NCBI GenBank assembly: GCA_037200965.1
Contig: JBBCGK010000001.1
Location: forward strand, 608,001-672,000
Direction of reading: 5' to 3'
Origin: a bacterium
GTDB taxonomy: Bacteria; Patescibacteriota; Minisyncoccia; Phycocordibacterales; Phycocordibacteraceae
Length of the DNA stretch: 64,000 nt
The position numbers and the translations under genes were made by a program. The number at the start of each line of letters is the position of its first letter. Positions within the stretch are counted from its first letter, which is position 1. This document shows positions 1 to 64,000 of the stretch, in pieces. The notes beneath the pieces were generated by a model. The model ran no database searches and was not told the DNA's origin. It saw only the letters and a list, made by a program, of their open reading frames with translations.

Positions 1-9600: not shown

Positions 9601-11109
9601 TTACCGTGCAAACTCCACCACCCTGTTCTCCCGTATGATATTTATCTTTATTTCCCCCGGGTACTTGAGCTCTTCCTGGATACGCTTGGAGATATCCTTG
9701 GCGAGCCGGTGCATGGCGAGATCGGTAATCTTGCCCGGGTTCACGAACACGCGTATTTCGCGTCCGGCTTGTATGGCATAGACTTTCTCGACGCCTTCGA
9801 AGCCCCCCGCGATGCGCTCGAGTTCTCCGAGGCGCTCGAGATAGCGCTCTACCGTGTCCCTTCTCGCGCCGGGGCGTCCGCCGGATACTGCATCCGCCAC
9901 CTGGACGATGATCGATTCCGGCGTTTCATACGGATATTCCTCATGGTGCGACTGCATGGCTTGTATCACGCGCTTGTCGACGCCGAATTTCTCGAGAAGG
10001 CGGCGACCGATCTCCACGTGCGTGCCCTGCACTTCGTGGTCGACGGCCTTGCCGATGTCGTGGAGAAGGGCACCCGTTCGCGCGACGGCCGCGTCGGCCC
10101 CGAGCTCGGTCGCAAGCATCGAGGCGAGATGCGCCATTTCGACCGAGTGCGTGAGAACGTTCTGTCCGTAGCTTGTACGGAAATGGAGGCGGCCGAGAAG
10201 CGCGATGAGCTTAGGGTCAAGTCCGACGACCCCCGCTTCATACGCGGCCTTCTCGCCCTCCTGCTTCACTATCTCGGCGACTTCCGCCCGGGTCTTCTCG
10301 ACAGCCTCTTCTATCTTCGCGGGTTGGATGCGCCCGTCAGCGATAAGCTTCTCAAGCGCGATCTTCGCTATGTGGCGGCGCAGCGGATCGAAAGAGGAGA
10401 GGGTGATCTTATCCGGCGCATCGTCGATAAGGACATCGACGCCCGTCGCCCGCTCGAAGGCTTTTATATTGCGGCCTTCCTTGCCGATGATCTTGCCTTT
10501 CATCTCTTCTGAGGGGATGGTGACGGCAAGGCTCATCACCTCCGCGTTTACGGCATTCCCGAGGCGGTGTATTGCGGCAATCAGGATGCTGCGTGCCTTT
10601 TCCTCGAGCCGCTCGCGGCCGTGCGCTTCGAGCTTCTGGATGCGCGTAAGAATGGCCTCCTCCTGCCCGCTCTCTACCTCTTTTATCAAAGCCTCGCGCG
10701 CGTCCTTTTCCGTGAGGTGGCCAGCGCGTTCGAGTTCTTTGGTGCGTTTCTTTGAAAGTTCGTCGGCGACTTCCATCGCATTCTCGGCCTCGCGCTCGCG
10801 CTCGCGAACGTCTTCCGTCGCGGTATCGAGGTCGCGCTGGCGCTCGTCGAGGAATTCTTCTTTCTTCGCAAGCCGTTCCTCGCGTTCCCGGAGGGGATCG
10901 AGCATTTCGGTCTCAAGGGCCTCGGCCCTGGCCTGCGCCTCTTCGAGCACCTTCGCGGCCGCTTCCTTGGCGGCGAGGATCCGCTGCTTGATTTCCAATT
11001 CCAAAGAGCCCCGCTGTGAGAGCGAGACGAGGACGCGGAGCACGTAGCCGAACGCGATTCCCGCGACGCCCGAGAGCGCGAGCAGGGTGAGGATGATCTT
11101 GAGAGACAT
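9601..11109 (-). CDS. rny: ribonuclease Y
   Basis: N-terminal TM helix, coiled-coil, KH domain, HD domain LLHDIGKAVDHE. Confidence 0.85.
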   Translation of the reverse strand: MSLKIILTLLALSGVAGIAFGYVLRVLVSLSQRGSLELEIKQRILAAKEAAAKVLEEAQARAEALETEMLDPLREREERLAKKEEFLDERQRDLDTATEDVREREREAENAMEVADELSKKRTKELERAGHLTEKDAREALIKEVESGQEEAILTRIQKLEAHGRERLEEKARSILIAAIHRLGNAVNAEVMSLAVTIPSEEMKGKIIGKEGRNIKAFERATGVDVLIDDAPDKITLSSFDPLRRHIAKIALEKLIADGRIQPAKIEEAVEKTRAEVAEIVKQEGEKAAYEAGVVGLDPKLIALLGRLHFRTSYGQNVLTHSVEMAHLASMLATELGADAAVARTGALLHDIGKAVDHEVQGTHVEIGRRLLEKFGVDKRVIQAMQSHHEEYPYETPESIIVQVADAVSGGRPGARRDTVERYLERLGELERIAGGFEGVEKVYAIQAGREIRVFVNPGKITDLAMHRLAKDISKRIQEELKYPGEIKINIIRENRVVEFAR

Positions 11110-11309
11110 ATGCGGGTTATTAAACCCGCCGCCCCGAGGTCAAAGTGTTCTGTCGGAACGGTTTCAAAAATCCGGAATACACGGCGTACTTTGGTCGGGA
11201 GGGCAGGGGAGCGATCGGATAAGGTCGTTCAGGCGGGTCGGTACGGTCGCACTGTACTATAAAAGGTGGGAAGGGGCAAAAACCATGAAAAAGAGCTATA
11301 CTCATTTTC

Positions 11310-12059
11310 ATGAAATCTCCGGGCATGGAAAGCCGGGAAGTCCCTCCGAAAATCCTTTTCAAGGTTACTCTCATGCGGCATGAGAAGCCGTATTACAAGG
11401 ACGAAGGCCATGATCTGACGCCAGAAGGGGTCGAGCGCGCGGTGGAGACAGGAAAGCAGATGCGGGAACAGGGAACGGTAAGCGACGAGGATGAGATATA
11501 TCTCGTGCATTCGCCCCAGCCGCGCGCGAAAGGTACGCTCGAATTCGTCGCGCAAGGAGCGGGTTTGGAAGGAAAGCCTATGGTGAGCAGCAACCAGCTC
11601 CGCAAGAGCGACTTTCTGGATATGGACGCGTTTTTGGCGCGGGTAGCGGAACTCGGCCATGACCAGGAAAAGATAGCGCAAGACCACTACACGCACCCGA
11701 TGCATGCGGAAGGTTCCGTGATCGTCGAGCCGCATGCGCACAAGAAGGAAAGGCTGTATCGCGCATTCGAATATCTTCTCAAGTGGTTCGAGAGCCATCC
11801 GGCAGAAGGGAAGACCGCGCACGTCATCGCGGTATCCCATTTCGAGATCATTACCCACCTAATCGATGACGTCTTCGGTATGGAAAACATCGGAAGATAT
11901 AATGCGCCGAGTTTCGGCGAGGCAGTCCAGATCGAAGCCCGGCCGACTGCGGAAAGCAACCGGGTGCTCCTGAAGGTTACTTTTGACGGGAAAACCAAGG
12001 ATGTTTATTTCGACCGGGCCGCCCGTTCCATCGTTATCGACGGCCAGGCCGCCTCCTAA
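11310..12059 (+). CDS. histidine phosphatase superfamily protein (phosphoglycerate-mutase-like)
   Basis: LMRHEKP RHG-like motif near the N-terminus; ~250 aa. Confidence 0.45.
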   Translation: MKSPGMESREVPPKILFKVTLMRHEKPYYKDEGHDLTPEGVERAVETGKQMREQGTVSDEDEIYLVHSPQPRAKGTLEFVAQGAGLEGKPMVSSNQLRKSDFLDMDAFLARVAELGHDQEKIAQDHYTHPMHAEGSVIVEPHAHKKERLYRAFEYLLKWFESHPAEGKTAHVIAVSHFEIITHLIDDVFGMENIGRYNAPSFGEAVQIEARPTAESNRVLLKVTFDGKTKDVYFDRAARSIVIDGQAAS

Positions 12060-12069
12060 GCTTACCGCT

Positions 12070-13092
12070 ATGAGCTATTCGCAAAGACCGCTTATCGAAG
12101 CCTTCAAGCGGGGCGAAGTTCCTGGTGAAAGCACGGTCCCGAAGCATATAGAAACGGTCATCTCGAATGTCTTCCTGTTTCCCGAGCGCGTGTATAAGGT
12201 CTATAAGGATGACAACGAGTTCTTCAACAAGAATTTCAGGGACATCTCGGCCAAAGAGGCACGCTTTTCGTTTACCAGAAAGGACTTCGTCTGGAATTCC
12301 ACGTTAAGCCCTTCAATCTACCTTGAGCTCAAAGGAGCCGCGGTAGCAGGGGCTTCCATGCAGCTTGCCGAGCCTGGCGACAGCGCCGAAGAGCTTGTGT
12401 TCCTGATGAACCGAATCGACTCGAAAGATATCTTATTCGAGAAGCTCTCTCGCGGGGAAGTATCGGTCGCAGATGCTTATGCGATCGGCGGTCAGCTTGC
12501 GGGGAACTTGGCCAAAGTTCGCACCAGGGCGATAACCGGCCTCAACTATTTCGAGATATTCGAACGGGAGATACGCGATGTGCGCGAATGGATACAGGGA
12601 GTGTCCGAGTACATTCCCGAAGAAGAGTGGAAGAAATACTGTGATTTCATGGAAGAATTCAGGCAGACAAACCGCGCGTGGCATGAAGGTGAGCTTAGCG
12701 AACAGCTTGCCTATTCGGGCGACGCCCATAGCCATAATGCCGTTTTCTCAAACGGGGCGCTGTACCTGATGGACACGTATGCTCCGAAAGAGGAATGGAT
12801 GGTGGCGCACAATCTCATTCCTTTCTACCGGATCGGCGCAGACTTATGGGCGCTCGGCAGCAAGGAGCTGTTCGACTCGTATGCCCGTGGCTATGAAGCG
12901 GCTCTTGAAACCACCCTCGACCCCCGCCTGCAGGCTCCCTTCATTATCTATGCGGCATCCATCATGGTCTCCTATCTATACATGCTCCAAAAGACGGATA
13001 CTGACAAGAAAGAGGCTGCAAAGAAATATCATGAATTCATACAGAGGTATTACAAAGAGATTACCAATCCAGACGCACAGATTACGGTTTAG
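12070..13092 (+). CDS. kinase-like phosphotransferase (APH/choline-kinase fold)
   Basis: Brenner-type motif SGDAHSHNAVF then LMDT; start ATG 12070 (MSYSQRP...), 11 nt after the upstream stop. Confidence 0.4.
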   Translation: MSYSQRPLIEAFKRGEVPGESTVPKHIETVISNVFLFPERVYKVYKDDNEFFNKNFRDISAKEARFSFTRKDFVWNSTLSPSIYLELKGAAVAGASMQLAEPGDSAEELVFLMNRIDSKDILFEKLSRGEVSVADAYAIGGQLAGNLAKVRTRAITGLNYFEIFEREIRDVREWIQGVSEYIPEEEWKKYCDFMEEFRQTNRAWHEGELSEQLAYSGDAHSHNAVFSNGALYLMDTYAPKEEWMVAHNLIPFYRIGADLWALGSKELFDSYARGYEAALETTLDPRLQAPFIIYAASIMVSYLYMLQKTDTDKKEAAKKYHEFIQRYYKEITNPDAQITV

Positions 13093-13095
13093 AGG

Positions 13096-13140
13096 CGCCG
13101 AAGGGAAAGGGAAACGCCCCGGCAAAACCGGGGCGTTTCC
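13096..13140. terminator. bidirectional terminator: perfect 20-bp-stem palindrome between convergent genes
   Basis: gggaaagggaaacgccccgg-caaaa-ccggggcgtttccctttccc. Confidence 0.6.
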
Positions 13141-13157
13141 CTTTCCCTCGATAAAAC

Positions 13158-13766
13158 CTATTTCCCCTTATACACCTGGTCAACGATCCCGTATTTCTTC
13201 GCCTCGTCGGCGGTCATGAAGAAGTCGCGCTCGACGTCCTTCTCGATCTTTTCAAGCGGCTGCCCGGTGTTCGCGGCGAGCATCTTGTTGAGGCTCGAAC
13301 GAAGCTTGAGTATCTGCTTCGCGGTGATCTCGATGTCGGTCGCCTGGCCTTCGGCGCCTCCCGAGGGCTGATGGATCATCACTTCCGCGTTCGGAAGCGC
13401 GAAGCGCTTGCCCTTCTTCCCGGCCGAGAGAAGTATCGCGCCGCCGGATGCCGCCATGCCGACGCATACGGTCGAGACGTCAGGCTTGATGTGATTCATG
13501 GTATCGACCATGGCAAGCGTTGCCGTGACCGAGCCGCCGGGGGAGTTTATATAGAGCTGGATATCCTTCTTCGGGTCTTCCGACTCGAGAAAGAGCATCT
13601 GCGCGATAACGAGGTTCGCAGTATCGTTGTCGATGCCGCCGCCAAGGAAAATGATGCGCTCGCGAAGGAGACGCGAGAAGATATCGTATGCGCGCTCGCC
13701 GAACTGCGATTTCTCGATGACCATCGGAACGAGCATGGATGCGCTCGGAGTGCTGTGTTTTTGCAT
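13158..13766 (-). CDS. clpP: ATP-dependent Clp protease proteolytic subunit
   Basis: Catalytic Ser context [10 protein letters not shown]; His and Asp regions conserved; 202 aa. Confidence 0.9.
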
Positions 13767-13779
13767 GATAGTTTCTTGG

Positions 13780-13986
13780 TTACTCGGATACGGTCGTGGT
13801 GCCGACCGGGAGCGGCGCCTGGCGCTCGGCTATCTTCTTTCCCCAGGCATAGAAGGCTCCCACGACGACGATCGCCACGATGACGACGATGGCGATAAGT
13901 GCGCCATAGGACGTCTGCTTTTCGGTGCGGACGGGTTCAACAGTTGCCGGCGTCTCCCGGCTTGGCACGGGTTCGTTGGGTTCCAT
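13780..13986 (-). CDS. small membrane protein
   Basis: 68 aa with a single TM segment [20 protein letters not shown]. Confidence 0.3.
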
Positions 13987-14009
13987 GCGAAGAGTATAGC
14001 AAACCGCCG

Positions 14010-14597
14010 CTATGCTTCGAGTTTCGGTTTATATTCCTTGTCGTAGCGCTCGATGCTTTCGTGTACGACCGTTTGAGCGTTCGCGACGTCGAGGAACTCT
14101 CCGACCGCGCCGGTTCCGGGCTTTTTGAGCGCCTTATAATTCTCCCAATAGTATTTCGTTTCCGTCTTGAAGTACTCCCCGAGATCCTCGACCGTCTTTA
14201 TGTGGTCGGCGCGCCGGTCGCTTGCGAGGACGGCGATGATCTTGTCATCCACCTCGCCGCCGTCGACGAACTTCATCGCCCCGATGATGCGGGCCTCGAC
14301 GAGCGATCCCGGCACCAAAGGCTCCGTAACGTTCACGATCTCCACGTCGAGAGGATCGTTATCAAGATCCCAGGTCTGCGGGATCGCCCCGTACGTGAAG
14401 GGATAGGCAAGGGAGGAATAACCGACGCGGTCGAGCTTGAGCTGTCCCGATTCCGTGATGAGTTCGTACTTGTTGATCGAGCCGGACGAGACTTCCACGA
14501 TTACGTTGACGATGCCTTTCTCCTCATCCGCAAACGCAGGAAGCGCGTGCAGGAGGTTCAGCATGTACCTTGAGGGTTTTTGATCGATGTTTGCCAT
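14010..14597 (-). CDS. ppa: inorganic pyrophosphatase (family I)
   Basis: DxDxD-containing signature DLDNDPLDVEIV...; start may be ATG at 14564. Confidence 0.8.
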   Translation of the reverse strand: MANIDQKPSRYMLNLLHALPAFADEEKGIVNVIVEVSSGSINKYELITESGQLKLDRVGYSSLAYPFTYGAIPQTWDLDNDPLDVEIVNVTEPLVPGSLVEARIIGAMKFVDGGEVDDKIIAVLASDRRADHIKTVEDLGEYFKTETKYYWENYKALKKPGTGAVGEFLDVANAQTVVHESIERYDKEYKPKLEA

Positions 14598-14620
14598 ACG
14601 TTTCAGTATACGCTGTGCGG

Positions 14621-16036
14621 CTATTCATCCGACGCTTTCACGTCGCGCGCTTCCTCGGCGTCGGCCTTGGAGCCGTTGTCGGTGATCGCGGTCTCGTCCG
14701 CGACCGTAAGGCTCGAAGCCTCCGGATCGTCCTCATTGATGACCGACTCGCTTTCTGAAGGCTTGAGCCCTATCTCGGCGGACGGGTCCTCGGTCGGCAC
14801 ATGTGCCCGCTCGAGGCTTTCCTTAAGCGCGGCCCGGTCCGCCTTCTCGTCCCGTACGTTCGCAATGGAGATGCTCTCGCCGTCGGAGCCCGCGACGCTC
14901 GCGCCCCCGGTCGAGATGATGTCGATGTTCCAGCCCGTGAGCTTGGCGGCGAGGCGTACGTTCTGTCCGCCGCGGCCGATCGCAAGCGACTGCTGGTCCT
15001 CGCTCACCGTCACGATCGCGCGGTGGTCGGCCTCGTTAAGCTTCACCTCGATAGCTTCGGCGGGGGAGAGGGACTCCTTTATATAGGAGGCCTGGTCCTC
15101 GCTCCACTCGATGATGTCGATGCGCTCGCCTCCGAGTTCCGACATCACGGTAGAGACGCGGACGCCTCGTTGTCCGACAAGGGAGCCGACCGGATCGACG
15201 TGCGCCTCGGTCGAGGCGACGGCGATCTTCGTGCGGCTGCCCGCTTCACGCGCGAGTCCCTTCACTTCGATCGCGCCCGAAGCAAGTTCCGGAGCTTCCA
15301 TCTCGAAGAGCTTCAAGAGGAATTTCGGATGCGAGCGGGAAAGACGCAGGTATACGCCGCGGAATCCCTCGTCGACGGCGTAGAGATACGCGCGGATACG
15401 CTCTCCCGGGCGGAAGCGCTCGCCGGGAATTTGCTCCTCGTACGGGATGATGCCGGTCGCGCGACCGAGGTCGACGAAGACCGCGCCGCGCTCGACGCGC
15501 TGCGCAATGCCGGAAACGATCTCTCCTTTCTTGTGCCCGAACTCCTCCATGATGGAGATCTTTTCCGCTTCGCGGATCTTCTGTATCACCACCTGCTTCG
15601 CGGTCTGTGCCGCGATGCGGCCGAAGTCGTCCTGCGGCTCGAGCGGGAAGACGATCTCCTCGCCAAGCGCCGCGTCGCGCTTGATGCGCTTCGCGTCCTC
15701 AAGAAGCATGTGCTTCTCCGCATCAAAGCGGGGAAGTTCGCCTTCGGCCACCTGTTCCTCTTCATGAAAATGTCCGTGATCGGATTCCGGCGCGGCTTCT
15801 TCGCCGTCTTCGGGAAAACGCACCATCGAAGCGTCGACGATGGTCTTTACCTGCTCGAAGGACACGGTGCCAGTGTCAAGCGAAAGCTTGGCGCGCACGA
15901 CCTGGCCACGCTTGCCGTATTCCTTCTTGTACGCGGTTGCCATGGCGACTTCGATCGCGTCGATCATGGTCGCTTTGGAGATGCCGCGCTCTTCGAATTC
16001 CGTGAAAACCGAATTGATCGTCTTGAGATCCAACAT
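14621..16036 (-). CDS. nusA: transcription termination/antitermination factor NusA
   Basis: N-terminal domain, S1 and KH domains, acidic C-terminal tail. Confidence 0.9.
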   Translation of the reverse strand: MLDLKTINSVFTEFEERGISKATMIDAIEVAMATAYKKEYGKRGQVVRAKLSLDTGTVSFEQVKTIVDASMVRFPEDGEEAAPESDHGHFHEEEQVAEGELPRFDAEKHMLLEDAKRIKRDAALGEEIVFPLEPQDDFGRIAAQTAKQVVIQKIREAEKISIMEEFGHKKGEIVSGIAQRVERGAVFVDLGRATGIIPYEEQIPGERFRPGERIRAYLYAVDEGFRGVYLRLSRSHPKFLLKLFEMEAPELASGAIEVKGLAREAGSRTKIAVASTEAHVDPVGSLVGQRGVRVSTVMSELGGERIDIIEWSEDQASYIKESLSPAEAIEVKLNEADHRAIVTVSEDQQSLAIGRGGQNVRLAAKLTGWNIDIISTGGASVAGSDGESISIANVRDEKADRAALKESLERAHVPTEDPSAEIGLKPSESESVINEDDPEASSLTVADETAITDNGSKADAEEARDVKASDE

Positions 16037-16205
16037 ATATAGGGGGTGTTATAGGGTGTGTAGTAGCGTTTTCCAAAACGGAAGCCCGCTTCCGCGGGCT
16101 TCCGTAACGGTCGTGCTGTACGGAAAAGATAGCACGGACGGGGAGCGCGCGTCAAACTATATACCGCCGCCAGTGCATGCTTCGCCTGTTGACGAAAGAG
16201 CTACT

Positions 16206-16499
16206 ATGGCTATAATGGCTCGTATGACCAAAACGCTCATCAATGAAAATATGATCGACGCGCGGGAGGCGAAGAATAACTTCGGCGCGCTTATCGACGC
16301 CGCGCAGCGCCGCCCTATCATCATCCGCAAGCACGGGCGCAAGGTCGCCGTCATGCTCTCGCCGGAGGAATTCGCGCTTTTCGAGCGCATGGAGGACATC
16401 GTGTGGGGAAAGAAGGCGATGGCGGCACTCAAAAAGAACGATTTTCTCGGTCCGGCCGCGTCCAAACGCGTTCTCGACAAGTACCGCAATGCGGCTTGA
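16206..16499 (+). CDS. Phd/YefM-family antitoxin
   Basis: MTKTLINENMIDAREAKNNFGALIDAA...RPIIIRKHGRKVAVMLSPEEF; overlaps the downstream toxin by 11 nt. Confidence 0.6.
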   Translation: MAIMARMTKTLINENMIDAREAKNNFGALIDAAQRRPIIIRKHGRKVAVMLSPEEFALFERMEDIVWGKKAMAALKKNDFLGPAASKRVLDKYRNAA

Positions 16500-16758
16500 G
16501 CTTTCCAAAGCATTAGACCGTTTCCTCGCCCGCATTCCGAAGAAACACGCGGGCCAAATTACCCGTAAGATCGACGAGTTGCTGATCAATCCCTATCCCA
16601 TAGACAGCAAGCTCCTGTCCGGCATCCCTCTGTATCGCGTCGATGTAGGCGAATACCGGATAGCGTACCGCGCGTATACGACTATGCTCGTCGTGGTTCT
16701 TGTTGGTAAGCGAAACGACGGCGATGTTTACCGCCGCCTGGCGAGGATGTTCCGTTAG
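16489..16758 (+). CDS. RelE/ParE-family toxin
   Basis: 89 aa with the ...YRVDVGEYRIAYRAY... RelE/ParE fold signature. Confidence 0.65.
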   Translation: MRLELSKALDRFLARIPKKHAGQITRKIDELLINPYPIDSKLLSGIPLYRVDVGEYRIAYRAYTTMLVVVLVGKRNDGDVYRRLARMFR

Positions 16759-16775
16759 CTTTTCATTTTTAGCGC

Positions 16776-18557
16776 ATGAAACCGGAAGTTTCCGCGTTAT
16801 ACTTCCTATACACAGACATGCACGTACCGGAACAACAGCTTACGCAATTCATCATCGATTCGGGGCTGGTATCCCGGAAGGATGTTGATAATGCGCACGC
16901 GGAAGCGAGGGAGCGCGGCCGATCCGTCGGCGATGTTCTCGTCCTTCGCGGGCATCTTTCCGAAGACGACCTGCGGCGTACCGCGTCCTATGTCCTTGGT
17001 ATCCCGTTCGTTCAGTTCGCCGGGAAACAGATCCCTCCCGATATTCTTCTGCTTATTCCCGAGCCCGTCGCCCGGGCGCATAACGTCATAGCGCTTGATG
17101 CGGACGAGAGCGGTATCGAAGTCGCCCTTCTCGACATCGACGACCTTGCGTCGCTTGACGCGCTCCGGGAGAAGACCGGGCGCGCCATCCGCCCCCGCCT
17201 TACGGACACCGGATCGATCCGCTCCGCGCTTATGCAATACCAGAAGGCTCTTCAGAAAGAGTTCGGCGCGATCATCTCCACCGAATCGAATCTGCTCGAC
17301 GCTGCCGGTCTTGTCGAAGGCGCCTCTAGGGAAGAAATAACGCGTTTGGCGGAAGACCCCTCGATCGCGCGCATCGTCGATGCGCTTTTGCGCCACGCGA
17401 TCGTGCAAAACGCGTCTGACGTGCATGTCGAACCGGCGGAAGGAGGAACGCTCGTCCGCTACCGCATCGACGGCGCTCTCCATGACGCCATGTCCCTTCC
17501 GGGAAACATCGCTCCGCGCATCATCGCCCGCATCAAGCTGCTTGCCGCGCTCGATCTTCACGAACGGCGCCTGCCGCAGGACGGACGGTTCAGGATGGAG
17601 ACGGAAAAAGATACGACATCGTTTCGCGTATCGACGCTCCAGACGGACCGCGGCGAGAAGCTCGTGCTGCGCCTCCTTCGCGAAACCGCCGAAGGATTTA
17701 CGCTCGAGACGCTCGGTTTCCACGGAGAGGGGCTTGAGCATCTACACAAGGCGCTCCGGGAACGAAGCGGGCTTATTCTCGTCGCGGGGCCTTCCGGTTC
17801 GGGCAGGACGACCACGCTCTATACGCTTCTCGACATACTGAACGCGCCGGAACGGAGCATCGCGACCATAGAAGAGCGCGTCGAATACCGGATGAAGCGC
17901 GTGAGCCAGACGCAAGTGGACGTGTCGGCAGGATTCGGCTTCGCAAACGGCCTGCGCGCGATCCTTCGCCAGGATCCCGATGTCGTCATGGTAGGCGACA
18001 TAGGGGATGCCGAGACCGCCGCGCTTGCGATAAGCGCGGCGCTATCCGGACGCCTCGTGCTCGGGGCGATATCGGCCGGGAGCGCCGCAGCGGCCATCTC
18101 CCGCCTCATAGCTGTGGGGGCGGATCCGTCCTCGCTTGCCGCTTCCCTTAAGGCAGTGATCGCCCAGCGGCTTGCGCGCCGGTTGTGTGATGAGAAAGAA
18201 ACGTACGTTTTGAATACAAAAGAGCGGGCGCCGGTTGCTCCGGAAGAGAGCTTCCGCGCCGCACTCGGAGCACTTCAGGAAGAGAGGGTCGCGAAGAGCG
18301 GTGTTTTTCTCGACACCGTCCCGTTTCCCCGCGCGAAGCCGTCTGCCGAGTGTATGGACGGGTTTAAGGGGTACGTCGGCCTTCAGGAAATCCTTCCCGT
18401 ATCTTCCGCAATCCGTGATCTCATTGTTCGCGAAGGAACGAACGAGGAGATAGAAGGACAAGCCGTAAGAGAAGGCATGCTCATGCTTTTTGAAGACGGT
18501 CTGTATAAGGTGATGCGGGGGATGACGAGCCTCGAGGAAGTGGCGGGTACGATATAG
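16776..18557 (+). CDS. pilB: type IV pilus assembly / type II secretion ATPase (PilB/GspE family)
   Basis: Walker A GPSGSGRTTT, Asp and His boxes, N-terminal GSPII-type domain. Confidence 0.85.
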   Translation: MKPEVSALYFLYTDMHVPEQQLTQFIIDSGLVSRKDVDNAHAEARERGRSVGDVLVLRGHLSEDDLRRTASYVLGIPFVQFAGKQIPPDILLLIPEPVARAHNVIALDADESGIEVALLDIDDLASLDALREKTGRAIRPRLTDTGSIRSALMQYQKALQKEFGAIISTESNLLDAAGLVEGASREEITRLAEDPSIARIVDALLRHAIVQNASDVHVEPAEGGTLVRYRIDGALHDAMSLPGNIAPRIIARIKLLAALDLHERRLPQDGRFRMETEKDTTSFRVSTLQTDRGEKLVLRLLRETAEGFTLETLGFHGEGLEHLHKALRERSGLILVAGPSGSGRTTTLYTLLDILNAPERSIATIEERVEYRMKRVSQTQVDVSAGFGFANGLRAILRQDPDVVMVGDIGDAETAALAISAALSGRLVLGAISAGSAAAAISRLIAVGADPSSLAASLKAVIAQRLARRLCDEKETYVLNTKERAPVAPEESFRAALGALQEERVAKSGVFLDTVPFPRAKPSAECMDGFKGYVGLQEILPVSSAIRDLIVREGTNEEIEGQAVREGMLMLFEDGLYKVMRGMTSLEEVAGTI

Positions 18558-18565
18558 TTATAGGC

Positions 18566-19423
18566 ATGAAGGAGGGAATGCCTGGTACCGGTAAGAACAC
18601 CCAGTCGCAATCGGAGCCGGAAAGGATCGATCGGCGGGTATTTCTTCGCGGCGTTCTTGCTGGCGGCGCTGCGGTGGCCGCAGGCCCGCTTGCTCCTCAG
18701 GAAGCGCAAGCGTCGACAGCGCAAGAGATCCACGAAGGGATGAAAAACGTCGCGGAACTCGAGACGGAAAACGCGAAATACAAGATCGTCTATTCGCTGC
18801 ATAACATCCCCACCAATCCCGGCGTGCTGGAAAGAAGCGACGCCTTGGTGCTTGAAATGACCGACATCAACGATGGGGAGATAGCAAAATCTGAGGTTAC
18901 TACGCATATGAACGGACATTCGGGGGCTAGCGGCAAATTGCAGTATCAGGACGTACTACCCACCGCTCTTGATCGAGGGATGCCGGTATATTTTGCAGAT
19001 GCGATGGGTTTTTCCGAAGAAGCGGTCTTCAGCGAAATGATTAAACGAGAGGTTATCACTCAAGCTGAAGGAACGGTGGGTATAGGAGCGTTGGTTGGTG
19101 GGGCCATCTCCCTTAAGAAGAATCAAAGCAGACCGGATAGAAGGAAGTTGCTGGGCGGCATCGCCGGGTTGACGAGCGGAATTTGGCTCAATATGCCAAG
19201 AGCGGAAAATCTCGTGCAACGAGCGCTGTATGCGGACAACACGCGGGAACCGGAAGAGGGCTCGCTCTACCGGACGATCGATAAGAAATTGACTGATGCG
19301 AATTACCATCTCCATCCCGAAACCCGTACCAAGGTCCGCGATGTTCGTAATACGCTCATAGCCCAAAAAGCGGAGAAACTCGGCAAATGGCTGACGGCAA
19401 AGCTCGACAAGAAACCGACCTAA
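18566..19423 (+). CDS. Tat-signal secreted protein, function unknown
   Basis: Twin-arginine motif DRRVFLRGVLAGGAAVAA followed by an AQAS cleavage-like site. Confidence 0.5.
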   Translation: MKEGMPGTGKNTQSQSEPERIDRRVFLRGVLAGGAAVAAGPLAPQEAQASTAQEIHEGMKNVAELETENAKYKIVYSLHNIPTNPGVLERSDALVLEMTDINDGEIAKSEVTTHMNGHSGASGKLQYQDVLPTALDRGMPVYFADAMGFSEEAVFSEMIKREVITQAEGTVGIGALVGGAISLKKNQSRPDRRKLLGGIAGLTSGIWLNMPRAENLVQRALYADNTREPEEGSLYRTIDKKLTDANYHLHPETRTKVRDVRNTLIAQKAEKLGKWLTAKLDKKPT

Positions 19424-19639
19424 CACTTCTCATCGGGGGTGCGCATACGAGGATCGAGCGGGAGCTTGCGCGAACCGAAGAAGAAAGAGTGGAGGAATTG
19501 AAGAACATCCTCGGTCCATCGTTTAAGGCACAAGGCGCGGTCGTGAAGGTCTGGAAAGAGAACGGCCGCCTACAAAGCAAAGTCTTTACCGACGAAGCGT
19601 TCGAATAGGCCGTTTCTCGTGCCTGCTATACTTGAGTAT

Positions 19640-20383
19640 ATGCTCATCGTCGCGAACTGGAAGGCGTATGTGGCGAGCGAAGAGAAGGCGAGGAAGCTCT
19701 TCACGCTCGCGAAACGGCTCGCGAAACAGCCGAAGATAAAGATCGCGCTCGCCCCGCCCGCTCCGTACCTGGGGCTTTTCGCAAGTTTCAAAAAGTCGAA
19801 AATTTGGCTTGCCGCGCAGGATGTCTCGGAGGCGACTGGCGGGGCCGAAACCGGGGAGGTTCCCGCCCAGTTTCTTTCGGGCCTGGGCGTTTCATACGTG
19901 ATAATCGGGCACTCGGAACGGAGGGCGAGGGGCGAAACGCTCGAAGCGGTCGCCGTAAAGATGCAGCGGGCAAGCGCACAGGGATTAAAGCCGATTCTTT
20001 GCATCGGAGAAAAGGAGCGGGATCATAACGCGGCGTATCTCGCGCTTCTTCGCCAGCAGATCACCAGCGCGCTCGAGCCGCTTACCCAAAAAGAGCGCAT
20101 GAGCGTTACGATCGCGTACGAGCCCGTATGGGCCATAGGAAAATCCGCGGCTGACGCCATCACGCCGCCCGATCTGCATGAAATGGTGCTCTATATACGG
20201 AAAGTCTTGGCCGATCTCGTCCCCGGACGCGCCAACGCGCGCATTCCTATTCTCTACGGCGGTTCGGCGGAAGCGGGGAATATCCGGCTTCTTGCGGCCG
20301 GCAGCGGTATCGACGGATTCCTGGTCGGCCATGCTTCAGCCGATCCGGAGATGTTTTCGGAGTTGGTAAGAGCATTAGCATAG
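19640..20383 (+). CDS. tpiA: triosephosphate isomerase
   Basis: ANWK, IIGHSERR and GGS motifs; the ORF-track start 19619 is a GTG, ATG at 19640. Confidence 0.85.
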   Translation: MLIVANWKAYVASEEKARKLFTLAKRLAKQPKIKIALAPPAPYLGLFASFKKSKIWLAAQDVSEATGGAETGEVPAQFLSGLGVSYVIIGHSERRARGETLEAVAVKMQRASAQGLKPILCIGEKERDHNAAYLALLRQQITSALEPLTQKERMSVTIAYEPVWAIGKSAADAITPPDLHEMVLYIRKVLADLVPGRANARIPILYGGSAEAGNIRLLAAGSGIDGFLVGHASADPEMFSELVRALA

Positions 20384-20439
20384 TAAGTTCATATAAAAAG
20401 TAACGGTGCACCGGCCAGAAGCCAGCACACCGTTAGAAG

Positions 20440-21702
20440 TCAGGCCGCAACCGAAAGCCTTTCGGCGACGCGCCTAGGCACGTCGCTGTAGAAGCGCTTC
20501 GGCAGGGATATGCCATCTTTCACGCACCCGTTGTTGAACTTGTTGATCTGGTAGTTCACGCTGCCTTGCCAGATATCAACCAGCGATGCATCCCGCACAT
20601 TCGGATGGACGACGAAGTCGGGTGTGTCGTTTCCGGGGCATCTCCAGACGGCACCATCGTAGTGCAGATAGAGTCCGTGCGTGAGCTGATTGCACGGAGC
20701 GATGCCGATGTAGGATGCGGCGCCTTCATGGTACAGCTGTTCAAGGGTCATGACGCCGCGGGTGATGGCCCAAGTGTAGACGTCGACGGCGAGGTCGAGA
20801 TAGTCGTTCTCGAACTTCTCATCCGCAGCCGACCTCACCAGCTTATGGCCCTTGCCGCTCACCATGGTGGGCGGCATCACAACGGGGATATTTCGTTCGG
20901 TTCCCCACTGATAGAGCTCGAACGCGCCATGTACGTTTTCGCCCGTAACCGGAGCGCAGGCGATCTCGAGGCGCTGATGCAGGAGGTCGCCGTTCATCCC
21001 GAGTCCGCAGAGGCGCTCGATGGCGAGGTTCCGCGCCGCGTGATAGTCGAACCTGATATCGCGGAACTCGCGCAAGTTCTGCGGAATGAAGCGATTTTCA
21101 AGCTCGGGATCGAACGACCGTGCGCCGACGAGGAACGTGGTGTTTGGATATGCCGCAAGACGCCGGGTCAGGTCCTCCGATCCGATCCCGTGATAGTGCC
21201 GCGACAGATGGTCATTGCCCATGATTGCCGCCTTGGTGAAGATACCGGCGATGATGTTCCTTTTCGCCAGCTCATCGAGGATGAAGAAGAGCTTTGAATT
21301 CGCCAGCAGTTCTCCGGGACCGAGAAACTTCATCGACTCGAGCCCGAGCAGTTTCGCCTGGTCGACAACCCGCATGACTTCAGGAAGAGTCATGATCGGA
21401 TTGACCAATTCGGCGTTGTTGAAGCAGCCGGGACAGGCGTGCGGACACGGATAGTTCTTCACGAACGTGTCCTTCGCCTCTTTGGAACCGGGCGCATGCG
21501 CGTTGACCTTGGCCGCAAAACCGGCCTCGGGGATATTGAGATCGAGGGTAAGCATTTTCTTTACGCGCTTGCCTTCAATCTCAACGCTTTCCCCGATACG
21601 GCTTTCAGGGAAGCTCCATTTATACACCATCAATGCGTAGCCGTTCGGGATCTGGCCCTTGGGCGGCAGAATGGGCACAACGGCAGGGAATATGTTTTTC
21701 AT
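20440..21702 (-). CDS. radical SAM protein (CPHACPGC) with a C-terminal Cys-containing region
   Basis: CxxxCxxC motif YPCPHACPGCF; C-terminal cysteines CNQL...WRCPGN...NGC. Confidence 0.65.
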   Translation of the reverse strand: MKNIFPAVVPILPPKGQIPNGYALMVYKWSFPESRIGESVEIEGKRVKKMLTLDLNIPEAGFAAKVNAHAPGSKEAKDTFVKNYPCPHACPGCFNNAELVNPIMTLPEVMRVVDQAKLLGLESMKFLGPGELLANSKLFFILDELAKRNIIAGIFTKAAIMGNDHLSRHYHGIGSEDLTRRLAAYPNTTFLVGARSFDPELENRFIPQNLREFRDIRFDYHAARNLAIERLCGLGMNGDLLHQRLEIACAPVTGENVHGAFELYQWGTERNIPVVMPPTMVSGKGHKLVRSAADEKFENDYLDLAVDVYTWAITRGVMTLEQLYHEGAASYIGIAPCNQLTHGLYLHYDGAVWRCPGNDTPDFVVHPNVRDASLVDIWQGSVNYQINKFNNGCVKDGISLPKRFYSDVPRRVAERLSVAA

Positions 21703-21874
21703 GACGGTAGCCTTTCGGGTTGGGTTGCCTTTCTTTCAAGAAGCTTCGCACTTCTTCCGCAAGTATATTTCTACAAGTCAAGGATGTCAATAGGTCGTAT
21801 GCTAAAATAGGGCTTACTTAAAGCATGTGCACAGTAGTGTGGAACGCGTTTGACACGAATATACCCTATAGAGT

Positions 21875-22678
21875 ATGATTAAACTCATGAAAAAAAGACA
21901 AGAGGACGCGTCAGAAACGCTTCTGTCTTTAGGGCTTTCAAGAAGGGAAGTAGGAGTGTATATCGCGCTTTTAGAGCTTGGACACGGGACGGTCACCCAG
22001 ATATCAAGAAAGGCGGGTATAAATAGGACGACTGGTTACGATATCCTTGATGCGTTAGCGCACAAGAACCTCGCGCGGCTCTCCGGTAAGGAGCCAAAGG
22101 AAGAATACGTGGCTGAATCTCCGGAAAAGCTCGTTACGCTGCTTGATGAGAAGCTGGCAGAGACACAAAAGCAGCTGATCCTTGCGAAGGAATTTCTCCC
22201 GCAACTCAAAGCGATGCATACGGTTCAGGATCGTCCGCAAGTACGGTTCTATGAGGGTGTCGAAGGACTCAAAGAAGTATATGAAGACACTTTGACTTCC
22301 CCGGAACCGATTCGTGCGTACGCCTGTATCGACGACATGCACAAGGCGCTCCCCAACTACTTTCCCGAGTACTATAAACGTCGCGCGCGCAAAGGCATCT
22401 CGATACGCGGCATAGTCCCCGAGACAAAAACGGCGATGGCGCAGGCTGCGTTTAATGCGGAGGAAAAACGCGATATAGCGTTCGTGCCTGCCGATAAGTA
22501 TTACTTCTCTCCGGAAATAAATATTTACGCTAATAAAGTTATGGTGGCATCGTGGCGCGAGAAGCTCGGCATCATCATAGAAAGCGCCGAGATCGCTGAT
22601 GCCATGAAAAAGATATATGAGCTGGCGTGGGCAGAAGCCAAGCGGCTTGATGCGGCGAACTCACCGGTGTCGACATAG
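21875..22678 (+). CDS. TrmB-family HTH transcriptional regulator (paralogue 2)
   Basis: HTH REVGVYIALLELGHGTVTQISRKAGINRTTGYDILDAL. Confidence 0.6.
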   Translation: MIKLMKKRQEDASETLLSLGLSRREVGVYIALLELGHGTVTQISRKAGINRTTGYDILDALAHKNLARLSGKEPKEEYVAESPEKLVTLLDEKLAETQKQLILAKEFLPQLKAMHTVQDRPQVRFYEGVEGLKEVYEDTLTSPEPIRAYACIDDMHKALPNYFPEYYKRRARKGISIRGIVPETKTAMAQAAFNAEEKRDIAFVPADKYYFSPEINIYANKVMVASWREKLGIIIESAEIADAMKKIYELAWAEAKRLDAANSPVST

Positions 22679-22714
22679 GCAACGTCGAAGGAAGGAGCAG
22701 GTTACTATGTATCC

Positions 22715-23854
22715 ATGAAAAGCGTTCGCGATATTCCGGTGCTTGAAAACGTACCGGTATTCGTGCGCTCGTCGCTCAATGTTCCGTTGGTAGATGGAAA
22801 GGTAGCGAACGCGTACCGCATCAAGCACGCGCTTCCCACCATCGAATTCCTCCGGAAAGAGAACGCGCGCATTGTTATCGGAAGCCATATCGGGGAAGCG
22901 GGAACCGAGACGCTCGAGCCCGTATACCTCGCGCTCAAGCAGATGCTCCCCGGCGTCTCGTTCTGCCCGGTCTCTACGGGTCCCCGGGCGCGCGAAGCGG
23001 TGCGGGCGCTTCTGCCGGGCGAAGTTCTCGTGCTTGAGAACCTGCGCAGGAATCGGGGGGAAGTGATGAACGACATGGCGTTTGCCGAAGCGCTTGCCGA
23101 ACTCACGGATGTCTTTGTCGAAGATGCGTTCGATACCTGCCATCGCGAGCACGCATCGATAGTAAGCCTTCCGACGCTCCTGCCTTCGTATGCGGGGCTT
23201 CAGCTCATCGAGGAGATCGCCGAACTCTCGAAGGCGCTCAAACCGAAGGCCCCGTCGCTCGCGGTCATCGGCGGCGCGAAGTTCGGCACCAAGGAGCCCG
23301 TGATCCGCAAGCTTCTCTCCCTCTACACGCACGTGTTTGTGGGCGGCGCGCTTGCGAACGATTTTCTCGCAGCTAAGGGCTATCCCGTGGGAAAGTCGCT
23401 CGTTTCGGGCGGAGATGCCGCCGCTACTAAAGAACTCTTGGTGGATAAGAAACTGGTGCTTCCGCTCGATTCGCTCGTCTGCAAATCCGGCGGCGCGAAA
23501 ACGCCCGGACAGGCACGTATCGCGGGACTTGATGACGTTCAGGAAGACGAAACCATCCTCGATCACGGCCCGAAGACGAATGAAATGCTCGCGAGATTGG
23601 CAGCCGGCGCGAAGACGATTCTCTGGAACGGGCCGCTCGGCCAGTATGAGGCGGGCTTCACGGAAGCGACGGATGCGCTTGCGGTCGCCATCGCCGACTC
23701 AGGCGCGGAGTCATACATCGGGGGAGGAGACACGGAAGCTGCCATCGACTCGCTCGGCCTCAACCGCCGATTCACGTTCATATCGACCGGCGGCGGCGCG
23801 ATGCTTTCGTATCTTGCGAAGGGGACGCTTCCGGGGATTGAGGCGCTGGGCTAG
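22715..23854 (+). CDS. pgk: phosphoglycerate kinase
   Basis: Full-length PGK: N-terminal substrate-binding basic patch, hinge, C-terminal ...STGGGAMLSYLAKGTLPGIEAL. Confidence 0.9.
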   Translation: MKSVRDIPVLENVPVFVRSSLNVPLVDGKVANAYRIKHALPTIEFLRKENARIVIGSHIGEAGTETLEPVYLALKQMLPGVSFCPVSTGPRAREAVRALLPGEVLVLENLRRNRGEVMNDMAFAEALAELTDVFVEDAFDTCHREHASIVSLPTLLPSYAGLQLIEEIAELSKALKPKAPSLAVIGGAKFGTKEPVIRKLLSLYTHVFVGGALANDFLAAKGYPVGKSLVSGGDAAATKELLVDKKLVLPLDSLVCKSGGAKTPGQARIAGLDDVQEDETILDHGPKTNEMLARLAAGAKTILWNGPLGQYEAGFTEATDALAVAIADSGAESYIGGGDTEAAIDSLGLNRRFTFISTGGGAMLSYLAKGTLPGIEALG

Positions 23855-24111
23855 GTTCCGTACAGGTTATGGTGCGTGTCGATGTCCGTGAGGACGATGG
23901 CGTCACCTACCATCTCGTAGATGAGTCGCCAATCGCCGGTCACGTTGATGCTTCGAAAGCCCGTCCATTCTCCCCGCAAGGGATGGTTGTTAAGTAGCGG
24001 GTTTTGAGGATCGGCCATAAACAGCCTAAGGCGCTCGACGAGCGCGCGGCGGATACCAGCCGGTAGGCGCGATACTCGTTTCTCAAACTGTCGTTTGCGG
24101 AGAACCTGCAT
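23851..24111 (-). CDS. RelE/StbE-family toxin (mRNA interferase)
   Basis: 86 aa; its stop overlaps the pgk stop convergently; follows the antitoxin gene on the minus strand. Confidence 0.65.
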   Translation of the reverse strand: MQVLRKRQFEKRVSRLPAGIRRALVERLRLFMADPQNPLLNNHPLRGEWTGFRSINVTGDWRLIYEMVGDAIVLTDIDTHHNLYGT

Positions 24112-24113
24112 GA

Positions 24114-24383
24114 CTATGCGCGTATGGCGCGCGCGAATTCTTCAAGGGACGAAGCGATGAAATGCTCCGGATGTTCGCGGTATTCGCGGCTAAGCGCTTC
24201 CCATTCGCGCAGCTTCTCCGGACGCGGTACAAGCGATACCTCGAACCGCCCGTCGGAAACGAACTGCGCGAGCTGCGCGTTCATAACGGTAGTAAGGGGA
24301 ATGCCGAGCTTCTGCGCGGTGCGCTTCGCGGCATCCCGGAGCTTTTTGTCAGTCTTGATGGTGATAGTTGTTTTCGTATTCAT
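24114..24383 (-). CDS. RelB/DinJ-family antitoxin
   Basis: 89 aa; 2-nt gap to the toxin gene. Confidence 0.6.
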   Translation of the reverse strand: MNTKTTITIKTDKKLRDAAKRTAQKLGIPLTTVMNAQLAQFVSDGRFEVSLVPRPEKLREWEALSREYREHPEHFIASSLEEFARAIRA

Positions 24384-24503
24384 ACCTATATACTACTTTG
24401 GGTATGAGCGTGCTGTCAATCCAATGCAGTTCAAATCTCGTCCGCGAGCCCGCGCACTTCACAAAACCGCCTATCTGGGCGGCTTTGTGTTTAAGAGAAC
24501 GGA

Positions 24504-24890
24504 ATGTTTAAACCAGGTATACTTTTAGTTATGGAAGACTGCATTTTCTGCAAAATAGTGAACCGAGAATCACCTGCCTCGGTAGTGTTTGAAGACGATA
24601 CCTCTATGGTAATTGAACCCATTGATCCTATTTCAAAAGGACATGTACTCGTGCTGCCCAAGAAACATTTTGTGAATATGCTCGATACCGACGACGAGAC
24701 GTTATCTCATCTTGCTGTCGTTTCCAAGAATGTCGGGCACACAGTGCTTGGAAAAAACAACGCTCACTCAATGAACCTTCTCCATGCCGCTGGGATGGAG
24801 GCGCAGCAATCCGTATTCCATCTCCACTTCCATATCGTGCCACGGTATGAGAATGATGGGCTGGATCTCTGGTTTAGGAACAGTCTCTAG
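24504..24890 (+). CDS. HIT-family hydrolase (paralogue A)
   Basis: Histidine triad HLHFHIVP; N-terminus MEDCIFCKIV shared with the HIT at 32203..32559. Start may be 24531. Confidence 0.7.
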   Translation: MFKPGILLVMEDCIFCKIVNRESPASVVFEDDTSMVIEPIDPISKGHVLVLPKKHFVNMLDTDDETLSHLAVVSKNVGHTVLGKNNAHSMNLLHAAGMEAQQSVFHLHFHIVPRYENDGLDLWFRNSL

Positions 24891-24991
24891 GATTAGAGAG
24901 GATACTGGAATCGAACCATTCTCTCAGAAAGCACAGTAAGCTGAGCTAACACAATTTCGGTATAAGAATATAGCCCCTACACTCTCTTATC

Positions 24992-25504
24992 TTGGTTCCA
25001 ACAGCGTCTACGAGCTCGCGCACTCTGGACGATAGTGGAACTGCTATAGTTCCTGATATGGAAATTCCACAGATTAAGATGATTTACGCTTATCCGTTAG
25101 ACGAGGACAGGCGACGGTTTTTCTCTCAACAAAACTTAGGCCGGTATCCCTCCGTTGAAGAGGTCAGGGATACGACTTCTCACTGGAGAAATGTATGGAA
25201 TGAAACCAATAGAGACAACAGGATCGTCTTAACGTTACAAGAGTTAACGAAGAGAGTGCCAACGCGGAGCTTAGAGTGTTTCATTATCGGAGGAGGCATT
25301 AAAGCCATGTCTACCCCCTTCATTATTTCAGTCAGAAAAAGAAATGGGGAAGAGCGCTCAGATCAAGACTTCATCGAGACGCTAATTCACGAAGCAGCGC
25401 ATATTTTCGTATCAGACGTTCCGGCCTACTTCGACTCTCTTCGCGAGAAATATTCCGGGAGCCGCTATCTGCCCGGAATCATATACTCATTTACGCGCTA
25501 TTAG
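24992..25504 (+). CDS. hypothetical protein with HExxH motif (possible small metallopeptidase)
   Basis: LIHEAAHIF motif; AT-rich codon usage unlike the core genes. Confidence 0.3.
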   Translation: MVPTASTSSRTLDDSGTAIVPDMEIPQIKMIYAYPLDEDRRRFFSQQNLGRYPSVEEVRDTTSHWRNVWNETNRDNRIVLTLQELTKRVPTRSLECFIIGGGIKAMSTPFIISVRKRNGEERSDQDFIETLIHEAAHIFVSDVPAYFDSLREKYSGSRYLPGIIYSFTRY

Positions 25505-25690
25505 AGAAACTATACTTAGACCTATTTAATTCTCGCCCAAGTGACTTTGCTAACAGTGACCTGCCGGACAGTTATATCCGAGCGATAGAAATCGTTAAGC
25601 AAGAGGGTTACGAAAAGCTGATTGAAGAATACCAGTCCTTCGTGTAGTAGTTCCGAGGTTGTCCGTAAGGTCGCGACCCTCCCATCTGTT

Positions 25691-25770
25691 TCACAAATAT
25701 GCCCGAATCTTCCCCGCATTCCCCTCGAAATCCATTTTGTCCCCTTCCGCTTGGCCTGGGAATATCCAGA
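25691..25770 (-). pseudogene. 3'-terminal fragment (26 codons) of a HIT gene
   Basis: ~93% DNA identity to 32203-32275; translates IWIFPGQAEGDKMDFEGNAGKIRAYL* versus VWIFPGQAEGDKMDFEGNAERIRARL*. Confidence 0.7.
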
Positions 25771-25775
25771 TATTC

Positions 25776-25848
25776 AATCGGTGGCAACGCGGTAGTAGCG
25801 TATCTTGCATGGGAAACGCTTCCGGGGACTGAGGCGCTGGAATCCTAG
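25776..25848 (+). pseudogene. diverged 3'-terminal fragment of a pgk gene
   Basis: Translates ...SIGGNAVVAYLAWETLPGTEALES* versus the pgk C-terminus ISTGGGAMLSYLAKGTLPGIEALG*; ~75% DNA identity. Confidence 0.6.
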
Positions 25849-26615
25849 AGAGCCTTCCACATAAAGGCATGCATATTTTTAAACAGATTAGCGATATCCT
25901 TGTTTTCGATAACAACCGCAGATAAGTCCCGGAGACTTATAAGCGCGACCTTTTCGTTGAAAACAAGAACGTCGACATTGGACGTAAACCATTCGGGGAG
26001 CCGTTTGTCTGATTTATTTTCATATCCGTTCTTCTCGCGCAGAGCTCGCAGTTTTTTGTAGGTTTTAGCGCTTGCGATAAACAAATCCTTCGCCTTAAAC
26101 GCGTGATCGCTATTTGTCTTGTCGAAATCGCCGTATTCTGCTTCGGTGAAGTTTTCGAAGAAAATATCGGCGGGGAAGATGGAATACGTATCGCCGAGCG
26201 TTTTAAACAGTTCCTCGTAAATATTCTTGATCGCACGCTTTCCTTCGAAGAAGCCGACCTTGGGCTTGTTCGTCGCGCGTTCATATATCTTGCTCATGAC
26301 GGCGGCAGTCGAGTCGAATGCTAGAAGCTCCTTCCTAAGATTTGCGGCGACGGTCTTCGGATCGACTGCCGCGTACAGCGTGCGCTTGCCGATAGGTATC
26401 CGAGTAATGAAACCCTTTTTGAGCAGAAGATCCAGATATTCGTAGCAGGTAGCGCGCCGCACGTCCGCTTGGCGGACTATATCCGCGACTCCCATGCGGC
26501 TTTTCCCGAGAAGCGACACGTAAATCACCGCAGCCTTATCCGGCAAACCGATTCGTTCCAACTCCTTTATGAACGGGATATGTTCCATAAGTTCATATAA
26601 GCTGACTTGGAACAA
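25845..26615 (-). CDS. TrmB-family HTH transcriptional regulator (paralogue 3)
   Basis: HTH KAAVIYVSLLGKSRMGVADIVRQADVRRATCYEYLDLL. Confidence 0.6.
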   Translation of the reverse strand: MFQVSLYELMEHIPFIKELERIGLPDKAAVIYVSLLGKSRMGVADIVRQADVRRATCYEYLDLLLKKGFITRIPIGKRTLYAAVDPKTVAANLRKELLAFDSTAAVMSKIYERATNKPKVGFFEGKRAIKNIYEELFKTLGDTYSIFPADIFFENFTEAEYGDFDKTNSDHAFKAKDLFIASAKTYKKLRALREKNGYENKSDKRLPEWFTSNVDVLVFNEKVALISLRDLSAVVIENKDIANLFKNMHAFMWKAL

Positions 26616-26720
26616 ATGTCAACGAAAGCGACATATTTTACCAGTACCCTCTAAACCACCCTTCACTTTATAAGTCTATTAATAAATATAAGCGTTATTC
26701 CAGACACAAGTACCCATTTA

Positions 26721-27245
26721 TTGAATACTGGGCGGGCTGGTATGGCGCTAAAATCAAAGACAACTCTGCAAACCAAACGCGGCATTTTCGAAGTCGGATA
26801 TTACGTTGTAGACGGGAATCCTTATGTTTCTTTCCGCTACGGGGATGTTTCCCAGGGCAGACCAATAGTGCGATTACAGTCGGCTTGCCTTTTCGGGGAG
26901 GCTTTCGGTTCGCTTGAGTGCGAGTGTGGCGCGCAACTTGCCAAGGCTCTGGACGCCATTGTTAGCCGCGGGGCGGGTCTTGTGCTCTATGCCTATGCGG
27001 AAGGTCGTGGCGCAGGGCTTGAGAAAAAGATAGAAGCTATGGAGATTCAAAGGACGACCGGATGCAATACAGTCGAAGCTTTTGACTCGCTTGGTCTTGA
27101 GAAGTCCGACTACCGGGATTATCAGGCTGAGGTGAACATCCTCACCGAGTTAGGCACAAGCCTCCATATCTGCTTGTTTTCGAAAAATCCAGCTCGATAT
27201 CAAGCGCTCAAAGACGCAGGCTTCGATGTAGATCCATATGAGTAG
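26721..27245 (+). CDS. GTP cyclohydrolase II-like protein (RibA/ToxB-like)
   Basis: Zinc-ligand motif RLQSACLFGEAFGSLECECGAQL with the three conserved Cys; ...YAEGRGAGL... matches the GCH II core. Start may be ATG 26742. Confidence 0.7.
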   Translation: MNTGRAGMALKSKTTLQTKRGIFEVGYYVVDGNPYVSFRYGDVSQGRPIVRLQSACLFGEAFGSLECECGAQLAKALDAIVSRGAGLVLYAYAEGRGAGLEKKIEAMEIQRTTGCNTVEAFDSLGLEKSDYRDYQAEVNILTELGTSLHICLFSKNPARYQALKDAGFDVDPYE

Positions 27246-28140
27246 CTCGTCTGAGCTTATGTATCGTTGGCTTCGCGTATCTCCTACCGGAGACGGATAT
27301 ATCGAGCCCGATTATTACGATCAGCTTCTCAGAAAGTATATCTTTGATGGTAAAGAGGATACCGAGTACTTCCGAGAACATCTTGCAAAAGCACCTTCTC
27401 ATTCAGCATTTCTTGAGCTTGGCCCCGGGACCGGACGAGCGACAAATATACTATTCGCATCGGTTCCGGACATACATTCGCTTACGCTCGTTGATTTAAG
27501 CAGCCGTATGCTTAGTAGCTGCAAACAAGTTTTCACCCGCAAAGAATGCATTTCTTATGTCGTTTCCGATTCCATAGATTTCCTGTTGTCAGTGCAGTCG
27601 TCGTACGACTATATCTATAGCCTGTGGAGTCTTTCTCACTCCATACACAAGAATCTTGAAGACTTGGGAAAAGAAGACGGAAAAGCAAAAGTACGAGAGG
27701 CGCTCTTAAAAATGGTACGGGAGAATCTCAACCGGAACGGCTCTTTATTCCTGATACATTTCGATTCTTCCTCTCCCGAGCAGGAAATATCTATTCGGCA
27801 AAGGCGGCGCGATTCCCGTGACCGGAAATTGTTTGCAGATGTCTCCAAACAAAGTCCCTCTAAGGAAATACTCGACGAGTGCCTTGAAGAATTAAGGCGC
27901 TCGGGTGAGATCTGTTTTGAATGTGAGAGGCATGTAGGTACAGCGCTCGAATTCAGTTCGCTCGACGAAGCGCTCGAGTATTATCTTAATTTCCATATGG
28001 CTTCGTATTTCAATACCTCAAGTTCGATCGACGACATCTTGAAGGAGCTTTCTCAGGATTTACTGGAACACCAAGGGAGTGATGGAAAGATACGGATCGT
28101 TCCCGGTTGCTTCATCTACAAAGCAAGTAAGCCTGGTTAA
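27238..28140 (+). CDS. class I SAM-dependent methyltransferase
   Basis: Motif I LELGPGTGRAT; its ATG overlaps the stop of the GCH II-like gene by 8 nt. Confidence 0.65.
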   Translation: MSSSSELMYRWLRVSPTGDGYIEPDYYDQLLRKYIFDGKEDTEYFREHLAKAPSHSAFLELGPGTGRATNILFASVPDIHSLTLVDLSSRMLSSCKQVFTRKECISYVVSDSIDFLLSVQSSYDYIYSLWSLSHSIHKNLEDLGKEDGKAKVREALLKMVRENLNRNGSLFLIHFDSSSPEQEISIRQRRRDSRDRKLFADVSKQSPSKEILDECLEELRRSGEICFECERHVGTALEFSSLDEALEYYLNFHMASYFNTSSSIDDILKELSQDLLEHQGSDGKIRIVPGCFIYKASKPG

Positions 28141-28176
28141 ATGTTGGTTGCCAGAAAGCTCCCTATATAAAAATCA

Positions 28177-28998
28177 CTAAGATACTTGGCTATTCATCAG
28201 ATCGCGCAAAAGCTCGTTCGCATCTATAAGCTGCGAATGCTCCTGCATAAATTCAAAGGCGGAAAGAATCATTTTTTGTATCTCCGAGTTCTTGACTTCG
28301 ACAATCAATCCTTCGCTTAAGGAGAAGAGATATAAGGAATCCTTAAATATCCAGCACTGGCCGCCATGCCTGAAGTACTTTGGATCAATAACATTGACTC
28401 TCGCGGTGCGTCCTTCGAAATCTTTCACCCATTGTATTCCTAGAGAACGCGCTTGTTCCTCAAGCCACCCGATTGGCAAGACAGCTTCGGTAATCGTACG
28501 GCCCTTCTTTATATCGCGGTTTATTCGGTTTGTTTCGGAAACGGTGAACAGGGTATTCCAACTCTTGGTCGCGCGGTCACCTTGGAAGCCCCAGAAGAAC
28601 CGTTGGTTCTTGTTCGCTTCAAAGAGCTCAAGCATGACCTTCCTAATTGCTTCTTTTCCCCGATAGATACATACCGTTGAGTCAGCGCGACCGTGAACCT
28701 GTTGGTTTCCTTCGGGTATTTGCAGCAAGAAACGCTTGAAATCGTATAGTGCCTGATCAATAGTATCTCCGCTATGCAATTGCCACCGCTTGCGTCCTTT
28801 GGCGATGCGCGAAACGGCCAGCCCTCGTTTATGCAGATTCGCCAAAATCGCATAAATGGCAGAGCGGGAGATTCCCGTCTGGCGAGTCAGCTTTAAGGGC
28901 GTATCCGCACCGTCGCGAAGCGCCAAGAGAATCTTCCTTTCCTTGATTGAGAGGCCGAGTATTCGCAGATCATCGTGAAGTGCCATACGGCAAAACAT
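28177..28998 (-). CDS. TrmB-family HTH transcriptional regulator (paralogue 4)
   Basis: HTH KERKILLALRDGADTPLKLTRQTGISRSAIYAILANL. Confidence 0.55.
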   Translation of the reverse strand: MFCRMALHDDLRILGLSIKERKILLALRDGADTPLKLTRQTGISRSAIYAILANLHKRGLAVSRIAKGRKRWQLHSGDTIDQALYDFKRFLLQIPEGNQQVHGRADSTVCIYRGKEAIRKVMLELFEANKNQRFFWGFQGDRATKSWNTLFTVSETNRINRDIKKGRTITEAVLPIGWLEEQARSLGIQWVKDFEGRTARVNVIDPKYFRHGGQCWIFKDSLYLFSLSEGLIVEVKNSEIQKMILSAFEFMQEHSQLIDANELLRDLMNSQVS

Positions 28999-29169
28999 AG
29001 CAAAAGGTATATAACCTGTCCACTTTCTTAGACAGATATATAAAGCATAAAAACCCTTATATACAGCTTATTTCCAGTATTACTCAACTTAGAGAATACC
29101 TTACTATACTGTCAATGTCTTTAGGATCATTCTTATAGAGGGAACTAGAACTTTATATGGGAGACCGCT

Positions 29170-30318
29170 ATGGCTTGCGAAACGAACGAAGTGCCGCAGG
29201 AAGTGACCGCGATCGATCGTTGGATTGACCACGTATTGCACGGAGAAAAGGATACTGCGATTCCAACGTTACTTGGTCGGGAAGTTCCACCTCTTTTGTC
29301 GTGGATAGTGCGGGGCGGATGCGCGATACAGTGCCGCCACTGCATCTTTCCTCACGAAGGCCCGAAAACCTTCGGCGTGCAAACGGGCGAGGAAGCGCTT
29401 CTCGGCATTCTCCGCCAGTTGTCCGGTTCGCGCCACCTCATTCACGAAGGAAGGCAGCTACTTCCGTGGCAGGTACCGATCTTGGCGGCTGCAGGCCGCG
29501 CAGGACACGGAGTATCGCTTATCAATAACGGACAATATGCAGCGCCGAATATGCTGGCGCTATGCGAGCGAGAGGGGCTCGCAATCGACGCGCTTGACGT
29601 GTCGGTCGACGGTACGAAAGATATCCACAATGGACAGCGCGCGAGCAATAATGCCTGGGACATCGCAATGAAAGGGATTGTGCATGCCAAGCACATACTC
29701 AAGACCGATGGCAAACTTACTTCTCTCTTCACGCTCACCACGCTCAATCACGCGCACTTAGCCGAAACGGGAGAGATGCTCACGCAGGTGGTCGATGAAT
29801 GGCACGTGACGACGATGTCGTTACGGCCGGGGATCGAGCACCTGCGGGCAGGCGATCGCGAACTCGCCTTAGCGCTTGAACAATTGCTCGGCGGCAACTT
29901 CGCGAAACCAGTGTTCCTGCGTACCTATTCTCTCGACGATTTTGTCGCTCTGCTTGGAATTCTCGGAAAAGAAACGGCAAATAGGGTTCTCAGGAACGCG
30001 CTGGTGACTTATAACGCCATCGTACTCGATATCGGAATACCCCTGTACTTCTATCCTAAGTCCCTGCAGGTGAATGAAACGTTAGTGATCGACGCGGATG
30101 GGTGGTGGCGTCTGCCGTTTTGCATCCATCACTCGCTTGCGGAACTGCGGGCGGGAGAGGATGAGATGGGCAAGGATATTTCGCATTTCAATGTCGTCCC
30201 GGTACTGCCGTGCGTGGATGTCCCAACTCTCCATGCCAAGGCCGCATCGAGATGGTGGGTCAGTATAGGCCGGGATTGTTTATCGCTTGAGCGCCAGGCG
30301 CTCGAAGCGTTTCTCTAA
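29170..30318 (+). CDS. radical SAM protein (CAIQCRHC)
   Basis: CxxxCxxC motif GGCAIQCRHCIFP ~60 residues from the N-terminus; 382 aa; AT-rich promoter region upstream. Confidence 0.65.
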   Translation: MACETNEVPQEVTAIDRWIDHVLHGEKDTAIPTLLGREVPPLLSWIVRGGCAIQCRHCIFPHEGPKTFGVQTGEEALLGILRQLSGSRHLIHEGRQLLPWQVPILAAAGRAGHGVSLINNGQYAAPNMLALCEREGLAIDALDVSVDGTKDIHNGQRASNNAWDIAMKGIVHAKHILKTDGKLTSLFTLTTLNHAHLAETGEMLTQVVDEWHVTTMSLRPGIEHLRAGDRELALALEQLLGGNFAKPVFLRTYSLDDFVALLGILGKETANRVLRNALVTYNAIVLDIGIPLYFYPKSLQVNETLVIDADGWWRLPFCIHHSLAELRAGEDEMGKDISHFNVVPVLPCVDVPTLHAKAASRWWVSIGRDCLSLERQALEAFL

Positions 30319-30341
30319 CAACCGGAAAGGAGGTGAAAACT

Positions 30342-30461
30342 ATGTCCGGAGCCAATACCGGTTCCGCTGGCGTGGATGCGAAAGCACGTCCGCCAGTGCA
30401 ATCGTCAGGGGCGAATACCGGTTCGACGGGCGTAACGACGCCGCGTTTGCCGCGTAAGTAG
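30342..30461 (+). CDS. 39-aa repeat-containing peptide ORF immediately downstream of the radical SAM gene (candidate precursor peptide)
   Basis: Perfect SD AAAGGAGG 8 nt before ATG, 23 nt after the rSAM stop. MSGANTGSAGVDAKARPPVQSSGANTGSTGVTTPRLPRK carries SGANTGS(A/T)GV twice. Confidence 0.35.
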   Translation: MSGANTGSAGVDAKARPPVQSSGANTGSTGVTTPRLPRK

Positions 30462-30471
30462 CCTCGGTGAC

Positions 30472-30520
30472 TACAGAGAGCCCGTTCACGCTTTTGATTC
30501 GCGTGGGCGGGCTCTTCTCT
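30472..30520 (+). terminator. structured hairpin with T-rich tail after the peptide ORF
   Basis: gagagcccg...cgggctctt followed by ctcttttat. Confidence 0.35.
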
Positions 30521-30738
30521 TTTATACACTAAATGTGATTCTCGATGTTTCTTTAGAATCGATCGGTCGCCGTTCGCGTAGCCGAGACGGGTCTAACAAT
30601 CGAACGATAGCGGCGCAATGCTCAAGTCTCTTGCGGCTGAATGTTTTCAGCGATTGAAGCATTGAGAGACTAAACAGATTACTCTATTCATAAAGACGCA
30701 TATACCACCTCGTAAAGTCACCCAATACCGCTTTGGTA

Positions 30739-31554
30739 TCAACGACGAATATGAAAATCCTTGGATATACGGCGTTTCCACGCGGCGGCTTTCCCAGGGT
30801 CTTTAGCAATTTTTACCTTTGATGTAACTTCGTGATCTAACTTCTTCAACTTATCCTTGGCGCGCTCAAGGTCGGTTTCCGTTTTAAAGAGAAGTTCGAC
30901 TGCCTTTCGAGCTTTGGGATTAAAACGCACTTCAATCACCCATTCGTGGATTACGGCAATAAACACTTCTTGACGAACTTTCGGCGAGTACGATACCTCA
31001 ACGTTAGAGAATGCGAGCTCCCGGGTTGCGAGCTTGTCGAGCGCCGAAGAGGAGCCGATGAGAAGATAGGCTCTTCTTCCTTTTGCTCCAAGGAGCATAT
31101 CGTGGCTTTTGTCGCTATCGCCACGCAGTACACTCGACCAATTATGCGGATTAAAGAGGTAAAGGTGCTGGCGGTGAGGAACACCCTTTTCAATTACTGA
31201 AAACAGATGGGACCATATCCGATCCATAGCAGTAAGACCATGAATGGTAAGCGTGATCTCTTCTCCGCGTTCAAGCTGACTGAAGTCGCCGAGGATGGAA
31301 CTGTTTTTATATTCGACAAGCTGGCGAAGCTGCTTTAACCAATGTTCGCTTACCGATACGGCAGAACGGTAGACGATAACCTTCTCTTGCGCTCTCAGCT
31401 TTCTAAGCGCCCTATAAAAACCCTGCTTCGTGCAGGCGTGCTTCCTCCTCAGGCCTTTAAGGAGCTCAGTAGTCGTAACCGCTCCTTTTTGAAGTACAAA
31501 AGTAAGGACTGAATCTTCAAGGCGGCTGCCTAACAGTTGCATAGCAGTAAACAA
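30739..31554 (-). CDS. TrmB-like HTH regulator (paralogue 5, more divergent)
   Basis: N-terminal wHTH LTFVLQKGAVTTTELLKGLRRK... with a C-terminal TrmB-like effector domain. Confidence 0.45.
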   Translation of the reverse strand: MFTAMQLLGSRLEDSVLTFVLQKGAVTTTELLKGLRRKHACTKQGFYRALRKLRAQEKVIVYRSAVSVSEHWLKQLRQLVEYKNSSILGDFSQLERGEEITLTIHGLTAMDRIWSHLFSVIEKGVPHRQHLYLFNPHNWSSVLRGDSDKSHDMLLGAKGRRAYLLIGSSSALDKLATRELAFSNVEVSYSPKVRQEVFIAVIHEWVIEVRFNPKARKAVELLFKTETDLERAKDKLKKLDHEVTSKVKIAKDPGKAAAWKRRISKDFHIRR

Positions 31555-31643
31555 CCCGTTTACTATACACCCATTTTGGCCCAGATGCTTGAGCTTGGCA
31601 AAAGGCGGGTTCTAAATGTACGCGGACGGAAGAACCGTTCTCT

Positions 31644-32081
31644 TTGGAGGAACGAACTATGTGTTTTTGTGGCTATGATCCGAAAATGGGCGAGAGCGTC
31701 CGGGTGTTTGCTGAGGGGTTGAATCGATCCCTCAGCGCCAAGGCCGAGCGTCTCGGTCTTACCATGTCCGCGCAGATGCAATCGGAAGCGCTCGAGCTGA
31801 ACGCGCTGATCGAACTCCTGAACCAGAAGCTCGCGAACTCGGAAGACTCTCGACGACATGAGCTGGAAGGACTGCTCGGCATCGTGTACCTCATTCGTGC
31901 TCTTATGCAGCCGGAACGAAACGAGATATCCGTTCGCAGCGACTTCGAACTCTCAGTTCGCACGCGGGCAGTTCGACTGGACGAGAGCATGATTCGCTTC
32001 GAACAAATCTTCGAATCCGACCAGGGTGATTTTCTCAGCGAGCGGCTTCGTCGTGCGGTTGCTGCCGCAATTGAGGCTTAA
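31644..32081 (+). CDS. hypothetical protein
   Basis: 145-aa ORF at the distal end of the island. Confidence 0.35.
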   Translation: MEERTMCFCGYDPKMGESVRVFAEGLNRSLSAKAERLGLTMSAQMQSEALELNALIELLNQKLANSEDSRRHELEGLLGIVYLIRALMQPERNEISVRSDFELSVRTRAVRLDESMIRFEQIFESDQGDFLSERLRRAVAAAIEA

Positions 32082-32202
32082 TTTCAGCCTGTCCCTTCTT
32101 GAGAACCCACGTTCTTCTGCTGCTATGCGGTGGAGAACGGAGGGTTCTTCTTTTCGTTTTGGGTTCCGACAGCGCCTGCAGGCTCGCTGAGCTTTACTGG
32201 TT

Positions 32203-32559
32203 CTACAAACGCGCCCGAATCCTCTCCGCATTCCCCTCGAAATCCATTTTGTCCCCTTCCGCTTGGCCCGGGAATATCCAGACATGGGCATGCGCCACTT
32301 CCTCGCCGACGCTCTTCGAGATAATCCAATCGGTATTGAAAGCCTTTTGCTGCGCTCTCGCGACTTTCCGGACAACTTCGAAATAGCGGCCGATGTCGGG
32401 AACGTCCCATATCCAGCGGTAGTGCTGTTTCGGTATGACCTGCACGTGGCCTGGCGTTTCCGGATGGATATCGATAAACGCGAGGAAGAAATCGTCCTCA
32501 TATACCTTGTATGAAGGAATCTCGCCCCGGACGAGCTTGCAGAACACGCAGTCTTCCAT
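32203..32559 (-). CDS. HIT-family hydrolase (paralogue B)
   Basis: HAHVWIFP histidine triad; start MEDCVFCKLV at 32559 (the 176-aa ORF is over-extended). Confidence 0.7.
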   Translation of the reverse strand: MEDCVFCKLVRGEIPSYKVYEDDFFLAFIDIHPETPGHVQVIPKQHYRWIWDVPDIGRYFEVVRKVARAQQKAFNTDWIISKSVGEEVAHAHVWIFPGQAEGDKMDFEGNAERIRARL

Positions 32560-32605
32560 GAAGGAAATATAGCGCACGGAGGAATTCTGGTACAATCCAC
32601 CAACG

Positions 32606-34336
32606 ATGTTTCCGCTCCATGGTCCTTTGGACGAACGAATACGGGAAATACTCTCCGAGTATGACGACCTGACCGCCGCGCTGCTCTCGCGCAGGGGCAT
32701 TACGACCAAGAAAGAGGCCGAAACCTTCCTCAACCCGAGCTATGAGGAGCATCTCCACGATCCGCTCCTTATAAAGAACATGCCGGGGGCGGCGAAGATG
32801 CTTGCGGAAGCGATTGCCTCGGGCGAGCGCATCTGCGTATGGAGCGATTATGACTGCGACGGCATTCCGGGCGGCGTCCTTCTCCATGATTTCCTCAAGA
32901 AAGCGGGCGCGAACTTCGAGAACTATATCCCGCACCGGCATGACGAAGGATACGGGCTCAATATTCCGGGGCTCGAGAAGCTTGCGGGGAGCGGCGTGAA
33001 GCTCGTCGTGACGGTCGATTCCGGCATCACGGATGTCGAACAGGTCGCGCGCGCGAAAGAGCTCGGCATGAAAGTCATCGTGACCGACCACCACCTGCCG
33101 GGCCCCGCGCTTCCTCCGGCTGATTTCGTTATCGACCAGAAGCAGGAAGGAGAAACGTCGCCGTACCAGGAACTGTGCGGCGCGGGAGTCGCGTGGAAAC
33201 TCGCCTGCGCGACGCTTGCGGTCGCTCCCGGGCTTCGGGAGAAGATTCCTGTCGGCTGGGAGAAGTGGCTTCTCGATATGGCGGGGCTCGCGACGATCGC
33301 CGACATGGTTCCGCTTACGGGCGAGAACCGGGTTATCGCGAAATACGGACTCCTGGTCATGCGAAAATCGCCGCGCATTGGCCTGCAAAGACTTTGCCGC
33401 GTCGCCCGCGTCGAGCAGCGCTCGATCACCGAAGGCGATGTGGCGTTCATGCTCGCGCCGAGGATAAACGCGGCGTCGAGAATGCTCGATCCGCGCGACG
33501 CGTTCGACCTTCTCACGACAAGCGATGAGATAGAGGCGGACGAGCTCGCGAAGAAGCTCGAGAAAGCGAACCGGGCACGTCGCGCGTCCGCCGGAGCGAT
33601 AACGCGGGAGGTGCACGACCGGATTGACGAGCGCCTTTCGGTGCCGGACGCCGAACTCCCTGCCGTGATCGCGATCGGGAATCCTTCGTGGCGCCCGGCC
33701 CTTCTGGGGCTCGTCGCAAGCGGCGTCGTCGAGGAGTACGCGCGCCCGGTATTTCTTTGGGGGAGGGAAGCGGACGGCCGCCTCAAGGGTTCGTGCCGCA
33801 CGGACGGGACGGTGAACGTGGTCGAGCTCATGGAAGCCGCGAAGGATACCTTCGTCGAATTCGGCGGCCATGCCGCGTCCGGCGGATTCACCGTCCGCGA
33901 CGACGCGGTTTTTTATCTTGAGGAACGCCTTTCGGAAGCGAAATCGAAACTGAAGTCCGCGGAAAGTGCCGACGCGTTCTCGCACGCGGACGCCGAGATC
34001 GCTCCGCATGAAGTCACGGCAGCCCTTCTGTCGAAATTAGAGAAGCTCGCGCCCTTCGGAGAGGGAAACCCAAAACCGCTCTTCCATTTCCGCGACGTGC
34101 TCCTTGACGAAGCGTCGCGCTTCGGGAAAGGAGAGGAGCACCTGCGCCTCCTTATCATGAGCGACGGCTTCAAGCCGCTCGAAGCGATCTGTTTCTTCGC
34201 GAAGCGCGAACTTGGGGCGAAGTGCTTCGAGTTTTCGGAAGGGGACCGCGTGCATGTGCTCGCGCATCTCGAGCGAAATCAGTTTTCGAAATACGGTTCC
34301 GTGCGGCTGCGGTTGGTTGACGTAAAGAGGGTTTAA
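32606..34336 (+). CDS. recJ: single-stranded-DNA-specific exonuclease RecJ
   Basis: DHH motifs (DYDCDG, VTVDSG, VTDHH) and DHHA1 domain; 576 aa. Confidence 0.85.
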   Translation: MFPLHGPLDERIREILSEYDDLTAALLSRRGITTKKEAETFLNPSYEEHLHDPLLIKNMPGAAKMLAEAIASGERICVWSDYDCDGIPGGVLLHDFLKKAGANFENYIPHRHDEGYGLNIPGLEKLAGSGVKLVVTVDSGITDVEQVARAKELGMKVIVTDHHLPGPALPPADFVIDQKQEGETSPYQELCGAGVAWKLACATLAVAPGLREKIPVGWEKWLLDMAGLATIADMVPLTGENRVIAKYGLLVMRKSPRIGLQRLCRVARVEQRSITEGDVAFMLAPRINAASRMLDPRDAFDLLTTSDEIEADELAKKLEKANRARRASAGAITREVHDRIDERLSVPDAELPAVIAIGNPSWRPALLGLVASGVVEEYARPVFLWGREADGRLKGSCRTDGTVNVVELMEAAKDTFVEFGGHAASGGFTVRDDAVFYLEERLSEAKSKLKSAESADAFSHADAEIAPHEVTAALLSKLEKLAPFGEGNPKPLFHFRDVLLDEASRFGKGEEHLRLLIMSDGFKPLEAICFFAKRELGAKCFEFSEGDRVHVLAHLERNQFSKYGSVRLRLVDVKRV

Positions 34337-34379
34337 TGATTATATATAAATATCCCCTACAGTAACGGAGGAATGAGGG

Positions 34380-34763
34380 ATGAGTGCAGGAACCAATGAA
34401 CATTTGCTGATCATCAGACAGTACCCGGGGCTTGCGAGCCTGATCAATGACATCAAGAATCCCGCGAAAGGACGTGCGCCGCTTCAGTTCGAAGGCATTA
34501 AACCCGGAGAGAAGCGTATCCAGACTTATCCGCCCCATGTGCTGCGGCTGCTCCAACTTGCGGCCGCGACAAAACAGGCGGCGGATCGCGATCCGCCGCA
34601 AACAATGGCGGCCCGGCTGCACATTGAAAGTGACATCCACTTTTATCTGGCGTGGGCCGAAAAAGAAATGTTGTGGTACGTCGGCGATGAAGTCTTAAAT
34701 CGCTGGTGTTCTCCCAGATTCCACGACAACGGCCTGGTTGGAGTACCAGTGGCCAAATCATAA
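34380..34763 (+). CDS. hypothetical protein
   Basis: GGAGGAATGAGGG SD before ATG. Confidence 0.35.
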   Translation: MSAGTNEHLLIIRQYPGLASLINDIKNPAKGRAPLQFEGIKPGEKRIQTYPPHVLRLLQLAAATKQAADRDPPQTMAARLHIESDIHFYLAWAEKEMLWYVGDEVLNRWCSPRFHDNGLVGVPVAKS

Positions 34764-34866
34764 ACAAAATAGCTCCTCCGGATGCGGGTGTTTTCAAGGG
34801 AAGTTTCTATGGGTCGGGAGCCAAACGGTTTCCGGCTCTTACCTTTTATATTGCTATACTCGTCTC

Positions 34867-35286
34867 ATGCGGTTCACTATCCACGCCGACGGCGGCTCGA
34901 GAGGAAATCCGGGTCCGGCCGGTGCCGGAGCGGTCATCCGCGATGAAGGCGGGTCTACCGTCGCGGTCGTTTCGAAGTTCCTGGGGGTGCAGACCAACAA
35001 CTTCGCCGAGTACGAAGCGGTCATAGCGGCGCTCGACGTACTGCTTTCACGCGTCCCGGAAGAAGAACGCAGGGGCGTGCGGGTACTGATAAAAATGGAC
35101 AGCCAGCTCGTGGTGAAACAAATGCGGGGCGAATACAAAGTGAAGCATCCCAATATCAAGCCGCAGTATGCCCGCCTTTCGGAGCGGGCGGCCAAATTCG
35201 GGTCCGTGACGTTCACGCACGTATATCGGGAAGAGAATGGCGACGCGGACGCGCTCGCGAACGAGGCGATGGATAGGGGTGCTTGA
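34867..35286 (+). CDS. rnhA: ribonuclease HI
   Basis: MRFTIHADGGSRGNPGPAGAG..., FAEYEA..., DSQLVVKQ, NGDADALAN. Confidence 0.8.
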   Translation: MRFTIHADGGSRGNPGPAGAGAVIRDEGGSTVAVVSKFLGVQTNNFAEYEAVIAALDVLLSRVPEEERRGVRVLIKMDSQLVVKQMRGEYKVKHPNIKPQYARLSERAAKFGSVTFTHVYREENGDADALANEAMDRGA

Positions 35287-35337
35287 TCGGTATATCAAAA
35301 TATAAATATTTGATATGCGTCCGGCTACGATCCGGAT

Positions 35338-36831
35338 GTGATCATTCTTCTTGTCGTATCGGGCGGACTTGCAGGCGGCATATTTCTCCGGTCGTTCGCT
35401 GTGTTTGGCTGGCCCCCGTATGTCTTCGCGCTCCTGCTTGCGCTTATCGGAGCGGCCGCTTGGCGGGTAGCGGGCCGGAAGGAGTATCTTCTGTTCGTTC
35501 TGTTTCTTGCGTGCGCCGTACTGGGAGCGTGGCGGTTCTCGATCGCCGAAAAGCCGCTGCCTCCTTCGTTCCTCGCTCAGGTCGGACAGCGCGTACAGTT
35601 TGAAGGCATTGTTGCGTCCGATCCGGACGTGCGCGAAGCGAACCAGCGCGTGATAATCGACGTAGAGCAGGGCGGGGAGAAGACGCGGGTGCTCGCGGTC
35701 GCGAGCCGCTACAGCAAAGTCGGCGTCGGAGACAAGGTGGAAGTATCCGGAACGCTCGCGCTTCCCGAACCGTTCAGTACCGATACTGACGGCGGCCGCA
35801 TGTTCCGGTACGACAAGTTTCTCGAGAAAGACGGGATCAGGTTCCTTTCGGATTTCGCCTCGGTTGCTGTCATAGACCCGGCACCGTGGTACCACCCGTC
35901 CGCGCTTCTCGCGAACACCAAGCACGCCTTCATTGATGGACTTGGCCGGGCGATACCCGAACCGTATGCGACGCTCGCGGCCGGTCTTATCGTCGGCGGA
36001 AAACAGGGCCTTGGGAAAGAGCTGCTCGAAGCCTTCATTCTTTCCGGTCTCGTGCCGATCGTCGTGCTTTCCGGATACAACGTGATGATCGTGGCCGAAG
36101 GAATCATGCGCGCCTTGAAAACGATGCGAGTGCCGTCCCGCGCGTCCGCAATTGCGGGAGCTGTCGCGGTTTTATTGTTCGTACTTATGGCCGGCGCCGG
36201 TTCCGCGAGCATCCGCGCGGGACTCATGGCGCTCATCGCGCTCTATGCCCGGGCTACGGGCCGGTCATACGCGGCGGGGCGCGCACTAATCGTTGTCGCG
36301 ATCCTTATGGTTCTATGGAATCCGTATCTTCTCGCGTTCGACCCTGGCTTCGGGCTTTCGATCGCCGCGACCGCAGGGCTTATCTGGCTCTCGCCGCTGA
36401 TCGAGCTTCGGCTTATATGGATTGCGAGTGATTTCTGTCGAAGCATGCTCGCGACGACGCTCGCCGCGCAGGCCGCGGTCTTGCCACTCCTCCTCTATGA
36501 AACGGGAATGCTCTCGCTTGTCGCGATTCCGGCGAATCTTGTCGTGCTGCCGATGATTCCCCTAGCGATGGCCGCCTCCGCGGTCGCAGCCGTTTCCGGC
36601 ATGTTTCTTGGCGTCTTGGCACCGGTCTTCGCGTTTCCCGCGTATCTTCTGAATGCTTATATCGTCGAGGTCGCACGGTTCTCTTCCGGGCTTCCTTTGG
36701 CCGCGCTCCATATTCCACCGTTTCCTCTCTGGCTTATGGTACTTGCGTATGCCGTTCTGATTTTGTTCGCCCGGTACATATGCAAAGCCCCCGTGGGCGT
36801 GTACGCCCGCGGAGCCTTATCCGCTCCTTGA
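35338..36831 (+). CDS. comEC: ComEC/Rec2 competence channel protein (DUF4131 + competence domain, no MBL domain)
   Basis: Polytopic membrane protein with an OB-like region between TM segments; typical ComEC core. Confidence 0.8.
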   Translation: MIILLVVSGGLAGGIFLRSFAVFGWPPYVFALLLALIGAAAWRVAGRKEYLLFVLFLACAVLGAWRFSIAEKPLPPSFLAQVGQRVQFEGIVASDPDVREANQRVIIDVEQGGEKTRVLAVASRYSKVGVGDKVEVSGTLALPEPFSTDTDGGRMFRYDKFLEKDGIRFLSDFASVAVIDPAPWYHPSALLANTKHAFIDGLGRAIPEPYATLAAGLIVGGKQGLGKELLEAFILSGLVPIVVLSGYNVMIVAEGIMRALKTMRVPSRASAIAGAVAVLLFVLMAGAGSASIRAGLMALIALYARATGRSYAAGRALIVVAILMVLWNPYLLAFDPGFGLSIAATAGLIWLSPLIELRLIWIASDFCRSMLATTLAAQAAVLPLLLYETGMLSLVAIPANLVVLPMIPLAMAASAVAAVSGMFLGVLAPVFAFPAYLLNAYIVEVARFSSGLPLAALHIPPFPLWLMVLAYAVLILFARYICKAPVGVYARGALSAP

Positions 36832-36836
36832 TTTTG

Positions 36837-37430
36837 TCACCGCGCCGCGTCCGTAAAGCGCTTCTCGATAACCGCCCAGTTGAGATTTTCGAAAAAGGCG
36901 TCGATGTAGCTTTTCTTTTCCGCCGGAACATAGTCCACCATATACGCGTGTTCCCAGAGGTCGAGCGCGACGATGACCGGAAGCCCCGACAACTGACCGA
37001 GCTCGTGGTCGCCGACGAAGGTCGTATGGAGCTTCTTTGCGGCGGGATCGAAATACACGACGACCCAGCCGATGCCGCGCGTGGCGGCGACCGCTTTCAT
37101 GGTTCCGGCGATTCCGGCTTCCCCGTACTGCTCGAGCGCGAGTTTCGAGAGCGCGCTCCCTTCGTCCGGGGCGCATGGCTTTTCTTCGAACTGGCTGAAA
37201 TAGTATTCGTGCATGCGCATGCCGTCGAACTCGAACGCGAAGCGGCGGCGCATCTCCGCTACGGCGTACTTGCCGCCTTCATCGTCCGTCTTCTGGTATG
37301 CGGCGATCATGTCCGTGATCAGATTCGCATGCTTTACATACCCCTCGTACAAGGCGAGGTGTACCTTGACCTGCTTTTCCGATATTCCCTTAAGCGCCGG
37401 AAGATCGAATTGTTTTGCGGTGTATGGCAT
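36837..37430 (-). CDS. Fe/Mn superoxide dismutase
   Basis: MPYTAKQFDLPAL start, ...HH...W and DLWEHAYMVDY motifs. Confidence 0.85.
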   Translation of the reverse strand: MPYTAKQFDLPALKGISEKQVKVHLALYEGYVKHANLITDMIAAYQKTDDEGGKYAVAEMRRRFAFEFDGMRMHEYYFSQFEEKPCAPDEGSALSKLALEQYGEAGIAGTMKAVAATRGIGWVVVYFDPAAKKLHTTFVGDHELGQLSGLPVIVALDLWEHAYMVDYVPAEKKSYIDAFFENLNWAVIEKRFTDAAR

Positions 37431-37805
37431 ATGGGGAGAGTCTAGCACGGAGGGCTGCTAAATATTTGGTGAAAGAAGGACCTTGCGCAGGATACCGATT
37501 GTGGGAGAATGAGGCACAAGCTAAAGATACCTATAACCTATGGAAACTATGCCAAATCAGGGGTCTCGAGATGAGAAGTTGACCGCCGAAGACGAAGCTG
37601 TCGCCAAGAAACTCCTCGCAGAAAGCGAGGCCGATATCCATCAGCGCGCGCTTGAAGCCGTGGAGTCAAATGCAAAGCTCGCCTATGACCGGGAAACGGG
37701 CACGATAATTAATCCCGAGGCTAAGCTCGGATAATTTGCACTTGCGGTAAATTGTAAAGGGCACCACAGCGGGTGCCCTTTGCCTTTTCTGAGGAGGCGT
37801 TGTGT

Positions 37806-38024
37806 TCAATGCAACGTCGGCGTTTCGCTGTGCGACAGGGCTTCGAGATGATTTTCACGAGCGCCGTCCCTCATGGCGCGAAGCATGGTGGCCATTTTCC
37901 CCGTGTTAAGGCCGCAGTACGCAGAAAGCTTTGCAAACGTCTGCGGCCCGGGGTAATAATCTCGGAGAATTTCCTCGAGTTGCCGATCCTGGGCGGCAAG
38001 CTTTTCGTTTTGTGCCGTATCCAT
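37806..38024 (-). CDS. hypothetical small protein
   Basis: GGAAGGG SD 6 nt before ATG; 72 aa. Confidence 0.3.
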   Translation of the reverse strand: MDTAQNEKLAAQDRQLEEILRDYYPGPQTFAKLSAYCGLNTGKMATMLRAMRDGARENHLEALSHSETPTLH

Positions 38025-38115
38025 GAGCTACCCTTCCCATTCATTAACCCGAGTTACCATACCACAGTATGATTAGAAGCGCAGGTTTTCCGCTTTATAA
38101 CCCTATACTGAGCGT

Positions 38116-38973
38116 ATGTCGGATGGTACCAAGTATTTTGTATGGCTGCTGGCCTCCCTTGCGGCTGCTAACGCGTTTCTCGCGTATTCGGCCCTTCGGA
38201 CGCTTCCGTCCGTTCTCACAATTTCATTCCTCAGTGTCGGCGCGGGAGAAGCGATCCTTGTACAAAGTCCCGCGGGAGCCGACATTCTCATCGATGCCGG
38301 GCCGGACGCGTCAATACTTCGCGCGCTCGGAACCGAGCTCGGCCCTTTTGATCGGACGATCGACGCGATACTCGTGACGCACGGAAGCGCCAGCGCGATA
38401 GGCGGTCTTTCCGATGTCTTCAATGACTATCAAGTCCGCTCGTTCTTCTCTTCGGGGGTGAATTATCATTCTTTCGCCGAGGAGGTGTTACGGGATGCAC
38501 TGAAACATGAGCAAGGATTGCAAACCGTCACGCTTGCGCGCGGCGAGCGTATCGATATCGGAGGAGGCGCCTATATCGACGTGCTCTATCCCGACCGGGA
38601 CGTATCGGGAGTCGATAGCGACACCGCCTCGCTTGTACTGCGTATCGTATACGGTGAAACGTCGTTTCTTATCACCGGTGCCGCCCCGTCGGGCGTCGAA
38701 GAATATCTGGTACGGCTCGATGGTGCGCGCCTTAAAAGCGGTGTGCTTCTTGCGGGGGACAGCGGCAAGAAAACCTCGACTTCGGCTACTTTTCTTTCGG
38801 CGGTGCATCCCGATACGGTCGTGATCTCGGTGGATACAGGCAACCGGTTCGGATATCCTCATCAGGAAACGCTCGACCGCATTGTTACGGAGGGCGCAGC
38901 CATAGCGCGGACGGGAGACGGCTCCGTGCGGTTCGTAAGCGACGGGAATACCGTACGGCTTGAAAGCCGATAG
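38116..38973 (+). CDS. ComEC-type metallo-beta-lactamase domain protein (stand-alone, membrane-anchored)
   Basis: N-terminal TM helix, then MBL fold: ILIDAGP, VTHGSASAIGG, D...AGDSGKK. Confidence 0.7.
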   Translation: MSDGTKYFVWLLASLAAANAFLAYSALRTLPSVLTISFLSVGAGEAILVQSPAGADILIDAGPDASILRALGTELGPFDRTIDAILVTHGSASAIGGLSDVFNDYQVRSFFSSGVNYHSFAEEVLRDALKHEQGLQTVTLARGERIDIGGGAYIDVLYPDRDVSGVDSDTASLVLRIVYGETSFLITGAAPSGVEEYLVRLDGARLKSGVLLAGDSGKKTSTSATFLSAVHPDTVVISVDTGNRFGYPHQETLDRIVTEGAAIARTGDGSVRFVSDGNTVRLESR

Positions 38974-38984
38974 GTACTTAATAT

Positions 38985-39931
38985 CGCACTAACATATCGA
39001 ACACTCTTGCAGTCGAGCATACGGCGTCTTGAGCTCGATGCCAAGGTGCGGCCGTTCGTGGTTGTATTCGCGCAGAAAGGCCTGATACTGGGCATTGAGG
39101 TCCTCCATTGAAGCGGGCTTTTTCATGAAGCGCCAGAAGAACTCCTCCTCGTCGGTGCGGAATGACCGCTCGATGACCGCGTTCTCATTCGGGTTCGCCT
39201 TGTGGATGAAATGATGCTTCCAGCCGAGTTCCCCAGTCACGAAGGCGCGGAAGCGGCTCTGGAACTCAAGGCCGTTGTCGGTCTGCACGAAATCCGGTAC
39301 GAACGGCAGCGAAACCGTCCGCAGGGCCTCGATGGAGAAGTCCTGCACGAGCTCGGGGAAGATGACGCCAGCTTTGTATCGGCTCCAAATATCAATGACG
39401 GCATACAGATACAGGGTATGCGGGAGCCCCGACAGCTCGGGCGTCACGTACTTCACATCCATCTGAAGCTTCCCGGGCGCGGTCACGTTCTTGAGATACA
39501 TATGCGTGGTCTCCTGATATCTCGGCCGTCGGTATGACGCGCCTTCCAGTATATGACCTTTCGCTTTGAGGAAGCGATGGATGGTCGCCGGGTGCTCGGA
39601 GAGGCCGAGCAGCACTTTGAGCTTGCGCGCCCCGTATCCTTTCTCTTCGCGCAGGCGCAAGAGCGCCTCAGCCCGCTCTCCCGAGAGCGTCCTGCGGCGA
39701 AGACGCTTCGGTCTTGTCGACTTGCGGACAAGCTGCCGCGTCGAGAGCGCAAACCGGCTCCGGATGCTCCGGGCTCGCTTCTTCCAGAACACCACCGTGC
39801 CCGGAGATATGCCGAGTGTCCGTGCGGTTTCGCGCACCTTTCCTCCCGACTTCTTCAATTTCCTGATGATTTCCCTGGGTTCTTTGCGCATATCCTCCTT
39901 AGTATTAGGGAGTGTTCGATATGCAGTGCGA
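38985..39931 (-). mobile_element. IS481-family insertion sequence
   Basis: Imperfect terminal IRs tcgcactaacatatcgaacactc (38985-) and gggagtgttcgatatgcagtgcga (-39931); single tpase ORF 38989..39891. Confidence 0.75.
38989..39891 (-). CDS. IS481-family DDE transposase
   Basis: N-terminal HTH plus rve integrase core (DNG...E). Confidence 0.8.
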   Translation of the reverse strand: MRKEPREIIRKLKKSGGKVRETARTLGISPGTVVFWKKRARSIRSRFALSTRQLVRKSTRPKRLRRRTLSGERAEALLRLREEKGYGARKLKVLLGLSEHPATIHRFLKAKGHILEGASYRRPRYQETTHMYLKNVTAPGKLQMDVKYVTPELSGLPHTLYLYAVIDIWSRYKAGVIFPELVQDFSIEALRTVSLPFVPDFVQTDNGLEFQSRFRAFVTGELGWKHHFIHKANPNENAVIERSFRTDEEEFFWRFMKKPASMEDLNAQYQAFLREYNHERPHLGIELKTPYARLQECSIC

Positions 39932-40026
39932 CCTTAAGTAGGTATTGCTTTCTTGCTACTATATGCTATAGTGATCCCGGTTCCCGAAAGGGATTTGGCT
40001 GTGTTTTTACAGAAGGAGTACTTTTA

Positions 40027-40446
40027 ATGGCTAGAAGAAGAGCAGGGGAAATCGATGCTTTTATCGGCTCGTGCATTCGAAGCCTGCGCAAACGTGCCGG
40101 GGTTGGTCAGGCAGCGCTTGCCAGACACCTTCATCTGCGCGCCCAACAGCTCCAAAAGTATGAAGCTGGTGCGGACCGTGTAACCGTACAAGTGCTGCTT
40201 GAGATCGCCGCCGCCATCGGCGTCGCTCCCGGGCTTCTCATCCAGGAGATACAAACCGCGACACCGCTCAGTGTTTCCAAGCTCGAAAGCGAATCCGCGA
40301 TCCTGGACTTCGTCATGACGGTCGAGGGACGCGATCTCGTAGCCGCGTTTATGCGCATCGGGAACCCGCAGATGCGTAGGCAATTGATTGGCCTCATCGG
40401 GACGATAGCTGGCGAGGCTGAAATCGCCAAACCGAAATCGTCTTAA
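40027..40446 (+). CDS. XRE-family HTH transcriptional regulator
   Basis: GAAGGAG SD; HTH GVGQAALARHLHLRAQQLQKYEAG. Confidence 0.55.
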   Translation: MARRRAGEIDAFIGSCIRSLRKRAGVGQAALARHLHLRAQQLQKYEAGADRVTVQVLLEIAAAIGVAPGLLIQEIQTATPLSVSKLESESAILDFVMTVEGRDLVAAFMRIGNPQMRRQLIGLIGTIAGEAEIAKPKSS

Positions 40447-40543
40447 GGTTACGGCTCCCGACTCTCCGGATGTTGGGGAGTCGGGAGCTGCCCTACAGTC
40501 AAATCCGCCTCAAGGGCGGATTACTTATTTCCAGGAATTTGAG

Positions 40544-40786
40544 TTAAATCAGGCCCGCTTTCTTAAGCGTCGCGTGCGCGCCGTTCTTCTTGATATGCCG
40601 GAGTCCGTTGATGGAAATGTCTACTTTCACGGTCTTGCCGAGCTCGGGAACGAAGATAGCGCGGCGCTGGAGATTGGCCTTGCGACGAACCTTGCCGGTC
40701 GAGTTGAACTGCGTCGCGCGGGTACGGTTCGAATACCGCCCGCCTACTTGCGTGCTCTTGCCGGTGATTTCGCAGCTCCGTGCCAT
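40544..40786 (-). CDS. rpmB: 50S ribosomal protein L28
   Basis: MARSCEITGKSTQVGGRYSNRTRATQFNSTGKV... Confidence 0.8.
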   Translation of the reverse strand: MARSCEITGKSTQVGGRYSNRTRATQFNSTGKVRRKANLQRRAIFVPELGKTVKVDISINGLRHIKKNGAHATLKKAGLI

Positions 40787-40817
40787 AGTGAACGCATGGT
40801 AGCATAGGTATTCATCT

Positions 40818-41462
40818 ATGCAACCGAGCTTCTTCGAGCCTGTCTTTACGGTCGTCGTGCTTATCCTCTCAGTCGTCATCCACGAGGTATCGCACGGCTA
40901 TGCGGCCTATTCGCTCGGCGATCCGACCGCGAAGCTCCAGGGCCGTCTCACGCTGAATCCCCTCAAGCACATCGATCCGGTCGGCTCGGTGCTCATTCCG
41001 ATGTTCCTCGTCCTTACGGGCGCGGGCGTTCTCTTCGGTTGGGCGAAGCCGGTTCCGTATAATCCGTACAACCTGAGAAACCAGCGGTGGGGCGAGGCGA
41101 TCGTCGCCGTCGCGGGCTCGGCGTCCAATATCGCGCTCGCGATAATTTTCGGACTCATCGCGCGTTTTGCGTTCCTCGACCCGTCGCTCGCATCGTTTGC
41201 GATGTTCGCGGGTACGGTGGCGTTCGTGAATCTTTTCCTCGGTCTTTTCAATCTGCTCCCGATTCCCCCCATGGATGGGTACACAGTATTGCGTGGCATC
41301 GTCCCCTACCGTCTCTCGTACGGCCTGCGCCAGTTCGAGGACCGCATCCATTCCCTCGGCTCGACCGGCATCTTCGGCATCCTTCTCATTTTCGTTCTCT
41401 TCCTCTCCGGTCCGTTTTATCTGTTCGTGTCGTTGGTGTTCGGGCTGTTGGTGGGGCAGTAA
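40818..41462 (+). CDS. site-2 protease family (M50) zinc metalloprotease
   Basis: HEVSHG HExxH motif and NLLPIPPMDG LDG-like motif in a polytopic membrane protein. Confidence 0.75.
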   Translation: MQPSFFEPVFTVVVLILSVVIHEVSHGYAAYSLGDPTAKLQGRLTLNPLKHIDPVGSVLIPMFLVLTGAGVLFGWAKPVPYNPYNLRNQRWGEAIVAVAGSASNIALAIIFGLIARFAFLDPSLASFAMFAGTVAFVNLFLGLFNLLPIPPMDGYTVLRGIVPYRLSYGLRQFEDRIHSLGSTGIFGILLIFVLFLSGPFYLFVSLVFGLLVGQ

Positions 41463-41468
41463 AACGGC

Positions 41469-42062
41469 ATGGAGCTCAGTCTTCTGACTTTCCAGCATAT
41501 TTCAGGAGCGATAGCCGTCATTCTTGGCGCTGCGGGGTACGTCTTTTACGCGCAGGGCATTTATCAGGGCTCGGTCAAACCGCATTTTTTCTCCTGGTTT
41601 GTCTGGGGCATTTTGACCGCGACGGCATTCGCGGCCCAGGTGGTAAGCGGAGGAGGGGCTGGAACCTGGGTAACAGGCTTTACGGCGCTTGCATGCCTGT
41701 GCTTCGCTTTGGTCGGGTTGGGCGCATCGTCTCGCAGCCTGATTACGAAAAGCGACTGGATATTTTTTATCGCCGCGCTTCTCGCTATCCCCGTATGGTA
41801 TGTTACGGGCGATCCCCTCTGGTCGGTCATATTAATTACCGTCACTGATGCAGTCGCGTTCGTTCCGACGTTTCGCAAAGGATATATGCATCCAGAGACC
41901 GAAAGCGCGGCGACCTATGCTTTATCGGGCATCAAGTTTATTTTCGGTATTCTCGCCCTGCAGGCCTTTTCGGTTACGACCGTTTTGTATCCCGCATCTC
42001 TGATAGTCGCCAACGGAGTTTTCGTCCTAGTGCTTTTCTGGAGAAAGTTCCCTCACAAATGA
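41469..42062 (+). CDS. integral membrane protein, function unknown
   Basis: ~6 predicted TM helices. Confidence 0.4.
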   Translation: MELSLLTFQHISGAIAVILGAAGYVFYAQGIYQGSVKPHFFSWFVWGILTATAFAAQVVSGGGAGTWVTGFTALACLCFALVGLGASSRSLITKSDWIFFIAALLAIPVWYVTGDPLWSVILITVTDAVAFVPTFRKGYMHPETESAATYALSGIKFIFGILALQAFSVTTVLYPASLIVANGVFVLVLFWRKFPHK

Positions 42063-42068
42063 GTTTCT

Positions 42069-42458
42069 ATGATGCACATCAAATACAAGCTCGATACGTC
42101 GAAGCTCCACGGCATCGGATTATTTGCCGCCGAGAACGTACAGAAAGGACAACTCGTTTATACCGCAAGTCCGGTACTTGACCTCAACATAACGCAGGAG
42201 CAATTCGATGCGCTAAACGAATCGGAACAGCAGGAAATACGGTGGTGGGGATTCGAGGTCGAACCGGGAATCTGGCATGTCGACTTCGACGTCTCAAAAT
42301 TCATTAATCATTCCTACGATTCCACCGTGACCCAGGATCAACATACTAAAGAGGCGCATCTGATAGCGGTGCGGGATATCGAAGCGGGGGAGGAGCTCAC
42401 GCAGAATTATTTGGAATTCGAGTCCGCGGAGGATTTGCAGCGGAGAGGGATTGAGTAG
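42069..42458 (+). CDS. SET-domain protein (putative lysine methyltransferase)
   Basis: GIGLFA, NHSYDST and ELTQNY motifs. Confidence 0.6.
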   Translation: MMHIKYKLDTSKLHGIGLFAAENVQKGQLVYTASPVLDLNITQEQFDALNESEQQEIRWWGFEVEPGIWHVDFDVSKFINHSYDSTVTQDQHTKEAHLIAVRDIEAGEELTQNYLEFESAEDLQRRGIE

Positions 42459-42595
42459 CGGTTCAGTGGAGTCACGAAAACTATCGTGTCGGGTATTCTA
42501 CCGACACACGGTCAATCAGTATGGTAGATGCATGTCGGTGAGCGTTCCAACAAGGATTAAGTTCATTCTATGTTAGAACGGTATATACTAGATTC

Positions 42596-43230
42596 ATGAA
42601 GGAATTCGTACCTACATCACGCGCGAAAAATCCGGAGCCCGATACTTCAGATATCGCCGAATGGCTTGAAGGCGAATCAAGGGAGGTGCGCGCGCTCTTT
42701 AATCAGCTGCCGCGTCCGCTTTGGAGACGGCATTATCAGGCCATAGAGGATCGTATCGCGGCGAGTCCAGACCTCAACCCTGAAGCGCTAGCGCAAGAGA
42801 AGCTTGGGTATCTCTTAGGAGTAGTGGAAGCCAGGAGAGTAAGTCTGGAAGAGTTCAAGTCGACCGATCCGCATTTTCGGGAGTTGATAGCCGAACCTAA
42901 ATTCGGTGAGAGACTGCAGGGATTGCTTGAGTCTCCGGAAGAGACGCTCGGCGCCGGACAAACTGCGCGCGTAAAGCGACTTAGCCTTGCCGGCGAACGT
43001 AACGCTGCGGTGAAGTACCTCCTCACCCCCACACAAAAAACTCTCTCGGCAGAAGGAGAGCATGACATGCTGTGGGAAGTTGATACGGTGACGCATATCG
43101 AAGAGGAAGAACACAAAATAGGCGCGGGCTCCAGAATCCGCGTACCGCACCCATACTTTTACTACAAGAACGAAAAGCTCCAATGTTATGGCATGGAAGA
43201 AATTAAAGGTCAAACCATCGAGCGGTACAT
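42596..43230 (+). pseudogene. N-terminal part of a protein-kinase-like gene, interrupted by IS30
   Basis: N-lobe features (AVKYL lysine, hinge-like region); the frame runs into IS30 sequence at ~43230. Confidence 0.5.
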
Positions 43231-44318
43231 TCAAGAATATATCGCAACACCCGTATCCCTCCAGAATACTTCCTCGGGCGTCAGCCCGCCATGGCGCTTG
43301 CGTGGTCGGGTATTGATGAGGCGTTCCGCTCGAGCAAGCTCCTCGTCAGAGACCAAACTCCAGTCGGTCTTCTTTGGGAAAAATCGACGGGCTAGACCAT
43401 TCGCGTTCTCGTTTGAGCCGCGCTCGCACGAGCTGTATGGATGGGCGAAGAATATATCCATGTCGAGTGCTTCTTTGACTTCTTCCCACCGCACGTTCTC
43501 CGTACCGCGGTCTCGCGTGAGCGTCTTGCGCACGCGCTTTGGAAGAGCGGAGAGCCGTTTGATGAGTGCCTCGTCGCAGACAACGGCCGTACCATCCTTG
43601 GCCTTCTCAAAGAAGGTCACACCGCTCCTGCGCTCGGTCATACTTTTGACACGGTCGGTTGATTGCCTCGACACCATGGTGTCGTCTTCCCAGTCACCGA
43701 TGCGGGAGCGTTCGTTCACCACCTCGGGACGCGCTTCGATTGAGGGCAACGCCTCATTCCGTGCCATTCTGCGGGCTTTCCTGAAGCCCTGCTTCGCACG
43801 CGCCTTGTGGCGACGTGCCAAATGCGGCCGCAGATCGGTCTCTCCGGGCTTCACCGATCCTCGGCCCTTGCGATGTATCCTGCGGTATACCTCCTGGTAT
43901 ACCGCTTCGGTTGAGATGCGCATGGAAGGGTCGTCGGGGTATTCAAGTGGCAGTCGTATATGCACTTGCTCGGGAGACCATTTCTTTTCCCGCATCTTCT
44001 CCTCGACGTACGCTTTGAGTGTTGGGGTACGCTTCATTTTTGGCGTGTTGCCTCGCTTGCCAATGCGTTCTTGCGCTTTTGCGTGTGCCGCTTCAGCTCG
44101 ATACCGCCCCATCCCTTTGCGCGGTTTCCCCGCAAGCTCGCGGGAGACCGAGCTCTTGTTGCGGCCGAGTTCCGTGGCCATGTCCGTGACGCTCTTTGCG
44201 TCCTTGCGCCATCTGACTTCGATGATGCTTCGTTCGCGGAGCGTGAACGGTCCCTTGTTTTGTGCCATATCCAATTAGCCTAGTCTGCTAATTGGGTGTT
44301 GCAATTAATTCTGGAACT
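43229..44318 (-). mobile_element. IS30-family insertion sequence (copy 1)
   Basis: Tpase 43231..44274; terminal IRs gggtgttgcgatatattctt (left, minus) and gggtgttgcaattaattctgg (right), 17/21 matches. Confidence 0.75.
43231..44274 (-). CDS. IS30-family DDE transposase
   Basis: N-terminal HTH; DDE domain with ...RPRKRHGGLTPEEVF C-terminus. Confidence 0.8.
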   Translation of the reverse strand: MDMAQNKGPFTLRERSIIEVRWRKDAKSVTDMATELGRNKSSVSRELAGKPRKGMGRYRAEAAHAKAQERIGKRGNTPKMKRTPTLKAYVEEKMREKKWSPEQVHIRLPLEYPDDPSMRISTEAVYQEVYRRIHRKGRGSVKPGETDLRPHLARRHKARAKQGFRKARRMARNEALPSIEARPEVVNERSRIGDWEDDTMVSRQSTDRVKSMTERRSGVTFFEKAKDGTAVVCDEALIKRLSALPKRVRKTLTRDRGTENVRWEEVKEALDMDIFFAHPYSSCERGSNENANGLARRFFPKKTDWSLVSDEELARAERLINTRPRKRHGGLTPEEVFWRDTGVAIYS

Positions 44319-44393
44319 TAGGAGCAGCTTCTAAGTACCGGTACACCGAATACGCTTGCCGAGACTGAACAACGCGAAGCGGTCTGGAAAGCC

Positions 44394-44690
44394 TTGCGAC
44401 GCAGATACTCGGATCCGCAAGAGCAGGCATCTCTGCATACAGAACTCGACAAGTTTGTATTCGCGGTACACACCGTATGTCTTCATGGGGATATCAAGCT
44501 CGCGAATATGATGGTAGACGGAGAAGGCACCATCTACCTTATCGACTTTGGACAGTCGATAGACATGAACGCCATGAACGACAAAGCCCGCGAGCAGTTC
44601 GAGAATTTACAGGTTCTCGAACGCGACCAGGTTAAATTCTGCATTCGCTCACTCCTTGACGGCATAACGCGCCCAAAGCCCACTGTTTAA
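44394..44690 (+). pseudogene. C-terminal part of the kinase-like gene (catalytic loop + DFG)
   Basis: HGDIKLANMMVD and IYLIDFGQS. Confidence 0.5.
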
Positions 44691-47311
44691 TCTTGAAGGT
44701 ACGGGAACCGTACCTAGTGGACCTCATCTCCAAGCTAAGATACGATCCCGAGAATACGCGCAGCAAACGTAAAAGCTTCTGCCAAATCGCTTTTAGCCAA
44801 AATACGAATTGACGGAAGGCGGTATCGTCAAACGCCCCATAAACGGACGCGGTTTGCGTTTGACGAACCACGTTCGCAGTTCCTGCACGTTCCTGTCTTT
44901 GAATCGGCGTATTTTCGATTGGCATTGATTTTATTTCTTGGGCAACGAGCGCAACTTCTTTGCGCGCTGGATTGACCACCGGACTTCCGGGAATAAGCGA
45001 AATCGCTGTTGTCGCCGTCGCGTGGGAAGCGGCACTTTCGGAAGAACGCCTGCCAACATCCGATACGGAAGACGTCGTAGTCGGCTGAAGCGAATTAGCG
45101 GAATATGGTACTGCCTCACCAAGCCGCGGAGTGATCTCGATATCGACCATGCCGTCGCCGTCTTCGTCAACTATAAGCGCGCTGGCGTGTCTCAGGTCAC
45201 CCGCAACTTTCATTGATGCTCTCGTGCGCTCGCGTACAGGCACCCCGTATATCGTGCTTGATGCGATAACACGGTCTCCTTCCTGTTCCTCAAGATCGAC
45301 CGAGAATGTTCCGGAACCGGTACCGCGAAGTTCGATTTCATAGTTCCGGCCCGCGGGGACGATACTATACTTGACCTCTCCGAATTCCCCGTACGTCGAA
45401 CCCGGAATATCCTCCCGTATCCTGCCGTCGTCGGTAAGGCCGGTGCGGCGTCCGCGCCCATCGGATACTTCGAGCGCGAGCGGGGAATGCAGAAAGAAGA
45501 GGAGTTTCTTCGCGGTCGGGAGTACGGGTTCGGTCGTGACGATCGAAGCCGGTGTTTCTTCGGTATTTGTAAGGATGCTCTCGATGAAAGCGCGCACGTC
45601 CGGATGCTCGAAGATGGTTCCGTGGTCGCTGTCGCTTCCTGCGAGATCTATCCAGTATTTCCTTGCTCCCGTATCCATCATGAGCGCGCTTATGCTCGGC
45701 ACGACGCCGTCGCCTCTGGGGGTGAAGAGCGGACGATATTCGCGAAGCGCGGGAGTTTCGGCACCGATAGGCCCGGCGAACGTGCGGGGGAGCGTATAGA
45801 AGTCGATACCGGAGACCGTTGAATCGACGCCGAAGCCCGCGAGCTCGTAGACGGCCGTGCCCGCGGGCGGCTGCCATGCGTCGATCGAGTCGTGCGTGGC
45901 GGAAGCATAGGCAAGAAGCGATTCGTTCGCATTATTCGCGGAGAGAAATTCCGCGAGTTCGTCTTCGCGGTTGAGAATTTCTCCATACGCATCTTCTTCC
46001 GCCGCATACGCCTCTCCTTCGAACTGTCCTACGGGGAGATCGGAGTCGCTAAAGTACGCCTCCGAAGGCAGGAGGTGGTATGCCATCGGCGCGTTCTGCG
46101 CGAATTCGCGCGCCGCGTCGGCGGAGACCACCGGAACGATGCCGTTAAGCGCCGCGATGCCCTGGTTGAGCCCGTAGAGGAGCGCGCCGACCGCTCCCGG
46201 CGCGCCGCTTTGCGGTACCCCGACAAGAATGACCTTGTCGATAAGCCGGGCGGTTTCCTCGCCTCCGAGCTTTTCCATGAGCGCTTTCGCGACCAGGCCG
46301 CCGTTGCTGTGCGCGATGACCGTCACCCGTCCGCTCTTTGATGTCGCCGCAAGCGAATGAAGCGTCTGTTCTATATACGGGGTGCTCGTCGCTTCTTCAT
46401 AGAAGATCATTCCGTCGCGCAGGGTGCCGTGTTCGATAATGTCCGGAAGCGACAGGCGCCAGTCGTAGGCGGCAGCTTTCCAGTCGCGTATCGTTCCCGC
46501 GCTTTTGAGCGCATCCATTTCATCCATGAAAGAGGCGTAGAAACGGTTGCCGTCGGCTTCGTCGATAACATCGCTTTCTTTGGCGTACAGATCGCTCCGC
46601 GCACTCTTTCCCGCGCCGTTAAGCGACAAGCTTTTCATCCGCTCGTTACCGATCCCGCCGAGAATATCGGCGATCGAATCGTTTTCCCCGATCGACCGGT
46701 TCCCAAAGCTTTCCTTCGGGTCCGTAGAGACGGCTGCCCTCGATGCCGGGAAGGAACAAGACATTCGATACTCCCGGCAGGGGAGGAGGCTCGGGGGTAT
46801 CCGGCTGCTTCACGGCTATCGCGGTGCTTGTCGCGGTTGCCATATACCCGGCCTCGTCCTCGACTGTCACCACCGCAACGACTGCCGCCGCATCCGGGCC
46901 AAGCGCGGGAATATTCATGGGTATGTTCTCAAGCGCTACGACGCCCTCTTCCGCAAACGCGCCCGTCATGGAATGAACCTGGCTCGCGATCGGTCCGTGA
47001 TACGCGCCGCTCCGGTCTATCGCGTACTGATAAATGATTGCGGACTTGAACGGAGAGAAAGTATCGTGCGCGAATCCTGCCAACATCGCACCCCACACGA
47101 TGCCGGGCTCTATCTCGCGGCCGTTCGTCGTATGGAAGTCGGTCAAAGTGACGGATATATCCGGCGTGGAAGTTGCGGCTGCCTCGACAGAGATTGCTTC
47201 AAGGGACAGGCTATCGGGCGAAGTGGCTTCCTCGGCATGCGCGGTAGCCGCAAAACCGCAAAGGAACAGCATGACTGACGCATATAACAGACCGCGCAAG
47301 AACATTCGCAT
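44632..47311 (-). pseudogene. secreted LCAT/PGAP1-like alpha/beta-hydrolase (lipase) gene with a frameshift at a T4C4 run (~46684-46691)
   Basis: N-terminal signal peptide plus VLFLPGIEGSRLY in ORF 46646..47311. GHSNGG nucleophile elbow (IAHSNGG) and APYDWR-like motif in ORF 44632..46764. The two frames join if one G is dropped in the minus-strand GGGGAAAA run. Confidence 0.55.
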
Positions 47312-47439
47312 AGGCGAACGCTAGCAGGGAGCGAATAAGATTTTCTTAAAAGCCCGTGCGGACGAGCGGCCAAGACCGACACCGCATTATCTGTTCTTGA
47401 ACTCAATGGCGTACGATAAGCACACACGTAATCAATCGT

Positions 47440-47913
47440 ATGGGTGTTTTATCTCGATACAAGAAAATGTTGGCTGACGCAGGTGTTTTCTATAAAAAGA
47501 TAGGCAAGATCGTGTGCCCATATTTCGGGCATGAAATACCTTTCAATTCTGACGGTTTCCATCACCTCCAGTTTTCTGCCGACCGGGAACGAGATAAGAA
47601 AGAACAGATGCTGAAGTTCAGTTTGCTCCCCGCAGCACCACGCATCTTGAAAAACTCGGGTACCGTACAGGAACATCGAAAGACAATGGAAATCGAGAAC
47701 ATCGGTCGTTATTCAAAGAATGGCAAGCGAATGGTCGAGGTTGAGTATTGGGGTTTCGTTGCGATTGTCGGTGCCAGGGATCCGTTGCGCATAAAAGTGA
47801 TAGTACGGCGTGTCGGCACGGGACAGGTTCATTTCTGGAGTATTATGCCCGCGCAGCGCATGGGCGAAGACGCGTATCTCAAGGTCGGCAGCAAGGACAT
47901 GCAAGACGGCTAA
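47440..47913 (+). CDS. hypothetical protein
   Basis: 157-aa ORF followed by a strong terminator. Confidence 0.4.
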   Translation: MGVLSRYKKMLADAGVFYKKIGKIVCPYFGHEIPFNSDGFHHLQFSADRERDKKEQMLKFSLLPAAPRILKNSGTVQEHRKTMEIENIGRYSKNGKRMVEVEYWGFVAIVGARDPLRIKVIVRRVGTGQVHFWSIMPAQRMGEDAYLKVGSKDMQDG

Positions 47914-47923
47914 AGGCACATCA

Positions 47924-47952
47924 AAAAGCCCCGCATATGCGGGGCTTTTTGA
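47924..47952 (+). terminator. rho-independent terminator
   Basis: aaaagccccgcatatgcggggcttttt. Confidence 0.65.
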
Positions 47953-48151
47953 TGTGCCTGCCTTCAGCTTACGTATTTTAGCTGAACGGGCCTTGCGGCC
48001 ACAGGCACGGGGCGATTATACCCCAGCAGCATGAAGTTCCCAAGTAAGGTGTGAATTGCTCATAGTACGTAGGTTGCCTGCGGTGGTATTGCGTTTATGC
48101 GCCCTCTCTTATATAGTCTCCTTGACCCGCTTGCGGGTCGTATTTTCGTAA

Positions 48152-48559
48152 ATGTCTACCATAAACCAGCTCGCGAAGAAGCGCCGCAAGGATAAGACGA
48201 GGAAGACCACGGTCCTCGCTCTTGGCCGCGGCTTTAACGCGCTCGAGAACCGCCCGACCTACTATTCCTCGCCCTTCAAGCGCGGCGTTTGCACCAAGGT
48301 GACCACGAAAACTCCAAGGAAGCCGAACTCGGCCGTCCGCAAGATCGCGCGCGTGAGGCTCACGAACGGCATGGAGGTCACCGCGTATATCCCCGGAGAA
48401 GGGCACAACCTCCAGGAGCACTCGGTGGTGCTGCTTCGCGGCGGCCGCGTGAAGGACATCGGCGTCCAGTACACGATCGTGCGCGGCAAGCTCGACACCG
48501 CGGGCCTCGAGAAGCGCCGCCGCTCGCGCTCCCGCTACGGCGCGAAGAAGCCTAAATAA
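48152..48559 (+). CDS. rpsL: 30S ribosomal protein S12
   Basis: PNSA, ...[13 protein letters not shown]..., RGG..DLPGV-like motifs. Confidence 0.9.
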
Positions 48560-48564
48560 TTTCC

Positions 48565-49029
48565 ATGCGACGTCCTCTTAAAAAGAAGCGAACCTGGCGC
48601 CCCGACCTCAAGTACGGATCGGAAGGCCTTGAGCGTTTCGTAAACGCGGTCATGTGGGACGGAAAGAAAGATACCGCCCGCGCGGTCGTCTACGGCGCGC
48701 TTGAGAAGGTAAAGGAGAGCGGCGCAGACCCGCTTGAGACGTTCGAAGCGGCTATCAGGAACGTCTCTCCTCTTATGGAAGTCCGCTCCCGCCGCGTCGG
48801 CGGCGCGAACTATCAGGTGCCGCGCGAGGTTCCCCAGCAGCGCCGTCTCGCGCTTTCCTATCGCTGGATTATCGGCGCTGCCCGCTCGAAGAAGGGCAAG
48901 CCGATGGCCGAGAAGCTCGCCGAGCAGCTCGTCCTCGCCGCAAAGAACGAAGGCGACGCCATCAAGAAGAAGGATGACATGCACCGCATGGCGGAGTCGA
49001 ACAAGGCATTCGCGCACTTCGCGTGGTAG
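48565..49029 (+). CDS. rpsG: 30S ribosomal protein S7
   Basis: Conserved S7 core. Confidence 0.9.
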   Translation: MRRPLKKKRTWRPDLKYGSEGLERFVNAVMWDGKKDTARAVVYGALEKVKESGADPLETFEAAIRNVSPLMEVRSRRVGGANYQVPREVPQQRRLALSYRWIIGAARSKKGKPMAEKLAEQLVLAAKNEGDAIKKKDDMHRMAESNKAFAHFAW

Positions 49030-49047
49030 TCATTTCATAGTATCCGA

Positions 49048-49088
49048 AACACAAAAGACGGCCGCGCTACGGCCGTCTTTTGTGTTTG
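49048..49088. terminator. strong hairpin terminator directly after rpsG (also serves the convergent minus-strand gene)
   Basis: acaaaagacggccg-cgcta-cggccgtcttttgt. Confidence 0.6.
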
Positions 49089-49151
49089 CGGCGGTGAATA
49101 CAAAGCAAAGGGTACGGTCCTGAGACCGCACCCTTTCACTCACCCCTTCTC

Positions 49152-49661
49152 TTATCCGGACCGAACGAGCTGCTGTAGCACCCGCACCTGGTCTCCTTCG
49201 TACCGGGCTGCTGCCCGAAGAGTTTCGGCCGTTTTCATCCATTCCCCGATTGCGGTGTGTATGCCGGATCCGATAACCGCTCTCAGAGTACCTGGAAGGT
49301 CGTTCTTGGCCATATCGCCGCCCGGGAGGGAATCGAAGAAAGCGTCCCAAGAGAGCCTTGCGAGACAACCGTATCCGTCTATTTTTGGGGGCGGCTTCGG
49401 GCCAACCAAATACACGCGGACGAACCCGCCTTTGACGGTGACTGGTTTCCCGTCCTTGCGTTCAAGCGAGCCGGGAACGGGAGCGTCGAGCGCCGTAAGA
49501 ATTTCATAACCCGGCGGCATATCGAATGTGACGGCCGCGATTGCTTCGAGGAATGCGCGTTCGTTTCCGTCCGGGTGACGGGCGATAGCTTCGACCGGAA
49601 TGCAATGACCGGACAATTCCTCCAAGTGCGAGAAAGCGGCGATAGAGCTGATGATGCGCAT
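49152..49661 (-). CDS. hypothetical protein (cargo of the rpsG-fusA insertion)
   Basis: 169-aa ORF. Confidence 0.4.
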   Translation of the reverse strand: MRIISSIAAFSHLEELSGHCIPVEAIARHPDGNERAFLEAIAAVTFDMPPGYEILTALDAPVPGSLERKDGKPVTVKGGFVRVYLVGPKPPPKIDGYGCLARLSWDAFFDSLPGGDMAKNDLPGTLRAVIGSGIHTAIGEWMKTAETLRAAARYEGDQVRVLQQLVRSG

Positions 49662-49759
49662 GATTTCCTCCTTGCGCTAGAACGGATTTACGGAATCGAA
49701 TCCGGAAGCACCATAGCATGGCCGTCCGGTTTTTACCCTAAGCAGCCGGATTGCCGCAA

Positions 49760-50837
49760 CTTGCACAAGTTCAGATACATATGGCACTCCTCCTAACTGA
49801 GGAGCGATGCGTCAATTCAACATACTGAAGGATACCGAGGGCTGGTTGTATATGCGCGAGCGGAGCATACGCTTCCTGCATATGAGGAACAACGACGAGG
49901 TGCGGCATCGGGTCAAGGTGCTGGACTTCTGGAAAACGCACGGGGAGCGTGCGGCCAGGGACGCCTTCAGCGTCTCTCGCCGCACGCTCTTCCGTTGGCA
50001 GGCGAAGCTCGACCGCGCGCACGGGAGACTCGACGCGCTCGATCCCAAGTCGACGGCACCGAAGAATCGGAGGAGACGCATCGTCCTCCCCGAGGTCGAG
50101 ACGTTCATCCTGAAGGAGCGCGCGGAGCATCCGAGGCTCGGCAAGGCGAAGCTCGCAGCCCTGCTGCGGGAGGACGGGTACCGGGTATCCGAATCGTATG
50201 TCGGGAGGGTCGTCGCGGACCTCAAGAGGAGAGGGCTGCTGCTCCCGCACAAGCCGCTCTCATACTATGCGCGAAGCGGCACGTATCGGGAGAAGCCCGT
50301 ATCGAAGCGCACGAAGCTGCGCAGGCGGCACAAGCGGGGCATGGAGCTCGACACCGTCGTCCGCTTCATCGACGGCGTGAAGCGGTACGTCCTGACCGCC
50401 ATCGATGTCGAGAAGAAGTTCGCCTTCGCCGGCGCGTATACCGTCCACTCCTCCGCGTCCGCCGCCGATTTCCTCGCGCGCGTCATCGCGGTGTGCCCCT
50501 TCGACATCACGGAGCTCCAGACCGACAACGGCCCGGAGTTCGCCAAGAACTTCGAGGCGGGGTGCCGCGCCCTCGGCCTCACCCACTTCAATACGTTTCC
50601 CCGCAGCCCGAAGATGAACGCGTTCGTCGAGCGGTTCAACCGGACGATCTCGGAGGACTGCATCATGCTCAATCGGCCGCTCCTGCGGGACGACGTCGCG
50701 GCATTCAACCTGAAGCTGGTCGACTGGCTGCTCTGGTACAACGCCCGGCGTCCGCACGAGTCCCTGGGACAGGTGCCGCCGCTCCGGTATATACTCTCCT
50801 CATTAACGGCCGAGGAGTGCCAGAGGTACTGGACGCG
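49760..50837 (+). mobile_element. IS481-family element (copy 2); right end truncated/overlain by IS30 copy 2
   Basis: Tpase ORF 49807..; its reading frame runs into the IS30 terminal repeat at ~50836. Confidence 0.6.
49807..50835 (+). CDS. IS481-family DDE transposase (C-terminus fused into IS30 sequence in the ORF track)
   Basis: HTH plus rve core: TDNGPEF, RPHESLG. Confidence 0.75.
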
Positions 50838-51875
50838 TACGCCTGAACCCCACTCTAACTGCAACACTCACTTCCTCAGAAATATCGAGCGCGGTGATTC
50901 GAATTTCAGACGCTTGCGCGGCCGGTCATTGAGCTTCTTCACCACATGCGCCAGCTCCTCAGGGGTGATCAGGTTGAAGTTGAGCGAACGAGGAAAGTAC
51001 TGACGCAGGAGTCCGTTGGTATTCTCGTTGGTACCACGCTCCCAAGGACGGTGCGGGTATGCGAAGTACACGGTTGCCCCGCTCTTCTTCCCGAGTCGCT
51101 TCCAGTCGGCAAATTCTGGACCGTTGTCGAGCGTGATGGTCTTGCGTTTGGCACGCGGAATATGACGGAAGCGTGCGAGCGCAAGCGACGTGAGGAGCTC
51201 GGCGCGCATCTTGGGCAACAAGTATGCAACCAGGTATCCGCTCCTGCGATCCACAAAGGTGACAATGCGGACTCGCTTGTCGCTGCCTTGCACCGTATCG
51301 CCCTCCCAGTCGCCGAGCCGGCTTCGTCGTTCAATAATCGTTGGACGGTCATCAATACGCTGCTTCTTGGCCGCTTCACGAGCCTTCTCGCGTATTTTGG
51401 TACCGCGCCTGCGACGGTATTTGCCTTTGGATGATCTGAGGAACTGCTTCAGGTGCGGAGCACGCTCCTCAATATATCGGTATATGGTGCTGGCGGAGAC
51501 TGCACCCGTCACCCCTTCAATTTGCTCAGGAGAGTGGTGGTCTTTGAGCATACGCACCACCGTGCGCAAGAGCGCACCCTTGAGCACGCGAATACTGTCC
51601 ATTGCAGCAATGCGTTTCAGCTTCTTCTTTCTGCGTACTTCGCGTACATCATATCCCTCACGTCCGCCGTATTCGTTCACATGACGAGAGATCGATCCTG
51701 CATCCTTCTCAAGCGTACGTGCGATCTCTCGGATCGCGTGTCCTGCCCGCAGCATGCGGGCAATCACCGGCCAGTCTCCTGGCCCAATCTGGGTATGTGC
51801 CATATCCAGAGAGTGTGGAACCCAAAAGAGCTGTTGCAATTAGCCTGCAAACTTTGTTGCGATTAGGGTGGGGAT
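50838..51875 (-). mobile_element. IS30-family insertion sequence (copy 2, a different IS30 member)
   Basis: Tpase 50868..51839; IRs gtgttgcagttagagtgg (left, minus) and gttgcgattagggtgg (right). Confidence 0.7.
50868..51839 (-). CDS. IS30-family DDE transposase
   Basis: DDE domain, ...LNDRPRKRLKFESP C-terminus. Confidence 0.8.
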   Translation of the reverse strand: MQQLFWVPHSLDMAHTQIGPGDWPVIARMLRAGHAIREIARTLEKDAGSISRHVNEYGGREGYDVREVRRKKKLKRIAAMDSIRVLKGALLRTVVRMLKDHHSPEQIEGVTGAVSASTIYRYIEERAPHLKQFLRSSKGKYRRRRGTKIREKAREAAKKQRIDDRPTIIERRSRLGDWEGDTVQGSDKRVRIVTFVDRRSGYLVAYLLPKMRAELLTSLALARFRHIPRAKRKTITLDNGPEFADWKRLGKKSGATVYFAYPHRPWERGTNENTNGLLRQYFPRSLNFNLITPEELAHVVKKLNDRPRKRLKFESPRSIFLRK

Positions 51876-51962
51876 TCACCTACACAACTTTGACAGACCT
51901 TTGTCTATAGGTTATTATATCCATGGATTCCCGAGTGGCGGGACAGACAAAGGGAGACGTGC

Positions 51963-52391
51963 ATGAACAATCCTGAATTCCGCGAACTCGCGCAGGAAAT
52001 CGATCTGTTTTTGTATTCGGCTGACGGCGAGCGCATCACCGACTATCTGAAGTTCCATGAGAAGCGTATCGTCCTGTTCCGCTCCACGGACTTGGGCGTA
52101 TACCGCTGCTACGGCCTCATGTATGCGGGCTTCGCCTGCTGGGCGGATGCCGACGTCGAGCCCGACGCTGACCCGGCGCTTCGTTCGCTTGACGCTGAGT
52201 CATTCGTCGCGCGCTGGTTCAAGGAAACGGGCGACAACTCCGCCGCGTCGCTCGTCGAAGCGATCAGGCAGGGTTATAGGCGGTTGTGCGAAGAGGATGA
52301 AAACCCCCCGCTCACTGGCCTTGTCCTCGGAATTATCGTTTTCCTCGCCGTTTTCATCTTCCTTGGACTCAAGATCACGGGTCATCTCTGA
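51963..52391 (+). CDS. hypothetical protein with C-terminal TM anchor
   Basis: 142 aa, C-terminal LVLGIIVFLAVFIFLGL. Confidence 0.35.
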   Translation: MNNPEFRELAQEIDLFLYSADGERITDYLKFHEKRIVLFRSTDLGVYRCYGLMYAGFACWADADVEPDADPALRSLDAESFVARWFKETGDNSAASLVEAIRQGYRRLCEEDENPPLTGLVLGIIVFLAVFIFLGLKITGHL

Positions 52392-52549
52392 CGGCCCGTT
52401 CGCAAGAACCGGTACAACACTTGGGCGCGGGCCCGGACCACAAATCCGGGCCTTTGCTTTTCCTAGAAAACCCGCTACTCTATGGATAACGCCTCGGCGC
52501 TTTTATTTTTACCGCTTCCAGACACAACACATCCCTTACGTACTAGTAT

Positions 52550-54697
52550 ATGAACCGCGACTACCCGCTTGAGAAAGTCAGGAACTTCGGAATCATCGCC
52601 CATATCGACGCCGGAAAGACCACCACGTCCGAGCGCATTTTGTATTACACCGGTTCCCAGCACAAAATCGGCGAGGTGCACGACGGAGAGACCACGACCG
52701 ACTGGATGGAGCAGGAGCGGGAGCGCGGCATCACCATCACGGCCGCCGCCATCACCTCCTTCTGGACCCGCACCAGCGAGCCGGACAAGAAGGACGTTTC
52801 GAAAAAGTTCCGCTTCAACATCATCGACACGCCGGGACACATCGACTTCACGGTCGAGGTGAAGCGGTCCATGCGCGTCCTTGACGGCGCGGTCGTCGTT
52901 TTCGACGGCGTCGCGGGCGTCGAGCCGCAGTCGGAGACCAACTGGCGCTATGCGGACGAGGCCAATGTGCCGCGCCTCTGTTTCATCAACAAGCTCGATC
53001 GCACGGGCGCATCGTTCGAGTTCTCCTATAAGAGCATTCTCGACCGCCTCTCGAAGAAGGCCGTGCGCATGCAGATCCCGGTGGGAGAGGAAGACCAGCA
53101 CGAAGGCGTCATCGACCTCCTTTCCATGAAGGCTTTCACCTTCACGGGCAACATGGGCGACATCGTGACCGAGGGAGAGATCCCGGCGAACCTCCTTGAG
53201 GACGCGAAGAAATACCGCGCAGAGCTCATCGAGCGGATCGTCGAGCACGACGAGGCGGCGATGAGCGCGTATCTTGAGGGCAGGGAGCCCGAAGTGGCGG
53301 AGCTTAAGACGATTCTCCGCAAGGCCGTGATCGCGAACGCGATCTTCCCGGTCTTCACCGGTTCCGCGCTCAAGAACAAGGGCGTGCAGCTCGTGCTTGA
53401 CGCCGTCGTCGACTATCTCCCGTCGCCTCTCGACATGCCGCCCGTCAAAGGCATCAACCCGAAGACCGGCGAGGAGGTCGTCCGCAGGGCTTCCGACGAC
53501 GAGCCGTTCACCGCGCTTGCCTTCAAGCTCCAGACCGATCCGTTCGTCGGTGCCCTTACGTTCTTCCGCGTCTATGCGGGAACTTTGACCGCAGGCTCGT
53601 ACGTATACAACTCGACGACCGGCAGCAAGGAGCGCGTCGGCCGCATCGTGCGGCTTCAGGCTGATAAGCGCGAGGAAGTGGAGAAGGTGTTCGCGGGAGA
53701 GATCGCGGCGGCCGTAGGTCTCAAGGACACGAAGACTGCGCACACGCTCTGCGACGAGGCGAATCCGATCATCCTCGAGACTATCAAGTTCCCGGAGCCG
53801 GTGGTATCGCTTCGCATCGAGCCGAAAACCAAGGCCGACCAGGAGAAAATGGGCATGGCGCTCAAGAAGCTCTCCGACGAGGACCCGACCTTCCGCGTCA
53901 CCTCGGACGCCGAAACCATGGAGACCATCATCTCGGGGATGGGCGAGCTGCATCTCGAGATTCTGGTCGACCGCATGCAGCGGGAGTTCAACGTGGGCGC
54001 GAATGTCGGGAAGCCGCAGGTGGCATACCGCGAGACGGTGCTCGGCGCGTCCGATGCCGAAGGCAAGTACATCAAGCAGACCGGCGGCAAGGGCCAGTAC
54101 GGGCATGTGAAGATCAAGATGAAGCACCTCGAGCCTTTGGACCCTGAAGCGAAGATTCCGAAGAACGTCACGCGCGAAGCCAATTTCGAATTCATCAACA
54201 ACATCAAAGGCGGCGTGGTGCCGGCTGAGTTCATCGCTCCCGTCGAGAAGGGTATCCGCGAGTCGATGGCGCGCGGCATTCTCGCGGGCTTCCCGGTCGT
54301 CGACATCTCCGTCGACCTCTACGACGGTTCGTACCACGACGTGGACTCCTCGGAAATCGCCTTCAAGATCGCGGCATCGATGGCCTTCAAGGAAGCCGCG
54401 ACCCGCGCGAAGCCGGTGATTCTCGAGCCGATCATGAAAGTGGAGGTGGTGGTGCCGGAGAAGTTCATGGGCGACATCACGGGGAACCTCTCCGGGAAGC
54501 GCGCTTCGATCGAAGGCATGGAAGAGCGCGGCATGAACAAGGCGGTGCACGCCAAGGTGCCGCTCTCCGAGATGTTCGGGTATACGACGACGCTGCGCTC
54601 CATGACCGAGGGCCGCGGCTCCATGACCATGGAATTCGACCACTACGAAGTCGTGCCCCAAAACGTCGCGCAGGACATCATCGCGAGCAGGAAGTAG
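52550..54697 (+). CDS. fusA: elongation factor G
   Basis: G1-G5 GTPase motifs ([18 protein letters not shown]), domains II-V. Confidence 0.95.
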
Positions 54698-54715
54698 CTT
54701 CCTGAGTATCAGGCA

Positions 54716-54748
54716 AAACCCCGGCGTGCTGTGCACGCCGGGGTTTTG
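54716..54748 (+). terminator. rho-independent terminator after fusA
   Basis: aaaaccccggcgtgc-tgt-gcacgccggggtttt. Confidence 0.6.
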
Positions 54749-54936
54749 CTCATCTTTCCGCTTCTTGCAATCTTCAGGGCGTTCGGTTACATTCAACATA
54801 ACGCAGGCCTGCGGCTTTTTGCTGTTTCAGCGGGAAGTCGCGCCGCGGCAATTATCCGATTCGCGTCTTGCGCCTTGGTCGCCTGCCCTTCGCAGGCAGG
54901 CGCGCGCGGTAACAGTTCCGATAACTTTACAATCAT

Positions 54937-56139
<1,203 letters not shown>

Positions 56140-56162
56140 GGTTCCAATCGGTTCGAAAAAGA

Positions 56163-56190
56163 AAAGCCCCGGCCTTGGCCGGGGCTTTTC
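56163..56190 (+). terminator. rho-independent terminator after tuf
   Basis: aaaagccccggcc-ttgg-ccggggctttt. Confidence 0.6.
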
Positions 56191-56236
56191 TACTTGCGCT
56201 TTTAGCGGCCATGGTGCATACTCGCGGATACGTTCT

Positions 56237-56617
56237 ATGACAGCAGCGACGATCACTCCGAAGCCCAAGCGCGCCTCGAAAAAGGCGGCTGATGTCGCTG
56301 TACCTCCTGCCGAAGCGAAGCTCCGCATCCGCATCAAGGCCTACGAGCACAAGATCCTCGACCTTTCCGTAAAGCAGATCATGGATACCGCGGCACGTTT
56401 CGACGCGAAGGTCGTGGGCCCGGTGCCGCTCCCGACCGAGATCAAGCGCTGGACGGTAAACCGTTCGACATTCGTCCATAAGGACGCGCGCGAGCAGTTC
56501 GAGATGCGCATCCATAAGCGTCTTATCGACATTCTCTCCCCGAATCCGAAAGTGATCGAAGCGCTGACGAATCTCAATCTTCCGTCGGGCGTCACGATCG
56601 ACGTGAAGATGGTGTAG
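56237..56617 (+). CDS. rpsJ: 30S ribosomal protein S10 (with ~23-aa N-terminal extension)
   Basis: LRIRIKAYEHKILD... S10 core. Confidence 0.85.
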   Translation: MTAATITPKPKRASKKAADVAVPPAEAKLRIRIKAYEHKILDLSVKQIMDTAARFDAKVVGPVPLPTEIKRWTVNRSTFVHKDAREQFEMRIHKRLIDILSPNPKVIEALTNLNLPSGVTIDVKMV

Positions 56618-56640
56618 CCGTATTTTAAAAGGAATGAAGA

Positions 56641-56668
56641 AAACCGCCGGTAGGCGGTTTCCTTTTTT
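56641..56668 (+). terminator. rho-independent terminator after rpsJ (unusual inside an S10 operon)
   Basis: aaaccgcc-ggta-ggcggttt then cctttttt. Confidence 0.55.
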
Positions 56669-56724
56669 GTGCTGAAGGCAGGGCCTGTGCTAGGCTTTGA
56701 CGGGACAACTGTGAAGGTAGATCT

Positions 56725-56898
56725 ATGGGTCAAATGAAACGTTTGTGGGGAAAGTTGCAGACTGAAGGCAGGCAACCTCCCAAGGCCGGAAAGACGTCTG
56801 ATCAACTCGGTCTTCACCTTGATGAAGAGGCTCCGGTTGCTCACGACGGGAAGCCGGGCCGGCTCTTCTATCTGGATAAGCCAGAAAATGGAGAGTGA
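56725..56898 (+). CDS. 57-aa ORF between rpsJ and rplC
   Basis: MGQMKRLWGKLQTEGRQPPKAGK...; flanked by hairpins at 56641-56668 and 56923-56950; no clear SD. Confidence 0.2.
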   Translation: MGQMKRLWGKLQTEGRQPPKAGKTSDQLGLHLDEEAPVAHDGKPGRLFYLDKPENGE

Positions 56899-57072
56899 GC
56901 TTCCGGCGCTACACACCTAACAAAGGCCGCGGGCGAAAGCCCGCGGCCTTGGAGTTTGCATCTTTCGGAGCCTTCGTGTAGAGTGCCCCTATCGCTACGA
57001 ACGGTGCCCTTGGCCGGTCCAATGGCAATTCGCGCTGCTGCGATTGCTGCTAGCGCGTTTTGCTTTAGCCAC

Positions 57073-57705
57073 ATGAAATTCCTACTCGCAAAGAAACAGG
57101 GCATGACCCAGATCTTCACCGACAAAGGCGAGGCTTTTGCCGGTACCGTCCTCGTCGCGGGCCCCGTTACCGTCACTCAGGTGAAGGGCAAGGAGAAGGA
57201 AGGATATTCGGCCGTGCAGGTAGGCTTTGGCGCCCGCAAAGCGAAGAACCTCTCGAAGCCCGTTGCAGGACATCTGAAGGGGAAGAGCTTCGCGGCGCTC
57301 CGCGAGTTCCGCACGGACGATGCGTCCGCGCACGAACTCGGCTCCGAAATTTCCGTCGACACGTTCGCTCCGGGAGACATCGTCCGCGTCTCGGGCGTCA
57401 CCAAGGGCAAGGGTTTCCAGGGCACCGTGAAGCGCCATGGTTTCCACGGCGGGCGCCGCACGCACGGCCAGAAGCACTCGGAGCGCGAGCCGGGGTCGAT
57501 CGGCGGATCGGGCGGCCGCGCCGGAGGCCGGGTCGCGAAGGGCATCCGCATGAGCGGGCGCATGGGCGGCGACCGTGTTACGGTCGAGAACCTGAAGGTG
57601 CTGTCGGTCGACACGAAGGCGGGCACGATCATCATTTCGGGAGCGGTTCCGGGCGCACGCGGCGCGCTTCTTGAGATAACGTCGATGCACGGCAAGAGCG
57701 CATAA
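57073..57705 (+). CDS. rplC: 50S ribosomal protein L3
   Basis: MKFLLAKKQGMTQIF... start, L3 core; the ORF-track N-extension is rejected. Confidence 0.9.
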   Translation: MKFLLAKKQGMTQIFTDKGEAFAGTVLVAGPVTVTQVKGKEKEGYSAVQVGFGARKAKNLSKPVAGHLKGKSFAALREFRTDDASAHELGSEISVDTFAPGDIVRVSGVTKGKGFQGTVKRHGFHGGRRTHGQKHSEREPGSIGGSGGRAGGRVAKGIRMSGRMGGDRVTVENLKVLSVDTKAGTIIISGAVPGARGALLEITSMHGKSA

Positions 57706-57713
57706 ATTTCCGT

Positions 57714-58472
57714 ATGGCAACCAACAACACGAAAAACAAGAATAAGCTGAATGCCAAAAAGGTTGCGCCTAAGAAGGCGGTCGTTCCCGCTGCTCCGGCG
57801 AAGGTGCTTGAGGCCACGGTGTACGACATGAAGGGCAAGAGCGCCGGGACCATTACGCTTCCGGCAGAAATCTTCGGCAAGCCGTGGCGCCCGGCCATGG
57901 TGCACCAGGTCGCGCTCGCGATGGAAGCGAACGCCCGCCCGGTCGTGGCGAACACGAAGGGCCGCGGCGAAGTGCGCGGCGGAGGCAGGAAGCCCTGGAA
58001 GCAGAAGGGCACCGGCCGCGCTCGCCACGGCTCCTCGCGCTCTCCTATCTGGAGGGGCGGCGGCATCACCTTCGGCCCGACTTCCGAGCGCTCCTACAAG
58101 GAGAAGATCAACCGCAAGCTCCGCGTCGCCGCGCTCTTCTCCGTGCTTTCGAAGAAAGCGAAGGACGGCGAAGTGCTCTTCGTCGACAAATTCACCATGG
58201 GCGCTCCGAAGACCGCCGTGGCCAAGGCCGCGCTCGTCGCGATCGGCTCCGCCGCGGGTGCCGACCGCCTTACGACCAAGGCCAGGAATTCCGCGGTTAT
58301 CGCGCTTGGAAGCAAGAACCTCATGATCGAGAAGAGCTTCCGTAATATCGGCAACCTCGTCGTCGAAGAAGTCAGGAACCTCAACCCGGTGACGCTTCTC
58401 AAGTACCGCTATCTCATAATCGAGCAGCCTGCCGAGGCGTTCAAGACGCTCACGGCGCGCTCCGCAAAATAA
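57714..58472 (+). CDS. rplD: 50S ribosomal protein L4 (N-terminal K/A-rich extension)
   Basis: Conserved L4 core. Confidence 0.9.
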   Translation: MATNNTKNKNKLNAKKVAPKKAVVPAAPAKVLEATVYDMKGKSAGTITLPAEIFGKPWRPAMVHQVALAMEANARPVVANTKGRGEVRGGGRKPWKQKGTGRARHGSSRSPIWRGGGITFGPTSERSYKEKINRKLRVAALFSVLSKKAKDGEVLFVDKFTMGAPKTAVAKAALVAIGSAAGADRLTTKARNSAVIALGSKNLMIEKSFRNIGNLVVEEVRNLNPVTLLKYRYLIIEQPAEAFKTLTARSAK

Positions 58473-58474
58473 CC

Positions 58475-58879
58475 ATGGCTATTTTTTCCAAATCAACCCC
58501 CAAGAAGGCCAAGATGCCGAAGAAAGTAACGGTATCCCCGAACGCCGGAGCGCGCGTGCTCAAGTCTTCCCGCGGCCGCGGCGTTTCCGCCTCGACCGGC
58601 CGCACCTCCGACGTGCTTCGCGCACCGTGGCTTTCGGAAAAGGCGCTTATCGCGACCGAGCGCGGCGTGTACGTGTTCGCCATTCCCGAGAAGGCGACGA
58701 AGTACGACGTGGCCGCGGCGGTTACCGCCATCTACAAAGTCACCCCGAAGAAAGTGAACATCGTGAACCTTCCGGCGAAACTTAAGATGATGCGCACGCG
58801 CCGCGGGCTCGGCAAGCAAAGCGTCCGCCGGAAGGCATACGTATTCCTTCAGGCCGGAGACACCATTCAATTCGCATAA
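58475..58879 (+). CDS. rplW: 50S ribosomal protein L23
   Basis: Conserved L23 core. Confidence 0.9.
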   Translation: MAIFSKSTPKKAKMPKKVTVSPNAGARVLKSSRGRGVSASTGRTSDVLRAPWLSEKALIATERGVYVFAIPEKATKYDVAAAVTAIYKVTPKKVNIVNLPAKLKMMRTRRGLGKQSVRRKAYVFLQAGDTIQFA

Positions 58880-58885
58880 ACCCTT

Positions 58886-59734
58886 ATGAAATCCTATCGC
58901 CCGACCAGCAAGAGCCGCCGTGCCATGACGACGCTCCCGTACAAGGAGCTCCTTTCCGGCGCGAAGCCGCATAAGCCGCTCATGGGCTCGAAGAAGCGCC
59001 AAGGGGGCCGCAACAACGCGGGCCGCGTGAGCGTCCGGCACCAGGGCGGCGGGCACAAGCGCCTCTATCGCGACGTCGATTTCAAGTACGACAAGAAAGG
59101 AATCCCGGCGAAGATCGAGACCGTCGAATATGATCCGTATCGCTCGGGCTTCATCGCGCTCGCGCTCTATGCCGACGGCGCCCGCCGCTACGTGCTCGCG
59201 CCCAAGGGTCTTTCGGTCGGCGATTCCTTCATCGTCGCCGAGGATGCGCCGCTTAAGAGCGGCAACCGACTCCCGATCGGGAAGATTCCCGTCGGCACCT
59301 TCATCTATAACGTCGAACTTCGCCCGGGCGCAGGCGCGCTTCTCGCCCGTTCTGCGGGAAACTACGCGGAAGTGGTCGCGCACGACCAGGGCTATGCTCA
59401 GGTTAAATTGCCGTCGACCGAAATCCGCAGGGTGTCCGATCTTTGCTGGGCTTCGGTGGGTTCGGTGGGGAACGAGGAATACAATCTCGTGAACCTCGGT
59501 AAGGCGGGCCGCTCGCGCTGGCTTGGCATCCGCCCGACGGTTCGCGGTACGGCCATGAACCCGGTCGACCATCCGCATGGCGGCGGCGAAGGAAGGCAGG
59601 GCCGCGGACTCAGGAGGGCGAAGAGCGCCTGGGGCAAGCCGACCGGCAAAGGCCAGAAGAGCCGCACGCCGAAGAAGTACTCGAACGTCTTCATCGTCTC
59701 GAGGAGGAAAGTCGGGAAGAAGAGGAAAGGATAA
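58886..59734 (+). CDS. rplB: 50S ribosomal protein L2
   Basis: Conserved L2 core (GRNxxGRITxRHxGGGHK-like: GRVSVRHQGGGHKR). Confidence 0.9.
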   Translation: MKSYRPTSKSRRAMTTLPYKELLSGAKPHKPLMGSKKRQGGRNNAGRVSVRHQGGGHKRLYRDVDFKYDKKGIPAKIETVEYDPYRSGFIALALYADGARRYVLAPKGLSVGDSFIVAEDAPLKSGNRLPIGKIPVGTFIYNVELRPGAGALLARSAGNYAEVVAHDQGYAQVKLPSTEIRRVSDLCWASVGSVGNEEYNLVNLGKAGRSRWLGIRPTVRGTAMNPVDHPHGGGEGRQGRGLRRAKSAWGKPTGKGQKSRTPKKYSNVFIVSRRKVGKKRKG

Positions 59735-60668
59735 TTTTACAAGGGTAATCCCTAATTCCTGCCACCAAACCCAGTGCCCTGAACGAGCGTGAGCAGACGC
59801 TCCTCCTGCTCGGCAAGCGTCTTCGTGCGGCGGTTGAACTTCCAGGCGATCTCTCCGACGAAGAGGTACAGATGCGTACGGCGCATGCCGCCGATGCATC
59901 CGAGACGACGCTTCAAGAGCCCCCAGAAGCCCTCGATGTTGTTCGTATGCACGTCGCCGCGTACGAGCTCTCCGCCGTCATGATCCACGTACTCGTGACG
60001 GTACCCCCGCTTCTTGAGGCCGCGGTATGTTTTGAAGCCGTCGGTATACACGTACGCTCCCTCCGGCACCAGCCGCTCGATCGTGCTGAAGATGGTCCTC
60101 CAATCAAGCTTCTTGGGGAGTATGGCGACATATACCTGTCCGGAGGTCCGCGAAAAGAGCCCGAAGATGGGAAGCTTGTCGGTCCCGTGACCGCGCTTCG
60201 TTTCCAGACGCCGGATGTGGAGACGTTTGTTCTTGCGCTGGCCGCCGATGTACGTTTCGTCCATCTCGATTGGACCGGGAAGCACGGCTGGCTGGTCAGC
60301 CGTCATGACCGTACGGAGATGGAGTGCCATGCGCTCCACGCGCGAATGCGGTATTCCCGTCTCCTCAACGATACGTTTGATCGTCCGCTCCCTGAGGAAG
60401 ACACGTATGCACTTCCGCCACTCGGCTTCCGTGCTGCGGATGCCCTCAACTGGAGCTGCGTGCCCGCTCCACTCGCGTCTGCACCGCCTGCACTTCAGTT
60501 TGTTCCTGCGGAGTTTCCAGGCACGGCGGAAGGCGCAATACGGACATACAGGAGCGGGCATATATGGTGGCACTATTAGGTATTGCACCACTGTGCCCGT
60601 CAGAGAGCCTCACGCAAGGATATTTCAAAGATATGTGGTGGCAGAGTTAGGGATTACCCTTTACAAAA
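59735..60668 (-). mobile_element. IS1595-family insertion sequence inserted 1 nt after the rplB stop
   Basis: Terminal IRs ttttacaagggtaatccctaa (59735-59755) and ttagggattaccctttacaaaa (60647-60668); tpase 59752..60591. Confidence 0.75.
59752..60591 (-). CDS. IS1595-family transposase (N-terminal zinc finger + DDE)
   Basis: CPYC...CRRC zinc finger, DDE_Tnp_IS1595-like core (DETYIGG..., TDGFKTY, HTNNIEGFW). Confidence 0.8.
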   Translation of the reverse strand: MVQYLIVPPYMPAPVCPYCAFRRAWKLRRNKLKCRRCRREWSGHAAPVEGIRSTEAEWRKCIRVFLRERTIKRIVEETGIPHSRVERMALHLRTVMTADQPAVLPGPIEMDETYIGGQRKNKRLHIRRLETKRGHGTDKLPIFGLFSRTSGQVYVAILPKKLDWRTIFSTIERLVPEGAYVYTDGFKTYRGLKKRGYRHEYVDHDGGELVRGDVHTNNIEGFWGLLKRRLGCIGGMRRTHLYLFVGEIAWKFNRRTKTLAEQEERLLTLVQGTGFGGRN

Positions 60669-60698
60669 GAAAAAGCCCCGCCAGACCGGCGGGGCTTT
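60669..60698. terminator. bidirectional terminator adjacent to the IS right end
   Basis: aaaagccccgcc-agac-cggcggggcttttt. Confidence 0.55.
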
Positions 60699-60709
60699 TT
60701 CTTTCCGGC

Positions 60710-61495
60710 TTATTGGTATTCGGGCTTCAAGATGTCCGCGAAATCGGAACGCGGCAGGCGCACGGTCTGCGGACCTATGGCATACGGGCCGACGGCGTAA
60801 GGAGGGAAGAAAATAAGGAGATCGGTACCGTCAAGCGCAAAGAACTGGAAATTTCCCGCGTCGTCCGGCGACGTTCCGGTGTCGACGAAATCCGGAAGCG
60901 CGTACTCCCCGAGCGCTGCGTACAGGAATGCCCGCGATGCTCTGGAGAGCGCGTCGAGATACGGCGCGCTACGCATGAACAGATCGCCAAGTTGGAGTGC
61001 CTTGCCGGTCGTGGAATCGAATGTGAACGTGCGGTAGTAGCTGTTGGGGTGCGCACCGAGCGTATCCTCGTAAATACTGAAGACATAGGAGAGCGTACGG
61101 GGTGACGCATATGCCGCATACTCGATATCCTGCGCGTATTTCTTATCAGGCCCGAGTTCCTGAAGTTTTATATCTTCTTCCGTAAGGTTTCCGAGGCGGT
61201 TCTGGTTCTTGAATTCCGCTTCCGCGGCCAGTACCCATGTCTCCATGACCTTTGCCGCATGTGCGTCCGCCTCCGCCCCGGCGGTTACAAGAAGCGGGGT
61301 TGATGCGGGATAGATGGCGTCGATGAGGTAGTAGTCGGCGTGGTCCGCAACCGTCTTGGAGGTCGTAGTTGCATTTTCCCCGGAAGGGACAGGGGCCACT
61401 CCGGGTGCCGGATTCTCGGCCATGTACCAGAGAAGGCAGGCAAGTATGGCAACCAGCACCGCACCGAGCGCGATCCGTTCGCAAGTGGTGTTCAT
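60710..61495 (-). CDS. membrane-anchored DUF3298/DUF4163-like (RsiV-like) protein
   Basis: N-terminal TM helix; general resemblance to RsiV-type domains (low certainty). Confidence 0.4.
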   Translation of the reverse strand: MNTTCERIALGAVLVAILACLLWYMAENPAPGVAPVPSGENATTTSKTVADHADYYLIDAIYPASTPLLVTAGAEADAHAAKVMETWVLAAEAEFKNQNRLGNLTEEDIKLQELGPDKKYAQDIEYAAYASPRTLSYVFSIYEDTLGAHPNSYYRTFTFDSTTGKALQLGDLFMRSAPYLDALSRASRAFLYAALGEYALPDFVDTGTSPDDAGNFQFFALDGTDLLIFFPPYAVGPYAIGPQTVRLPRSDFADILKPEYQ

Positions 61496-61552
61496 GCGAG
61501 AAAGTGTAGCACCCGCATATCAGGGAAAAATGAAGGGCTCCGGAATAGCCAA

Positions 61553-61590
61553 ATGAAAGGGCCCGGGCGGTAATGCCACCCGGGCCCCCC
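61553..61590 (-). terminator. hairpin terminator for the minus-strand gene ending at 61600
   Basis: gggcccgggcgg-taatgcc-acccgggccc with T-run on the minus strand. Confidence 0.45.
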
Positions 61591-61599
61591 AACGAAGGC

Positions 61600-62049
61600 T
61601 TAAGATTTGCAGGGACCTGTCCCGCAGGTTTTGCAACTTTTGCACGTTCCGTGTCTTATCCCTTTTCTCTTTCGGGAATTTCGCGCCTCTTCTCCGGGCA
61701 TGGCTTCGCCGAAGCGCGCGAAATAGAGCTTCGAGGTTCTCGCGTACCCTCTGCGGGAGCTTGCGTTCGGCTCAAGTTCAGGCTGATGGTGGAGGAAACC
61801 GCCGAAGACCGTCTGACAGTCCGAAGCGTACTTCTTCGTCATCAGGATATGTTCATGCCAGGCCCAGTCGATCATGTGAGACGGTGCCAGAGATTTGCGC
61901 GGATTTTCGCGGCAAAGCGTGTAGAACCGGCGCAAACCGAGAACGCACATCTTTGCGACCGGTTCGGTAAGACGCAAGGCAAGTTTGTGCTCCACTGCCC
62001 CGAGGTCGAGTCTCCGGATAGCGCTTGGAAGGTTCTTTTTGACGGCCAT
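61600..62049 (-). CDS. hypothetical protein with Cys-rich C-terminal tail (CKSCKTCGTGPCKS)
   Basis: 149-aa ORF. Confidence 0.4.
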   Translation of the reverse strand: MAVKKNLPSAIRRLDLGAVEHKLALRLTEPVAKMCVLGLRRFYTLCRENPRKSLAPSHMIDWAWHEHILMTKKYASDCQTVFGGFLHHQPELEPNASSRRGYARTSKLYFARFGEAMPGEEARNSRKRKGIRHGTCKSCKTCGTGPCKS

Positions 62050-62257
62050 CTCGGCCTCCTGCTGTGATTGCCGTTCCAGAGTAGCAAGGCGCGCAGCACC
62101 AGGTCAACCATAGAATCATACAAGTATAATGTGTTTTGTCTACGTTTTAAAACGGCCTTGCAAGTACGAGCTCTTTTGAAACGGTACGATTTGACTCTTT
62201 ATCCCGGCTCCTGTATCTTGCACCTATCTCGCGCTATGCGCGGGCTTTACCTTACTC

Positions 62258-62608
62258 ATGTCCCGATCGCTCAAGAAAGGTCCCTACGTGGACGCGAAGC
62301 TCATAAAGAAGCTTCGCGACAAGAAACCGGCTACCGCCGGGGTGATTAAGACGTGGGCGAGAGGTTCCCAGATCGCCCCGGAGATGGTCGGCTTCACGTT
62401 CGGCGTCTATAACGGACAGAAGCACCTCGAGGTGCTCGTCTCCGAGGAGATGGTAGGGCACCGCCTCGGCGAATTCTCCCCGACCAAGAAGTTCGTCCGG
62501 CACGGAGGCAAGATGCAGAAGGAGCTCGAGCAGAAGCGCCAGGAGTCCGAGATCGCGTCCGCGAAGGCCGCCTCAGCCGCTCCTGCCAAGGCCCCGGCAA
62601 AGAAATAA
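62258..62608 (+). CDS. rpsS: 30S ribosomal protein S19 (A/K-rich C-terminal extension)
   Basis: [11 protein letters not shown]...[13 protein letters not shown]. Confidence 0.9.
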
Positions 62609-62611
62609 TCC

Positions 62612-62932
62612 ATGAAAGCCGAACTCACCGGATACAACCAGGCCCCGCGCAAAGTCCGCCTCGTCACCGACATGGTGAAGGGGAAGACCGTCGAGGCGGC
62701 TCTCGCCGCGCTCACCTTCTTCCCGAAGCGCGCTGCCGAGCCCATCGCGAAGCTCATCAAGTCCGCCGCCGCAAACGCGAAGCAGCAGGGCGTCGAGGAG
62801 CCGATGAAGCTGGTCGTCAAGAACATCGAGGTCAACAGCTCGGGGATGCTGACTCGTTTCCGCGCCCGCGCGATGGGCCGCTCGGCGACGATCCGGCACC
62901 GGAAGAGTCGCGTCGCGGTCACCCTCGCATAG
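62612..62932 (+). CDS. rplV: 50S ribosomal protein L22
   Basis: Conserved L22 core. Confidence 0.9.
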   Translation: MKAELTGYNQAPRKVRLVTDMVKGKTVEAALAALTFFPKRAAEPIAKLIKSAAANAKQQGVEEPMKLVVKNIEVNSSGMLTRFRARAMGRSATIRHRKSRVAVTLA

Positions 62933-62943
62933 ATTTACATACC

Positions 62944-63660
62944 ATGACTCACACCGTACATCCTTACGCGCACCGCCTCGGCATCATCCGCGACTGGAAG
63001 AGCCGCTGGTTCGCGGGCGACAAGAAGAGCTATCGCGAGAACATCCGCGTCGACGAGGCGCTGCGCGCGTTTCTCGTGAAGAAACTGCGCGGCACCTATA
63101 CGAGCGGCATCGAGATCGAGCGCACCGCGAACGAACTCAAGATCGTCGTCCACAGCGCCCGCCCGGGCCTCATCATCGGCCGTTCGGGCGAGAACGCGGC
63201 GAAGCTCCGCAAGGAACTCACGGACCTCGTCGCCAAGACCGCGAAAGGACATGGCCGCAAGGTCTCGTTCGATATCGTCGAGATCCGCCAGCCGGAGACC
63301 GATGCCGCGGTCGTCGCCTATATGGTCGCCGAAGGCCTCGAGAAGCGCATGCCGTTCCGCCGCGTGCTCAAGTCGACGGTCGAGAAGGTGATGGCGGTGC
63401 GCGACGTGGTCGGGGTGCGCATCACCATCTCGGGACGCCTTGGCGGCGCGGACATGTCGCGCAAGGAAGAGATCAAGAAGGGACGCATTCCGCTTCAGAC
63501 CTTCCGCGCGGACATCGATTTCGCGAACGAGAAGGCGCATCTTCCGTACGGCGTGATCGGCATCAAGGTCTGGATATACCGCGGCGAGGTGCTCGGAAGC
63601 GAAGGGCGCGGCTCGCGCCCGGAAGCCCGCACGGCGCGTCCCGCCCAGTCGCCCGTCTAA
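62944..63660 (+). CDS. rpsC: 30S ribosomal protein S3
   Basis: KH domain plus S3 C-domain; R/A-rich tail. Confidence 0.9.
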   Translation: MTHTVHPYAHRLGIIRDWKSRWFAGDKKSYRENIRVDEALRAFLVKKLRGTYTSGIEIERTANELKIVVHSARPGLIIGRSGENAAKLRKELTDLVAKTAKGHGRKVSFDIVEIRQPETDAAVVAYMVAEGLEKRMPFRRVLKSTVEKVMAVRDVVGVRITISGRLGGADMSRKEEIKKGRIPLQTFRADIDFANEKAHLPYGVIGIKVWIYRGEVLGSEGRGSRPEARTARPAQSPV

Positions 63661-63670
63661 TCCTTTGCCA

Positions 63671-64000
63671 TGCTGTTTCCCAAAAAAGTAAAGCACCGCA
63701 AGTGGCAGACGCAGCGCAAGAGCCCTGCGCGCCTCCTTCGCCCCGAGACCCGCGGTATCACGCTCGCCTTCGGTGCCTATGGCCTTAAGGCGACGACCTC
63801 CTCGCGCGTCACGAGCAACCAGATCGAGGCGGCCCGCAAGGTGCTCTCGCGCGTAACGGGCAAGGGGGGTAAGATGTGGATCCGCATCTTCCCCGACCGC
63901 CCGGTCACCAAGAAGCCCGCGGAAGTGGGCATGGGTTCCGGAAAGGGCGACCCCCAGCACTTCGTCTTCGAGGTACGCCCGGGCCGCGTCCTCTTCGAGC
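63671..64000 (+). CDS. rplP: 50S ribosomal protein L16 (5' partial, runs off the window)
   Basis: MLFPKKVKHRKWQTQRK... L16 N-terminus. Confidence 0.85.

Follow-up and report, generated by a model that had tools for sequence, protein, structure and literature searches.

Patescibacteria are naturally transformable through homologous recombination (PMC10633639), and their horizontal gene transfer occurs mostly with other Patescibacteria (PMC12455944). Homology-facilitated illegitimate recombination (HFIR) has been defined previously (PMC3240628), and a comparable HFIR-type displacement model has been put forward (PMC5361080). In the 64-kb stretch of DNA analyzed here (the window), from an ultra-small CPR/Paceibacteria bacterium, an island of about 8 kb splits two housekeeping genes that are usually adjacent, pgk and a gene for a HIT protein (HIT1). 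The region is a lineage-specific accessory island in the pgk/HIT junction and as such is of an ordinary kind. It contains a 153-nt scar in which a HIT 3' end stands head-to-head with a pgk 3' end, and the island was built up in layers, we think probably by DNA uptake, homologous recombination, and one illegitimate join, with no integrase involved.

The backbone tpiA-pgk-HIT(-)-recJ is conserved across 71 Paceibacteria species, in 46 of which HIT alone lies between pgk and recJ. In these species-level loci, pgk and recJ lie a median of 538 nt and never more than 4107 nt apart; in the window, they are separated by 8752 nt. Among relatives with PGK proteins 74 to 78% identical to that of the window, L003 and L008 have the convergent HIT gene and then recJ directly behind pgk, which agrees with the accessory status proposed in the first-pass annotation, and L006 has a toxin-antitoxin pair between pgk and HIT. 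The flanking HIT1 (GC3, 0.69) shares 78% identity with its syntenic counterpart in L008, and recJ is 86% identical to the copies in L003 and L006. Extra content between pgk and recJ is found in 25 of the 71 genomes; the inserts inspected in 13 of these are mutually unrelated and include toxin-antitoxin pairs, a retroelement-like reverse transcriptase, and an ATPase. The site is thus a recurrent insertion point, as had been suspected. The genes of the right-hand cargo block (cargo 2) are absent from it in all 71 relatives.

The GC content of positions 23855 to 32202 is 0.494, compared to 0.575 in the rest of the window, where the lowest value in non-overlapping 8.35-kb windows is 0.544 (mean, 0.575; SD, 0.017). 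GC3 is 0.69 to 0.75 in the core flanks (tpiA, pgk, HIT1, and recJ) and 0.475 to 0.62 from HIT2 through the 145-amino-acid (aa) gene, which places the island 0.1 to 0.25 below the core. The claim that the island is richer in AT than the core is therefore correct, as is that of AT-rich intergenic regions (GC of 0.38 at 26616 to 26741, 0.33 at 28999 to 29169, and 0.47 at 30463 to 30738 in the divergent regions), whereas the core has about 57% GC and not the ~60% first given. The toxin-antitoxin pair has a core-like GC3 of 0.68, and the compositional anomaly thus begins only near 24384. An ancestral origin of the region, with loss from all sampled relatives, is highly improbable: although the toxin-antitoxin pair is common to three relatives, most species have only HIT at the site, the cargo 2 genes occur there in none, GC3 is lower than in the core, and the scar records a rearrangement.

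Table 1. Features of the island, its core flanks, and the insertion upstream of pgk
Feature	Position	Strand	Basis
rSAM/SPASM + TrmB insertion (2.3 kb) between tpiA and pgk	20440-22678		Pfam Radical_SAM/SPASM, TrmB
rSAM1, rSAM/SPASM gene	20440-21702	-	Pfam Radical_SAM/SPASM
T1, TrmB-like gene, divergent from rSAM1	21875-22678	+	Pfam TrmB
pgk, left core flank	22715-23854	+	Pfam PGK, E 1.8e-98
YafQ/RelE-type toxin	23851-24111	-	Pfam YafQ_toxin, 40.9 bits (cutoff 30)
RelB/DinJ-like antitoxin	24114-24383	-	NCBIfam TIGR02384, E 5.7e-7, below cutoff
HIT2, complete, canonical HxHxH, orientation opposite to HIT1	24531-24890	+	Pfam HIT, E 2.9e-23
HExxH (HEAAH) gene, frameshifted	25079-25647	+	Three-frame translation; frameshift near 25470-25504
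B', ghost of HIT1-type 3' end (last 27 codons + stop)	25688-25773	-	Repeat D1
A', ghost of pgk 3' end (last ~24 codons + stop)	25774-25848	+	Repeat D2
T2 (TrmB2), TrmB-like regulator	25845-26615	-	Pfam TrmB, E 1.2e-12
Candidate operator, palindrome TGTCAACGAAAGCGACA	26617-26633		T2/GCH-II divergent region
GTP cyclohydrolase II (GCH-II) homologue	26742-27245	+	Pfam GTP_cyclohydro2, E 3.8e-33
Class I SAM-dependent methyltransferase	27238-28140	+	Pfam Methyltransf_25/11/12
T3, TrmB-like wHTH regulator, divergent from rSAM2	28177-28998	-	Pfam TrmB, 25.9 bits (cutoff 25.6)
Candidate operator, palindrome TGTCCACTTTCTTAGACA	29017-29034		Overlaps promoter-like site for T3
rSAM2, radical-SAM enzyme	29170-30318	+	CxxxCxxC (C51/C55/C58)
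39-aa peptide MSGANTGSAGVDAKARPPVQSSGANTGSTGVTTPRLPRK, two GANTGSxG units + basic tail	30342-30461	+	Strong Shine-Dalgarno
T4, 271 aa, N-terminal winged helix + PLD-like C-terminal domain	30739-31554	-	Predicted fold
Helical protein, 140/145 aa, divergent from T4	31659-32081	+	ORF
HIT1, right core flank, variant triad HAHVW	32203-32559	-	Pfam HIT
recJ, conserved right-hand anchor	32606-34336	+	Pfam DHH/DHHA1/RecJ_OB

The genes named in the first-pass annotation are all present (Table 1). In the left-hand block (cargo 1), the stop codon of the YafQ toxin overlaps that of pgk (CTAG). An orthologue 65% identical to it occupies the same position in L006, where the antitoxin counterpart is 79% identical, and the pair is found at this site in L039 and L056 as well. 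Upstream of the antitoxin is a promoter-like TTGACA-18-TAGTAT sequence (24419 to 24390); a sigma-70 promoter scan showed no enrichment. HIT2 (GC3, 0.525) is 32% identical to HIT1, and no syntenic HIT exceeds 46% identity to it. The HExxH gene, without a match in Pfam, NCBIfam, or PHROGs, is probably a pseudogene, judging from its frameshift; its sequence is unchanged in an independent Logan contig (L002).

Between the two blocks, B' matches the HIT1 3' end (32200 to 32285; repeat copy B) at 77 of 86 nt (90%) and retains a stop codon, as TGA, while A' (25774 to 25840) matches the pgk 3' end (23783 to 23849; copy A) at 51 of 67 nt (76%). The 16 differences in A' affect the three codon positions about equally (5/5/6) and disrupt residues that are invariant in PGK. 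Microhomology at the joint is at most about 3 nt. The repeat order is A-cargo 1-B'/A'-cargo 2-B. A ghost junction of pgk and HIT ends had been noted previously, and it exists in two assemblies; its reading as a relic of the ancestral pgk/HIT junction is ruled out, because HIT-3' precedes pgk-3'. The permuted order indicates a new illegitimate joint, with two alternative pgk-3'...HIT-3' cassettes in tandem.

Concatenation by the assembler of two strain haplotypes (pgk-cargo 1-HIT and pgk-cargo 2-HIT) would be conceivable for a metagenome-assembled contig, and Logan contigs do end inside the B/B' repeat. However, a 43-nt exact repeat is expected to cause such breaks, and the decay of A' to a nonfunctional fragment with no more than 76% identity to pgk shows that it is not a variant from another strain. 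The joint is also spanned in an assembly from another sample (GCA_015655515.1, L102; 9,996 nt aligned at 99.94% identity) and is consistent with Logan contigs L103 and L104, which come from two different sequencing runs; an artifact is thus very improbable.

The TAG of A' overlaps the stop codon of T2 in a CTAG, much as pgk overlaps YafQ or HIT in L003, L006, and L008. It looks as if cargo 2 once stood behind an intact pgk, although the overlap could also have arisen by chance, with a low probability by a rough estimate. Differences from the intact genes are fewer in B' (9/86) than in A' (16/67; Fisher P = 0.03), as would not be expected of a single simultaneous event, barring gene conversion or chance. 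Both ghosts are at least as similar to pgk and HIT of the window as to the corresponding genes in the relatives sampled.

Either a single illegitimate join combined with homologous exchange or a tandem duplication would produce the joint. In the latter case, the lineage itself would have duplicated a segment beginning 67 nt before the pgk stop and ending 86 nt before the HIT stop, and the cargo copies would have diverged through deletions and later insertions. This gives exactly the Y/X novel joint observed and fits the resemblance of both ghosts to the window's own genes, the lack of any donor found, and the apparently neutral decay of A'. However, cargo 1 and cargo 2 have no common gene or detectable DNA similarity, A' and B' should be of the same age and yet differ in divergence, and several extra precise events would be needed, such as TrmB2 replacing the toxin-antitoxin pair with a stop overlap at a dead pgk fragment. 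We consider such a duplication unlikely.

In the layered history that we prefer, the toxin-antitoxin pair is the oldest layer, HIT2 and the since-frameshifted HExxH gene the second, and a 6.4-kb block of three self-contained TrmB/TrmBL2-like modules the third, with the second and third joined at the scar. Most likely, the cell took up DNA of a related strain in which another cassette occupied this locus. The incoming DNA would have recombined homologously in one core flank and joined illegitimately at its other end, by HFIR or, equivalently, Campbell-type integration of a circularized fragment. No donor genome with pgk directly before TrmB2 was found. Stepwise acquisition, as first proposed, thus holds with respect to layering, the toxin-antitoxin pair being core-like and shared, but not as two simple insertions at one point.

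Elements that target gene 3' ends often carry a copy of that end. Two nested site-specific integrations, at the 3' ends of pgk and HIT, could therefore have left A/A' around cargo 1 and B'/B around cargo 2, each element bringing the 3' end of its target, with the integrases lost. A direct repeat of a gene 3' end does bracket each block, homologous modules lie next to large serine recombinases in islands of L013 and L016, and an IS-type transposase is found about 6.8 kb away. An integrase that was later lost may have had a part in the island's history. Against nested integrations, the island has no recombinase gene or remnant (no such domain in any of its ORFs in Pfam and NCBIfam profile searches), and the two repeat pairs are interleaved (A..B'A'..B), not cleanly nested. 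Serine recombinases are not known to produce target duplications of 67 to 86 nt. Furthermore, the toxin-antitoxin pair adjoins pgk in L006, L039, and L056, and the 38-nt gap after it in L006 leaves no space for a pgk ghost. Such integrations are, on balance, quite unlikely. The window has no tRNA or Rfam RNA. A search for a phage link was negative: no phage or plasmid DNA match to the island was found, and the rSAM2 family is not present in IMG/VR.

In each of the three modules of cargo 2, an AT-rich region separates a TrmB/TrmBL2-like regulator from its divergently transcribed cargo. Of the three regulators first described as TrmB-like, T2 and T3 match Pfam TrmB, and T4, which has no sequence match (Pfam TrmB included), resembles TrmBL2/TrmB in the architecture of its predicted fold. 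T2 (247 aa from the annotated start at 26588) is a full-length paralogue of T1, T3, and T5. The orthologue of T3 is a regulator in L131 (283 bits); the TrmB group ordinarily linked to rSAM is not orthologous to it. Conserved palindromes adjoin the regulator starts: that of T2 lies 29 nt upstream of the annotated start, and the L131 orthologue carries TGTCAAGTTTTTTAGACA at the place equivalent to that of T3. Such an arrangement suggests that each regulator may control its own module.

In the first module, the GCH-II homologue differs from Escherichia coli RibA (2bz0 alignment) in having Met in place of Tyr105, with the zinc ligands Cys54/65/67 and Arg128 kept. The methyltransferase ORF overlaps it by 8 nt and belongs to a small family (22 clusters); the pairing is not kept in L016, L018, or L019. 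The two enzymes may make a methylated pyrimidine that is derived from GTP and lies outside the route to riboflavin. The 145-aa helical protein of the T4 module has no match in Pfam, NCBIfam, PHROGs, or PDB sequences.

The small rSAM2 family comprises 53 clusters, and all of those with names are from CPR lineages. C51/C55/C58 are its sole invariant cysteines, auxiliary-cluster cysteines being absent. The AF2 model (pLDDT, 90.7) has SkfB as its top PDB match (TM, 0.45). The 39-aa peptide, which matches no Pfam or NCBIfam model, is preceded at 6 nt by the Shine-Dalgarno sequence AGGAGGTG, and N-x-G-S-x-G peptides adjoin rSAM homologues even at 26% identity. We infer that rSAM2 may modify this leaderless GANTGSxG-repeat peptide to give a RiPP-like or peptide-derived product. 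The association of TrmB, rSAM, and peptide is conserved in unrelated gene neighborhoods, and the cassette, seen only in CPR assemblies, is apparently undescribed.

Accessory DNA is not limited to positions 23851 to 32205, as had been supposed. An rSAM/SPASM gene and T1 separate tpiA from pgk. In 63 of 80 relatives, tpiA adjoins pgk with a gap of at most 100 nt, and no homologue of rSAM1 was found in any relative locus. A further TrmB-type module lies at 1771 to 3434. ComEC and a PilB-type ATPase, a potential means of taking up DNA, are also encoded within the window.

The interval between pgk and HIT1, the HIT gene next to recJ, is a genuine insertion (positions 23855-32202). The first-pass annotation described it as an AT-richer accessory region, and both its composition and its absence from relatives bear this out. 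In the windowed GC profile of the 64 kb, the interval has a GC content of 0.494 compared with 0.575 outside it and forms the strongest dip of the window, with every other 8.35-kb stretch at 0.544 or above. The proposed check of windowed GC and codon usage indicates that the dip is real and visible at third codon positions. GC3 ranges from 0.69 to 0.75 in tpiA, pgk, HIT1, and recJ and from 0.475 to 0.62 in HIT2 (the HIT gene within the island), the HExxH gene, the regulator genes T2, T3, and T4, the genes encoding GCH-II, a methyltransferase, and rSAM2 (the island radical-SAM enzyme), and a 145-aa gene; the YafQ/RelB pair is core-like, with 0.68. The gene identities assigned earlier agree with Pfam and NCBIfam, save for three refinements that concern the HExxH gene, the peptide, and the regulators.

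The PGK of the window is most similar to proteins labeled Parcubacteria, Paceibacterota, or Kaiserbacteria, which makes the organism a CPR/Patescibacteria bacterium of Paceibacteria type. In the closest relatives found, PGK is 74 to 78% identical. Alignment to relatives, as had been suggested, places pgk, HIT, and recJ next to each other without the island in L003 and L008, where pgk and a convergent HIT gene overlap by 4 nt at their stops and recJ comes next; in L006, YafQ/RelB lies between pgk and the HIT gene, again followed by recJ. A PGK profile search over one genome per GTDB species gave 71 loci holding both pgk and recJ. The gap between the two genes has a median of 538 nt and a maximum of 4107 nt (≤800 nt in 46 loci, 800 to 2000 nt in 14, and >2000 nt in 11), compared with 8752 nt in the window, and the island is missing from L003, L008, and all 71 species-level loci. 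The extra DNA is heterogeneous across the 13 genomes examined and includes YafQ/RelB in L006, L039, and L056, RT-like and Avd-like ORFs between pgk and HIT in L039, a HicAB-like pair in L081, an ATPase in L098, and two large secreted proteins in L063; none of these 13 carries the genes of cargo 2 (the T2, T3, and T4 modules described below) at the junction. Because the inserts differ among genomes, the pgk/HIT junction is a recurrent insertion point; of the inserts known there, the window island is the largest by a wide margin. Exact-protein look-ups with PGK, TrmB2 (T2), and HIT1 returned solely the arrangement of the window and thus no strain variant that lacks the island.

The tpiA/pgk junction is likewise used. 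The gap there has a median of 22 nt, is at most 100 nt in 63 of 80 relatives, and exceeds 500 nt in 6 of the 80. In the window it is occupied by an rSAM/SPASM gene with a divergent regulator gene, T1, and no precursor peptide was seen adjoining that rSAM/SPASM gene. Modular accessory DNA thus continues past the borders originally drawn for it, and the earlier view of an accessory island built stepwise at a hotspot is otherwise largely right. In L003, one of those six genomes, a putative diversity-generating retroelement, made up of a reverse transcriptase and an Avd-like gene (8618-10004), lies directly upstream of pgk.

The HIT gene between pgk and recJ in Paceibacteria belongs to one of two non-orthologous subfamilies, a canonical one with HxHxH and a variant one with HAH(V/I)W/S and an HYRW(I/V)WD motif. 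We compared this slot in the window (32203-32559) and in L003, L006, L008, L039, L059, L070, L081, L098, and L100. L003 and L006 have the canonical type and the window and L008 have the variant, so that HIT type is at odds with the PGK tree, and variant-type HITs are 55 to 78% identical to HIT1 even where the PGKs are just 42 to 47% identical. This mismatch adds to the evidence that the locus has undergone recombinational replacement more than once. HIT1 and its syntenic type-1 relatives read HAHVW, the third His being gone; HIT2 carries the HxHxHxx motif as HLHFHIV.

Ghost copies of the 3′ ends of both flanking genes lie inside the island, in the order A, cargo 1, B′, A′, cargo 2, B. Here A and B are the 3′ ends of intact pgk and HIT1, A′ and B′ are their copies, and cargo 1 consists of the YafQ/RelB pair, HIT2, and the HExxH gene. 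At the B′/A′ joint, two 5′-truncated gene ends meet head-to-head, with microhomology of at most about 3 nt. This ghost junction had been taken for the fossil of an old pgk/HIT junction, a reading that the order contradicts: an ancestral junction would run A then B, and the ghost runs B′ then A′. It is a new permuted joint that sets two "pgk-3′ ... HIT-3′" intervals in tandem.

Repeats at the scar and other features of the window
Feature	Position	Remark
T5	2661-3434	TrmB-like
rSAM/SPASM gene (420 aa) and divergent TrmB-like T1	20440-22678	2.3-kb insertion at tpiA/pgk
T1	21875-22678	TrmB-like
A, pgk 3′ end	23783-23849	
B′, copy of HIT 3′ end	25688-25773	90% identical
A′, copy of pgk 3′ end	25774-25840	76% identical
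Peptide	30342-30461	39-aa ORF, AGGAGGTG ribosome-binding site
B, HIT1 3′ end	32200-32285	

A′ is a decayed fragment, with 16 of 67 positions differing from pgk, an even spread over codon positions (5/5/6), and loss of PGK-invariant residues. B′ differs from HIT1 at 9 of 86 positions and still has a stop codon; A′ and B′ are unequally diverged, though only marginally so (Fisher P = 0.03). Derivation of B′ from a functional diverged allele was rejected, as its codon-position counts (2/3/2) give no support and just the stop-to-stop change is suggestive. Import of the ghosts from a sampled relative was also rejected, both copies being at least as similar to the genes of the window itself as to those of L003, L006, or L008. 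The TAG of the A′ frame overlaps the stop codon of TrmB2 (CTAG), as pgk and YafQ do here and in L006 and as pgk and HIT do in L003 and L008. This overlap copies those arrangements, suggesting that an intact pgk was at one time directly followed by cargo 2.

An assembly artifact is ruled out by a contig from another sample, JAATEX010000061.1 (GCA_015655515.1), which spans the joint and is 99.94% identical over 9,996 nt, and by Logan contigs from two runs, SRR28211700 and SRR10968228, that also cover it. The Logan contigs break solely inside a 43-nt exact B/B′ repeat.

The simplest route to the observed order is import, which is favored but not proven, because no donor allele was found. A fragment from a related strain with a different cassette at the same locus would have been taken up and then integrated by one homologous crossover in a core flank and one illegitimate joint, i.e., by homology-facilitated illegitimate recombination (HFIR; PMC3240628). 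A single crossover with a circularized fragment would be an equivalent route. Tandem duplication followed by divergence, which would also place two intervals in tandem, ranks lower than import. Similar to the import model is one put forward for V. cholerae, in which T6SS modules are displaced sequentially, and for Rhs loci (PMC5361080). The likeness to HFIR and to these displacement arrays (T6SS effector-immunity modules and Rhs C-terminal regions; PMC3240628, PMC5361080) lies in the pairing of one homologous anchor with one illegitimate joint and in an incoming cassette that shoves the resident aside and leaves orphaned 3′ gene fragments. However, the anchors in the window are the housekeeping genes pgk and HIT/recJ rather than a polymorphic toxin locus, recipient-type and donor-type 3′ fragments are kept back to back, and we infer the mechanism here.

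A pair of interlocked site-specific integrations whose integrase was lost afterwards likewise ranks lower than import. No recombinase domain was found in any island ORF with Pfam or NCBIfam, nor in the ORFs scanned with PHROGs, there is no tRNA, tmRNA, or other noncoding RNA landmark in the 64 kb, and the island has no att-like short repeats, its repeats being 67- and 86-nt 3′ ends of protein genes in interlocked order. The nearest transposase is ∼6.8 kb from the island. This is an IS-type gene (rve_3 plus HTH_Tnp_1, 300 aa; ∼38989-39891) between a metallo-beta-lactamase-fold gene and an HTH gene, and it is missing at the equivalent place in L003. A phage or plasmid origin was rejected, as searches of 50,697 phage and 72,556 plasmid records gave no DNA match; PHROGs matched the island ORFs to generic TA, HIT, and methyltransferase families only, and IMG/VR yielded nothing of the rSAM2 family beyond a single partial 29% match. 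A defense island was rejected as well, with PADLOC returning generic HIT, methyltransferase, and wHTH matches and no system. A scan for sigma-70 promoters and terminators gave no enrichment over shuffled sequences.

The window encodes ComEC and a PilB-type ATPase, and experiments have demonstrated that Patescibacteria can be naturally transformed by way of homologous recombination (PMC10633639); genomic islands are common among them, and transfer is mostly intraphylum (PMC12455944). The island resembles integrase-less flexible islands and transfer hotspots flanked by core genes, among them the genomic islands reported in Patescibacteria (PMC12455944), in its deviant, strain-specific cargo between conserved core genes and in the reuse of one junction by different lineages; those Patescibacteria islands also show mostly within-phylum transfer and carriers with ComEC and type IV pili. 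It differs in having a permuted scar that records how two cassettes were joined, and its cargo consists of regulator-plus-operon modules, whereas restriction-modification, translation, and transcription genes are highlighted in PMC12455944. The genomes of CPR/Patescibacteria are tiny, and little is understood of how new accessory functions reach them. Here, two assemblies show a clean case of an island built without an integrase, flanked by housekeeping genes that most of the class keeps side by side. The island's scar, as a record of the joining of two alternative cassettes, makes recombination-driven gene gain in CPR directly testable.

In cargo 1, the YafQ/RelE toxin matches Pfam YafQ_toxin with 40.9 bits (cutoff, 30). 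The RelB/DinJ-like antitoxin scores 29.7 bits against TIGR02384, under the cutoff of 45.65, and the gene order and 2-nt spacing fit an operon. The HExxH gene is frameshifted, with the identical frameshift in an independent Logan contig. A second TA-like pair (PhdYeFM antitoxin and an 89-aa partner; 16215-16758) is located upstream of the PilB/T2SSE ATPase gene.

In the T2 module of cargo 2, the GCH-II gene overlaps that of a methyltransferase whose family comprises 22 clusters. The predicted GCH-II has a Pfam score of 114.8 bits and, in alignment to E. coli RibA (2bz0), keeps the zinc ligands Cys54/65/67 and Arg128; RibA and a Streptomyces coelicolor RibA paralogue belong to the same fold family. 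A Met is aligned with Tyr105 of E. coli RibA, and a Tyr-to-Met switch reportedly causes the S. coelicolor paralogue to stop at the formylated product. The protein scores below equivalog level (TIGR00505, 100 bits versus a cutoff of 206; NF001591, 119 versus 148). Unlike RibA and the S. coelicolor protein, it is coupled to a methyltransferase and has no riboflavin-pathway genes around it in the island, where its neighbors are the methyltransferase and TrmB-like genes. In its usual reaction, GCH-II first opens the ring, giving a formylated intermediate, and next removes the formyl group (PMC9478397); for one S. coelicolor paralogue, PMC13151069, citing Spoonamore et al. 2006, reports a function that has nothing to do with flavin synthesis. 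Our best guess, held with low confidence, is that the module would make a methylated GTP-derived pyrimidine. GCH-II and the methyltransferase do not form a conserved pair, as the methyltransferase relatives in L016, L018, and L019 have other neighbors.

This type of island is already known; its most original content is the cassette of TrmB-like regulator, rSAM2, and GANTGSxG peptide, together with a wider pattern of TrmB-like "plug-in" modules. Of the three TrmB-like regulators first proposed for the island, T2 and T3 match the family by sequence and T4 does not. Scores against PF01978 (cutoff, 25.6) are 47.9 bits for T2, 25.9 for T3, 49.0 for T1, and 38.9 for T5; T4 has no match and was rejected as a sequence-level member, its modeled fold alone fitting a TrmBL2-like architecture. 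T5, T1, T2, and T3 are the four TrmB-like paralogues detectable in the 64 kb. They are ∼21% identical in full-length alignment, and each is divergent from a different partner gene. T5 lies in a GC dip (1771-3434) as a divergent pair with a 253-aa protein that has no Pfam match.

The regulator genes have palindromes close upstream. At T5 there are two perfect copies of GTCAA-N-TTGAC (2595-2610 and 2663-2678), the sole two occurrences in the 64 kb compared with 0.12 expected. The T2 palindrome is TGTCAACGAAAGCGACA, and that of T3 is TGTCCACTTTCTTAGACA, which recurs almost unchanged at the T3 orthologue of L131. In most rSAM loci of other genomes, GTCAA-N4-6-TTGAC is found 25 to 35 nt upstream of the regulator. 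Because the palindromes lie upstream of the regulators' own genes, there is good circumstantial evidence that the TrmB-like proteins may act as autoregulating, module-specific repressors or activators. We also found a palindrome, TGTCGGGTATTCTACCGACA, at 42487-42506, in another GC dip between ORFs of 129 and 560 aa, with no obvious regulator gene adjoining.

T3 (28177-28998) matches the L131 regulator with 283 bits and is not orthologous to the regulator of the rSAM2 orthologues in L010, L012, and L014 (26 to 41 bits); T1 is closer to this usual rSAM-linked group than T3 is, which argues that regulators have been swapped between modules. Archaeal TrmB and TrmBL2 share with T1, T2, T3, and T5 an N-terminal TrmB-type winged helix (Pfam), and the window proteins (about 245 to 275 aa) are also similar to TrmBL2 in size and have palindromes in their own upstream regions. 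However, the window proteins are bacterial (CPR), are ∼80 aa shorter than the characterized sugar-sensing TrmB/TrmBL1, and fall far under the full-length NCBIfam equivalog cutoffs for these two (18 to 32 bits versus 600 to 650). Unlike in TrmB, no sugar-binding subdomain can be inferred, and the window has many divergent paralogues, each with different cargo, besides T4, which is no sequence member. Our literature search found no paper linking TrmB regulators with CPR.

The rSAM2 family forms only 53 clusters among 5.8 billion proteins, and every named member is from a CPR lineage. Across 28 members, the CxxxCxxC triad (C51/C55/C58) provides the sole invariant Cys residues; none of the auxiliary-cluster (SPASM/twitch) type is invariant, and there is no SPASM Pfam match. 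The structural model (pLDDT 90.7) predicts a partial TIM barrel with fold matches to SkfB, SuiB, anSME, MoaA, and viperin and with no close relative, the best match being SkfB (TM score, 0.45). In 22 loci with enzymes 26 to 67% identical, a divergent TrmB-like gene lies upstream of the enzyme, and over the same range it has one or two small ORFs beside it, each with a strong ribosome-binding site, usually downstream and sometimes upstream. These ORFs encode one to three copies of (G)AN(T/V)GS(A/T)G and then a basic PRxPK-type tail, among the shortest being MGGANTGSTGK, and of 21 distinct loci with flanking sequence, about 18 have an N-x-G-S-x-G peptide beside the enzyme. Neither NCBIfam nor Pfam has a model specific for rSAM2 or one for the peptide, and nothing like the cassette was described in the titles and abstracts found by rSAM/RiPP literature searches.

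From conserved gene context, rSAM2 and the peptide are a putative enzyme-substrate pair for a RiPP-like product or, in the manner of PqqA/PqqE, a peptide-derived small molecule. PqqE-PqqA, SkfB, SuiB, and HxsB-type systems likewise have a radical-SAM enzyme and an adjoining short ORF with a strong ribosome-binding site; HxsA resembles the window peptide in its repeated short motifs, SkfB, a RiPP maturase, is the best match of the modeled rSAM2, and, as in rSAM/peptide systems, the short-ORF motif is conserved though the enzymes fall to 26 to 30% identity. In contrast to SPASM/twitch maturases, rSAM2 is without auxiliary-cluster cysteines, and in contrast to known systems, the peptides have no Cys and hardly any aromatic residues, are leaderless with the motif starting at residue 2 or 3, can be as short as 11 aa, and, like the enzyme, belong to no curated family, all named members being CPR. 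A thioether or aromatic cross-link is an unlikely chemistry, because the peptide has no Cys and mostly no aromatic residues.

We put somewhat short of even the chance that the cassette at 28177-30461 stands for a class of ribosomal peptide modification, or of peptide-derived metabolite, that is new and has to date been seen only in CPR/Patescibacteria. A radical-SAM enzyme lacking an auxiliary cluster would act on a leaderless, Cys-free eight-residue motif, present in one to three copies per peptide ahead of the basic tail, and the cassette would move between genomes as a self-regulated unit. On a wider view, Paceibacteria would build their flexible genome from many "TrmB-like regulator plus cargo" plug-in modules recombined between core genes. 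A conserved rSAM and repeat-peptide cassette with its own regulator and candidate operator, outside curated families and in CPR assemblies only, stands out in a group that is usually regarded as having little secondary metabolism. The cassette neighborhoods are otherwise unrelated, lying by RNase Y, in an smpB-adjacent island with a serine recombinase, or by MscL. Regions of L012/L013 (1098-9504; adjoining smpB and also holding a DNA methylase) and L016 (469-6359) combine the rSAM-peptide module or the methyltransferase homologue with large serine recombinases, which suggests that elsewhere in CPR these two may travel on integrative elements.

Follow-up and report, generated by a model that had tools for sequence, protein, structure and literature searches.

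A Scar of Joined pgk and HIT Gene Tails between Two Cargoes in a Patescibacterial Genome

Introduction

In the stretch of DNA analysed here (64,000 nucleotides, hereafter the window), an intact pgk and an intact HIT gene are separated by 8.3 kb, and within this interval the 3' ends of both genes appear a second time, truncated and placed back to back. The locus thus raises the question of what kind of event can strand the tails of two genes in the middle of the DNA that separates them. An earlier note on this DNA had read the two tails as the scar of a recombination junction, and the analysis reported here re-examines that reading together with its alternatives. In what follows, the intact genes are called live and their truncated copies ghosts; the DNA between live pgk and the ghosts is referred to as cargo A, and that between the ghosts and live HIT as cargo B. 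All the features of the locus are listed in Table 1.

The window lies in a contig of 960 kb (JBBCBH010010897.1) from the metagenome-assembled genome GCA_037975565.1. The named best matches of the pgk and HIT proteins belong to Parcubacteria, Paceibacterota, and Minisyncoccia, which places the window in the Patescibacteria. The DNA between the two live genes has a GC content of 0.46-0.50, whereas the window as a whole has 0.56 and the flanking pgk and recJ about 0.6. The conserved right flank holds a comEC-type competence gene (Pfam Competence, at approximately 35.3-36.8 kb of the window), and a T2SSE/PilB-type ATPase is encoded upstream of tpi. The sole mobile-element gene seen near the locus is a transposase-like ORF (38989-39891, minus strand; weak HTH_Tnp_1 and rve_3 matches) located about 6.7 kb to the right of HIT, which is missing from the syntenic regions of the relatives L007 and L010.

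Table 1. Genes, ghosts, and junction of the pgk-HIT interval (positions in the window).
Feature	Position	Strand	Description
Live pgk	22715-23854	+	379 aa; Pfam PGK 1.8e-98; 74-80% aa identity to relatives P0002-P0008
YafQ/RelE-like toxin	23851-24111	-	Cargo A; Pfam YafQ_toxin 2.5e-10; stop overlaps pgk stop as CTAG
RelB/DinJ-like antitoxin	24114-24383	-	Cargo A; TIGR02384 RelB_DinJ 5.7e-7, below cut-off
HIT2	24531-24890	+	Cargo A; intact canonical HIT paralogue; Pfam HIT 2.9e-23
unkA	25058-25647	+	Cargo A; frameshifted conserved hypothetical; homologues of 191-203 aa cover both frames
HIT ghost	25686-25773	-	Part of codon 92, codons 93-118, stop TGA (25691-25693), about 5 nt past the stop
Illegitimate junction	25773-25774		HIT-internal base fused to pgk-internal base; read directly from the sequence
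pgk ghost	25774-25848	+	Codons 357-379, one additional codon, stop TAG (25846-25848)
TrmB-family regulator	25845-26615	-	Cargo B, first gene
GTP cyclohydrolase II	26721-27245	+	Cargo B
SAM methyltransferase	27238-28140	+	Cargo B
TrmB/wHTH	28177-28998	-	Cargo B
Radical SAM	29170-30318	+	Cargo B
Unknown	30739-31554	-	Cargo B
Unknown	31644-32081	+	Cargo B
Live HIT	32203-32559	-	118 aa, AHAHVW-type; Pfam HIT 6.4e-16; family of 344 homologues

Two Gene Tails Joined without a Spacer

When the segment 25401-26000 was compared with the window by self-BLAST, both similarities turned out to be significant. The HIT ghost, on the minus strand, matches 32197-32285 with 89.9% identity over 89 columns (E 2.8e-28), while the best-conserved 42 nt of the pgk ghost (25799-25840) match 23808-23849 with 85.7% identity (E 3.4e-8). 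A repeat search delimited the two pairs as direct repeats: D1, of 86 nt and 90% identity (25688-25773 and 32200-32285), whose live copy is formed by the final 26 codons of live HIT, up to 32285; and D2, of 67 nt and 76% identity (25774-25840 and 23783-23849), whose live copy lies in the last 23-24 codons of pgk (23783-23854). The earlier note was right that the last 26 codons of HIT (codons 93-118) are copied here, and only its figure of about 93% has to be lowered to 90%; its description of a diverged copy of the pgk C-terminus agrees with the 76% found over the 67 nt of D2.

The HIT ghost has lost the 5' part of the gene together with its start codon. Its translation is NIWIFPGQAEGDKMDFEGNAGKIRAYL, against HVWIFPGQAEGDKMDFEGNAERIRARL in live HIT, and that of the pgk ghost is SIGGNAVVAYLAWETLPGTEALES, against STGGGAMLSYLAKGTLPGIEALG in live pgk, all four being followed by a stop codon. 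Both ghosts are in frame and end at the homologous place, with the stop of the pgk ghost one codon later, where CTAG forms its overlap with the stop of the TrmB gene that opens cargo B. The changes in the HIT ghost fall at variable positions. In the pgk ghost, by contrast, the invariant motif STGGGAM, found in all the relatives examined, reads SIGGNAV. These changes of invariant residues, along with the lack of a conserved ORF, show that constraint has been lost in the pgk ghost. The HIT ghost ends in TGA instead of TAG, which was considered as a possible sign of selection and rejected, given that a single 1-nt deletion accounts for the change and makes it uninformative. Since they are truncated, startless, and significantly similar to functional genes, the sequences at 25686-25848 are confirmed as a scar of gene remnants.

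The scar comprises about 160 bp in all, with the truncated ends of the two ghosts facing each other. They abut without any spacer at 25773/25774, where HIT codon 92/93 meets pgk codon 357, and the microhomology at this point amounts to at most about 4 nt (ATAT, 25770-25773). Neither the HIT nor the pgk homology continues across the join, and beyond the stop codon of each ghost the homology ends within about 5 nt. A tblastx search of 23800-32300 for further ghost fragments revealed nothing beyond the N-terminal similarity of the two full-length HIT genes. The join sits in a perfect 7-nt inverted repeat, GAATATC-CA-GATATTC (25760-25775), partly made by the fusion itself; this repeat is probably due to chance, as five of its seven nucleotides already lie within the HIT ghost.

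On the plus strand, the four gene tails follow each other in an interleaved order: pgk 3' (23783-23849), HIT 3' (25688-25773), pgk 3' (25774-25840), and HIT 3' (32200-32285). Only a tandem or circular junction, in which the end of a unit is fused to its start (a y/x junction), gives such an order, and this is the arrangement found at 25773/25774, where a HIT-internal unit end meets a pgk-internal unit start. The earlier note had already pointed to a tandem or circular order of this type, and the signature of HIT 3' followed by pgk 3' bears it out. It had also offered, as another possibility, successive integrations each bringing a replacement 3' end. This proposal is not supported, as two independent integrations, each duplicating its own target, would nest the repeats (pgk 3', pgk 3', HIT 3', HIT 3') instead of interleaving them; in addition, no integrase or transposase is encoded between pgk and HIT, and the longest perfect run shared by the pgk repeats is 13 nt. 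The locus is not a true duplication throughout, because no similarity was detected between cargo A and cargo B by blastn, tblastx, or repeat search.

A Hypervariable Slot between Convergent pgk and HIT

Relatives of this bacterium were used to reconstruct the state of the locus before the event. In L007-L009 and L013/L014 the site is empty: pgk and HIT are convergent, their stops overlap by 4 nt, and recJ follows. These relatives confirm that the arrangement described in the earlier note, with the two genes facing each other as neighbours, is ancestral.

Other relatives carry a single cargo at this place. L010 and L011 show the order pgk-YafQ-antitoxin-HIT-recJ and have the same pgk/toxin junction as the window, GGCTAGGTTCCGTACAG. 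Their toxin and antitoxin are 66% and 78% identical in amino acids to those of the window, in line with the values for pgk (78%), tpi (76%), and recJ (86%), and this matching divergence indicates that their pgk-toxin junction is orthologous to that of the window. In L012, a TrmB gene precedes pgk as in the left flank of the window, and an orthologue of the first gene of cargo B lies convergent to pgk and within 6 nt of it; this gene is 76% identical to its counterpart in the window, pgk 80%, and the TrmB that precedes it 78%. The L012 contig stops inside the first B gene, so that a single gene of cargo B is seen beside pgk there. The pgk of L012 ends in ...ALES, like the ghost, while live pgk and that of L010 end in ...ALG. 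The coincidence of ES and stop in L012 and the ghost could be fortuitous, since the codons differ (AGT TGA versus TCC TAG). More distant relatives, at 65% pgk identity, hold other, unrelated single genes in the slot.

A comparison of the slot in the window with that of L007, L013, L010, L012, L045, and L047 shows a single agreement, between the empty slots of L007 and L013, for which reason the slot can be described as hypervariable. The backbone tpi-pgk...HIT-recJ-RNaseH-comEC-SOD is kept wherever the contigs extend that far, and no ghost repeats or similar scars were found in the loci of the relatives. A pgk search of genome contigs returned only one Saccharibacteria fragment and one archaeon.

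Variation is also seen in the genes around the slot. The recJ-adjacent HIT is represented among close relatives by two types that look unrelated, namely the 118-aa AHAHVW type, in which Val takes the place of the first His in the HxHxH triad (window, L013), and a canonical type of 137-147 aa (L010 2669-3082, L007 11137-11559, and L047), and the HIT gene at this locus seems to have been swapped itself. The tpi-pgk spacer varies as well: the window has radical SAM and TrmB genes in it, L045 an aldo-keto reductase, while L010, L013, and L047 have no gene there. In L007, this spacer (7553-10004) holds a diversity-generating retroelement with bAvd and reverse transcriptase, accompanied by a repeat pair of 118 nt and 84% identity (8048-8165 and 8481-8598). 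The palindrome CTAG recurs as the stop overlap of pgk with three different convergent partners, which are the YafQ toxin (23851-23854), the TrmB gene at the ghost (25845-25848), and HIT in L007 (11137-11140); genome compaction and a clue to the way in which cargo is inserted are the candidate readings of this recurrence.

The Two Cargoes

Cargo A (23855-25687, 1.8 kb) consists of a toxin-antitoxin pair, a second HIT gene, and a frameshifted gene. HIT2 and bits of its intergenic flanks form a patch of about 0.5 kb (24520-25012) that is 88-91% identical at the nucleotide level to the metagenome contigs L041-L044 (blastn: 90.7% over 410 nt and 88.6% over 88 nt), the remainder of these contigs being unrelated; in them, the HIT2-like gene is flanked by genes for a glycosyltransferase and a peptidase S9. 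The patch looks like the product of a recent horizontal transfer of a single gene, and it shows that short foreign DNA does get into the pgk/HIT slot. Contig L041 carries 103 nt that are missing from the HIT2 patch of the window. Downstream of HIT2, a tRNA-like T-arm motif, GGTTCGATTCC (24907-24917, minus strand), was evaluated as an att or tRNA remnant and discarded: according to ARAGORN the window contains no tRNA, and a comparison with Rfam brought up nothing even at E ≤ 1.

The last gene of cargo A, unkA, has suffered one frameshift, with the switch of frame occurring between 25453 and 25471; its sequence is identical in the Logan contig L040, and its homologues are found in unrelated housekeeping contexts. 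The orphan C-terminal coding fragment to which the earlier note had drawn attention (25505-25647) is the tail of this frameshifted gene.

Cargo B (25849-32199, 6.3 kb) comprises seven genes, annotated with Pfam and NCBIfam. A metagenome search with the first of them yielded 18 loci, 13 of which keep the divergent TrmB-GTP cyclohydrolase II pair (25845-27245), with TrmB identities of 50-58% in amino acids (loci listed: L016, L018-L020, L022-L026, L029, L030, and L032). None of those loci has pgk or HIT beside the pair. Given the varied neighbourhoods, it can be suggested that TrmB and the short GTP cyclohydrolase II constitute a regulated functional module in Patescibacteria. Directly downstream of the radical-SAM gene there is a 42-aa ORF (30333-30461, plus strand), called by no gene caller, which contains the internal repeat SGANTGSAGV / SGANTGSTGV, encoded by a DNA repeat (30344-30373 and 30404-30433). 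The product of this ORF might serve the radical-SAM enzyme as a precursor peptide.

Divergence of the Ghosts and Relatedness of the Parents

The pgk ghost differs from its live tail at 16 of 67 positions and the HIT ghost, which looks younger, at 9 of 86, a borderline difference (Fisher p = 0.03) from which the earlier note's proposal of different donors or ages could be drawn. Such donors or ages are not required, since the difference stems from a perfect block of 43 nt within the HIT repeat (25714-25756 and 32226-32268), a run so long that its probability by permutation is 0.013. If the block is set aside, 9 of the remaining 43 positions of the HIT ghost are changed (about 21%), a proportion similar to that of the pgk ghost. 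Instead of a difference in age, the block may reflect constraint or a gene conversion by live HIT. At this level of significance, the greater divergence of the pgk ghost would call for one extra assumption, either gene conversion or two events.

Four relatives were used to polarise the differences between the two pgk tails. Thirteen of the 16 are derived in the ghost and three in the live gene, so most of the divergence of the pgk ghost, the sites in the invariant STGGGAM included, is decay that followed the event. At four sites the ghost and live tails carry the same base, one that is seen in none of the four relatives, and these shared derived sites place the common ancestor of the two pgk tails more recently than their split from any sampled relative. 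This points to parents that were probably conspecific or nearly so.

A Proposed History of the Locus

Taken together, these data are best explained by a non-coding scar that was probably left when a single illegitimate join connected HIT codon 92/93 of one copy of the locus with pgk codon 357 of another. Since the interiors of the two cargoes are unrelated, and each cargo-pgk junction is orthologous to that of a different relative, the simplest history is one in which two haplotypes met and were concatenated. According to this proposal, two haplotypes would have existed among close relatives, alpha (pgk-toxin/antitoxin...-HIT) and beta (pgk-TrmB/GTP-cyclohydrolase-II cluster-HIT), and copies of both would have come together in one cell. 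A single illegitimate join, together with one homologous exchange in a gene of the flank, would then have given the arrangement pgk-A-[HIT tail/pgk tail]-B-HIT, in which live pgk and HIT are left intact and two truncated tails are stranded in the middle of the locus. The likeliest route would be that the cell took up DNA of a conspecific strain, which was then integrated by homology-facilitated illegitimate recombination (HFIR), and the same product could also arise by Campbell-type integration of a circularised fragment or by unequal exchange. The stranded tails would have drifted afterwards, strongly in the case of the pgk tail, and the 43-nt perfect block common to the two HIT tails suggests a later gene conversion. 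The HIT repeats of 86 bp, with this block, enclose the pgk ghost and cargo B; a recombination between them would remove 6.5 kb while keeping HIT intact, so that cargo B could be lost again. The pgk repeats, with their short longest perfect run, would be a far poorer substrate.

We infer a single event, conspecific parents, and transformation as the route. The databases yielded no alpha or beta haplotype with a single cargo from the same species, their 90%-identity clusters of pgk and HIT having one member each, and the parents are consequently reconstructed and not observed. A search for the breakpoint of the homologous exchange in live pgk, based on sliding-window identity against L012, L010, L007, and L013, gave no signal, these relatives being too distant for the purpose (about 70-74% identity in nucleotides); with no breakpoint resolvable in pgk, donor and recipient are indistinguishable.

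Alternative Explanations

A plain tandem duplication within one genome, running from pgk codon 357 to HIT codon 92 and followed by a turnover that left A in one copy and B in the other, is unlikely, even though it yields the same y/x topology and the shared derived sites, together with differences mostly derived in the ghost, would fit a decayed self-copy. A duplication of this kind has to contend with two cargoes that show no detectable similarity, and with pgk-toxin-antitoxin and ghost-pgk-TrmB junctions that are orthologous to single-cargo junctions in different relatives. Differential loss would have had to recreate both junctions precisely, which implies at least three events as compared with one.

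It could also be imagined that in this lineage of Patescibacteria the pgk/HIT stop junction is a dedicated integrase-free cassette slot, in which cargo is gained serially by transformation and illegitimate joining, and the tails, above all the HIT repeat with its perhaps gene-converted 43-nt core, serve as handles for its reversible shedding and regaining, and this we consider quite doubtful. If it were true, the shedding and regaining of cassettes would always restore intact pgk and HIT.

The idea that one or two elements integrated site-specifically at the 3' end of pgk, HIT, or both, bringing a replacement 3' end, so that the ghosts are remnants of attL and attR, draws on several features of the locus: direct repeats of gene 3' ends bound each cargo, both live genes are intact, as happens with integrase-mediated islands, and the HIT repeat includes the 43-nt identical block. 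Nevertheless, this is very unlikely. The repeats are interleaved instead of nested, with the HIT repeats enclosing the pgk ghost, and those of pgk are only 76% identical. No integrase, recombinase, or transposase was detected among the ORFs of 23851-32081 (Pfam for all ORFs, NCBIfam and PHROGs for the poorly annotated ones), which leaves no recombinase gene between pgk and HIT. The cargoes lack similarity to plasmids, phages, or IMG/VR viral contigs and have no notable PHROG match, and the relatives with other cargo at the slot show no repeats.

An assembly chimera, in which a metagenome assembler fused the strain variants pgk-A-HIT and pgk-B-HIT, is extremely improbable. The contigs do derive from metagenomes, the Logan contig L002 terminates inside the HIT ghost (25743), and there are clusters of mismatches at the ends of contigs of GCA_015655515.1. 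However, an assembler cannot produce a HIT-internal to pgk-internal join with at most 4 nt in common, and the ghosts are diverged copies and not duplicates of the live ends. Moreover, the scar is present in two separate GenBank assemblies, GCA_015655515.1 (contig JAATEX010000061.1) and GCA_037975565.1, which shows that it is not an artefact of assembly. The contig of the former that spans window 35560-25565 (L004) has no mismatch across the scar and is identical to the window in 25629-33295; besides one site in recJ, its mismatches are confined to its last 64 nt. A second contig of the same assembly (L039) spans window 23199-25531, and cargo A is 100% identical in Logan contigs from two different SRA runs. 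The mismatch clusters of L004 and L039 (five and nine mismatches; window 25573-25628 and 23205-23326, respectively) lie within about 130 nt of the contig ends and could be assembly-end noise or strain variation that broke the contigs.

Finally, the scar might be part of a genuine small gene or of a structured RNA, and two ORFs spanning the junction (25691-25915, minus strand, 74 aa; 25699-25848, plus strand, 49 aa) could be adduced for this proposal, which is nevertheless effectively refuted. Among 1.84 billion representative proteins no homologue of the 74-aa ORF was found, and Pfam matches neither of the two; PGAP locus tags run consecutively and leave no gene on the scar, no Rfam match occurs in it, and its folding is no better than that of shuffles (z +1.3 and +0.8). 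No terminator-like site was found in 25648-25844.

Implications of the Scar

If two copies of the locus were indeed fused by one illegitimate join, the scar is a fossil that records the gain of a cargo of several kb in an uncultivated bacterium with a reduced genome, at a site with no obvious mobile-element machinery. It supports the view that the genomes of Patescibacteria change by recombination with DNA that the cells have taken up, and it identifies the pgk/HIT slot as a place where insertions are naturally tolerated. It is an ordinary kind of genome-rearrangement footprint, and represents neither a new mechanism nor a new functional element.

Comparison with Known Systems

The closest parallel to the proposed route is HFIR, in which linear DNA is integrated through one homologous and one illegitimate end, and which is known in the natural transformation of Acinetobacter baylyi, Streptococcus pneumoniae, and Pseudomonas stutzeri (PMC3240628). 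Saccharibacteria have been shown to be naturally competent and to recombine DNA homologously (PMC10633639), and in Patescibacteria competence genes are reported to be prevalent and most of the detected gene-transfer events to be intra-phylum (PMC12455944). As in HFIR, the history proposed here would combine one homologous exchange with one illegitimate join, and several kb were added beside a homologous anchor by an insert that carries no recombinase gene; the join at 25773/25774 is indeed illegitimate, with between none and a few nucleotides of microhomology. There are also clear differences. Classical HFIR products usually delete recipient DNA (PMC3240628), while no recipient deletion is visible here, and the event is deduced from its fossil product in a lineage whose competence is putative. 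Furthermore, both sides of the join are homologous to the chromosome (the pgk and HIT tails), with the result that two alleles of one locus would stand in tandem.

The joints of tandem duplications and of Campbell-type integrations share with the scar the y/x connection of a HIT-internal end to a pgk-internal start, and the repeats that can pop a copy out. Contrary to those joints, only the ends of the units (about 70-90 bp) are alike and the interiors are unrelated, which would make this locus a hetero-allelic tandem. Integrase islands and prophages inserted in gene 3' ends likewise leave intact targets and displaced truncated 3' ends, with direct repeats bounding low-GC cargo. They differ from the locus described here in that the latter has no integrase, its repeats are interleaved and diverged, and neither mobile-element genes nor similarity to such elements are found in it.

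In flexible (or replacement) genomic islands, variable cassettes located between conserved flanking genes are swapped by homologous recombination within populations. The locus resembles these islands in its fixed slot, delimited by pgk and HIT/recJ, which holds a different cargo in almost every sampled lineage. It departs from them in that two cassettes stand in series through an illegitimate join, neither of them having replaced the other.

Follow-up and report, generated by a model that had tools for sequence, protein, structure and literature searches.

Introduction

GTP cyclohydrolase II (GCH II) is usually read as a sign of riboflavin synthesis, and automatic annotation reads the protein described here in the same way. 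In the E. coli enzyme RibA, we take Tyr105 to be the catalytic residue that promotes the second hydrolysis (formate release) and Arg128 to be the nucleophile. The archaeal GTP cyclohydrolase III, ArfA, has a fold that differs from the GCH II fold. The GCH II reaction proceeds in two steps via a formylated intermediate, and archaea use two enzymes for these steps (PMC9478397). ArfA with ArfB, and the bacterial BrbF, belong to a route with the same chemistry as is predicted below for the present protein, from GTP to AFRPP (PMC9478397), in which a separate enzyme, if any, removes the formyl group. The likeness is functional only, and there is no ArfB or BrbF (creatininase-like) gene near the operon analyzed here.

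The third GCH II paralogue of S. coelicolor, SCO6655, is, like the present protein, a stand-alone GCH II fold, and it presumably shares with it a Met in place of the catalytic Tyr. Spoonamore and Bandarian reportedly found in 2008 that SCO6655, with Met at the Tyr site, makes FAPy and that a Tyr/Met swap switches the product. A role outside flavin synthesis is reported for one S. coelicolor RibA paralogue (PMC13151069). In vicine synthesis, VC1 acts as a GCH II feeding a non-riboflavin route (bioRxiv 10.1101/2020.02.26.966523), and the RibA of Chlamydia, which acts as a GCH II, forms a folate bypass with TrpF (PMC4161248). The UTP cyclohydrolase of pyrimidine catabolism (PDB 7EEV; ~400 aa, 23% identical to the present protein by Foldseek) has the GCH II fold and takes another nucleotide. 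Enzymes of the GCH II type can thus serve routes other than riboflavin synthesis or act on nucleotides other than GTP.

The ToxB/ToxA pair of toxoflavin-type biosynthesis places a GCH II homologue and a SAM-dependent methyltransferase (MT) in one locus, where GTP goes into a specialised product instead of riboflavin. The tox operon depends in addition on ToxC, ToxD and ToxE, the last of which is RibD-like, and ToxA methylates the finished azapteridine.

The operon analyzed here lies in a 64,000-nucleotide stretch (the window) of a Patescibacteria-type genome of roughly 1 Mb. A sequence-only reading of this DNA had described a GCH II-like gene coupled to an MT gene and had suggested a GTP-derived small-molecule pathway other than riboflavin synthesis.

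The gene pair and its junction

The features of the locus are collected in Table 1. Two ORFs are read on the forward strand. The first ends at 27245 and begins at 26721 (TTG) or 26742 (ATG); the second spans 27238-28140. Of the two possible starts of gene 1, the real one is almost certainly the ATG at 26742, which gives 167 aa, and not the mechanically called TTG at 26721. Public annotation starts the gene at 26742, protein conservation in two orthologous metagenomic loci (L017 and L126) starts at the position of this ATG, and the TTG is TGG in the alignment with these two loci.

The 8-nt stop/start overlap described earlier is real, with the ATG of the MT gene (27238-27240) and the TAG of gene 1 (27243-27245) falling within ATGAGTAG. 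The corresponding GCH/MT junction of L017 and L126 reads ATGAATAG, with no alternative Met nearby. Three public records of the source genome call the MT start 21 nt later, at 27259; judged by the alignment, the conserved start is the overlapping ATG at 27238. Neither candidate start is preceded by a Shine-Dalgarno or promoter-like element, which fits coupling by termination and reinitiation.

The 3' end of the operon abuts a convergent gene, and simple sigma-70 and terminator scans around the operon gave nothing useful. In an Rfam scan of the 64-kb window, no family reached its gathering score and no FMN riboswitch was detected. Riboswitch control was considered and rejected, the sole Rfam match with E<1 near the operon being a chance match to a miRNA.

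Table 1. Features of the operon and its upstream region (window coordinates)
Feature	Position	Strand	Basis or remark
Recombination scar, left edge of operon segment	25688..25840		Direct repeats D1 and D2
TrmB1, winged-helix regulator	25845..26588	-	PF01978, 47.9 bits (25845-26615); divergent from operon
Imperfect palindrome ATGTC-N9-GACAT (26616-26634), candidate operator	26613..26637		28-46 nt upstream of the trmB1 ATG
Promoter-like blocks TTCCAGACA (26698-26706) and TTTATTGAATACTGG (26717-26731)	26698..26731	+	Invariant in three-lineage alignment
GCH II-fold enzyme, stand-alone, 167 aa, Tyr-less subfamily	26742..27245	+	Pfam, alignment, structure model
Overlap ATGAGTAG	27238..27245	+	Junction ATGAATAG in L017 and L126; no Shine-Dalgarno or promoter
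Class I SAM-dependent MT, 300 aa	27238..28140	+	Distinct, uncharacterised family; Pfam, Foldseek

The cyclohydrolase-fold protein

The product of gene 1 matches PF00925 (GTP_cyclohydro2) with E 3e-33 and 115 bits (cut-off 23.3), and its AlphaFold model has a pLDDT of 93.9 and TM-scores of 0.82-0.84 to the GCH II structures 2BZ0 and 4RL4. The RibA zinc-site signature reported earlier is confirmed: C49, C60 and C62 correspond to Cys54, Cys65 and Cys67 of E. coli RibA (2BZ0). Arg125 aligns with E. coli Arg128, and both the Cys triad and the Arg128 position are kept in nearly all of 181 aligned domains. Arg49, Arg94 and Lys101 (E. coli numbering) are also conserved. The fold, the triad and these four basic residues are thus common to the present protein and to RibA from E. 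coli (2BZ0), H. pylori (4RL4) and M. tuberculosis (RibA2, 4I14).

Other features set the protein apart from RibA. Met100 stands at the position of E. coli Tyr105 and Ala48 at that of Glu53; the three solved structures of GCH II, from E. coli, M. tuberculosis and H. pylori, have Tyr at the former position. All NCBIfam RibA and RibBA cut-offs are missed, the best match being NF001591 (119.1 versus 148), with TIGR00505 at 100.6 against a cut-off of 205.85. The protein lacks the ~30-aa C-terminal tail present in most relatives (in the crystal chains of the E. coli enzyme, with 168-173 ordered residues, it is largely disordered), and its gene lacks a rib context. The scores below cut-off and the missing Tyr105 bear out the earlier view that this is not an ordinary riboflavin RibA. 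Foldseek places a UTP cyclohydrolase (PDB 7EEV) within the fold family of the protein and, by analogy, its substrate could differ from GTP.

Across the 181 aligned domains, the Tyr105 position is Y in 78, M in 57, I in 23 and L in 14. Nearly all relatives nearest the clade profile combine M, L, I or V at this position with A, S or G at the Glu53 position, while RibBA-type fusions and E. coli RibA have Y together with mostly E or Q. The present protein (M and A, stand-alone) fits the Tyr-less pattern, as do its closest matches in the representative library and among genomes. This Tyr-less stand-alone subfamily is found mainly in Patescibacteria and DPANN. It also takes in Streptomyces relatives, ~39% identical to the present protein, which carry Met at the Tyr105 position and an HSAC motif; in the Streptomyces loci L037 and L044, candidate orthologues of SCO6655, the most plausible start codon puts this Met at position 111 (versus Met120). 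Unlike the present protein, the Streptomyces relatives keep the C-terminal tail and have no coupled MT or TrmB regulator.

The methyltransferase

Gene 2 encodes a class I MT, as had been read from its LELGPGTGRAT segment (GxGxG motif). Methyltransf_25 (36 bits) and Methyltransf_11 are both above their cut-offs, the structure model has a pLDDT of 93.6, and Foldseek matches many class I MTs at E 1e-12. Conserved motifs of the family are YPWL, SLWSxSHSxH, LIHFDSxSxEQ, QSPSK, EALExxLNFH and PGCFxY. Many polar residues are conserved, and the model suggests a well-folded class I MT of the small-molecule type.

The best Foldseek matches are HvrF, BioC, Tam and JHAMT (carboxyl O-MTs), with TM-scores of 0.55-0.6 and ~15% identity. 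Profile matches in the PDB are to phosphoethanolamine N-MTs, KsgA/Erm and NTMT1, and these cover the SAM-binding half only. The structure and profile matches are therefore too mixed to assign the MT a substrate. ToxA is absent from the 10 sequence matches (E<=1), the 55 PDB profile matches (E<=0.01) and the top 50 Foldseek matches.

The regulator and the intergenic region

The start of trmB1 at 26588 is taken from public annotation. TrmB1 orthologues occupy the same divergent position in L017 and L126, and in a Saccharibacteria locus (L043) a 55%-identical orthologue adjoins a GCH II-like gene. Between the divergent genes, the palindrome pattern has its only exact match in the 64-kb window, and L017, L126 and L043 share the conserved block AAAyGTCAAyrAAwsCGACAyATT. 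We infer that the palindrome is a candidate TrmB1 operator. Closer to the operon, TTTATTGAATACTGG probably represents a -10 region giving a very short leader, in keeping with a putative promoter role. A TATAxT box 5-12 nt before the ATG is common to many genes of the source genome; the TTCCAGACA/TTTATTGAATACTGG site is not called by the simple sigma-70 scan.

Conservation of the module

The TrmB1/GCH/MT module, with an ATGARTAG overlap and the intergenic blocks, recurs in the metagenomic loci L017 and L126 at 55-65% protein identity. This recurrence in two further lineages indicates that the three genes form a selected unit. The translational coupling of GCH to MT proposed earlier is accordingly upheld, and both the pair and the adjacent TrmB-type regulator are conserved in three lineages.

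A general partnership of GCH and MT was tried as an explanation and rejected. In 80 other metagenomic MT loci, of which 66 have at least 600 bp upstream, no GCH II-like ORF lies within 5 kb, and the usual neighbours of the MT family elsewhere are a class II aaRS-like gene, a UbiE-like MT and an LD-carboxypeptidase. From the other side, an MT homologue is absent from the loci of GCH relatives except in the source strain, L017 and L126, and the 27 genome loci of GCH relatives are otherwise flanked. The pairing is therefore lineage-specific.

Proposed function and alternatives

The departures from RibA, the missing rib context and the conserved, coupled module together make a GTP-derived product other than riboflavin the best reading of the locus. 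No rib gene occurs among the window genes scanned, which comprise the Pfam list for ~16.7-37 kb and 30 larger ORFs elsewhere.

In the mechanism we propose, the three genes would form a horizontally acquired accessory module in a Patescibacteria-type genome. TrmB1 would bind the conserved palindrome in the divergent promoter region, controlling itself and probably also the adjacent bicistronic, near-leaderless operon. Gene 1 would encode a zinc-dependent GCH II-type hydrolase that releases pyrophosphate and opens the imidazole ring of GTP; both activities are expected to be retained because the Cys triad, Arg49, Arg94, Lys101 and Arg128 are kept. Since the Tyr for the second hydrolysis (formate removal) is missing, the reaction is predicted to stop at FAPy/AFRPP, 2-amino-5-formylamino-6-ribosylamino-4(3H)-pyrimidinone 5'-phosphate, and not to reach the riboflavin precursor DARoPP. 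Termination-reinitiation at ATGAGTAG would keep the MT in constant proportion to the gene 1 protein, and the MT would then methylate FAPy/AFRPP or a close derivative to give a methylated formamidopyrimidine (nucleotide).

This conversion of GTP to a FAPy nucleotide that is then methylated, in which both the product and the MT substrate are predictions, is put forward tentatively and with somewhat less than even confidence. Against methylation of FAPy, the nearest structural neighbours of the MT are carboxyl O-methyltransferases, and a FAPy nucleotide has no carboxylate. The MT family is also otherwise unlinked to GCH II (0 of 80 loci), and most GCH relatives have no MT. The missing C-terminal tail and a possible substrate other than GTP likewise count against the mechanism.

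An alternative that we consider unlikely without being negligible is guanine-nucleotide catabolism, salvage or pool sanitation, in which GTP, or a damaged or modified GTP, would be irreversibly destroyed. The products could enter ribose-5-phosphate or pyrimidine salvage, or the reaction could serve to clear a toxic nucleotide; the MT would be detoxifying or unrelated. E. coli RibA also hydrolyses GTP to GMP and pyrophosphate and acts on 8-oxo-GTP, which lends this alternative some support. So do the gene contexts of relatives: in two loci (L018 and L019), a NADAR/COG3236 gene lies directly 3' of the GCH II-like gene, and for other relatives the context is an ABC-transporter operon that also includes genes for an NMT1/THI5-type binding protein, sulfatase-like proteins and NIF3. 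The NADAR/COG3236 family includes an N-glycosidase that cleaves early riboflavin intermediates (PMC6793443). Patescibacteria, moreover, depend on scavenged nucleotides (PMC11665869). However, the module itself contains no NADAR, transporter or sugar-phosphate enzyme, and its conserved stoichiometric coupling to an MT, under a regulator of its own, is more suggestive of a pathway that makes one defined compound.

It is rather doubtful that the two genes share a transcript but no function, a compact genome having packed an orphan GCH II-like gene together with an orphan MT gene. Each family does mostly occur without the other, and the MT family has its own usual neighbours, as described above. 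Even so, three lineages now at 55-65% identity retain the 8-nt overlap exactly, together with the gene order and the regulator; this is hard to explain without joint selection.

A housekeeping RibA serving riboflavin synthesis, with an unrelated MT downstream, is improbable. It would agree with the PF00925 match, with a RibA subfamily model as the best NCBIfam match, with the intact zinc site and Arg128 and with the public annotation as GTP cyclohydrolase II. It is opposed by the scores below every RibA cut-off, by the replacement of Tyr105 and by the window, in which the genes scanned include no rib gene and no FMN riboswitch is found. The gene moreover lies in a low-GC inserted segment, and its subfamily is concentrated in Patescibacteria and DPANN, which to our knowledge lack cofactor pathways.

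We attach next to no probability to a toxoflavin-type azapteridine pathway (ToxB with ToxA) or a deazaflavin (Fo) pathway with the nearby radical SAM enzymes, the two precedents invoked by the sequence-only reading: a GCH II homologue does adjoin an MT, with two radical SAM genes within 7 kb, but no RibD-like deaminase/reductase (ToxE), ToxC or ToxD is encoded within 10 kb, the MT is of another family than ToxA, and the radical SAM proteins match no CofG, CofH, ThiH or HydG model (NCBIfam/TIGRFAM), are not co-conserved with the pair and each have their own regulator, one also having a probable precursor peptide.

Implications for annotation

To judge from alignments and gene neighbourhoods, there is a sizeable group of GCH II genes in Patescibacteria and DPANN that lack the riboflavin tyrosine and have neighbours unrelated to riboflavin. 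Such genes should therefore not be entered as RibA when the metabolism of these organisms is reconstructed. One study names riboflavin biosynthesis as a function of genes that Patescibacteria have exchanged horizontally, and its supplements give no match for cyclohydrolase (PMC12455944); a literature search returned no paper tying GCH II to Patescibacteria or DPANN.

A wider proposition can be framed around the methylated FAPy product. Ultra-small Patescibacteria and DPANN symbionts, apparently without riboflavin synthesis, may keep a large Tyr-less GCH II branch that makes formamidopyrimidine nucleotides as the entry to several pathways, and here, with a dedicated MT and a TrmB-type sensor, this branch would make a new methylated ring-opened guanine nucleotide. 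Taken as a whole, this proposition is speculative and unlikely. If it is true, the compound could be an antimetabolite, a signal or a substance exchanged between symbiont and host. The regulator-enzyme-MT module is a compact system of two small soluble proteins that could reveal the product of the Tyr-less branch and show whether genome-reduced symbionts make a GTP-derived specialised metabolite.

Genomic neighbourhood

Within 10 kb of the pair lie genes for TrmB-like regulators, radical SAM proteins, HIT proteins, a toxin-antitoxin pair, pgk, tpiA and recJ. GC content is 46-52% over 24-32 kb and 55-64% in most of the remaining window. The HIT-domain genes that were said to flank the island are present, at 24504-24890 and 32203-32733, but they are not parts of the pathway and instead mark a recombination scar. 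At the scar, relics of two 3' ends adjoin: that of the HIT gene (25688-25773), which is 90% identical to 32200-32285, and that of pgk (25774-25840), which matches 23783-23849 at 76% identity.

The TrmB-family genes noted nearby are likewise borne out, at 21875, 25845 and 28177. PF01978 scores 49 bits for the gene at 21875-22678 and 25.9 bits for that at 28177-28998; the gene at 30739 has no detectable TrmB domain.

A reading of the locus as a defence system was rejected. PADLOC gave no specific match: the GCH protein is unmatched, the MT has a generic MT-domain match to mad2, and the HIT gene has a generic HIT-family match. No relatives of the GCH or MT family occur in IMG/VR viral contigs.

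The two radical SAM genes, at 20440 and 29170, are where they had been placed, and each has a divergent TrmB-like regulator. Their proteins give weak matches only (17-26 bits), to NirJ/AhbC/AhbD, PqqE, nif11 and HxsB maturase models, that is, to SPASM maturases of the peptide or haem type. The radical SAM gene at 29170-30318 is followed by a candidate precursor-peptide gene (30342-30461), which has a strong ribosome-binding site and would encode 39 aa that include repeats.

The two-gene operon and its conserved module

Inspection of the sequence bears out the two overlapping ORFs described in the sequence-only reading. ORF 1 matches PF00925 (E 3e-33), keeps the three zinc cysteines of E. coli RibA (PDB 2BZ0) over 147 aligned residues and gives an AlphaFold model (pLDDT 93.9) that can be superposed, with TM 0.82-0.84, on the GTP cyclohydrolase II (GCH II) of E. 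coli and of H. pylori. ORF 2 encodes a class I SAM methyltransferase (MT), modelled with confidence (pLDDT 93.6), and its ATG lies upstream of the ORF 1 TAG (27243-27245), giving the 8-nt overlap ATGAGTAG. The TTG at 26721 formerly taken as the start of ORF 1 was a mechanical assignment; public annotation and a three-lineage alignment place the real start at the ATG at 26742. Neither a promoter nor a Shine-Dalgarno motif was found upstream of the MT start, which fits translation by reinitiation, and because the gene 3' of MT is convergent, the operon consists of exactly two genes.

The module recurs in identical arrangement on L017 and L126, two independent contigs from metagenomes: a GCH II-like gene of 167 aa (60% and 55% identical to ORF 1, respectively), the stop/start overlap ATGAATAG leading into a same-family MT (in L017 65% identical to the window MT) and, upstream, a divergently transcribed TrmB-family regulator. 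Regulator, GCH and MT form a conserved unit. Three intergenic blocks are also conserved across the three lineages (see table). The block 1 palindrome has a single exact match within the 64-kb window and, in a MAG of Saccharibacteria, recurs 5' of a 55%-identical regulator that adjoins a GCH II-like gene. Among 23 annotated gene starts between window positions 16800 and 37000, at least 10 have a TATAxT-like box 5-12 nt upstream and no Shine-Dalgarno motif, such motifs being limited to a few genes and mostly operon-internal. This distribution suggests that leaderless or very-short-leader mRNAs are widespread in this genome, and since so many genes carry the box at this distance, block 3 probably serves as the -10 element of a transcript with almost no leader.

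Positions of features in the window and in loci of relatives
Feature	Sequence	Position (strand)	Remark
ORF 1, GCH II-fold gene	window	26742-27245 (+)	167 aa
ORF 2, MT gene	window	27238-28140 (+)	300 aa
TrmB1, TrmB-family regulator	window	25845-26588 (-)	divergent from operon
Block 1, ATGTC-N9-GACAT	window	26616-26634	imperfect palindrome; adjoins regulator start
Block 2, TTyCAGACA	window	intergenic	
Block 3, TTTATTGrATACTrG	window		ends ~10 nt upstream of ATG
wHTH/cargo unit	window	20440-22678	radical SAM/SPASM gene
wHTH/cargo unit	window	25845-28140	GCH+MT
wHTH/cargo unit	window	28177-30461	radical SAM gene + peptide
wHTH/cargo unit	window	30739-32081	145-aa gene without assigned family
TrmB-like regulator of candidate RiPP-like module	window	28177-28998	divergent
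Radical SAM gene	window	29170-30318	
39-aa ORF	window	30324-30461 (+)	range includes Shine-Dalgarno motif; ATG 30342
pgk 3' end	window	23783-23849	
HIT'/pgk' relics	window	25688-25840	abut at 25773/25774
HIT 3' end	window	32200-32285	
Cargo segments	window	23850-25687; 25841-32199	
YafQ/RelE-type toxin + antitoxin genes	window	23851-24383 (-)	86 aa; 89 aa
rve-type transposase/integrase genes	window	38989-39891 (-); 49807-51003 (+)	
Large ORFs	window	52475-63960 (mostly -)	~11 kb; up to 774 aa
TrmB paralogue	window	2661-3434	fifth
NADAR/COG3236 gene	L018	918-1340	
NADAR/COG3236 gene	L019	8494-8930	split into two ORFs
Sulfatase/NIF3/ABC operon	L020, L021, L023	~3100-9600	
SHMT/aminotransferase operon	L031, L032, L035; partly similar in L034	~3600-10200	
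TIM-barrel gene	L012	3-467 (+)	just 5' of MT

A Tyr-less GCH II

ORF 1 scores below every curated NCBIfam RibA/RibBA threshold. In alignment with E. coli RibA, whose numbering is used here, it retains Arg49, Arg94, Lys101 and Arg128, has Ala at the Glu53 position and has Met at the position of Tyr105 (IEAMEIQ versus IRAYALQ), a Tyr present in all three solved GCH II structures. The protein was scored against 1.84 billion representative proteins and the best 150 matches were aligned. Among these 150, its nearest proteins are almost all stand-alone, with M/L/I/V in place of Tyr105 and A/S/G in place of Glu53, whereas RibBA-type fusions and E. coli RibA have Tyr and mostly Glu/Gln; the pattern of the nearest proteins is repeated in 27 loci from GTDB species genomes. 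This difference between relatives and RibA-type proteins makes it very probable that ORF 1 belongs to a distinct Tyr-less subfamily and is not a housekeeping RibA. Compared with most relatives, ORF 1 and its L017 and L126 counterparts lack a C-terminal tail of ~30 residues; because E. coli GCH II crystal chains have only 168-173 ordered residues, the protein spans the ordered core. Multi-domain proteins with two or three GCH II-like domains also occur (P0046, P0050 with ~990 aa, P0053, P0084 and P0134): in P0046 and P0050 Tyr is found only in the C-terminal copy and is absent from the two N-terminal ones, and the zinc cysteines have been lost from the second copy in P0084 and P0134.

The GCH II reaction has two stages: pyrophosphate release and opening of the ring yield a formylated pyrimidine nucleotide, and deformylation follows. 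Archaea assign each stage to a separate enzyme (PMC9478397). According to a review (PMC13151069), one of the three RibA homologues of S. coelicolor has a role that is not connected with flavin synthesis. Streptomyces members of the Tyr-less subfamily have Met at the Tyr position. The non-flavin S. coelicolor homologue, SCO6655, reportedly has Met at the Tyr105-equivalent site and releases the formylated product, and exchange of Tyr and Met is said to switch the product. For ORF 1, a formylated (FAPy) product is slightly favoured.

The methyltransferase family

The MT family is well defined: polar, His and Cys residues are conserved at many positions. No model dedicated to it was found in Pfam or NCBIfam. 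Structure and profile comparison returned only generic class I small-molecule MTs (HvrF, BioC, Tam and JHAMT with Foldseek; phosphoethanolamine N-MTs, KsgA/Erm and NTMT1 with sequence profiles). No GCH II-like gene lies within 5 kb of the MT in any of 80 metagenomic loci of the family (L046-L125). About 40 of them hold a class II aaRS-like gene (tRNA-synt_2, no anticodon domain), a UbiE-like MT, the MT and an LD-carboxypeptidase (S66), with a ~400-aa gene without assigned family on the opposite strand. L014, outside this set of 80, has the cluster too, together with an ATP-grasp gene. The cluster looks like an uncharacterised small-molecule pathway. The closest MT branch (50-55% identity) has yet other neighbours. 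Given the absence of GCH at these 80 loci and the other usual contexts, the GCH-MT pairing is a lineage-specific yet stable recruitment.

TrpF-type enzymes act on N-ribosylamines. In L012, a locus of the closest branch not linked to GCH, the TIM-barrel gene beside MT has a faint PRA-isomerase (TrpF) match (E 0.01), which gives slight reason to suspect that the MT family handles compounds of the ribosylamine type. In Chlamydia, TrpF and RibA together serve a folate bypass (PMC4161248).

Proposed mechanism and alternatives

In the most likely mechanism, TrmB1 would control the GCH-MT operon, the first enzyme would open GTP and halt at the formylated pyrimidine nucleotide, and the second, produced in fixed proportion, would methylate this nucleotide or a near derivative. 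Action of the MT on the formylated product is proposed tentatively, at somewhat less than even chances.

The main rival gives the cyclohydrolase a catabolic or sanitising role, to which the NADAR and transporter contexts among its relatives point. Genome matches to the Tyr-less subfamily come from Patescibacteria (Saccharimonadales, Nomurabacteria, Paceibacterota and Dojkabacteria among others), from DPANN-labelled MAGs (Woesearchaeota, Pacearchaeota, Micrarchaeota), from MAGs labelled Gammaproteobacteria, Methanosarcinales, Verrucomicrobiales, Chthoniobacterales and Pseudomonadales, and from cultured or named Streptomyces, Paenibacillus and Sphingomonas, and their gene neighbourhoods vary. 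In two loci a NADAR/COG3236 gene lies immediately 3' of the GCH II gene; this family includes an N-glycosidase that cleaves early riboflavin intermediates (PMC6793443), and such a gene pair may point to a route that leads from GTP through a ring-opened nucleotide to a free pyrimidine and ribose-5-phosphate. A Pfam scan of L020 gave an operon of NMT1/THI5-type binding protein, sulfatase-like, NIF3, sulfatase-like, GCH, and ABC permease and ATPase genes, which L021 and L023 match by ORF-size pattern. Saccharibacteria loci L031 (Pfam-scanned) and L032 carry phosphodiesterase-like, SHMT-like, aminotransferase, HAD phosphatase, GCH and glutamyl-tRNA-reductase-like genes; L035 agrees by ORF pattern, with the last gene fused to a GluRS-like domain, and the cluster of a Paenibacillus locus (L034), which includes a HAD gene, resembles this operon in part. 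Both recurrent operons are uncharacterised. The remaining loci have unrelated housekeeping neighbours, and no riboflavin genes were found among the scanned neighbours of Tyr-less GCH II genes.

Next in rank is the reading that GCH and MT are merely co-transcribed. The proposed ToxB/ToxA analogy is not supported, as toxoflavin synthesis also requires ToxC, ToxD and RibD-like ToxE, none of which lies near the locus, and ToxA is absent from the sequence, profile and Foldseek match lists of the MT. The suggested deazaflavin link is not supported either, since in HMM classification neither nearby radical SAM protein matches a CofG, CofH, ThiH or HydG model.

These two proteins have weak matches only, to SPASM/peptide/haem-type maturases; no homologues accompany the GCH-MT pair elsewhere in the compared loci, and each gene adjoins its own divergent TrmB-like regulator. 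Directly 3' of the radical SAM gene at 29170-30318, behind the strong Shine-Dalgarno motif GGAAAGGAGGTGA, a 39-aa ORF (MSGANTGSAGVDAKARPPVQSSGANTGSTGVTTPRLPRK) with the internal repeat SGANTGS[AT]GV looks like a precursor peptide, a candidate for a module of RiPP-like type. From this resemblance, that radical SAM gene is probably part of a separate peptide-modification module.

Setting of the locus

The same locus is present in public contig JBBCBH010010897.1 (GCA_037975565.1) and three shorter public contigs, and the closest relatives of the studied genes come from Patescibacteria MAGs. Around it lie housekeeping genes of the kind usual in a small genome (pilus/secretion ATPase, tpiA, pgk, recJ, comEC, nusA, clpP, RNase Y), together with several regulators of TrmB type. 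The flanking HIT genes noticed earlier are real, but the functional role given to them is not retained. The HIT 3' end recurs as an 86-nt copy (90% identical) that abuts a 67-nt copy (76%) of the pgk 3' end, and GC content is lower between the flanking HIT genes, so the HIT genes mark the arrival of the segment, not its function. The HIT'-pgk' order is that expected if a circularised pgk-3'-to-HIT-3' fragment integrated by homologous recombination; tandem duplication followed by loss is an alternative origin.

The junction splits the low-GC region into two cargo segments. An architecture of a wHTH regulator divergent from a cargo gene is repeated four times; three of the four regulators are TrmB-family, and the one at 30739 matched no family. 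Elsewhere in the window there is a fifth TrmB paralogue. The variable region's left edge holds the YafQ/RelE-type toxin gene, whose 3' end shares 4 nt with the pgk stop codon. The large ORFs near the window's right end gave no Pfam match at E<=1e-4, and the window also holds two rve-type transposase/integrase genes.

Follow-up and report, generated by a model that had tools for sequence, protein, structure and literature searches.

The module described here lies in a 64-kb stretch of bacterial DNA (the window, from whose first nucleotide all coordinates are counted), where a radical SAM (rSAM) enzyme of 382 aa is encoded at 29170..30318 on the plus strand. The gene is followed by a small ORF (30342..30461, +) for a leaderless, precursor-like peptide of 39 aa (MSGANTGSAGVDAKARPPVQSSGANTGSTGVTTPRLPRK) with two cores and no Cys. 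A perfect Shine-Dalgarno (SD) site (AAAGGAGG; 30326..30333, +) precedes the peptide ATG at 30342 with an 8-nt spacer, and this ribosome-binding site is much stronger than that of the rSAM gene. Behind the peptide ORF, an intrinsic terminator (30476..30525, +) combines a 16-bp stem (30476-30516) with a T-rich tail (CUCUUUUAU), and its folding energy of -33.1 kcal/mol (z = -4.73) was matched by none of 200 shuffled sequences. The rSAM gene and the peptide ORF are transcribed together from an AT-rich promoter region, which they share with a divergently oriented gene for a TrmB-family winged-helix regulator (28177..28998, -), and the terminator closes the operon. An initial annotation had proposed these same elements (the rSAM ORF, the perfect SD with its spacer, the Cys-free peptide with two core copies, the hairpin with its T-rich tail and the divergent TrmB-like regulator), and all of them were recovered, with one correction of detail: the rSAM stop codon ends at 30318, and the 23 nt given as its distance to the SD are the gap between stop and ATG.

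The two cores of the window peptide, G-A-N-T-G-S-A-G (30348..30371, +) and G-A-N-T-G-S-T-G (30408..30431, +), correspond at the DNA level to a 30-nt direct repeat of 80% identity (30344-30373 and 30404-30433) whose copies differ mostly at synonymous positions. A search for N-x-G-S-x-G across all six frames of the window returned three matches, two in the peptide and a single stray one, which is about what composition predicts, and the loci fetched for comparison held essentially no others. Neither Pfam nor NCBIfam matched the peptides even at E = 10, the window peptide as a single-sequence query shared no words with the protein collection, and Rfam, run on 24-34 kb of the window, yielded two sub-threshold chance matches only.

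The regulator only just passes the Pfam TrmB model, scoring 25.9 bits against a gathering score of 25.6. A TrmB-family gene adjoins the rSAM gene at 16 of 16 loci examined, usually in divergent orientation, and the window regulator aligns with these neighbours over its full length at about 20% identity. The shared promoter region contains the palindrome CTGTC-N10-GACAG (29016..29035), a candidate operator, and at 13 other loci a GTCAAT-N5-TTGA(C/T) palindrome is found at the equivalent position, shortly upstream of the TrmB gene start. From these motifs we infer that the divergent promoter is probably autoregulated via the palindrome. The module as a whole is contained in a 6.5-kb cassette between direct repeats (25688-25773 and 32200-32285) of 90% identity, which duplicate the 3' ends of the pgk (22715..23854) and HIT-family (32203..32733) genes on either side, and which lend support to the accessory island that had been suggested for this region. 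A second cassette sits in tandem beside that of the module. Genes for a GTP cyclohydrolase II and a SAM methyltransferase are located just upstream in the window.

The rSAM enzyme carries the motif CAIQCRHC at residues 51-58, with a single predicted [4Fe-4S] site at C51/C55/C58. The pattern CxxxCxHC is invariant in the family, and the three cysteines are kept in all 43 aligned sequences; the same alignment shows invariance of H57, of the SAM-site residues G94, G121, S145, D147, G148, H153, Q156 and R157, and of a C-terminal set comprising P296, S298, E303, D308, D310, W362 and E374. Outside the C51/C55/C58 triad no cysteine column exceeds 37%, and two members (P0072 and P0076) have no further cysteine at all. 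Because only the three SAM-cluster cysteines are conserved, the enzyme lacks both a SPASM/twitch auxiliary cluster and a cysteine H-donor. Its C-terminal domain is twitch-like and free of cysteine, and contains a hairpin (NETLVIDADGWWRLP) to which the invariant E303, D308 and D310 belong. An AlphaFold model (pLDDT 94.1, pTM 0.91) contains the partial TIM-barrel of rSAM cores, with just two short helices ahead of the cluster loop, and a search for an RRE gave no PqqD-type match.

Assignment to a described family was sought with several collections of profiles. The window enzyme scored 23.1 bits with Pfam Radical_SAM (PF04055) against a gathering score of 29.5 and so did not pass, although several of its homologues do have a precomputed PF04055 match, which marks the window protein as a divergent member. 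Its top NCBIfam matches (NirJ, AhbC and various SPASM maturases) reached about 25 bits against cut-offs of 300-700, every SPASM family of NCBIfam remained far under its own cut-off, and HxsB gave 17 bits. The pVip profiles, at 14.7 and 14.2 bits (E about 0.004-0.006), did not place the enzyme among their members, and the conserved GYW of cyclopropyl synthases is absent, the corresponding position reading DADG-x-WR with x variable. The enzyme therefore belongs to no curated family of Pfam or NCBIfam. The family around it is rare and self-contained. When 1.84 billion cluster representatives were searched exhaustively with HMMER, E < 1e-3 was reached by 110 relatives and E < 1e-10 by 70 clusters, and a word-indexed search returned 53 close relatives. 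Source names are those of Patescibacteria (Paceibacterota, Nomurabacteria, Adlerbacteria, Moranbacteria), save for one 1.6-kb contig binned as Micrarchaeota.

A profile search of the PDB with the rSAM enzyme pointed to anSME (4.7e-7), SkfB (7.7e-7) and YydG (5.9e-5), in each case over the core only (residues 41-202). With Foldseek, DesII, BlsE and viperin-like enzymes ranked as high as SkfB (TM-scores of the top matches 0.45-0.58), and since cluster-less small-molecule enzymes thus stand level with SkfB, the fold alone does not specify a peptide substrate. The enzyme has the SPASM/twitch-lineage fold of peptide- and protein-modifying rSAMs, from which all auxiliary-cluster cysteines have been lost. 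These same structural matches, the single cluster and the GTP cyclohydrolase II and methyltransferase genes just upstream of the window module would fit an enzyme that acts on a nucleotide or sugar and to which the peptide is only functionally linked, whether it serves the TrmB-like regulator as signal or ligand or is a small effector. The two upstream genes were considered as members of such a pathway and rejected, as they are missing at all other loci, and we regard a non-peptide substrate as unlikely. The initial annotation had held that a clean fit of the enzyme to a non-peptide-modifying family would speak against its pairing with the peptide; no curated family fits.

The same annotation had made the pairing depend on conservation of the small ORF beside homologous rSAM genes, and here the outcome was clear-cut. 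A short, SD-led ORF with an A-N-x-G-S core was present beside the rSAM gene, on the same strand, at 15 of 15 non-redundant loci with sufficient flanking sequence, which span rSAM identities from 67% to about 27%. Genomic contexts were collected by 12 exact-protein look-ups, and a locus search with a narrower alignment gave five genome and three metagenome loci; two loci were left unscored, namely that of the most distant homologue (L019, 26%), whose contig ends 196 nt upstream of the gene, and L009, a partial contig of 1.6 kb. Each locus has one to three core-bearing ORFs, every one led by GAAAGGAGGTGA, 4-7 nt and an ATG. The peptide ORF is downstream of the rSAM gene in most loci, as in the window; in L010, L021, L022 and L023 it lies upstream, in the same orientation.

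Relative to the window (rSAM identity 100%, one peptide with two cores), the closest scored locus, L001 (67%), has two peptide ORFs with two and three cores. At comparable identities, the peptides of L014 (63%) and L005 (about 62-63%) have three cores each and that of L004 (about 61-62%) has two, after which come two 18-aa peptide ORFs in L008 (55%), two peptide ORFs in L010 (51%) and the peptide MTGANTGSAGTDEQRPVKR in L017 (45%). Among more distant enzymes, L020 (33%) encodes MNPALIQCDGFANVGSAGVPSNVRKPRPAAK, L015 and L016 (31-33%) encode an 11-aa peptide that reads MGGANTGSTGK in full, and L021 (30%) shows MAGANTGSTRK followed by VSSAGSTRK and then ATNVGSTTRK, each with further residues behind it. 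The peptide of L018 (28%) contains LNLNSGSAGMGEESRPPKP and includes NLNSGSAGM, that of L022 (27%) begins MPNANMGSIHS, and that of L023 (about 27%, E = 1e-15) is MAAANTGSGGQNGSPVPVTR, with MAAANTGSGG. The core thus persists where the remainder of the peptide has diverged, as in L015/L016, L018 and L023. Genes outside the module vary between loci (RNase Y/HU, a DNA methylase, MscL, copper ATPases, UvrB, RuvA and others), and the only constant companions are the TrmB-family gene, the rSAM gene and the peptide gene or genes. No protease, transporter or immunity gene recurred among the neighbours of the loci examined, and a scan of viral contigs for the SD-ATG-core DNA pattern gave no match.

Peptides of this kind could also be found independently of the enzyme. 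A profile built from six peptides retrieved 39 peptide clusters of 31-66 aa with the same core from a collection of 5.8 billion proteins, all of them unnamed or annotated as hypothetical, and in a reciprocal check that covered about five peptides, at least five of the 39 clusters were on contigs equal in size to those of rSAM homologues. Pooling gave 51 distinct peptides with 98 cores, most peptides having two (range 1-4). The consensus over the 98 cores is G (76%), A (85%), N, T (76%; otherwise V, S or I), G, S (96%), A (67%; otherwise T or V), G (93%), where the N and first G listed without a percentage were preset by the search pattern and the percentages cover the other positions. The first Asn is residue 5 in 39 of the 51 peptides, and the first core usually begins at residue 3 (residues 2-4 in 39/51); with a first core starting at about residue 3, they lack a leader. 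Behind each core comes a spacer or tail rich in Pro, Lys, Arg and Gln, the character of which is broadly conserved, and this basic tail might serve as a follower. Aromatic residues, His and Cys are all absent from the core G-A-N-T-G-S-A-G, and Cys occurs in 11 of the 51 peptides. Across the family, the leaderless precursors measure 11-66 aa; most fall under default ORF cut-offs, and none is named in the databases searched.

A repeat-bearing ORF as short as this one might be no gene at all: it could be an RNA or DNA element, a chance ORF, or the shadow of an ORF on the other strand. Codon usage within the cores seemed at first to argue for translation, given that at codons not preset by the search the third-position entropy (1.7-2.0 bits) is far higher than that of positions 1 and 2. 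However, the antisense frame, which reads T-P-A-E-P-V-(F/L)-A-P, is likewise free of stops (in the window it gives an 89-aa ORF, 30260..30529) and has the same wobble positions, so codon periodicity cannot choose between the strands and was dropped as proof of translation in favour of a census of start signals. An SD-preceded sense ORF holds 24 of 25 real cores, whereas an SD was found for only 1 of the 25 antisense equivalents; on the antisense side the start codons are GTG or TTG and lie at irregular distances, and four of the 25 cores are without any. As read from these signals, the sense strand is predicted to be the translated one, which settles the choice, and the antisense ORF would be a by-product of codon complementarity. 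Taken with the separate peptide ORFs that each have their own SD and stop, the terminator in the window and the 39 peptide clusters called independently by other pipelines, this leaves the idea that the small ORF is not a gene scarcely credible.

We consider it probable that the enzyme, the peptide and the regulator form a three-gene module restricted to Patescibacteria (CPR) in which the peptides are the substrate of the enzyme; taking them as its substrate makes the two a RiPP-like precursor/maturase pair. Of the features general to such pairs, a short precursor gene adjacent to the enzyme gene and co-conserved with it is seen at all 15 scored loci, and a leader or follower recognised by an RRE is not. 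The precursor/maturase reading of the initial annotation accordingly stands in its central point, the conserved pairing, and has to be revised in two others: the enzyme is not of the cluster-bearing SPASM/twitch type, having no auxiliary cysteines, and the peptide is leaderless. That the peptide is modified would follow from the pairing.

In the mechanism that we propose, the C51/C55/C58 cluster would cleave SAM reductively and the resulting 5'-deoxyadenosyl radical would abstract a hydrogen within the invariant A-N-x-G-S core, candidates being Ser, Asn or the alpha-carbon of the residue preceding Gly. The peptide might be held by the cysteine-less twitch-like hairpin, the invariant acidic residues of which may also bind the basic tails. 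In a natural in-frame fusion of the rSAM enzyme into MGGANTGSTGK (P0053), AlphaFold left the tail GANTGSTGK undocked, with a pLDDT of 51-64. Since there is neither an auxiliary cluster nor a conserved cysteine H-donor, one of two outcomes is probable. The radical could undergo a two-electron oxidation or crosslink in which the SAM cluster takes the electron back, as in DesII, for example an anSME-like oxidation of the Ser C-beta that is possibly followed by Asn-Ser cyclisation; or it could undergo a redox-neutral rearrangement. Either scheme accommodates an invariant Asn, Gly and Ser that enclose one tolerant position. By the same lack of an auxiliary cluster and conserved cysteine, thioether formation, cysteine-dependent epimerisation and a cyclopropyl-synthase mechanism are unlikely as the conserved reaction. 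Cysteine-dependent epimerase, thioether, cyclophane and cyclopropane chemistries were rejected in that role from the composition of enzyme and core. Any single chemistry, taken by itself, is at best an unlikely guess. A housekeeping protease might then cut the basic spacers and free several modified units, and the TrmB-like protein would repress or activate the operon via the palindrome.

The fate of those units bears on a further explanation, in which the peptide would be sacrificed as the scaffold of a small molecule or cofactor, in the manner of the PQQ and mycofactocin systems, with the modified core excised and used inside the cell instead of being secreted as a bioactive product. Such a role would suit a module whose neighbourhood has no recurrent gene for a transporter, for immunity or for a dedicated protease and whose minimal precursor measures just 11 aa, and an invariant tetrad in variable surroundings, repeated within the ORF, is suited to the stoichiometric output of small units; the hosts, moreover, are small-genome CPR bacteria (with a contig of about 1 Mb). 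PQQ and mycofactocin, however, require an RRE chaperone and a peptidase, neither of which is present, the module is patchy and island-borne, unlike a core cofactor, and the Pro/Lys/Arg-rich tails are themselves conserved in character. On balance, a scaffold function appears improbable.

Returning to the precursor/maturase reading, the module is new in that no Pfam or NCBIfam model and no searched paper describes it: neither GANTGS nor ANTGSAG turned up as a string in the literature searched, where nothing was found that links rSAM RiPPs to the family. We put forward more tentatively, with somewhat less than even confidence, that it could represent the first RiPP class native to Patescibacteria/CPR. 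This class would be defined by leaderless precursors of 11-66 aa with one to four cores and by an RRE-free, cluster-stripped rSAM enzyme of SPASM/twitch lineage, with an undescribed chemistry (for example an Asn/Ser crosslink or Ser oxidation) on a core that contains neither Cys nor aromatic residues. Most Patescibacteria have yet to be cultured; they have genomes of about 1 Mb and are supposed to have little specialised metabolism. A conserved, mobile and self-regulated peptide-modification module would, if the reading is true, open a way into studying their signalling to hosts and neighbours or their competition with them. It would equally provide a minimal test case for enzymology, in which a single-cluster enzyme of about 380 aa acts on a substrate that may be as small as an 11-mer, and poses the question of how a twitch-derived rSAM enzyme recognises a peptide without leader or RRE and completes catalysis when no auxiliary cluster is present. 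With its invariant Asn-x-Gly-Ser tetrad, the core suggests chemistry at residues seldom chosen as targets by rSAM RiPP enzymes.

Compared with known systems, the module fails the defining tests of each family considered. A core Cys for the thioether of sactipeptides and ranthipeptides is missing from the Cys-free window peptide, and the motif offers no aromatic or His crosslink partner of the kind used in triceptides (three-residue cyclophanes) and HxsA-type peptides. SkfB, SuiB, CteB and anSME are the best structural and profile matches and share the SAM-binding core motifs and the post-barrel beta-hairpin (DADGxWRLP here), but they contain auxiliary Fe-S clusters and the window enzyme has none; the RiPP maturases among them (SkfB, SuiB and CteB) further combine an RRE with leader-dependent Cys or aromatic substrates, whereas the present module lacks RRE and leader alike, and its core is devoid of Cys and aromatic residues. 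DesII, BlsE and viperin resemble the window enzyme in their single [4Fe-4S] cluster, fold and size, yet they act on nucleotides or nucleotide sugars and have no co-encoded peptide. The epimerases YydG/EpeE and PoyD have cores rich in Gly, Ala, Val, Asn and Thr, as in the module. Their H-atom donor is a conserved cysteine, and a long leader of the NHLP type is found in proteusins; P0072 and P0076, by contrast, have no cysteine beyond CxxxCxxC, and the peptides are leaderless. A precedent for tiny leaderless RiPP precursors is found in the biarylitides, which derive from 5-aa leaderless precursors crosslinked by a P450 (PMC12951456), an enzyme class that differs from the one here, as does the aromatic crosslink. 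The closest logic is that of TvgA/TvgB and TigB/TigE, the systems behind poly-cyclopropylglycine RiPPs, in which a single rSAM enzyme modifies each repeat of a short precursor built from an aliphatic/polar motif of 4-6 residues (TVGG and TIGSVS, respectively; PMC10878394). The cyclopropyl synthases TvgB and TigE have a GYW motif, the Tyr of which ligates auxiliary cluster I, and a SPASM domain (PMC10878394), neither of which is found in the window enzyme; what the systems have in common is a short repeated motif served by one rSAM enzyme, with a residue followed by G-S or G-G there and N-(T/V/I)-G-S here.

In-frame internal units consisting of a Shine-Dalgarno (SD) site followed by ATG were frequent within those peptides that carry multiple copies of the G-A-N-T-G-S-A-G core. 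Among the loci fetched from other genomes and metagenomes around homologues of the radical SAM enzyme (rSAM), such units were present in the peptides at L004 6349-6504, L005 6474-6662 and L021 1573-1802, and they also occurred in peptides P0167-P0169, P0177, P0188 and P0190, with internal starts such as ...QKGGES-M-AGANTGS and ...RKEVRN-M-AGANTGS. The multi-core peptides look as if entire SD-start-core cassettes had been duplicated and then fused through loss of stop codons, and internal initiation could in turn yield single-core peptides from the multi-core ORFs.

A fusion of another kind was found at L015 4001-5185 (Moraniibacteriota), where no stop codon intervenes between the rSAM and an SD-ATG-GGANTGSTGK unit, so that the annotated rSAM protein (P0053) is a natural in-frame enzyme-peptide read-through. 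At the sister locus L016, enzyme and peptide unit lie in different frames. A further sub-group of peptides (P0175, P0179, P0186, P0193, P0172 and the peptide at L020 4135-4230) carries an N-terminal extension of 7-10 residues that places Cys-Phe or Cys-Asp-Gly-Phe immediately before the first core, following the pattern M..KCF(A/G)GANTGSAG; this is the sole recurrent Cys or aromatic feature of the peptide family.

On the minus strand of the window, an 89-aa antisense ORF (30260-30529) mirrors the peptide repeats as TPVEPVFAP and TPAEPVLAP, and similar antisense ORFs appear at other loci. We rejected these as genes because SD sites are missing and the starts are inconsistent; complementarity between codons (Gly/Pro, Ala/Ala, Thr/Val and Ser/Glu) produces them as a side effect. 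In the sense direction, codon 5 of the core (the Gly between x and Ser) was GGY in 20 of 22 core instances, and the remaining two core Gly positions used all four codons. The GGY bias could reflect a codon-context effect or an RNA-level constraint.

As to the taxonomic range of the rSAM family, one fragment (63% identical) lies on a 1572-nt contig (CAIOIN010000084.1, L009) from a 'Candidatus Micrarchaeota archaeon' bin. Because every other member comes from Patescibacteria, this short contig was probably mis-binned.

A short distance upstream of the start of the TrmB-family regulator gene, the intergenic palindrome GTCAAT-N5-TTGA(C/T) is conserved at L001, L004, L005, L008, L010, L014-L018 and L020-L023. 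The window carries a variant palindrome, CTGTC-N10-GACAG, alongside its strongly diverged regulator, which suggests that regulator and putative operator changed together.

In the window, two pairs of direct repeats (23783-23849/25774-25840, 76% identity; 25688-25773/32200-32285, 90% identity) duplicate the 3' ends of two genes, pgk (22715..23854) and, on the minus strand, a HIT-family gene (32203..32733). Their order, D2, cassette A, D1-D2, cassette B, D1, indicates that two different cassettes sit in tandem at one intergenic hot spot. Cassette A contains a type II toxin-antitoxin pair, namely a YafQ/RelE-like toxin (23851..24111, minus strand) with an 89-aa antitoxin-like ORF upstream (24114..24383, minus strand), followed by a HIT-family paralogue (24504..24890). 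Cassette B (~6.4 kb) carries the rSAM module, downstream of which lie a 271-aa ORF (30739-31554, minus strand) and a 145-aa ORF (31644-32081, plus strand), both without a match in Pfam, NCBIfam or PADLOC and absent from the other loci. The window holds one more TrmB-family gene (25845..26615, minus strand), divergent from an operon of two genes that share an 8-nt overlap and encode GTP cyclohydrolase II (26721..27245) and a SAM methyltransferase (27238..28140). Neither this TrmB-family gene nor either gene of the operon was found beside rSAM homologues at other loci. The methyltransferase also matches the PADLOC 'mad2' model (E = 1.7e-12).

Follow-up and report, generated by a model that had tools for sequence, protein, structure and literature searches.

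The window analysed in this study is a 64-kb stretch of DNA within a 960-kb contig, which comes from a Kaiserbacteria-like member of the Paceibacteria (Patescibacteria). The classical str gene order, rpsL-rpsG-fusA-tuf, is retained in the window, and the gap between rpsG and fusA measures 3520 bp, made up of 2128 bp of insertion sequence (IS) DNA with duplications and about 1392 bp of older sequence. All the elements described in this gap by the first-pass annotation are present. The features of the locus are as follows.

48152-48559, plus strand: rpsL (Pfam S12)
48565-49029, plus strand: rpsG (Pfam Ribosomal_S7, 5e-55), with a 5-bp spacer to rpsL
49047-49087, both strands: terminator-like hairpin 3' of rpsG, with perfect 18-bp arms and a 5-nt loop
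49107-49136, minus strand: terminator-like hairpin of orf169 (-27.9 kcal/mol, z = -4.8)
49152-49661, minus strand: orf169, 169-aa ORFan; Shine-Dalgarno site AGGAGG
49757-49761: left CAACT, the 5-bp target-site duplication of the IS481-like element
49762-50839, plus strand: main part of the IS481-like element (IRL TGCACAAGTTCAGATACATATGGCACTCCT; transposase start at 49807)
49807-51003, plus strand: IS481-like transposase ORF as found (rve, rve_3, HTH_32), running on into IS30
50840-51880, minus strand: IS30-family element of 1041 bp, with flanking TA at 50838-50839 and 51881-51882
50868-51803, minus strand: IS30-family transposase, 311 aa (NCBIfam IS30)
51883-51884, then 51885-51889, plus strand: terminal CA of the IS481-like element, then the right CAACT
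51890-51918, plus strand: promoter-like site of orf142 (TTGACA, 17-nt spacer, TATTAT; 11 of 12 consensus positions)
51963-52391, plus strand: orf142, 142-aa ORFan; its GC distribution over codon positions resembles that of coding sequence
52429-52453, plus strand: terminator-like hairpin 3' of orf142 (z = -2.5)
52453-52510, plus strand: fusA-proximal module, shared across the lineage
52550-54697, plus strand: fusA (EF-G; Pfam)
about 54713-54749: strong terminator-like hairpin 3' of fusA (-38.6 kcal/mol, z = -6.8)
about 54766-54830: promoter-like box, GC dyad, and T-run 5' of tuf, resembling the fusA module
54937-56139, plus strand: tuf (EF-Tu; Pfam)

Neither orf169 nor orf142 has a match in Pfam, NCBIfam, PHROGs, or PADLOC, and no homologues were found among 5.8 billion proteins, where orf169 retrieved only itself. 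In an exhaustive HMMER search, residues 5-70 of orf169 gave short and weak matches to WD40 proteins only, and they resemble single WD40 repeats. A hydrophobic C-terminal helix is present in orf142. Single-sequence AlphaFold models of the two proteins had mean pLDDT values of 36 and 45, the orf142 model (AF2) being of low confidence.

Nested insertion sequences between rpsG and fusA

The genome has more than one copy of each IS element. No second copy of either was found within the 64-kb window, and their boundaries were derived from loci outside it. Other copies show that the IS481-like element is 1080 bp long in all (49762-50839 plus 51883-51884), and the copy in the window is 100% identical to copies L087 and L172 of the same genome. 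Its ends are inverted repeats of about 30 bp that begin with TGC/TGT, and 5-bp duplications are present in the four copies on long contigs, reading CATCC (L087), GCTGC (L172), and CGGGC (L091) outside the window. Members of the IS481 family in ISfinder have a single ORF with an rve-type DDE domain, TG...CA tips, a duplication of 4-15 bp, and a length of about 1-1.3 kb. The element described here resembles them in its transposase, which is encoded by one ORF and combines an rve-type DDE domain with an N-terminal HTH, its 1080-bp length, its TG...CA tips, its 5-bp duplication, and an ORF that runs through the right inverted repeat. It differs from them in several respects. The best NCBIfam match of its transposase is IS481 (NF033577) with 169.3 bits, under the cutoff of 224 (the next is IS3 with 87.7 bits); its ORF lacks a stop codon, and the uninterrupted transposase ends at the TGA within the adjoining target TTGACA; and it is found immediately adjoining sigma-70-type promoters, in a single orientation. 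The cluster of the Kaiserbacteria transposase P0050 was contaminated with IF-3 proteins and uninformative.

The bounds of the 1041-bp IS30 element, which has TA on both sides, were set by comparing three copies; elsewhere, one copy in L085 is 100% identical in another context and another is present in L172. Its transposase scores 230.3 bits against NF033563 (cutoff 80). Elements of the IS30 family (ISfinder) measure about 1-1.25 kb, with terminal inverted repeats of 20-30 bp and a target duplication of 2-3 bp. The element in the window is nothing unusual among them, with a single DDE transposase, a length of about 1.04 kb, imperfect terminal repeats of about 25 bp (one gap in their alignment), and a 2-bp duplication. 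Its site of insertion is the terminal inverted repeat of a second IS, and this recalls the targeting of inverted repeats known for IS30.

The nesting reported in the first-pass annotation, of IS30 in the end of IS481, was borne out. The insertion point of IS30 is 2 bp inside the right tip of the IS481-like element; the insertion severs the terminal CA and adds 51 codons to the transposase. When IS30 is removed in silico, the ...GCGTACA terminus and the CAACT duplication are restored, together with a transposase of 347 aa, which ends in YWTRTQL before the stop and equals that of an intact copy in length. The IS481-like copy in the window was probably immobilised by the IS30 insertion, as judged from the sequence.

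A gap holding repeated IS copies could also be an artefact of assembly, in which a chimeric join at these copies creates a false linkage of rpsG and fusA. Such an error might be suspected from the multicopy nature of both elements, from at least one homopolymer indel in the window relative to another assembly, and from contig L085 of another assembly, in which IS30 runs into a different flank; the last indicates strain heterogeneity or additional IS30 copies. The internal IS481/IS30 junction is seen in the 960-kb contig of the window only. However, the rpsG-orf169-IS481 junction is found at 100% identity in the short-read contigs of two other datasets, as is the IS30-orf142-fusA junction, so that orf169 adjoins rpsG, and orf142 adjoins fusA, in three assemblies each. 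These short-read contigs end exactly k (141) or k-1 (30) bases into the repeats, the breaks in the IS481-like element being 141 nt and 30 nt inward from 49762. Moreover, to the right of IS30 stand the final bases of the IS481-like element and then CAACT, which matches the duplication on the orf169 side; therefore, the two flanks were contiguous before the insertion. The check for misassembly advised at the outset thus leaves an artefact very unlikely, with scarcely any weight to be given to it.

The str junctions in related genomes

In the first-pass annotation, the near-universal contiguity of rpsG and fusA was considered to be broken in this genome. In a comparison set of 80 related loci, no homologue of either transposase was found, and yet the rpsG-fusA gap, measured in 69 Paceibacteria genomes, is 522 bp long at the median and 4.4 kb at most, exceeding 1 kb in 19 and 3 kb in six of them. 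The fusA-tuf gap, measured in 47 genomes, has a median of 1171 bp and exceeds 1 kb in 24. Two other junctions remain tight: the median spacer between rpsL and rpsG is 16 bp (80 relatives), and that between tuf and rpsJ is 30 bp. Unrelated genes occupy both junctions; the 192 ORFs in the gaps fall into 155 clusters, which include cell-wall hydrolases, HepT/MNT and SocA toxin-antitoxin parts, pilin-like proteins, CofD, and GcpE. Relatives are therefore largely split in the same way without IS elements, as the first-pass annotation had allowed for, but not by the same genes, since the inserted genes vary from genome to genome.

Terminator-like hairpins are similarly distributed over the lineage. 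Within 110 nt downstream they occur in none of 80 loci for rpsL, in 44 of 80 for rpsG, and in 33 of 57 for fusA, and in one of 186 control windows inside fusA. The strong hairpin noted directly 3' of rpsG in the window was confirmed as a perfect inverted repeat (-37.6 kcal/mol, z = -8.05), which is followed by TTTTGTGTTT and has T-runs on both strands. As a stable GC-rich hairpin with a T-run, it has the characters of an intrinsic (Rho-independent) terminator, and a bidirectional terminator role is predicted for it.

The module upstream of fusA consists of a -35-like TTTGCT(T) at 52453-52459, into which the T-tract of the orf142 hairpin extends, a -10-like TACTCT at 52476-52481, a GC dyad TAACGCCTCGGCGC at 52487-52500, and a T-run TTTTATTTTT at 52501-52510. 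A GC-rich dyad with a T-run is present 5' of fusA in 63 of 70 sequences, whatever the length of the gap, and most of the 63 also have -35/-10-like boxes, as judged by eye on aligned sequences. This set was gathered by T-run-anchored extraction, while a scan for hairpins mostly caught upstream terminators and missed the small dyad. The window departs from its relatives, since its -10-like box is one base off the usual TATTCT and 47 nt separate the T-run from the fusA ATG, compared to 16-22 nt in most of them. The region upstream of fusA scores low against the consensus sigma-70 promoter, and the TTGCTT / TATTCT-like motif becomes visible only by comparing relatives. As an RNA hairpin, the GC dyad found no support: RNAalifold gave no pairs, the three core pairs hardly vary and show almost no covariation, and the fold (z = +0.86) is no more stable than shuffled sequences. 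It is therefore described as a sequence motif only. When 47000-57000 was scanned against Rfam with a permissive threshold, the matches were at chance level only, and none lay near 52454-52549.

The interpretation first put forward was that a co-transcribed rpsL-rpsG-fusA-tuf operon had recently been broken by mobile elements, and that fusA and tuf rely on a new or IS-derived promoter in 52392-52549. The two insertion sequences do exist and account for 2.1 kb of the gap, and the strong terminator 3' of rpsG would also agree with such an event. However, what remains after subtraction of both IS elements is about 1.4 kb that still contains two genes and three terminator-like hairpins, and in relatives free of these elements long gaps and a terminator 3' of rpsG are routine. 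Since the sequence at 52453-52510 is common to most relatives, it is neither new nor IS-derived. A recent break of the operon thus appears largely refuted on comparative grounds and is highly improbable; the observation of the first-pass annotation stands, and its interpretation only in part. Given that a split junction is routine in the lineage and that fusA retains a conserved promoter-like element, the split is ordinary in these organisms and older than the IS elements.

A history of the locus, which is considered likely, can be described as follows. The str genes appear to form three transcription units, rpsL-rpsG, fusA, and tuf with the S10 genes, and both junctions serve as permissive slots, filled by different accessory genes in each genome. 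Before the arrival of the IS elements, the slot between rpsG and fusA held the divergent ORFans orf169 and orf142 in about 1.4 kb. The 1080-bp IS481-like element then entered their divergent promoter region, with its duplication against the -35 TTGACA of orf142, and the 1041-bp IS30-family element entered it subsequently, 2 bp from its right tip. The anatomy of the locus, the order of the two insertions, and the conservation across relatives are shown by the sequences themselves; from sequence we infer the promoter and terminator functions, as well as the transcriptional independence of the units. Both insertions leave untouched the promoter-like site of orf142 and the fusA-proximal module, which lies downstream of the orf142 terminator; therefore, the expression of fusA and tuf is expected to be unaffected.

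In E. coli and Salmonella, the str operon has the same gene order and is likewise followed directly by the S10 genes, whereas here terminator-like hairpins and promoter-like boxes split rpsG from fusA and fusA from tuf, and variable genes are found at both junctions across the Paceibacteria. In Gammaproteobacteria, multigene insertions between the operons of the rpoBC-str-S10 supercluster are described in passages of one study, and the same passages hold no mention of insertions inside str (PMC6735719). Since the rpsG-fusA split is normal in the lineage and nested IS elements are common, the finding as first noted changes little. It is rather the Paceibacteria str cluster as a whole that seems to consist of three transcription units, with two junctions accumulating highly variable accessory genes, and operon assumptions from model bacteria, or inference from gene neighbourhood, should not be applied to Paceibacteria genomes.

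The IS481-like family and its flanking -35 hexamers

In the window, the -35 box of orf142 directly adjoins the CAACT of the IS481-like element. Unexpectedly, the same arrangement, with the 5-bp duplication directly against TTGACA, is found in 14 verified copies of the family and in 58 of 78 distinct flanks. The family, which is widespread, appears to choose sigma-70-type promoters as its integration site, in one orientation, with the duplication against TTGACA and the TGA stop borrowed from it. We regard this reading as having somewhat better than an even chance of being correct.

Alternatively, TTGACA could be an outward -35 box carried by the element, or its frequency could be an effect of survivorship; either would create hybrid promoters. 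Many IS elements do carry outward -35 boxes (10.1101/2022.12.17.520857), and matching 5-mers on both sides were found in only 11 of 67 short-read metagenome contigs. However, a 5-mer that is duplicated stands between the tip of the element and TTGACA in all four long-contig copies and at 10 metagenome loci, and the hexamer is therefore outside the element. Two 100% identical copies part directly after TTGACAGA, and the left flanks are without a motif. Survivorship alone cannot account for the single-base phasing. Taken together, a carried box or survivorship is unlikely.

If the family does choose its target, the transposase may read TTGACA directly, or promoter-bound RNA polymerase or a sigma factor may recruit it, and promoters may offer a safe haven in streamlined genomes with little spare intergenic DNA. 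A safe-haven rationale has been discussed for the ISAba32 subgroup of the IS1202 family, which targets XerCD sites; its DDE transposases are distantly related to those of IS481 and IS3, and it also inserts in one orientation against a short site bound by host proteins (10.1101/2022.12.17.520857). Its target is the XerC/D recombination site and not a -35 box, and the transposase family and the hosts are different. Base-pair-precise placement relative to expression signals, by which gene disruption is avoided, is a further likeness to Ty3, which integrates at Pol III start sites, and to IS900/IS901-type elements, which insert between the RBS and the start codon. These enzymes are unrelated to the present one and recognise another signal, and for the IS481-like family a role of RNA polymerase or sigma factor is simply one possibility.

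In a literature search, no description of a promoter-targeting IS481-type element was found. If the choice of target is true, a bacterial DNA transposon would be reading a core promoter element at single-base precision, and each insertion would mark a -35 box, which could be used for promoter annotation in uncultivated bacteria. Transposon biology would likewise have an interest in it, and a tool for site-directed insertion might be derived from it. Copies of the family are present in genomes of the Kaiserbacteria-like type and on many metagenome contigs, of which several come from groundwater.

Nested insertion sequences between rpsG and fusA

Every feature that the first-pass annotation placed between rpsG and fusA is present. 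The str cluster (rpsL-rpsG-fusA-tuf) and its rpsG-fusA gap are organized as follows.

48152-48559, rpsL
48565-49029, rpsG
49047-49087, perfect 18-bp inverted repeat 3' of rpsG, with T-runs on both strands
49107-49136, terminator-like hairpin belonging to orf169
49152-49661, minus strand, orf169 (hypothetical gene, 169 aa)
49762-50839 and 51883-51884, IS481-like element (1080 bp)
49807-51003, IS481-like transposase ORF, with rve, rve_3, and HTH_32 domains
50868-51803, minus strand, IS30-family transposase (NCBIfam IS30 model, 230 bits against a cutoff of 80)
51963-52391, orf142 (hypothetical gene, 142 aa)
52550-54697, fusA
54937-56139, tuf
56237, start of rpsJ

IS DNA and duplications make up 2128 bp of the 3520-bp gap, and ~1392 bp is older DNA. 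The hairpin at 49047-49087 folds at -37.6 kcal/mol (z = -8.05 against shuffles).

Two further IS481-like copies of the same genome (in L087 and L172), each also 1080 bp, match the window at 100% identity from 49762 to 50840. An IS30 copy in a different context, L085 (contig JAATEX010000074.1 of GCA_015655515.1), shows 100% identity over 50840 to 51880, and the left boundary of IS30 at 50840 is fixed by a further copy in L172. TA is found on both sides of IS30. When IS30 and one TA are taken out, the sequence reads ...GACGCGTACA, the same terminus as that of the intact IS481-like copies, and the CAACT that follows equals the CAACT immediately left of 49762. The transposase rebuilt in this way has 347 aa and the C-terminus TRTQL*; that of an intact copy (P0001) also has 347 aa and ends in TRTHP*. 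Since removal of IS30 restores the terminus, the duplication, and the full-length transposase, the suspected nesting of IS30 inside the IS481-like end is real. The reconstructed sequence indicates that the IS481-like element inserted first, with a 5-bp duplication, and IS30 later, 2 bp from its right tip.

The restored end and duplication mean that DNA on the orf169 side adjoined DNA on the orf142 side before the insertion, which is a strong argument against a chimeric join at the IS copies, the assembly error considered at first pass. The identical S7 protein is encoded on the 960,259-bp contig JBBCBH010010897.1 (GCA_037975565.1), which includes the window sequence. Two other contigs encode it as well, one of 6.8 kb in GCA_015655515.1 and one from Logan for SRR28211700. 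The two short-read contigs with rpsG and orf169 reach 141 nt and 30 nt into the IS481-like element before ending, and the matching contigs with orf142 and fusA begin 141 nt and 30 nt inside IS30; both outer junctions are reproduced at 100% identity in the GCA_015655515.1 and SRR28211700 contigs. De Bruijn assemblers are expected to break contigs in this way where a repeat begins. The contigs confirm both outer junctions. L085 runs unbroken from the IS30 end across the whole element into a different flank, with a 451-aa gene and a ThiF-like fragment, which implies either further copies of IS30 or heterogeneity between strains at the IS481/IS30 junction. Compared with an independent assembly (L082), the window has one additional C in a C-run at ~46686, so that an 892-aa LCAT-like (PF02450) gene is broken into ORFs of 668 aa and 221 aa. 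The extra base reflects either a homopolymer error from long-read assembly or a genuine frameshift; otherwise the two assemblies differ by 6 SNPs over 6.8 kb.

Both orf169 and orf142 are ORFans, with no homologue among 5.8 billion proteins. A good Shine-Dalgarno site precedes the former, whose N-terminal 70 residues show likeness to single WD40 repeats. The latter has a near-consensus predicted promoter, a Shine-Dalgarno site, a coding-like GC content by codon position, and a hydrophobic C-terminal helix. The AlphaFold models of both were too poor in quality for use.

Variable gene slots in the str cluster

The genomes closest to this one belong to Patescibacteria and bear the labels Paceibacterota, Kaiserbacteria, or Minisyncoccia. 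S12, S7, EF-G, EF-Tu, and S10 were located in 80 related loci.

Spacers between neighbouring genes in the related loci
rpsL-rpsG: n = 80, median 16 bp, maximum 142 bp
rpsG-fusA: n = 69, median 522 bp, 19 above 1 kb, 6 above 3 kb, maximum 4376 bp
fusA-tuf: n = 47, median 1171 bp, 24 above 1 kb, maximum 5940 bp
tuf-rpsJ: n = 37, median 30 bp, maximum 472 bp

The gaps hold 192 ORFs of at least 60 aa in 155 sequence clusters, 138 of them in the direction of the cluster. Their Pfam families include peptidoglycan-binding and hydrolase domains, HepT/MNT and SocA toxin-antitoxin parts, pilin-like N-termini, CofD, GcpE, and others. No homologue of either transposase, orf169, or orf142 was found in the 80 loci. 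Relatives thus carry other genes between rpsG and fusA without these IS elements. The first-pass annotation had named the same unrelated genes in related genomes as counting against its claim of an operon broken by IS, and this is largely what is seen, except that the genes vary between genomes. With the wide rpsG-fusA spacing of the 69 relatives, that claim very probably falls, and the split as first described is ordinary for the lineage. Judged from these loci, the rpsG-fusA and fusA-tuf junctions are variable gene slots throughout the lineage, one of two points worth following.

A 157-aa protein upstream of rpsL (47440-47913), with a weak LPD3 Pfam match and unusually low GC (0.49), has a homologue of 44% identity in the rpsG-fusA slot of another genome (L025, 10507-10980); therefore the same accessory gene family occurs in different slots around the cluster.

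Terminator-like hairpins and the region upstream of fusA

Hairpins with a perfect stem and a T-rich tail, at most 110 nt downstream of the gene, were counted 3' of rpsG in 44 of 80 genomes and 3' of fusA in 33 of 57, but 3' of rpsL in none of 80; control windows inside fusA had one in 1 of 186. Upstream of fusA, 63 of 70 sequences contain a GC-rich dyad, typically (T)AACGCCnnGGCGC, followed by the T-run TTTTATTTTT, with the ATG 16-22 nt further on. In most of these regions there is also an upstream terminator hairpin, then a -35-like TTTGCTTTTT, a ~17-nt spacer, and a -10-like box (TATTGT, TATTCT, or TATCTT) ~6 nt 5' of the dyad, the boxes being judged by eye on aligned sequences and uncounted. 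The module is independent of gap size, being the same at 100 bp or 4 kb. In the window, where it lies at 52429-52510 (boxes to T-run, 52453-52510), the -10-like box is TACTCT and the ATG is 47 nt from the T-run, farther than in most relatives.

The earlier proposal that the insertion forced a new promoter on fusA does not agree with a dyad and T-run that precede fusA whatever the gap length. We infer that the fusA promoter is probably lineage-conserved, not new, and that there would be separate transcription units for rpsL-rpsG, for fusA, and for tuf with the S10 genes.

The dyad is conserved in sequence; however, its folding as an RNA hairpin was not supported, and no Rfam match covers it. 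In the window, rpsL (48040-48151), fusA (52453-52510), and tuf (54766-54830) are preceded by a shared layout of a -35-like TTGC-type box, a 17-nt spacer, a -10-like TAxxxT, ~5 nt, a short GC dyad, and a T-rich run.

Placement of the IS481-like family

In all four long-contig copies (window, L087, L172, and L091 of another Kaiserbacteria chromosome, with 71% protein identity), TTGACA or TTGACG directly follows the right-hand 5-bp duplication, which is CAACT, CATCC, GCTGC, and CGGGC, respectively. In the window this duplication abuts the promoter-like TTGACA-17-TATTAT (51890-51918) 5' of orf142. The transposase has no stop codon within the element, and its stop is the TGA of the adjoining TTGACA. 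The C-termini of 120 transposase homologues are mostly WTRT plus two variable residues; in the listed C-termini, read by eye, none of K, E, Q, M, and W occurs at the last position, which fits a codon ending in T and then the stop.

A metagenome scan returned 80 loci with 78 distinct right flanks. Of these flanks, 40 have exactly TTGACA at positions +6 to +11, and 58 have it with at most one mismatch. G-rich positions at +26/+27 and TAnnnT at +29 to +34 also stand out in the position matrix. In 58 of 70 flanks the spacer before TAnnnT is 16-18 nt long, and other spacings account for 0-7. Left flanks of these loci show no motif. A co-oriented ORF, starting a median of 52 nt past the -10 box, is found in 27 of 32 long right flanks, and the downstream ORFs are mutually unrelated (33 ORFs in 32 clusters). 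The same 5-mer occurs on both sides in 10-11 of 67 short-read contigs, far above chance; the others probably join flanks from different copies of a multicopy element.

We conclude that insertions of this family lie immediately upstream of predicted sigma-70-type promoters, in register to the single base. The transposase may itself read TTGACA, or promoter-bound polymerase may guide it. No description of such placement was found in the literature searched; the nearest analogue found was the ISAba32 group of IS1202, which abuts XerCD sites (10.1101/2022.12.17.520857). This family is the second point worth following.

IRR-N5-IRL junctions beside IS481-like copies (L091 left flank, 515-556; metagenome loci L117 and L141) point to tandem copies, circle junctions, or an insertion next to a solo end. 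Outside the window, L172 contains a CRISPR-array-like region (2848-3315; source contig ~701.6-702.1 kb) of seven exact 40-bp repeats (GTAACGGTACTCTGGTCCGTCGAGATGAGGGGGATGCTAC) with a 71-bp period, ~310 bp downstream of another IS481-like copy and its abutting promoter-like site; an additional IS30 copy adjoins rplU nearby. Within the window, an 86-nt direct repeat (25688-25773 and 32200-32285) has 90% identity over a distance of 6.5 kb, and the Pfam table lists two mobile-element-like proteins on the minus strand, one IS3-like of 300 aa with HTH_Tnp_1 and rve_3 (38989-39891) and one of 345 aa with a weak HTH_38 match (43231-44268).
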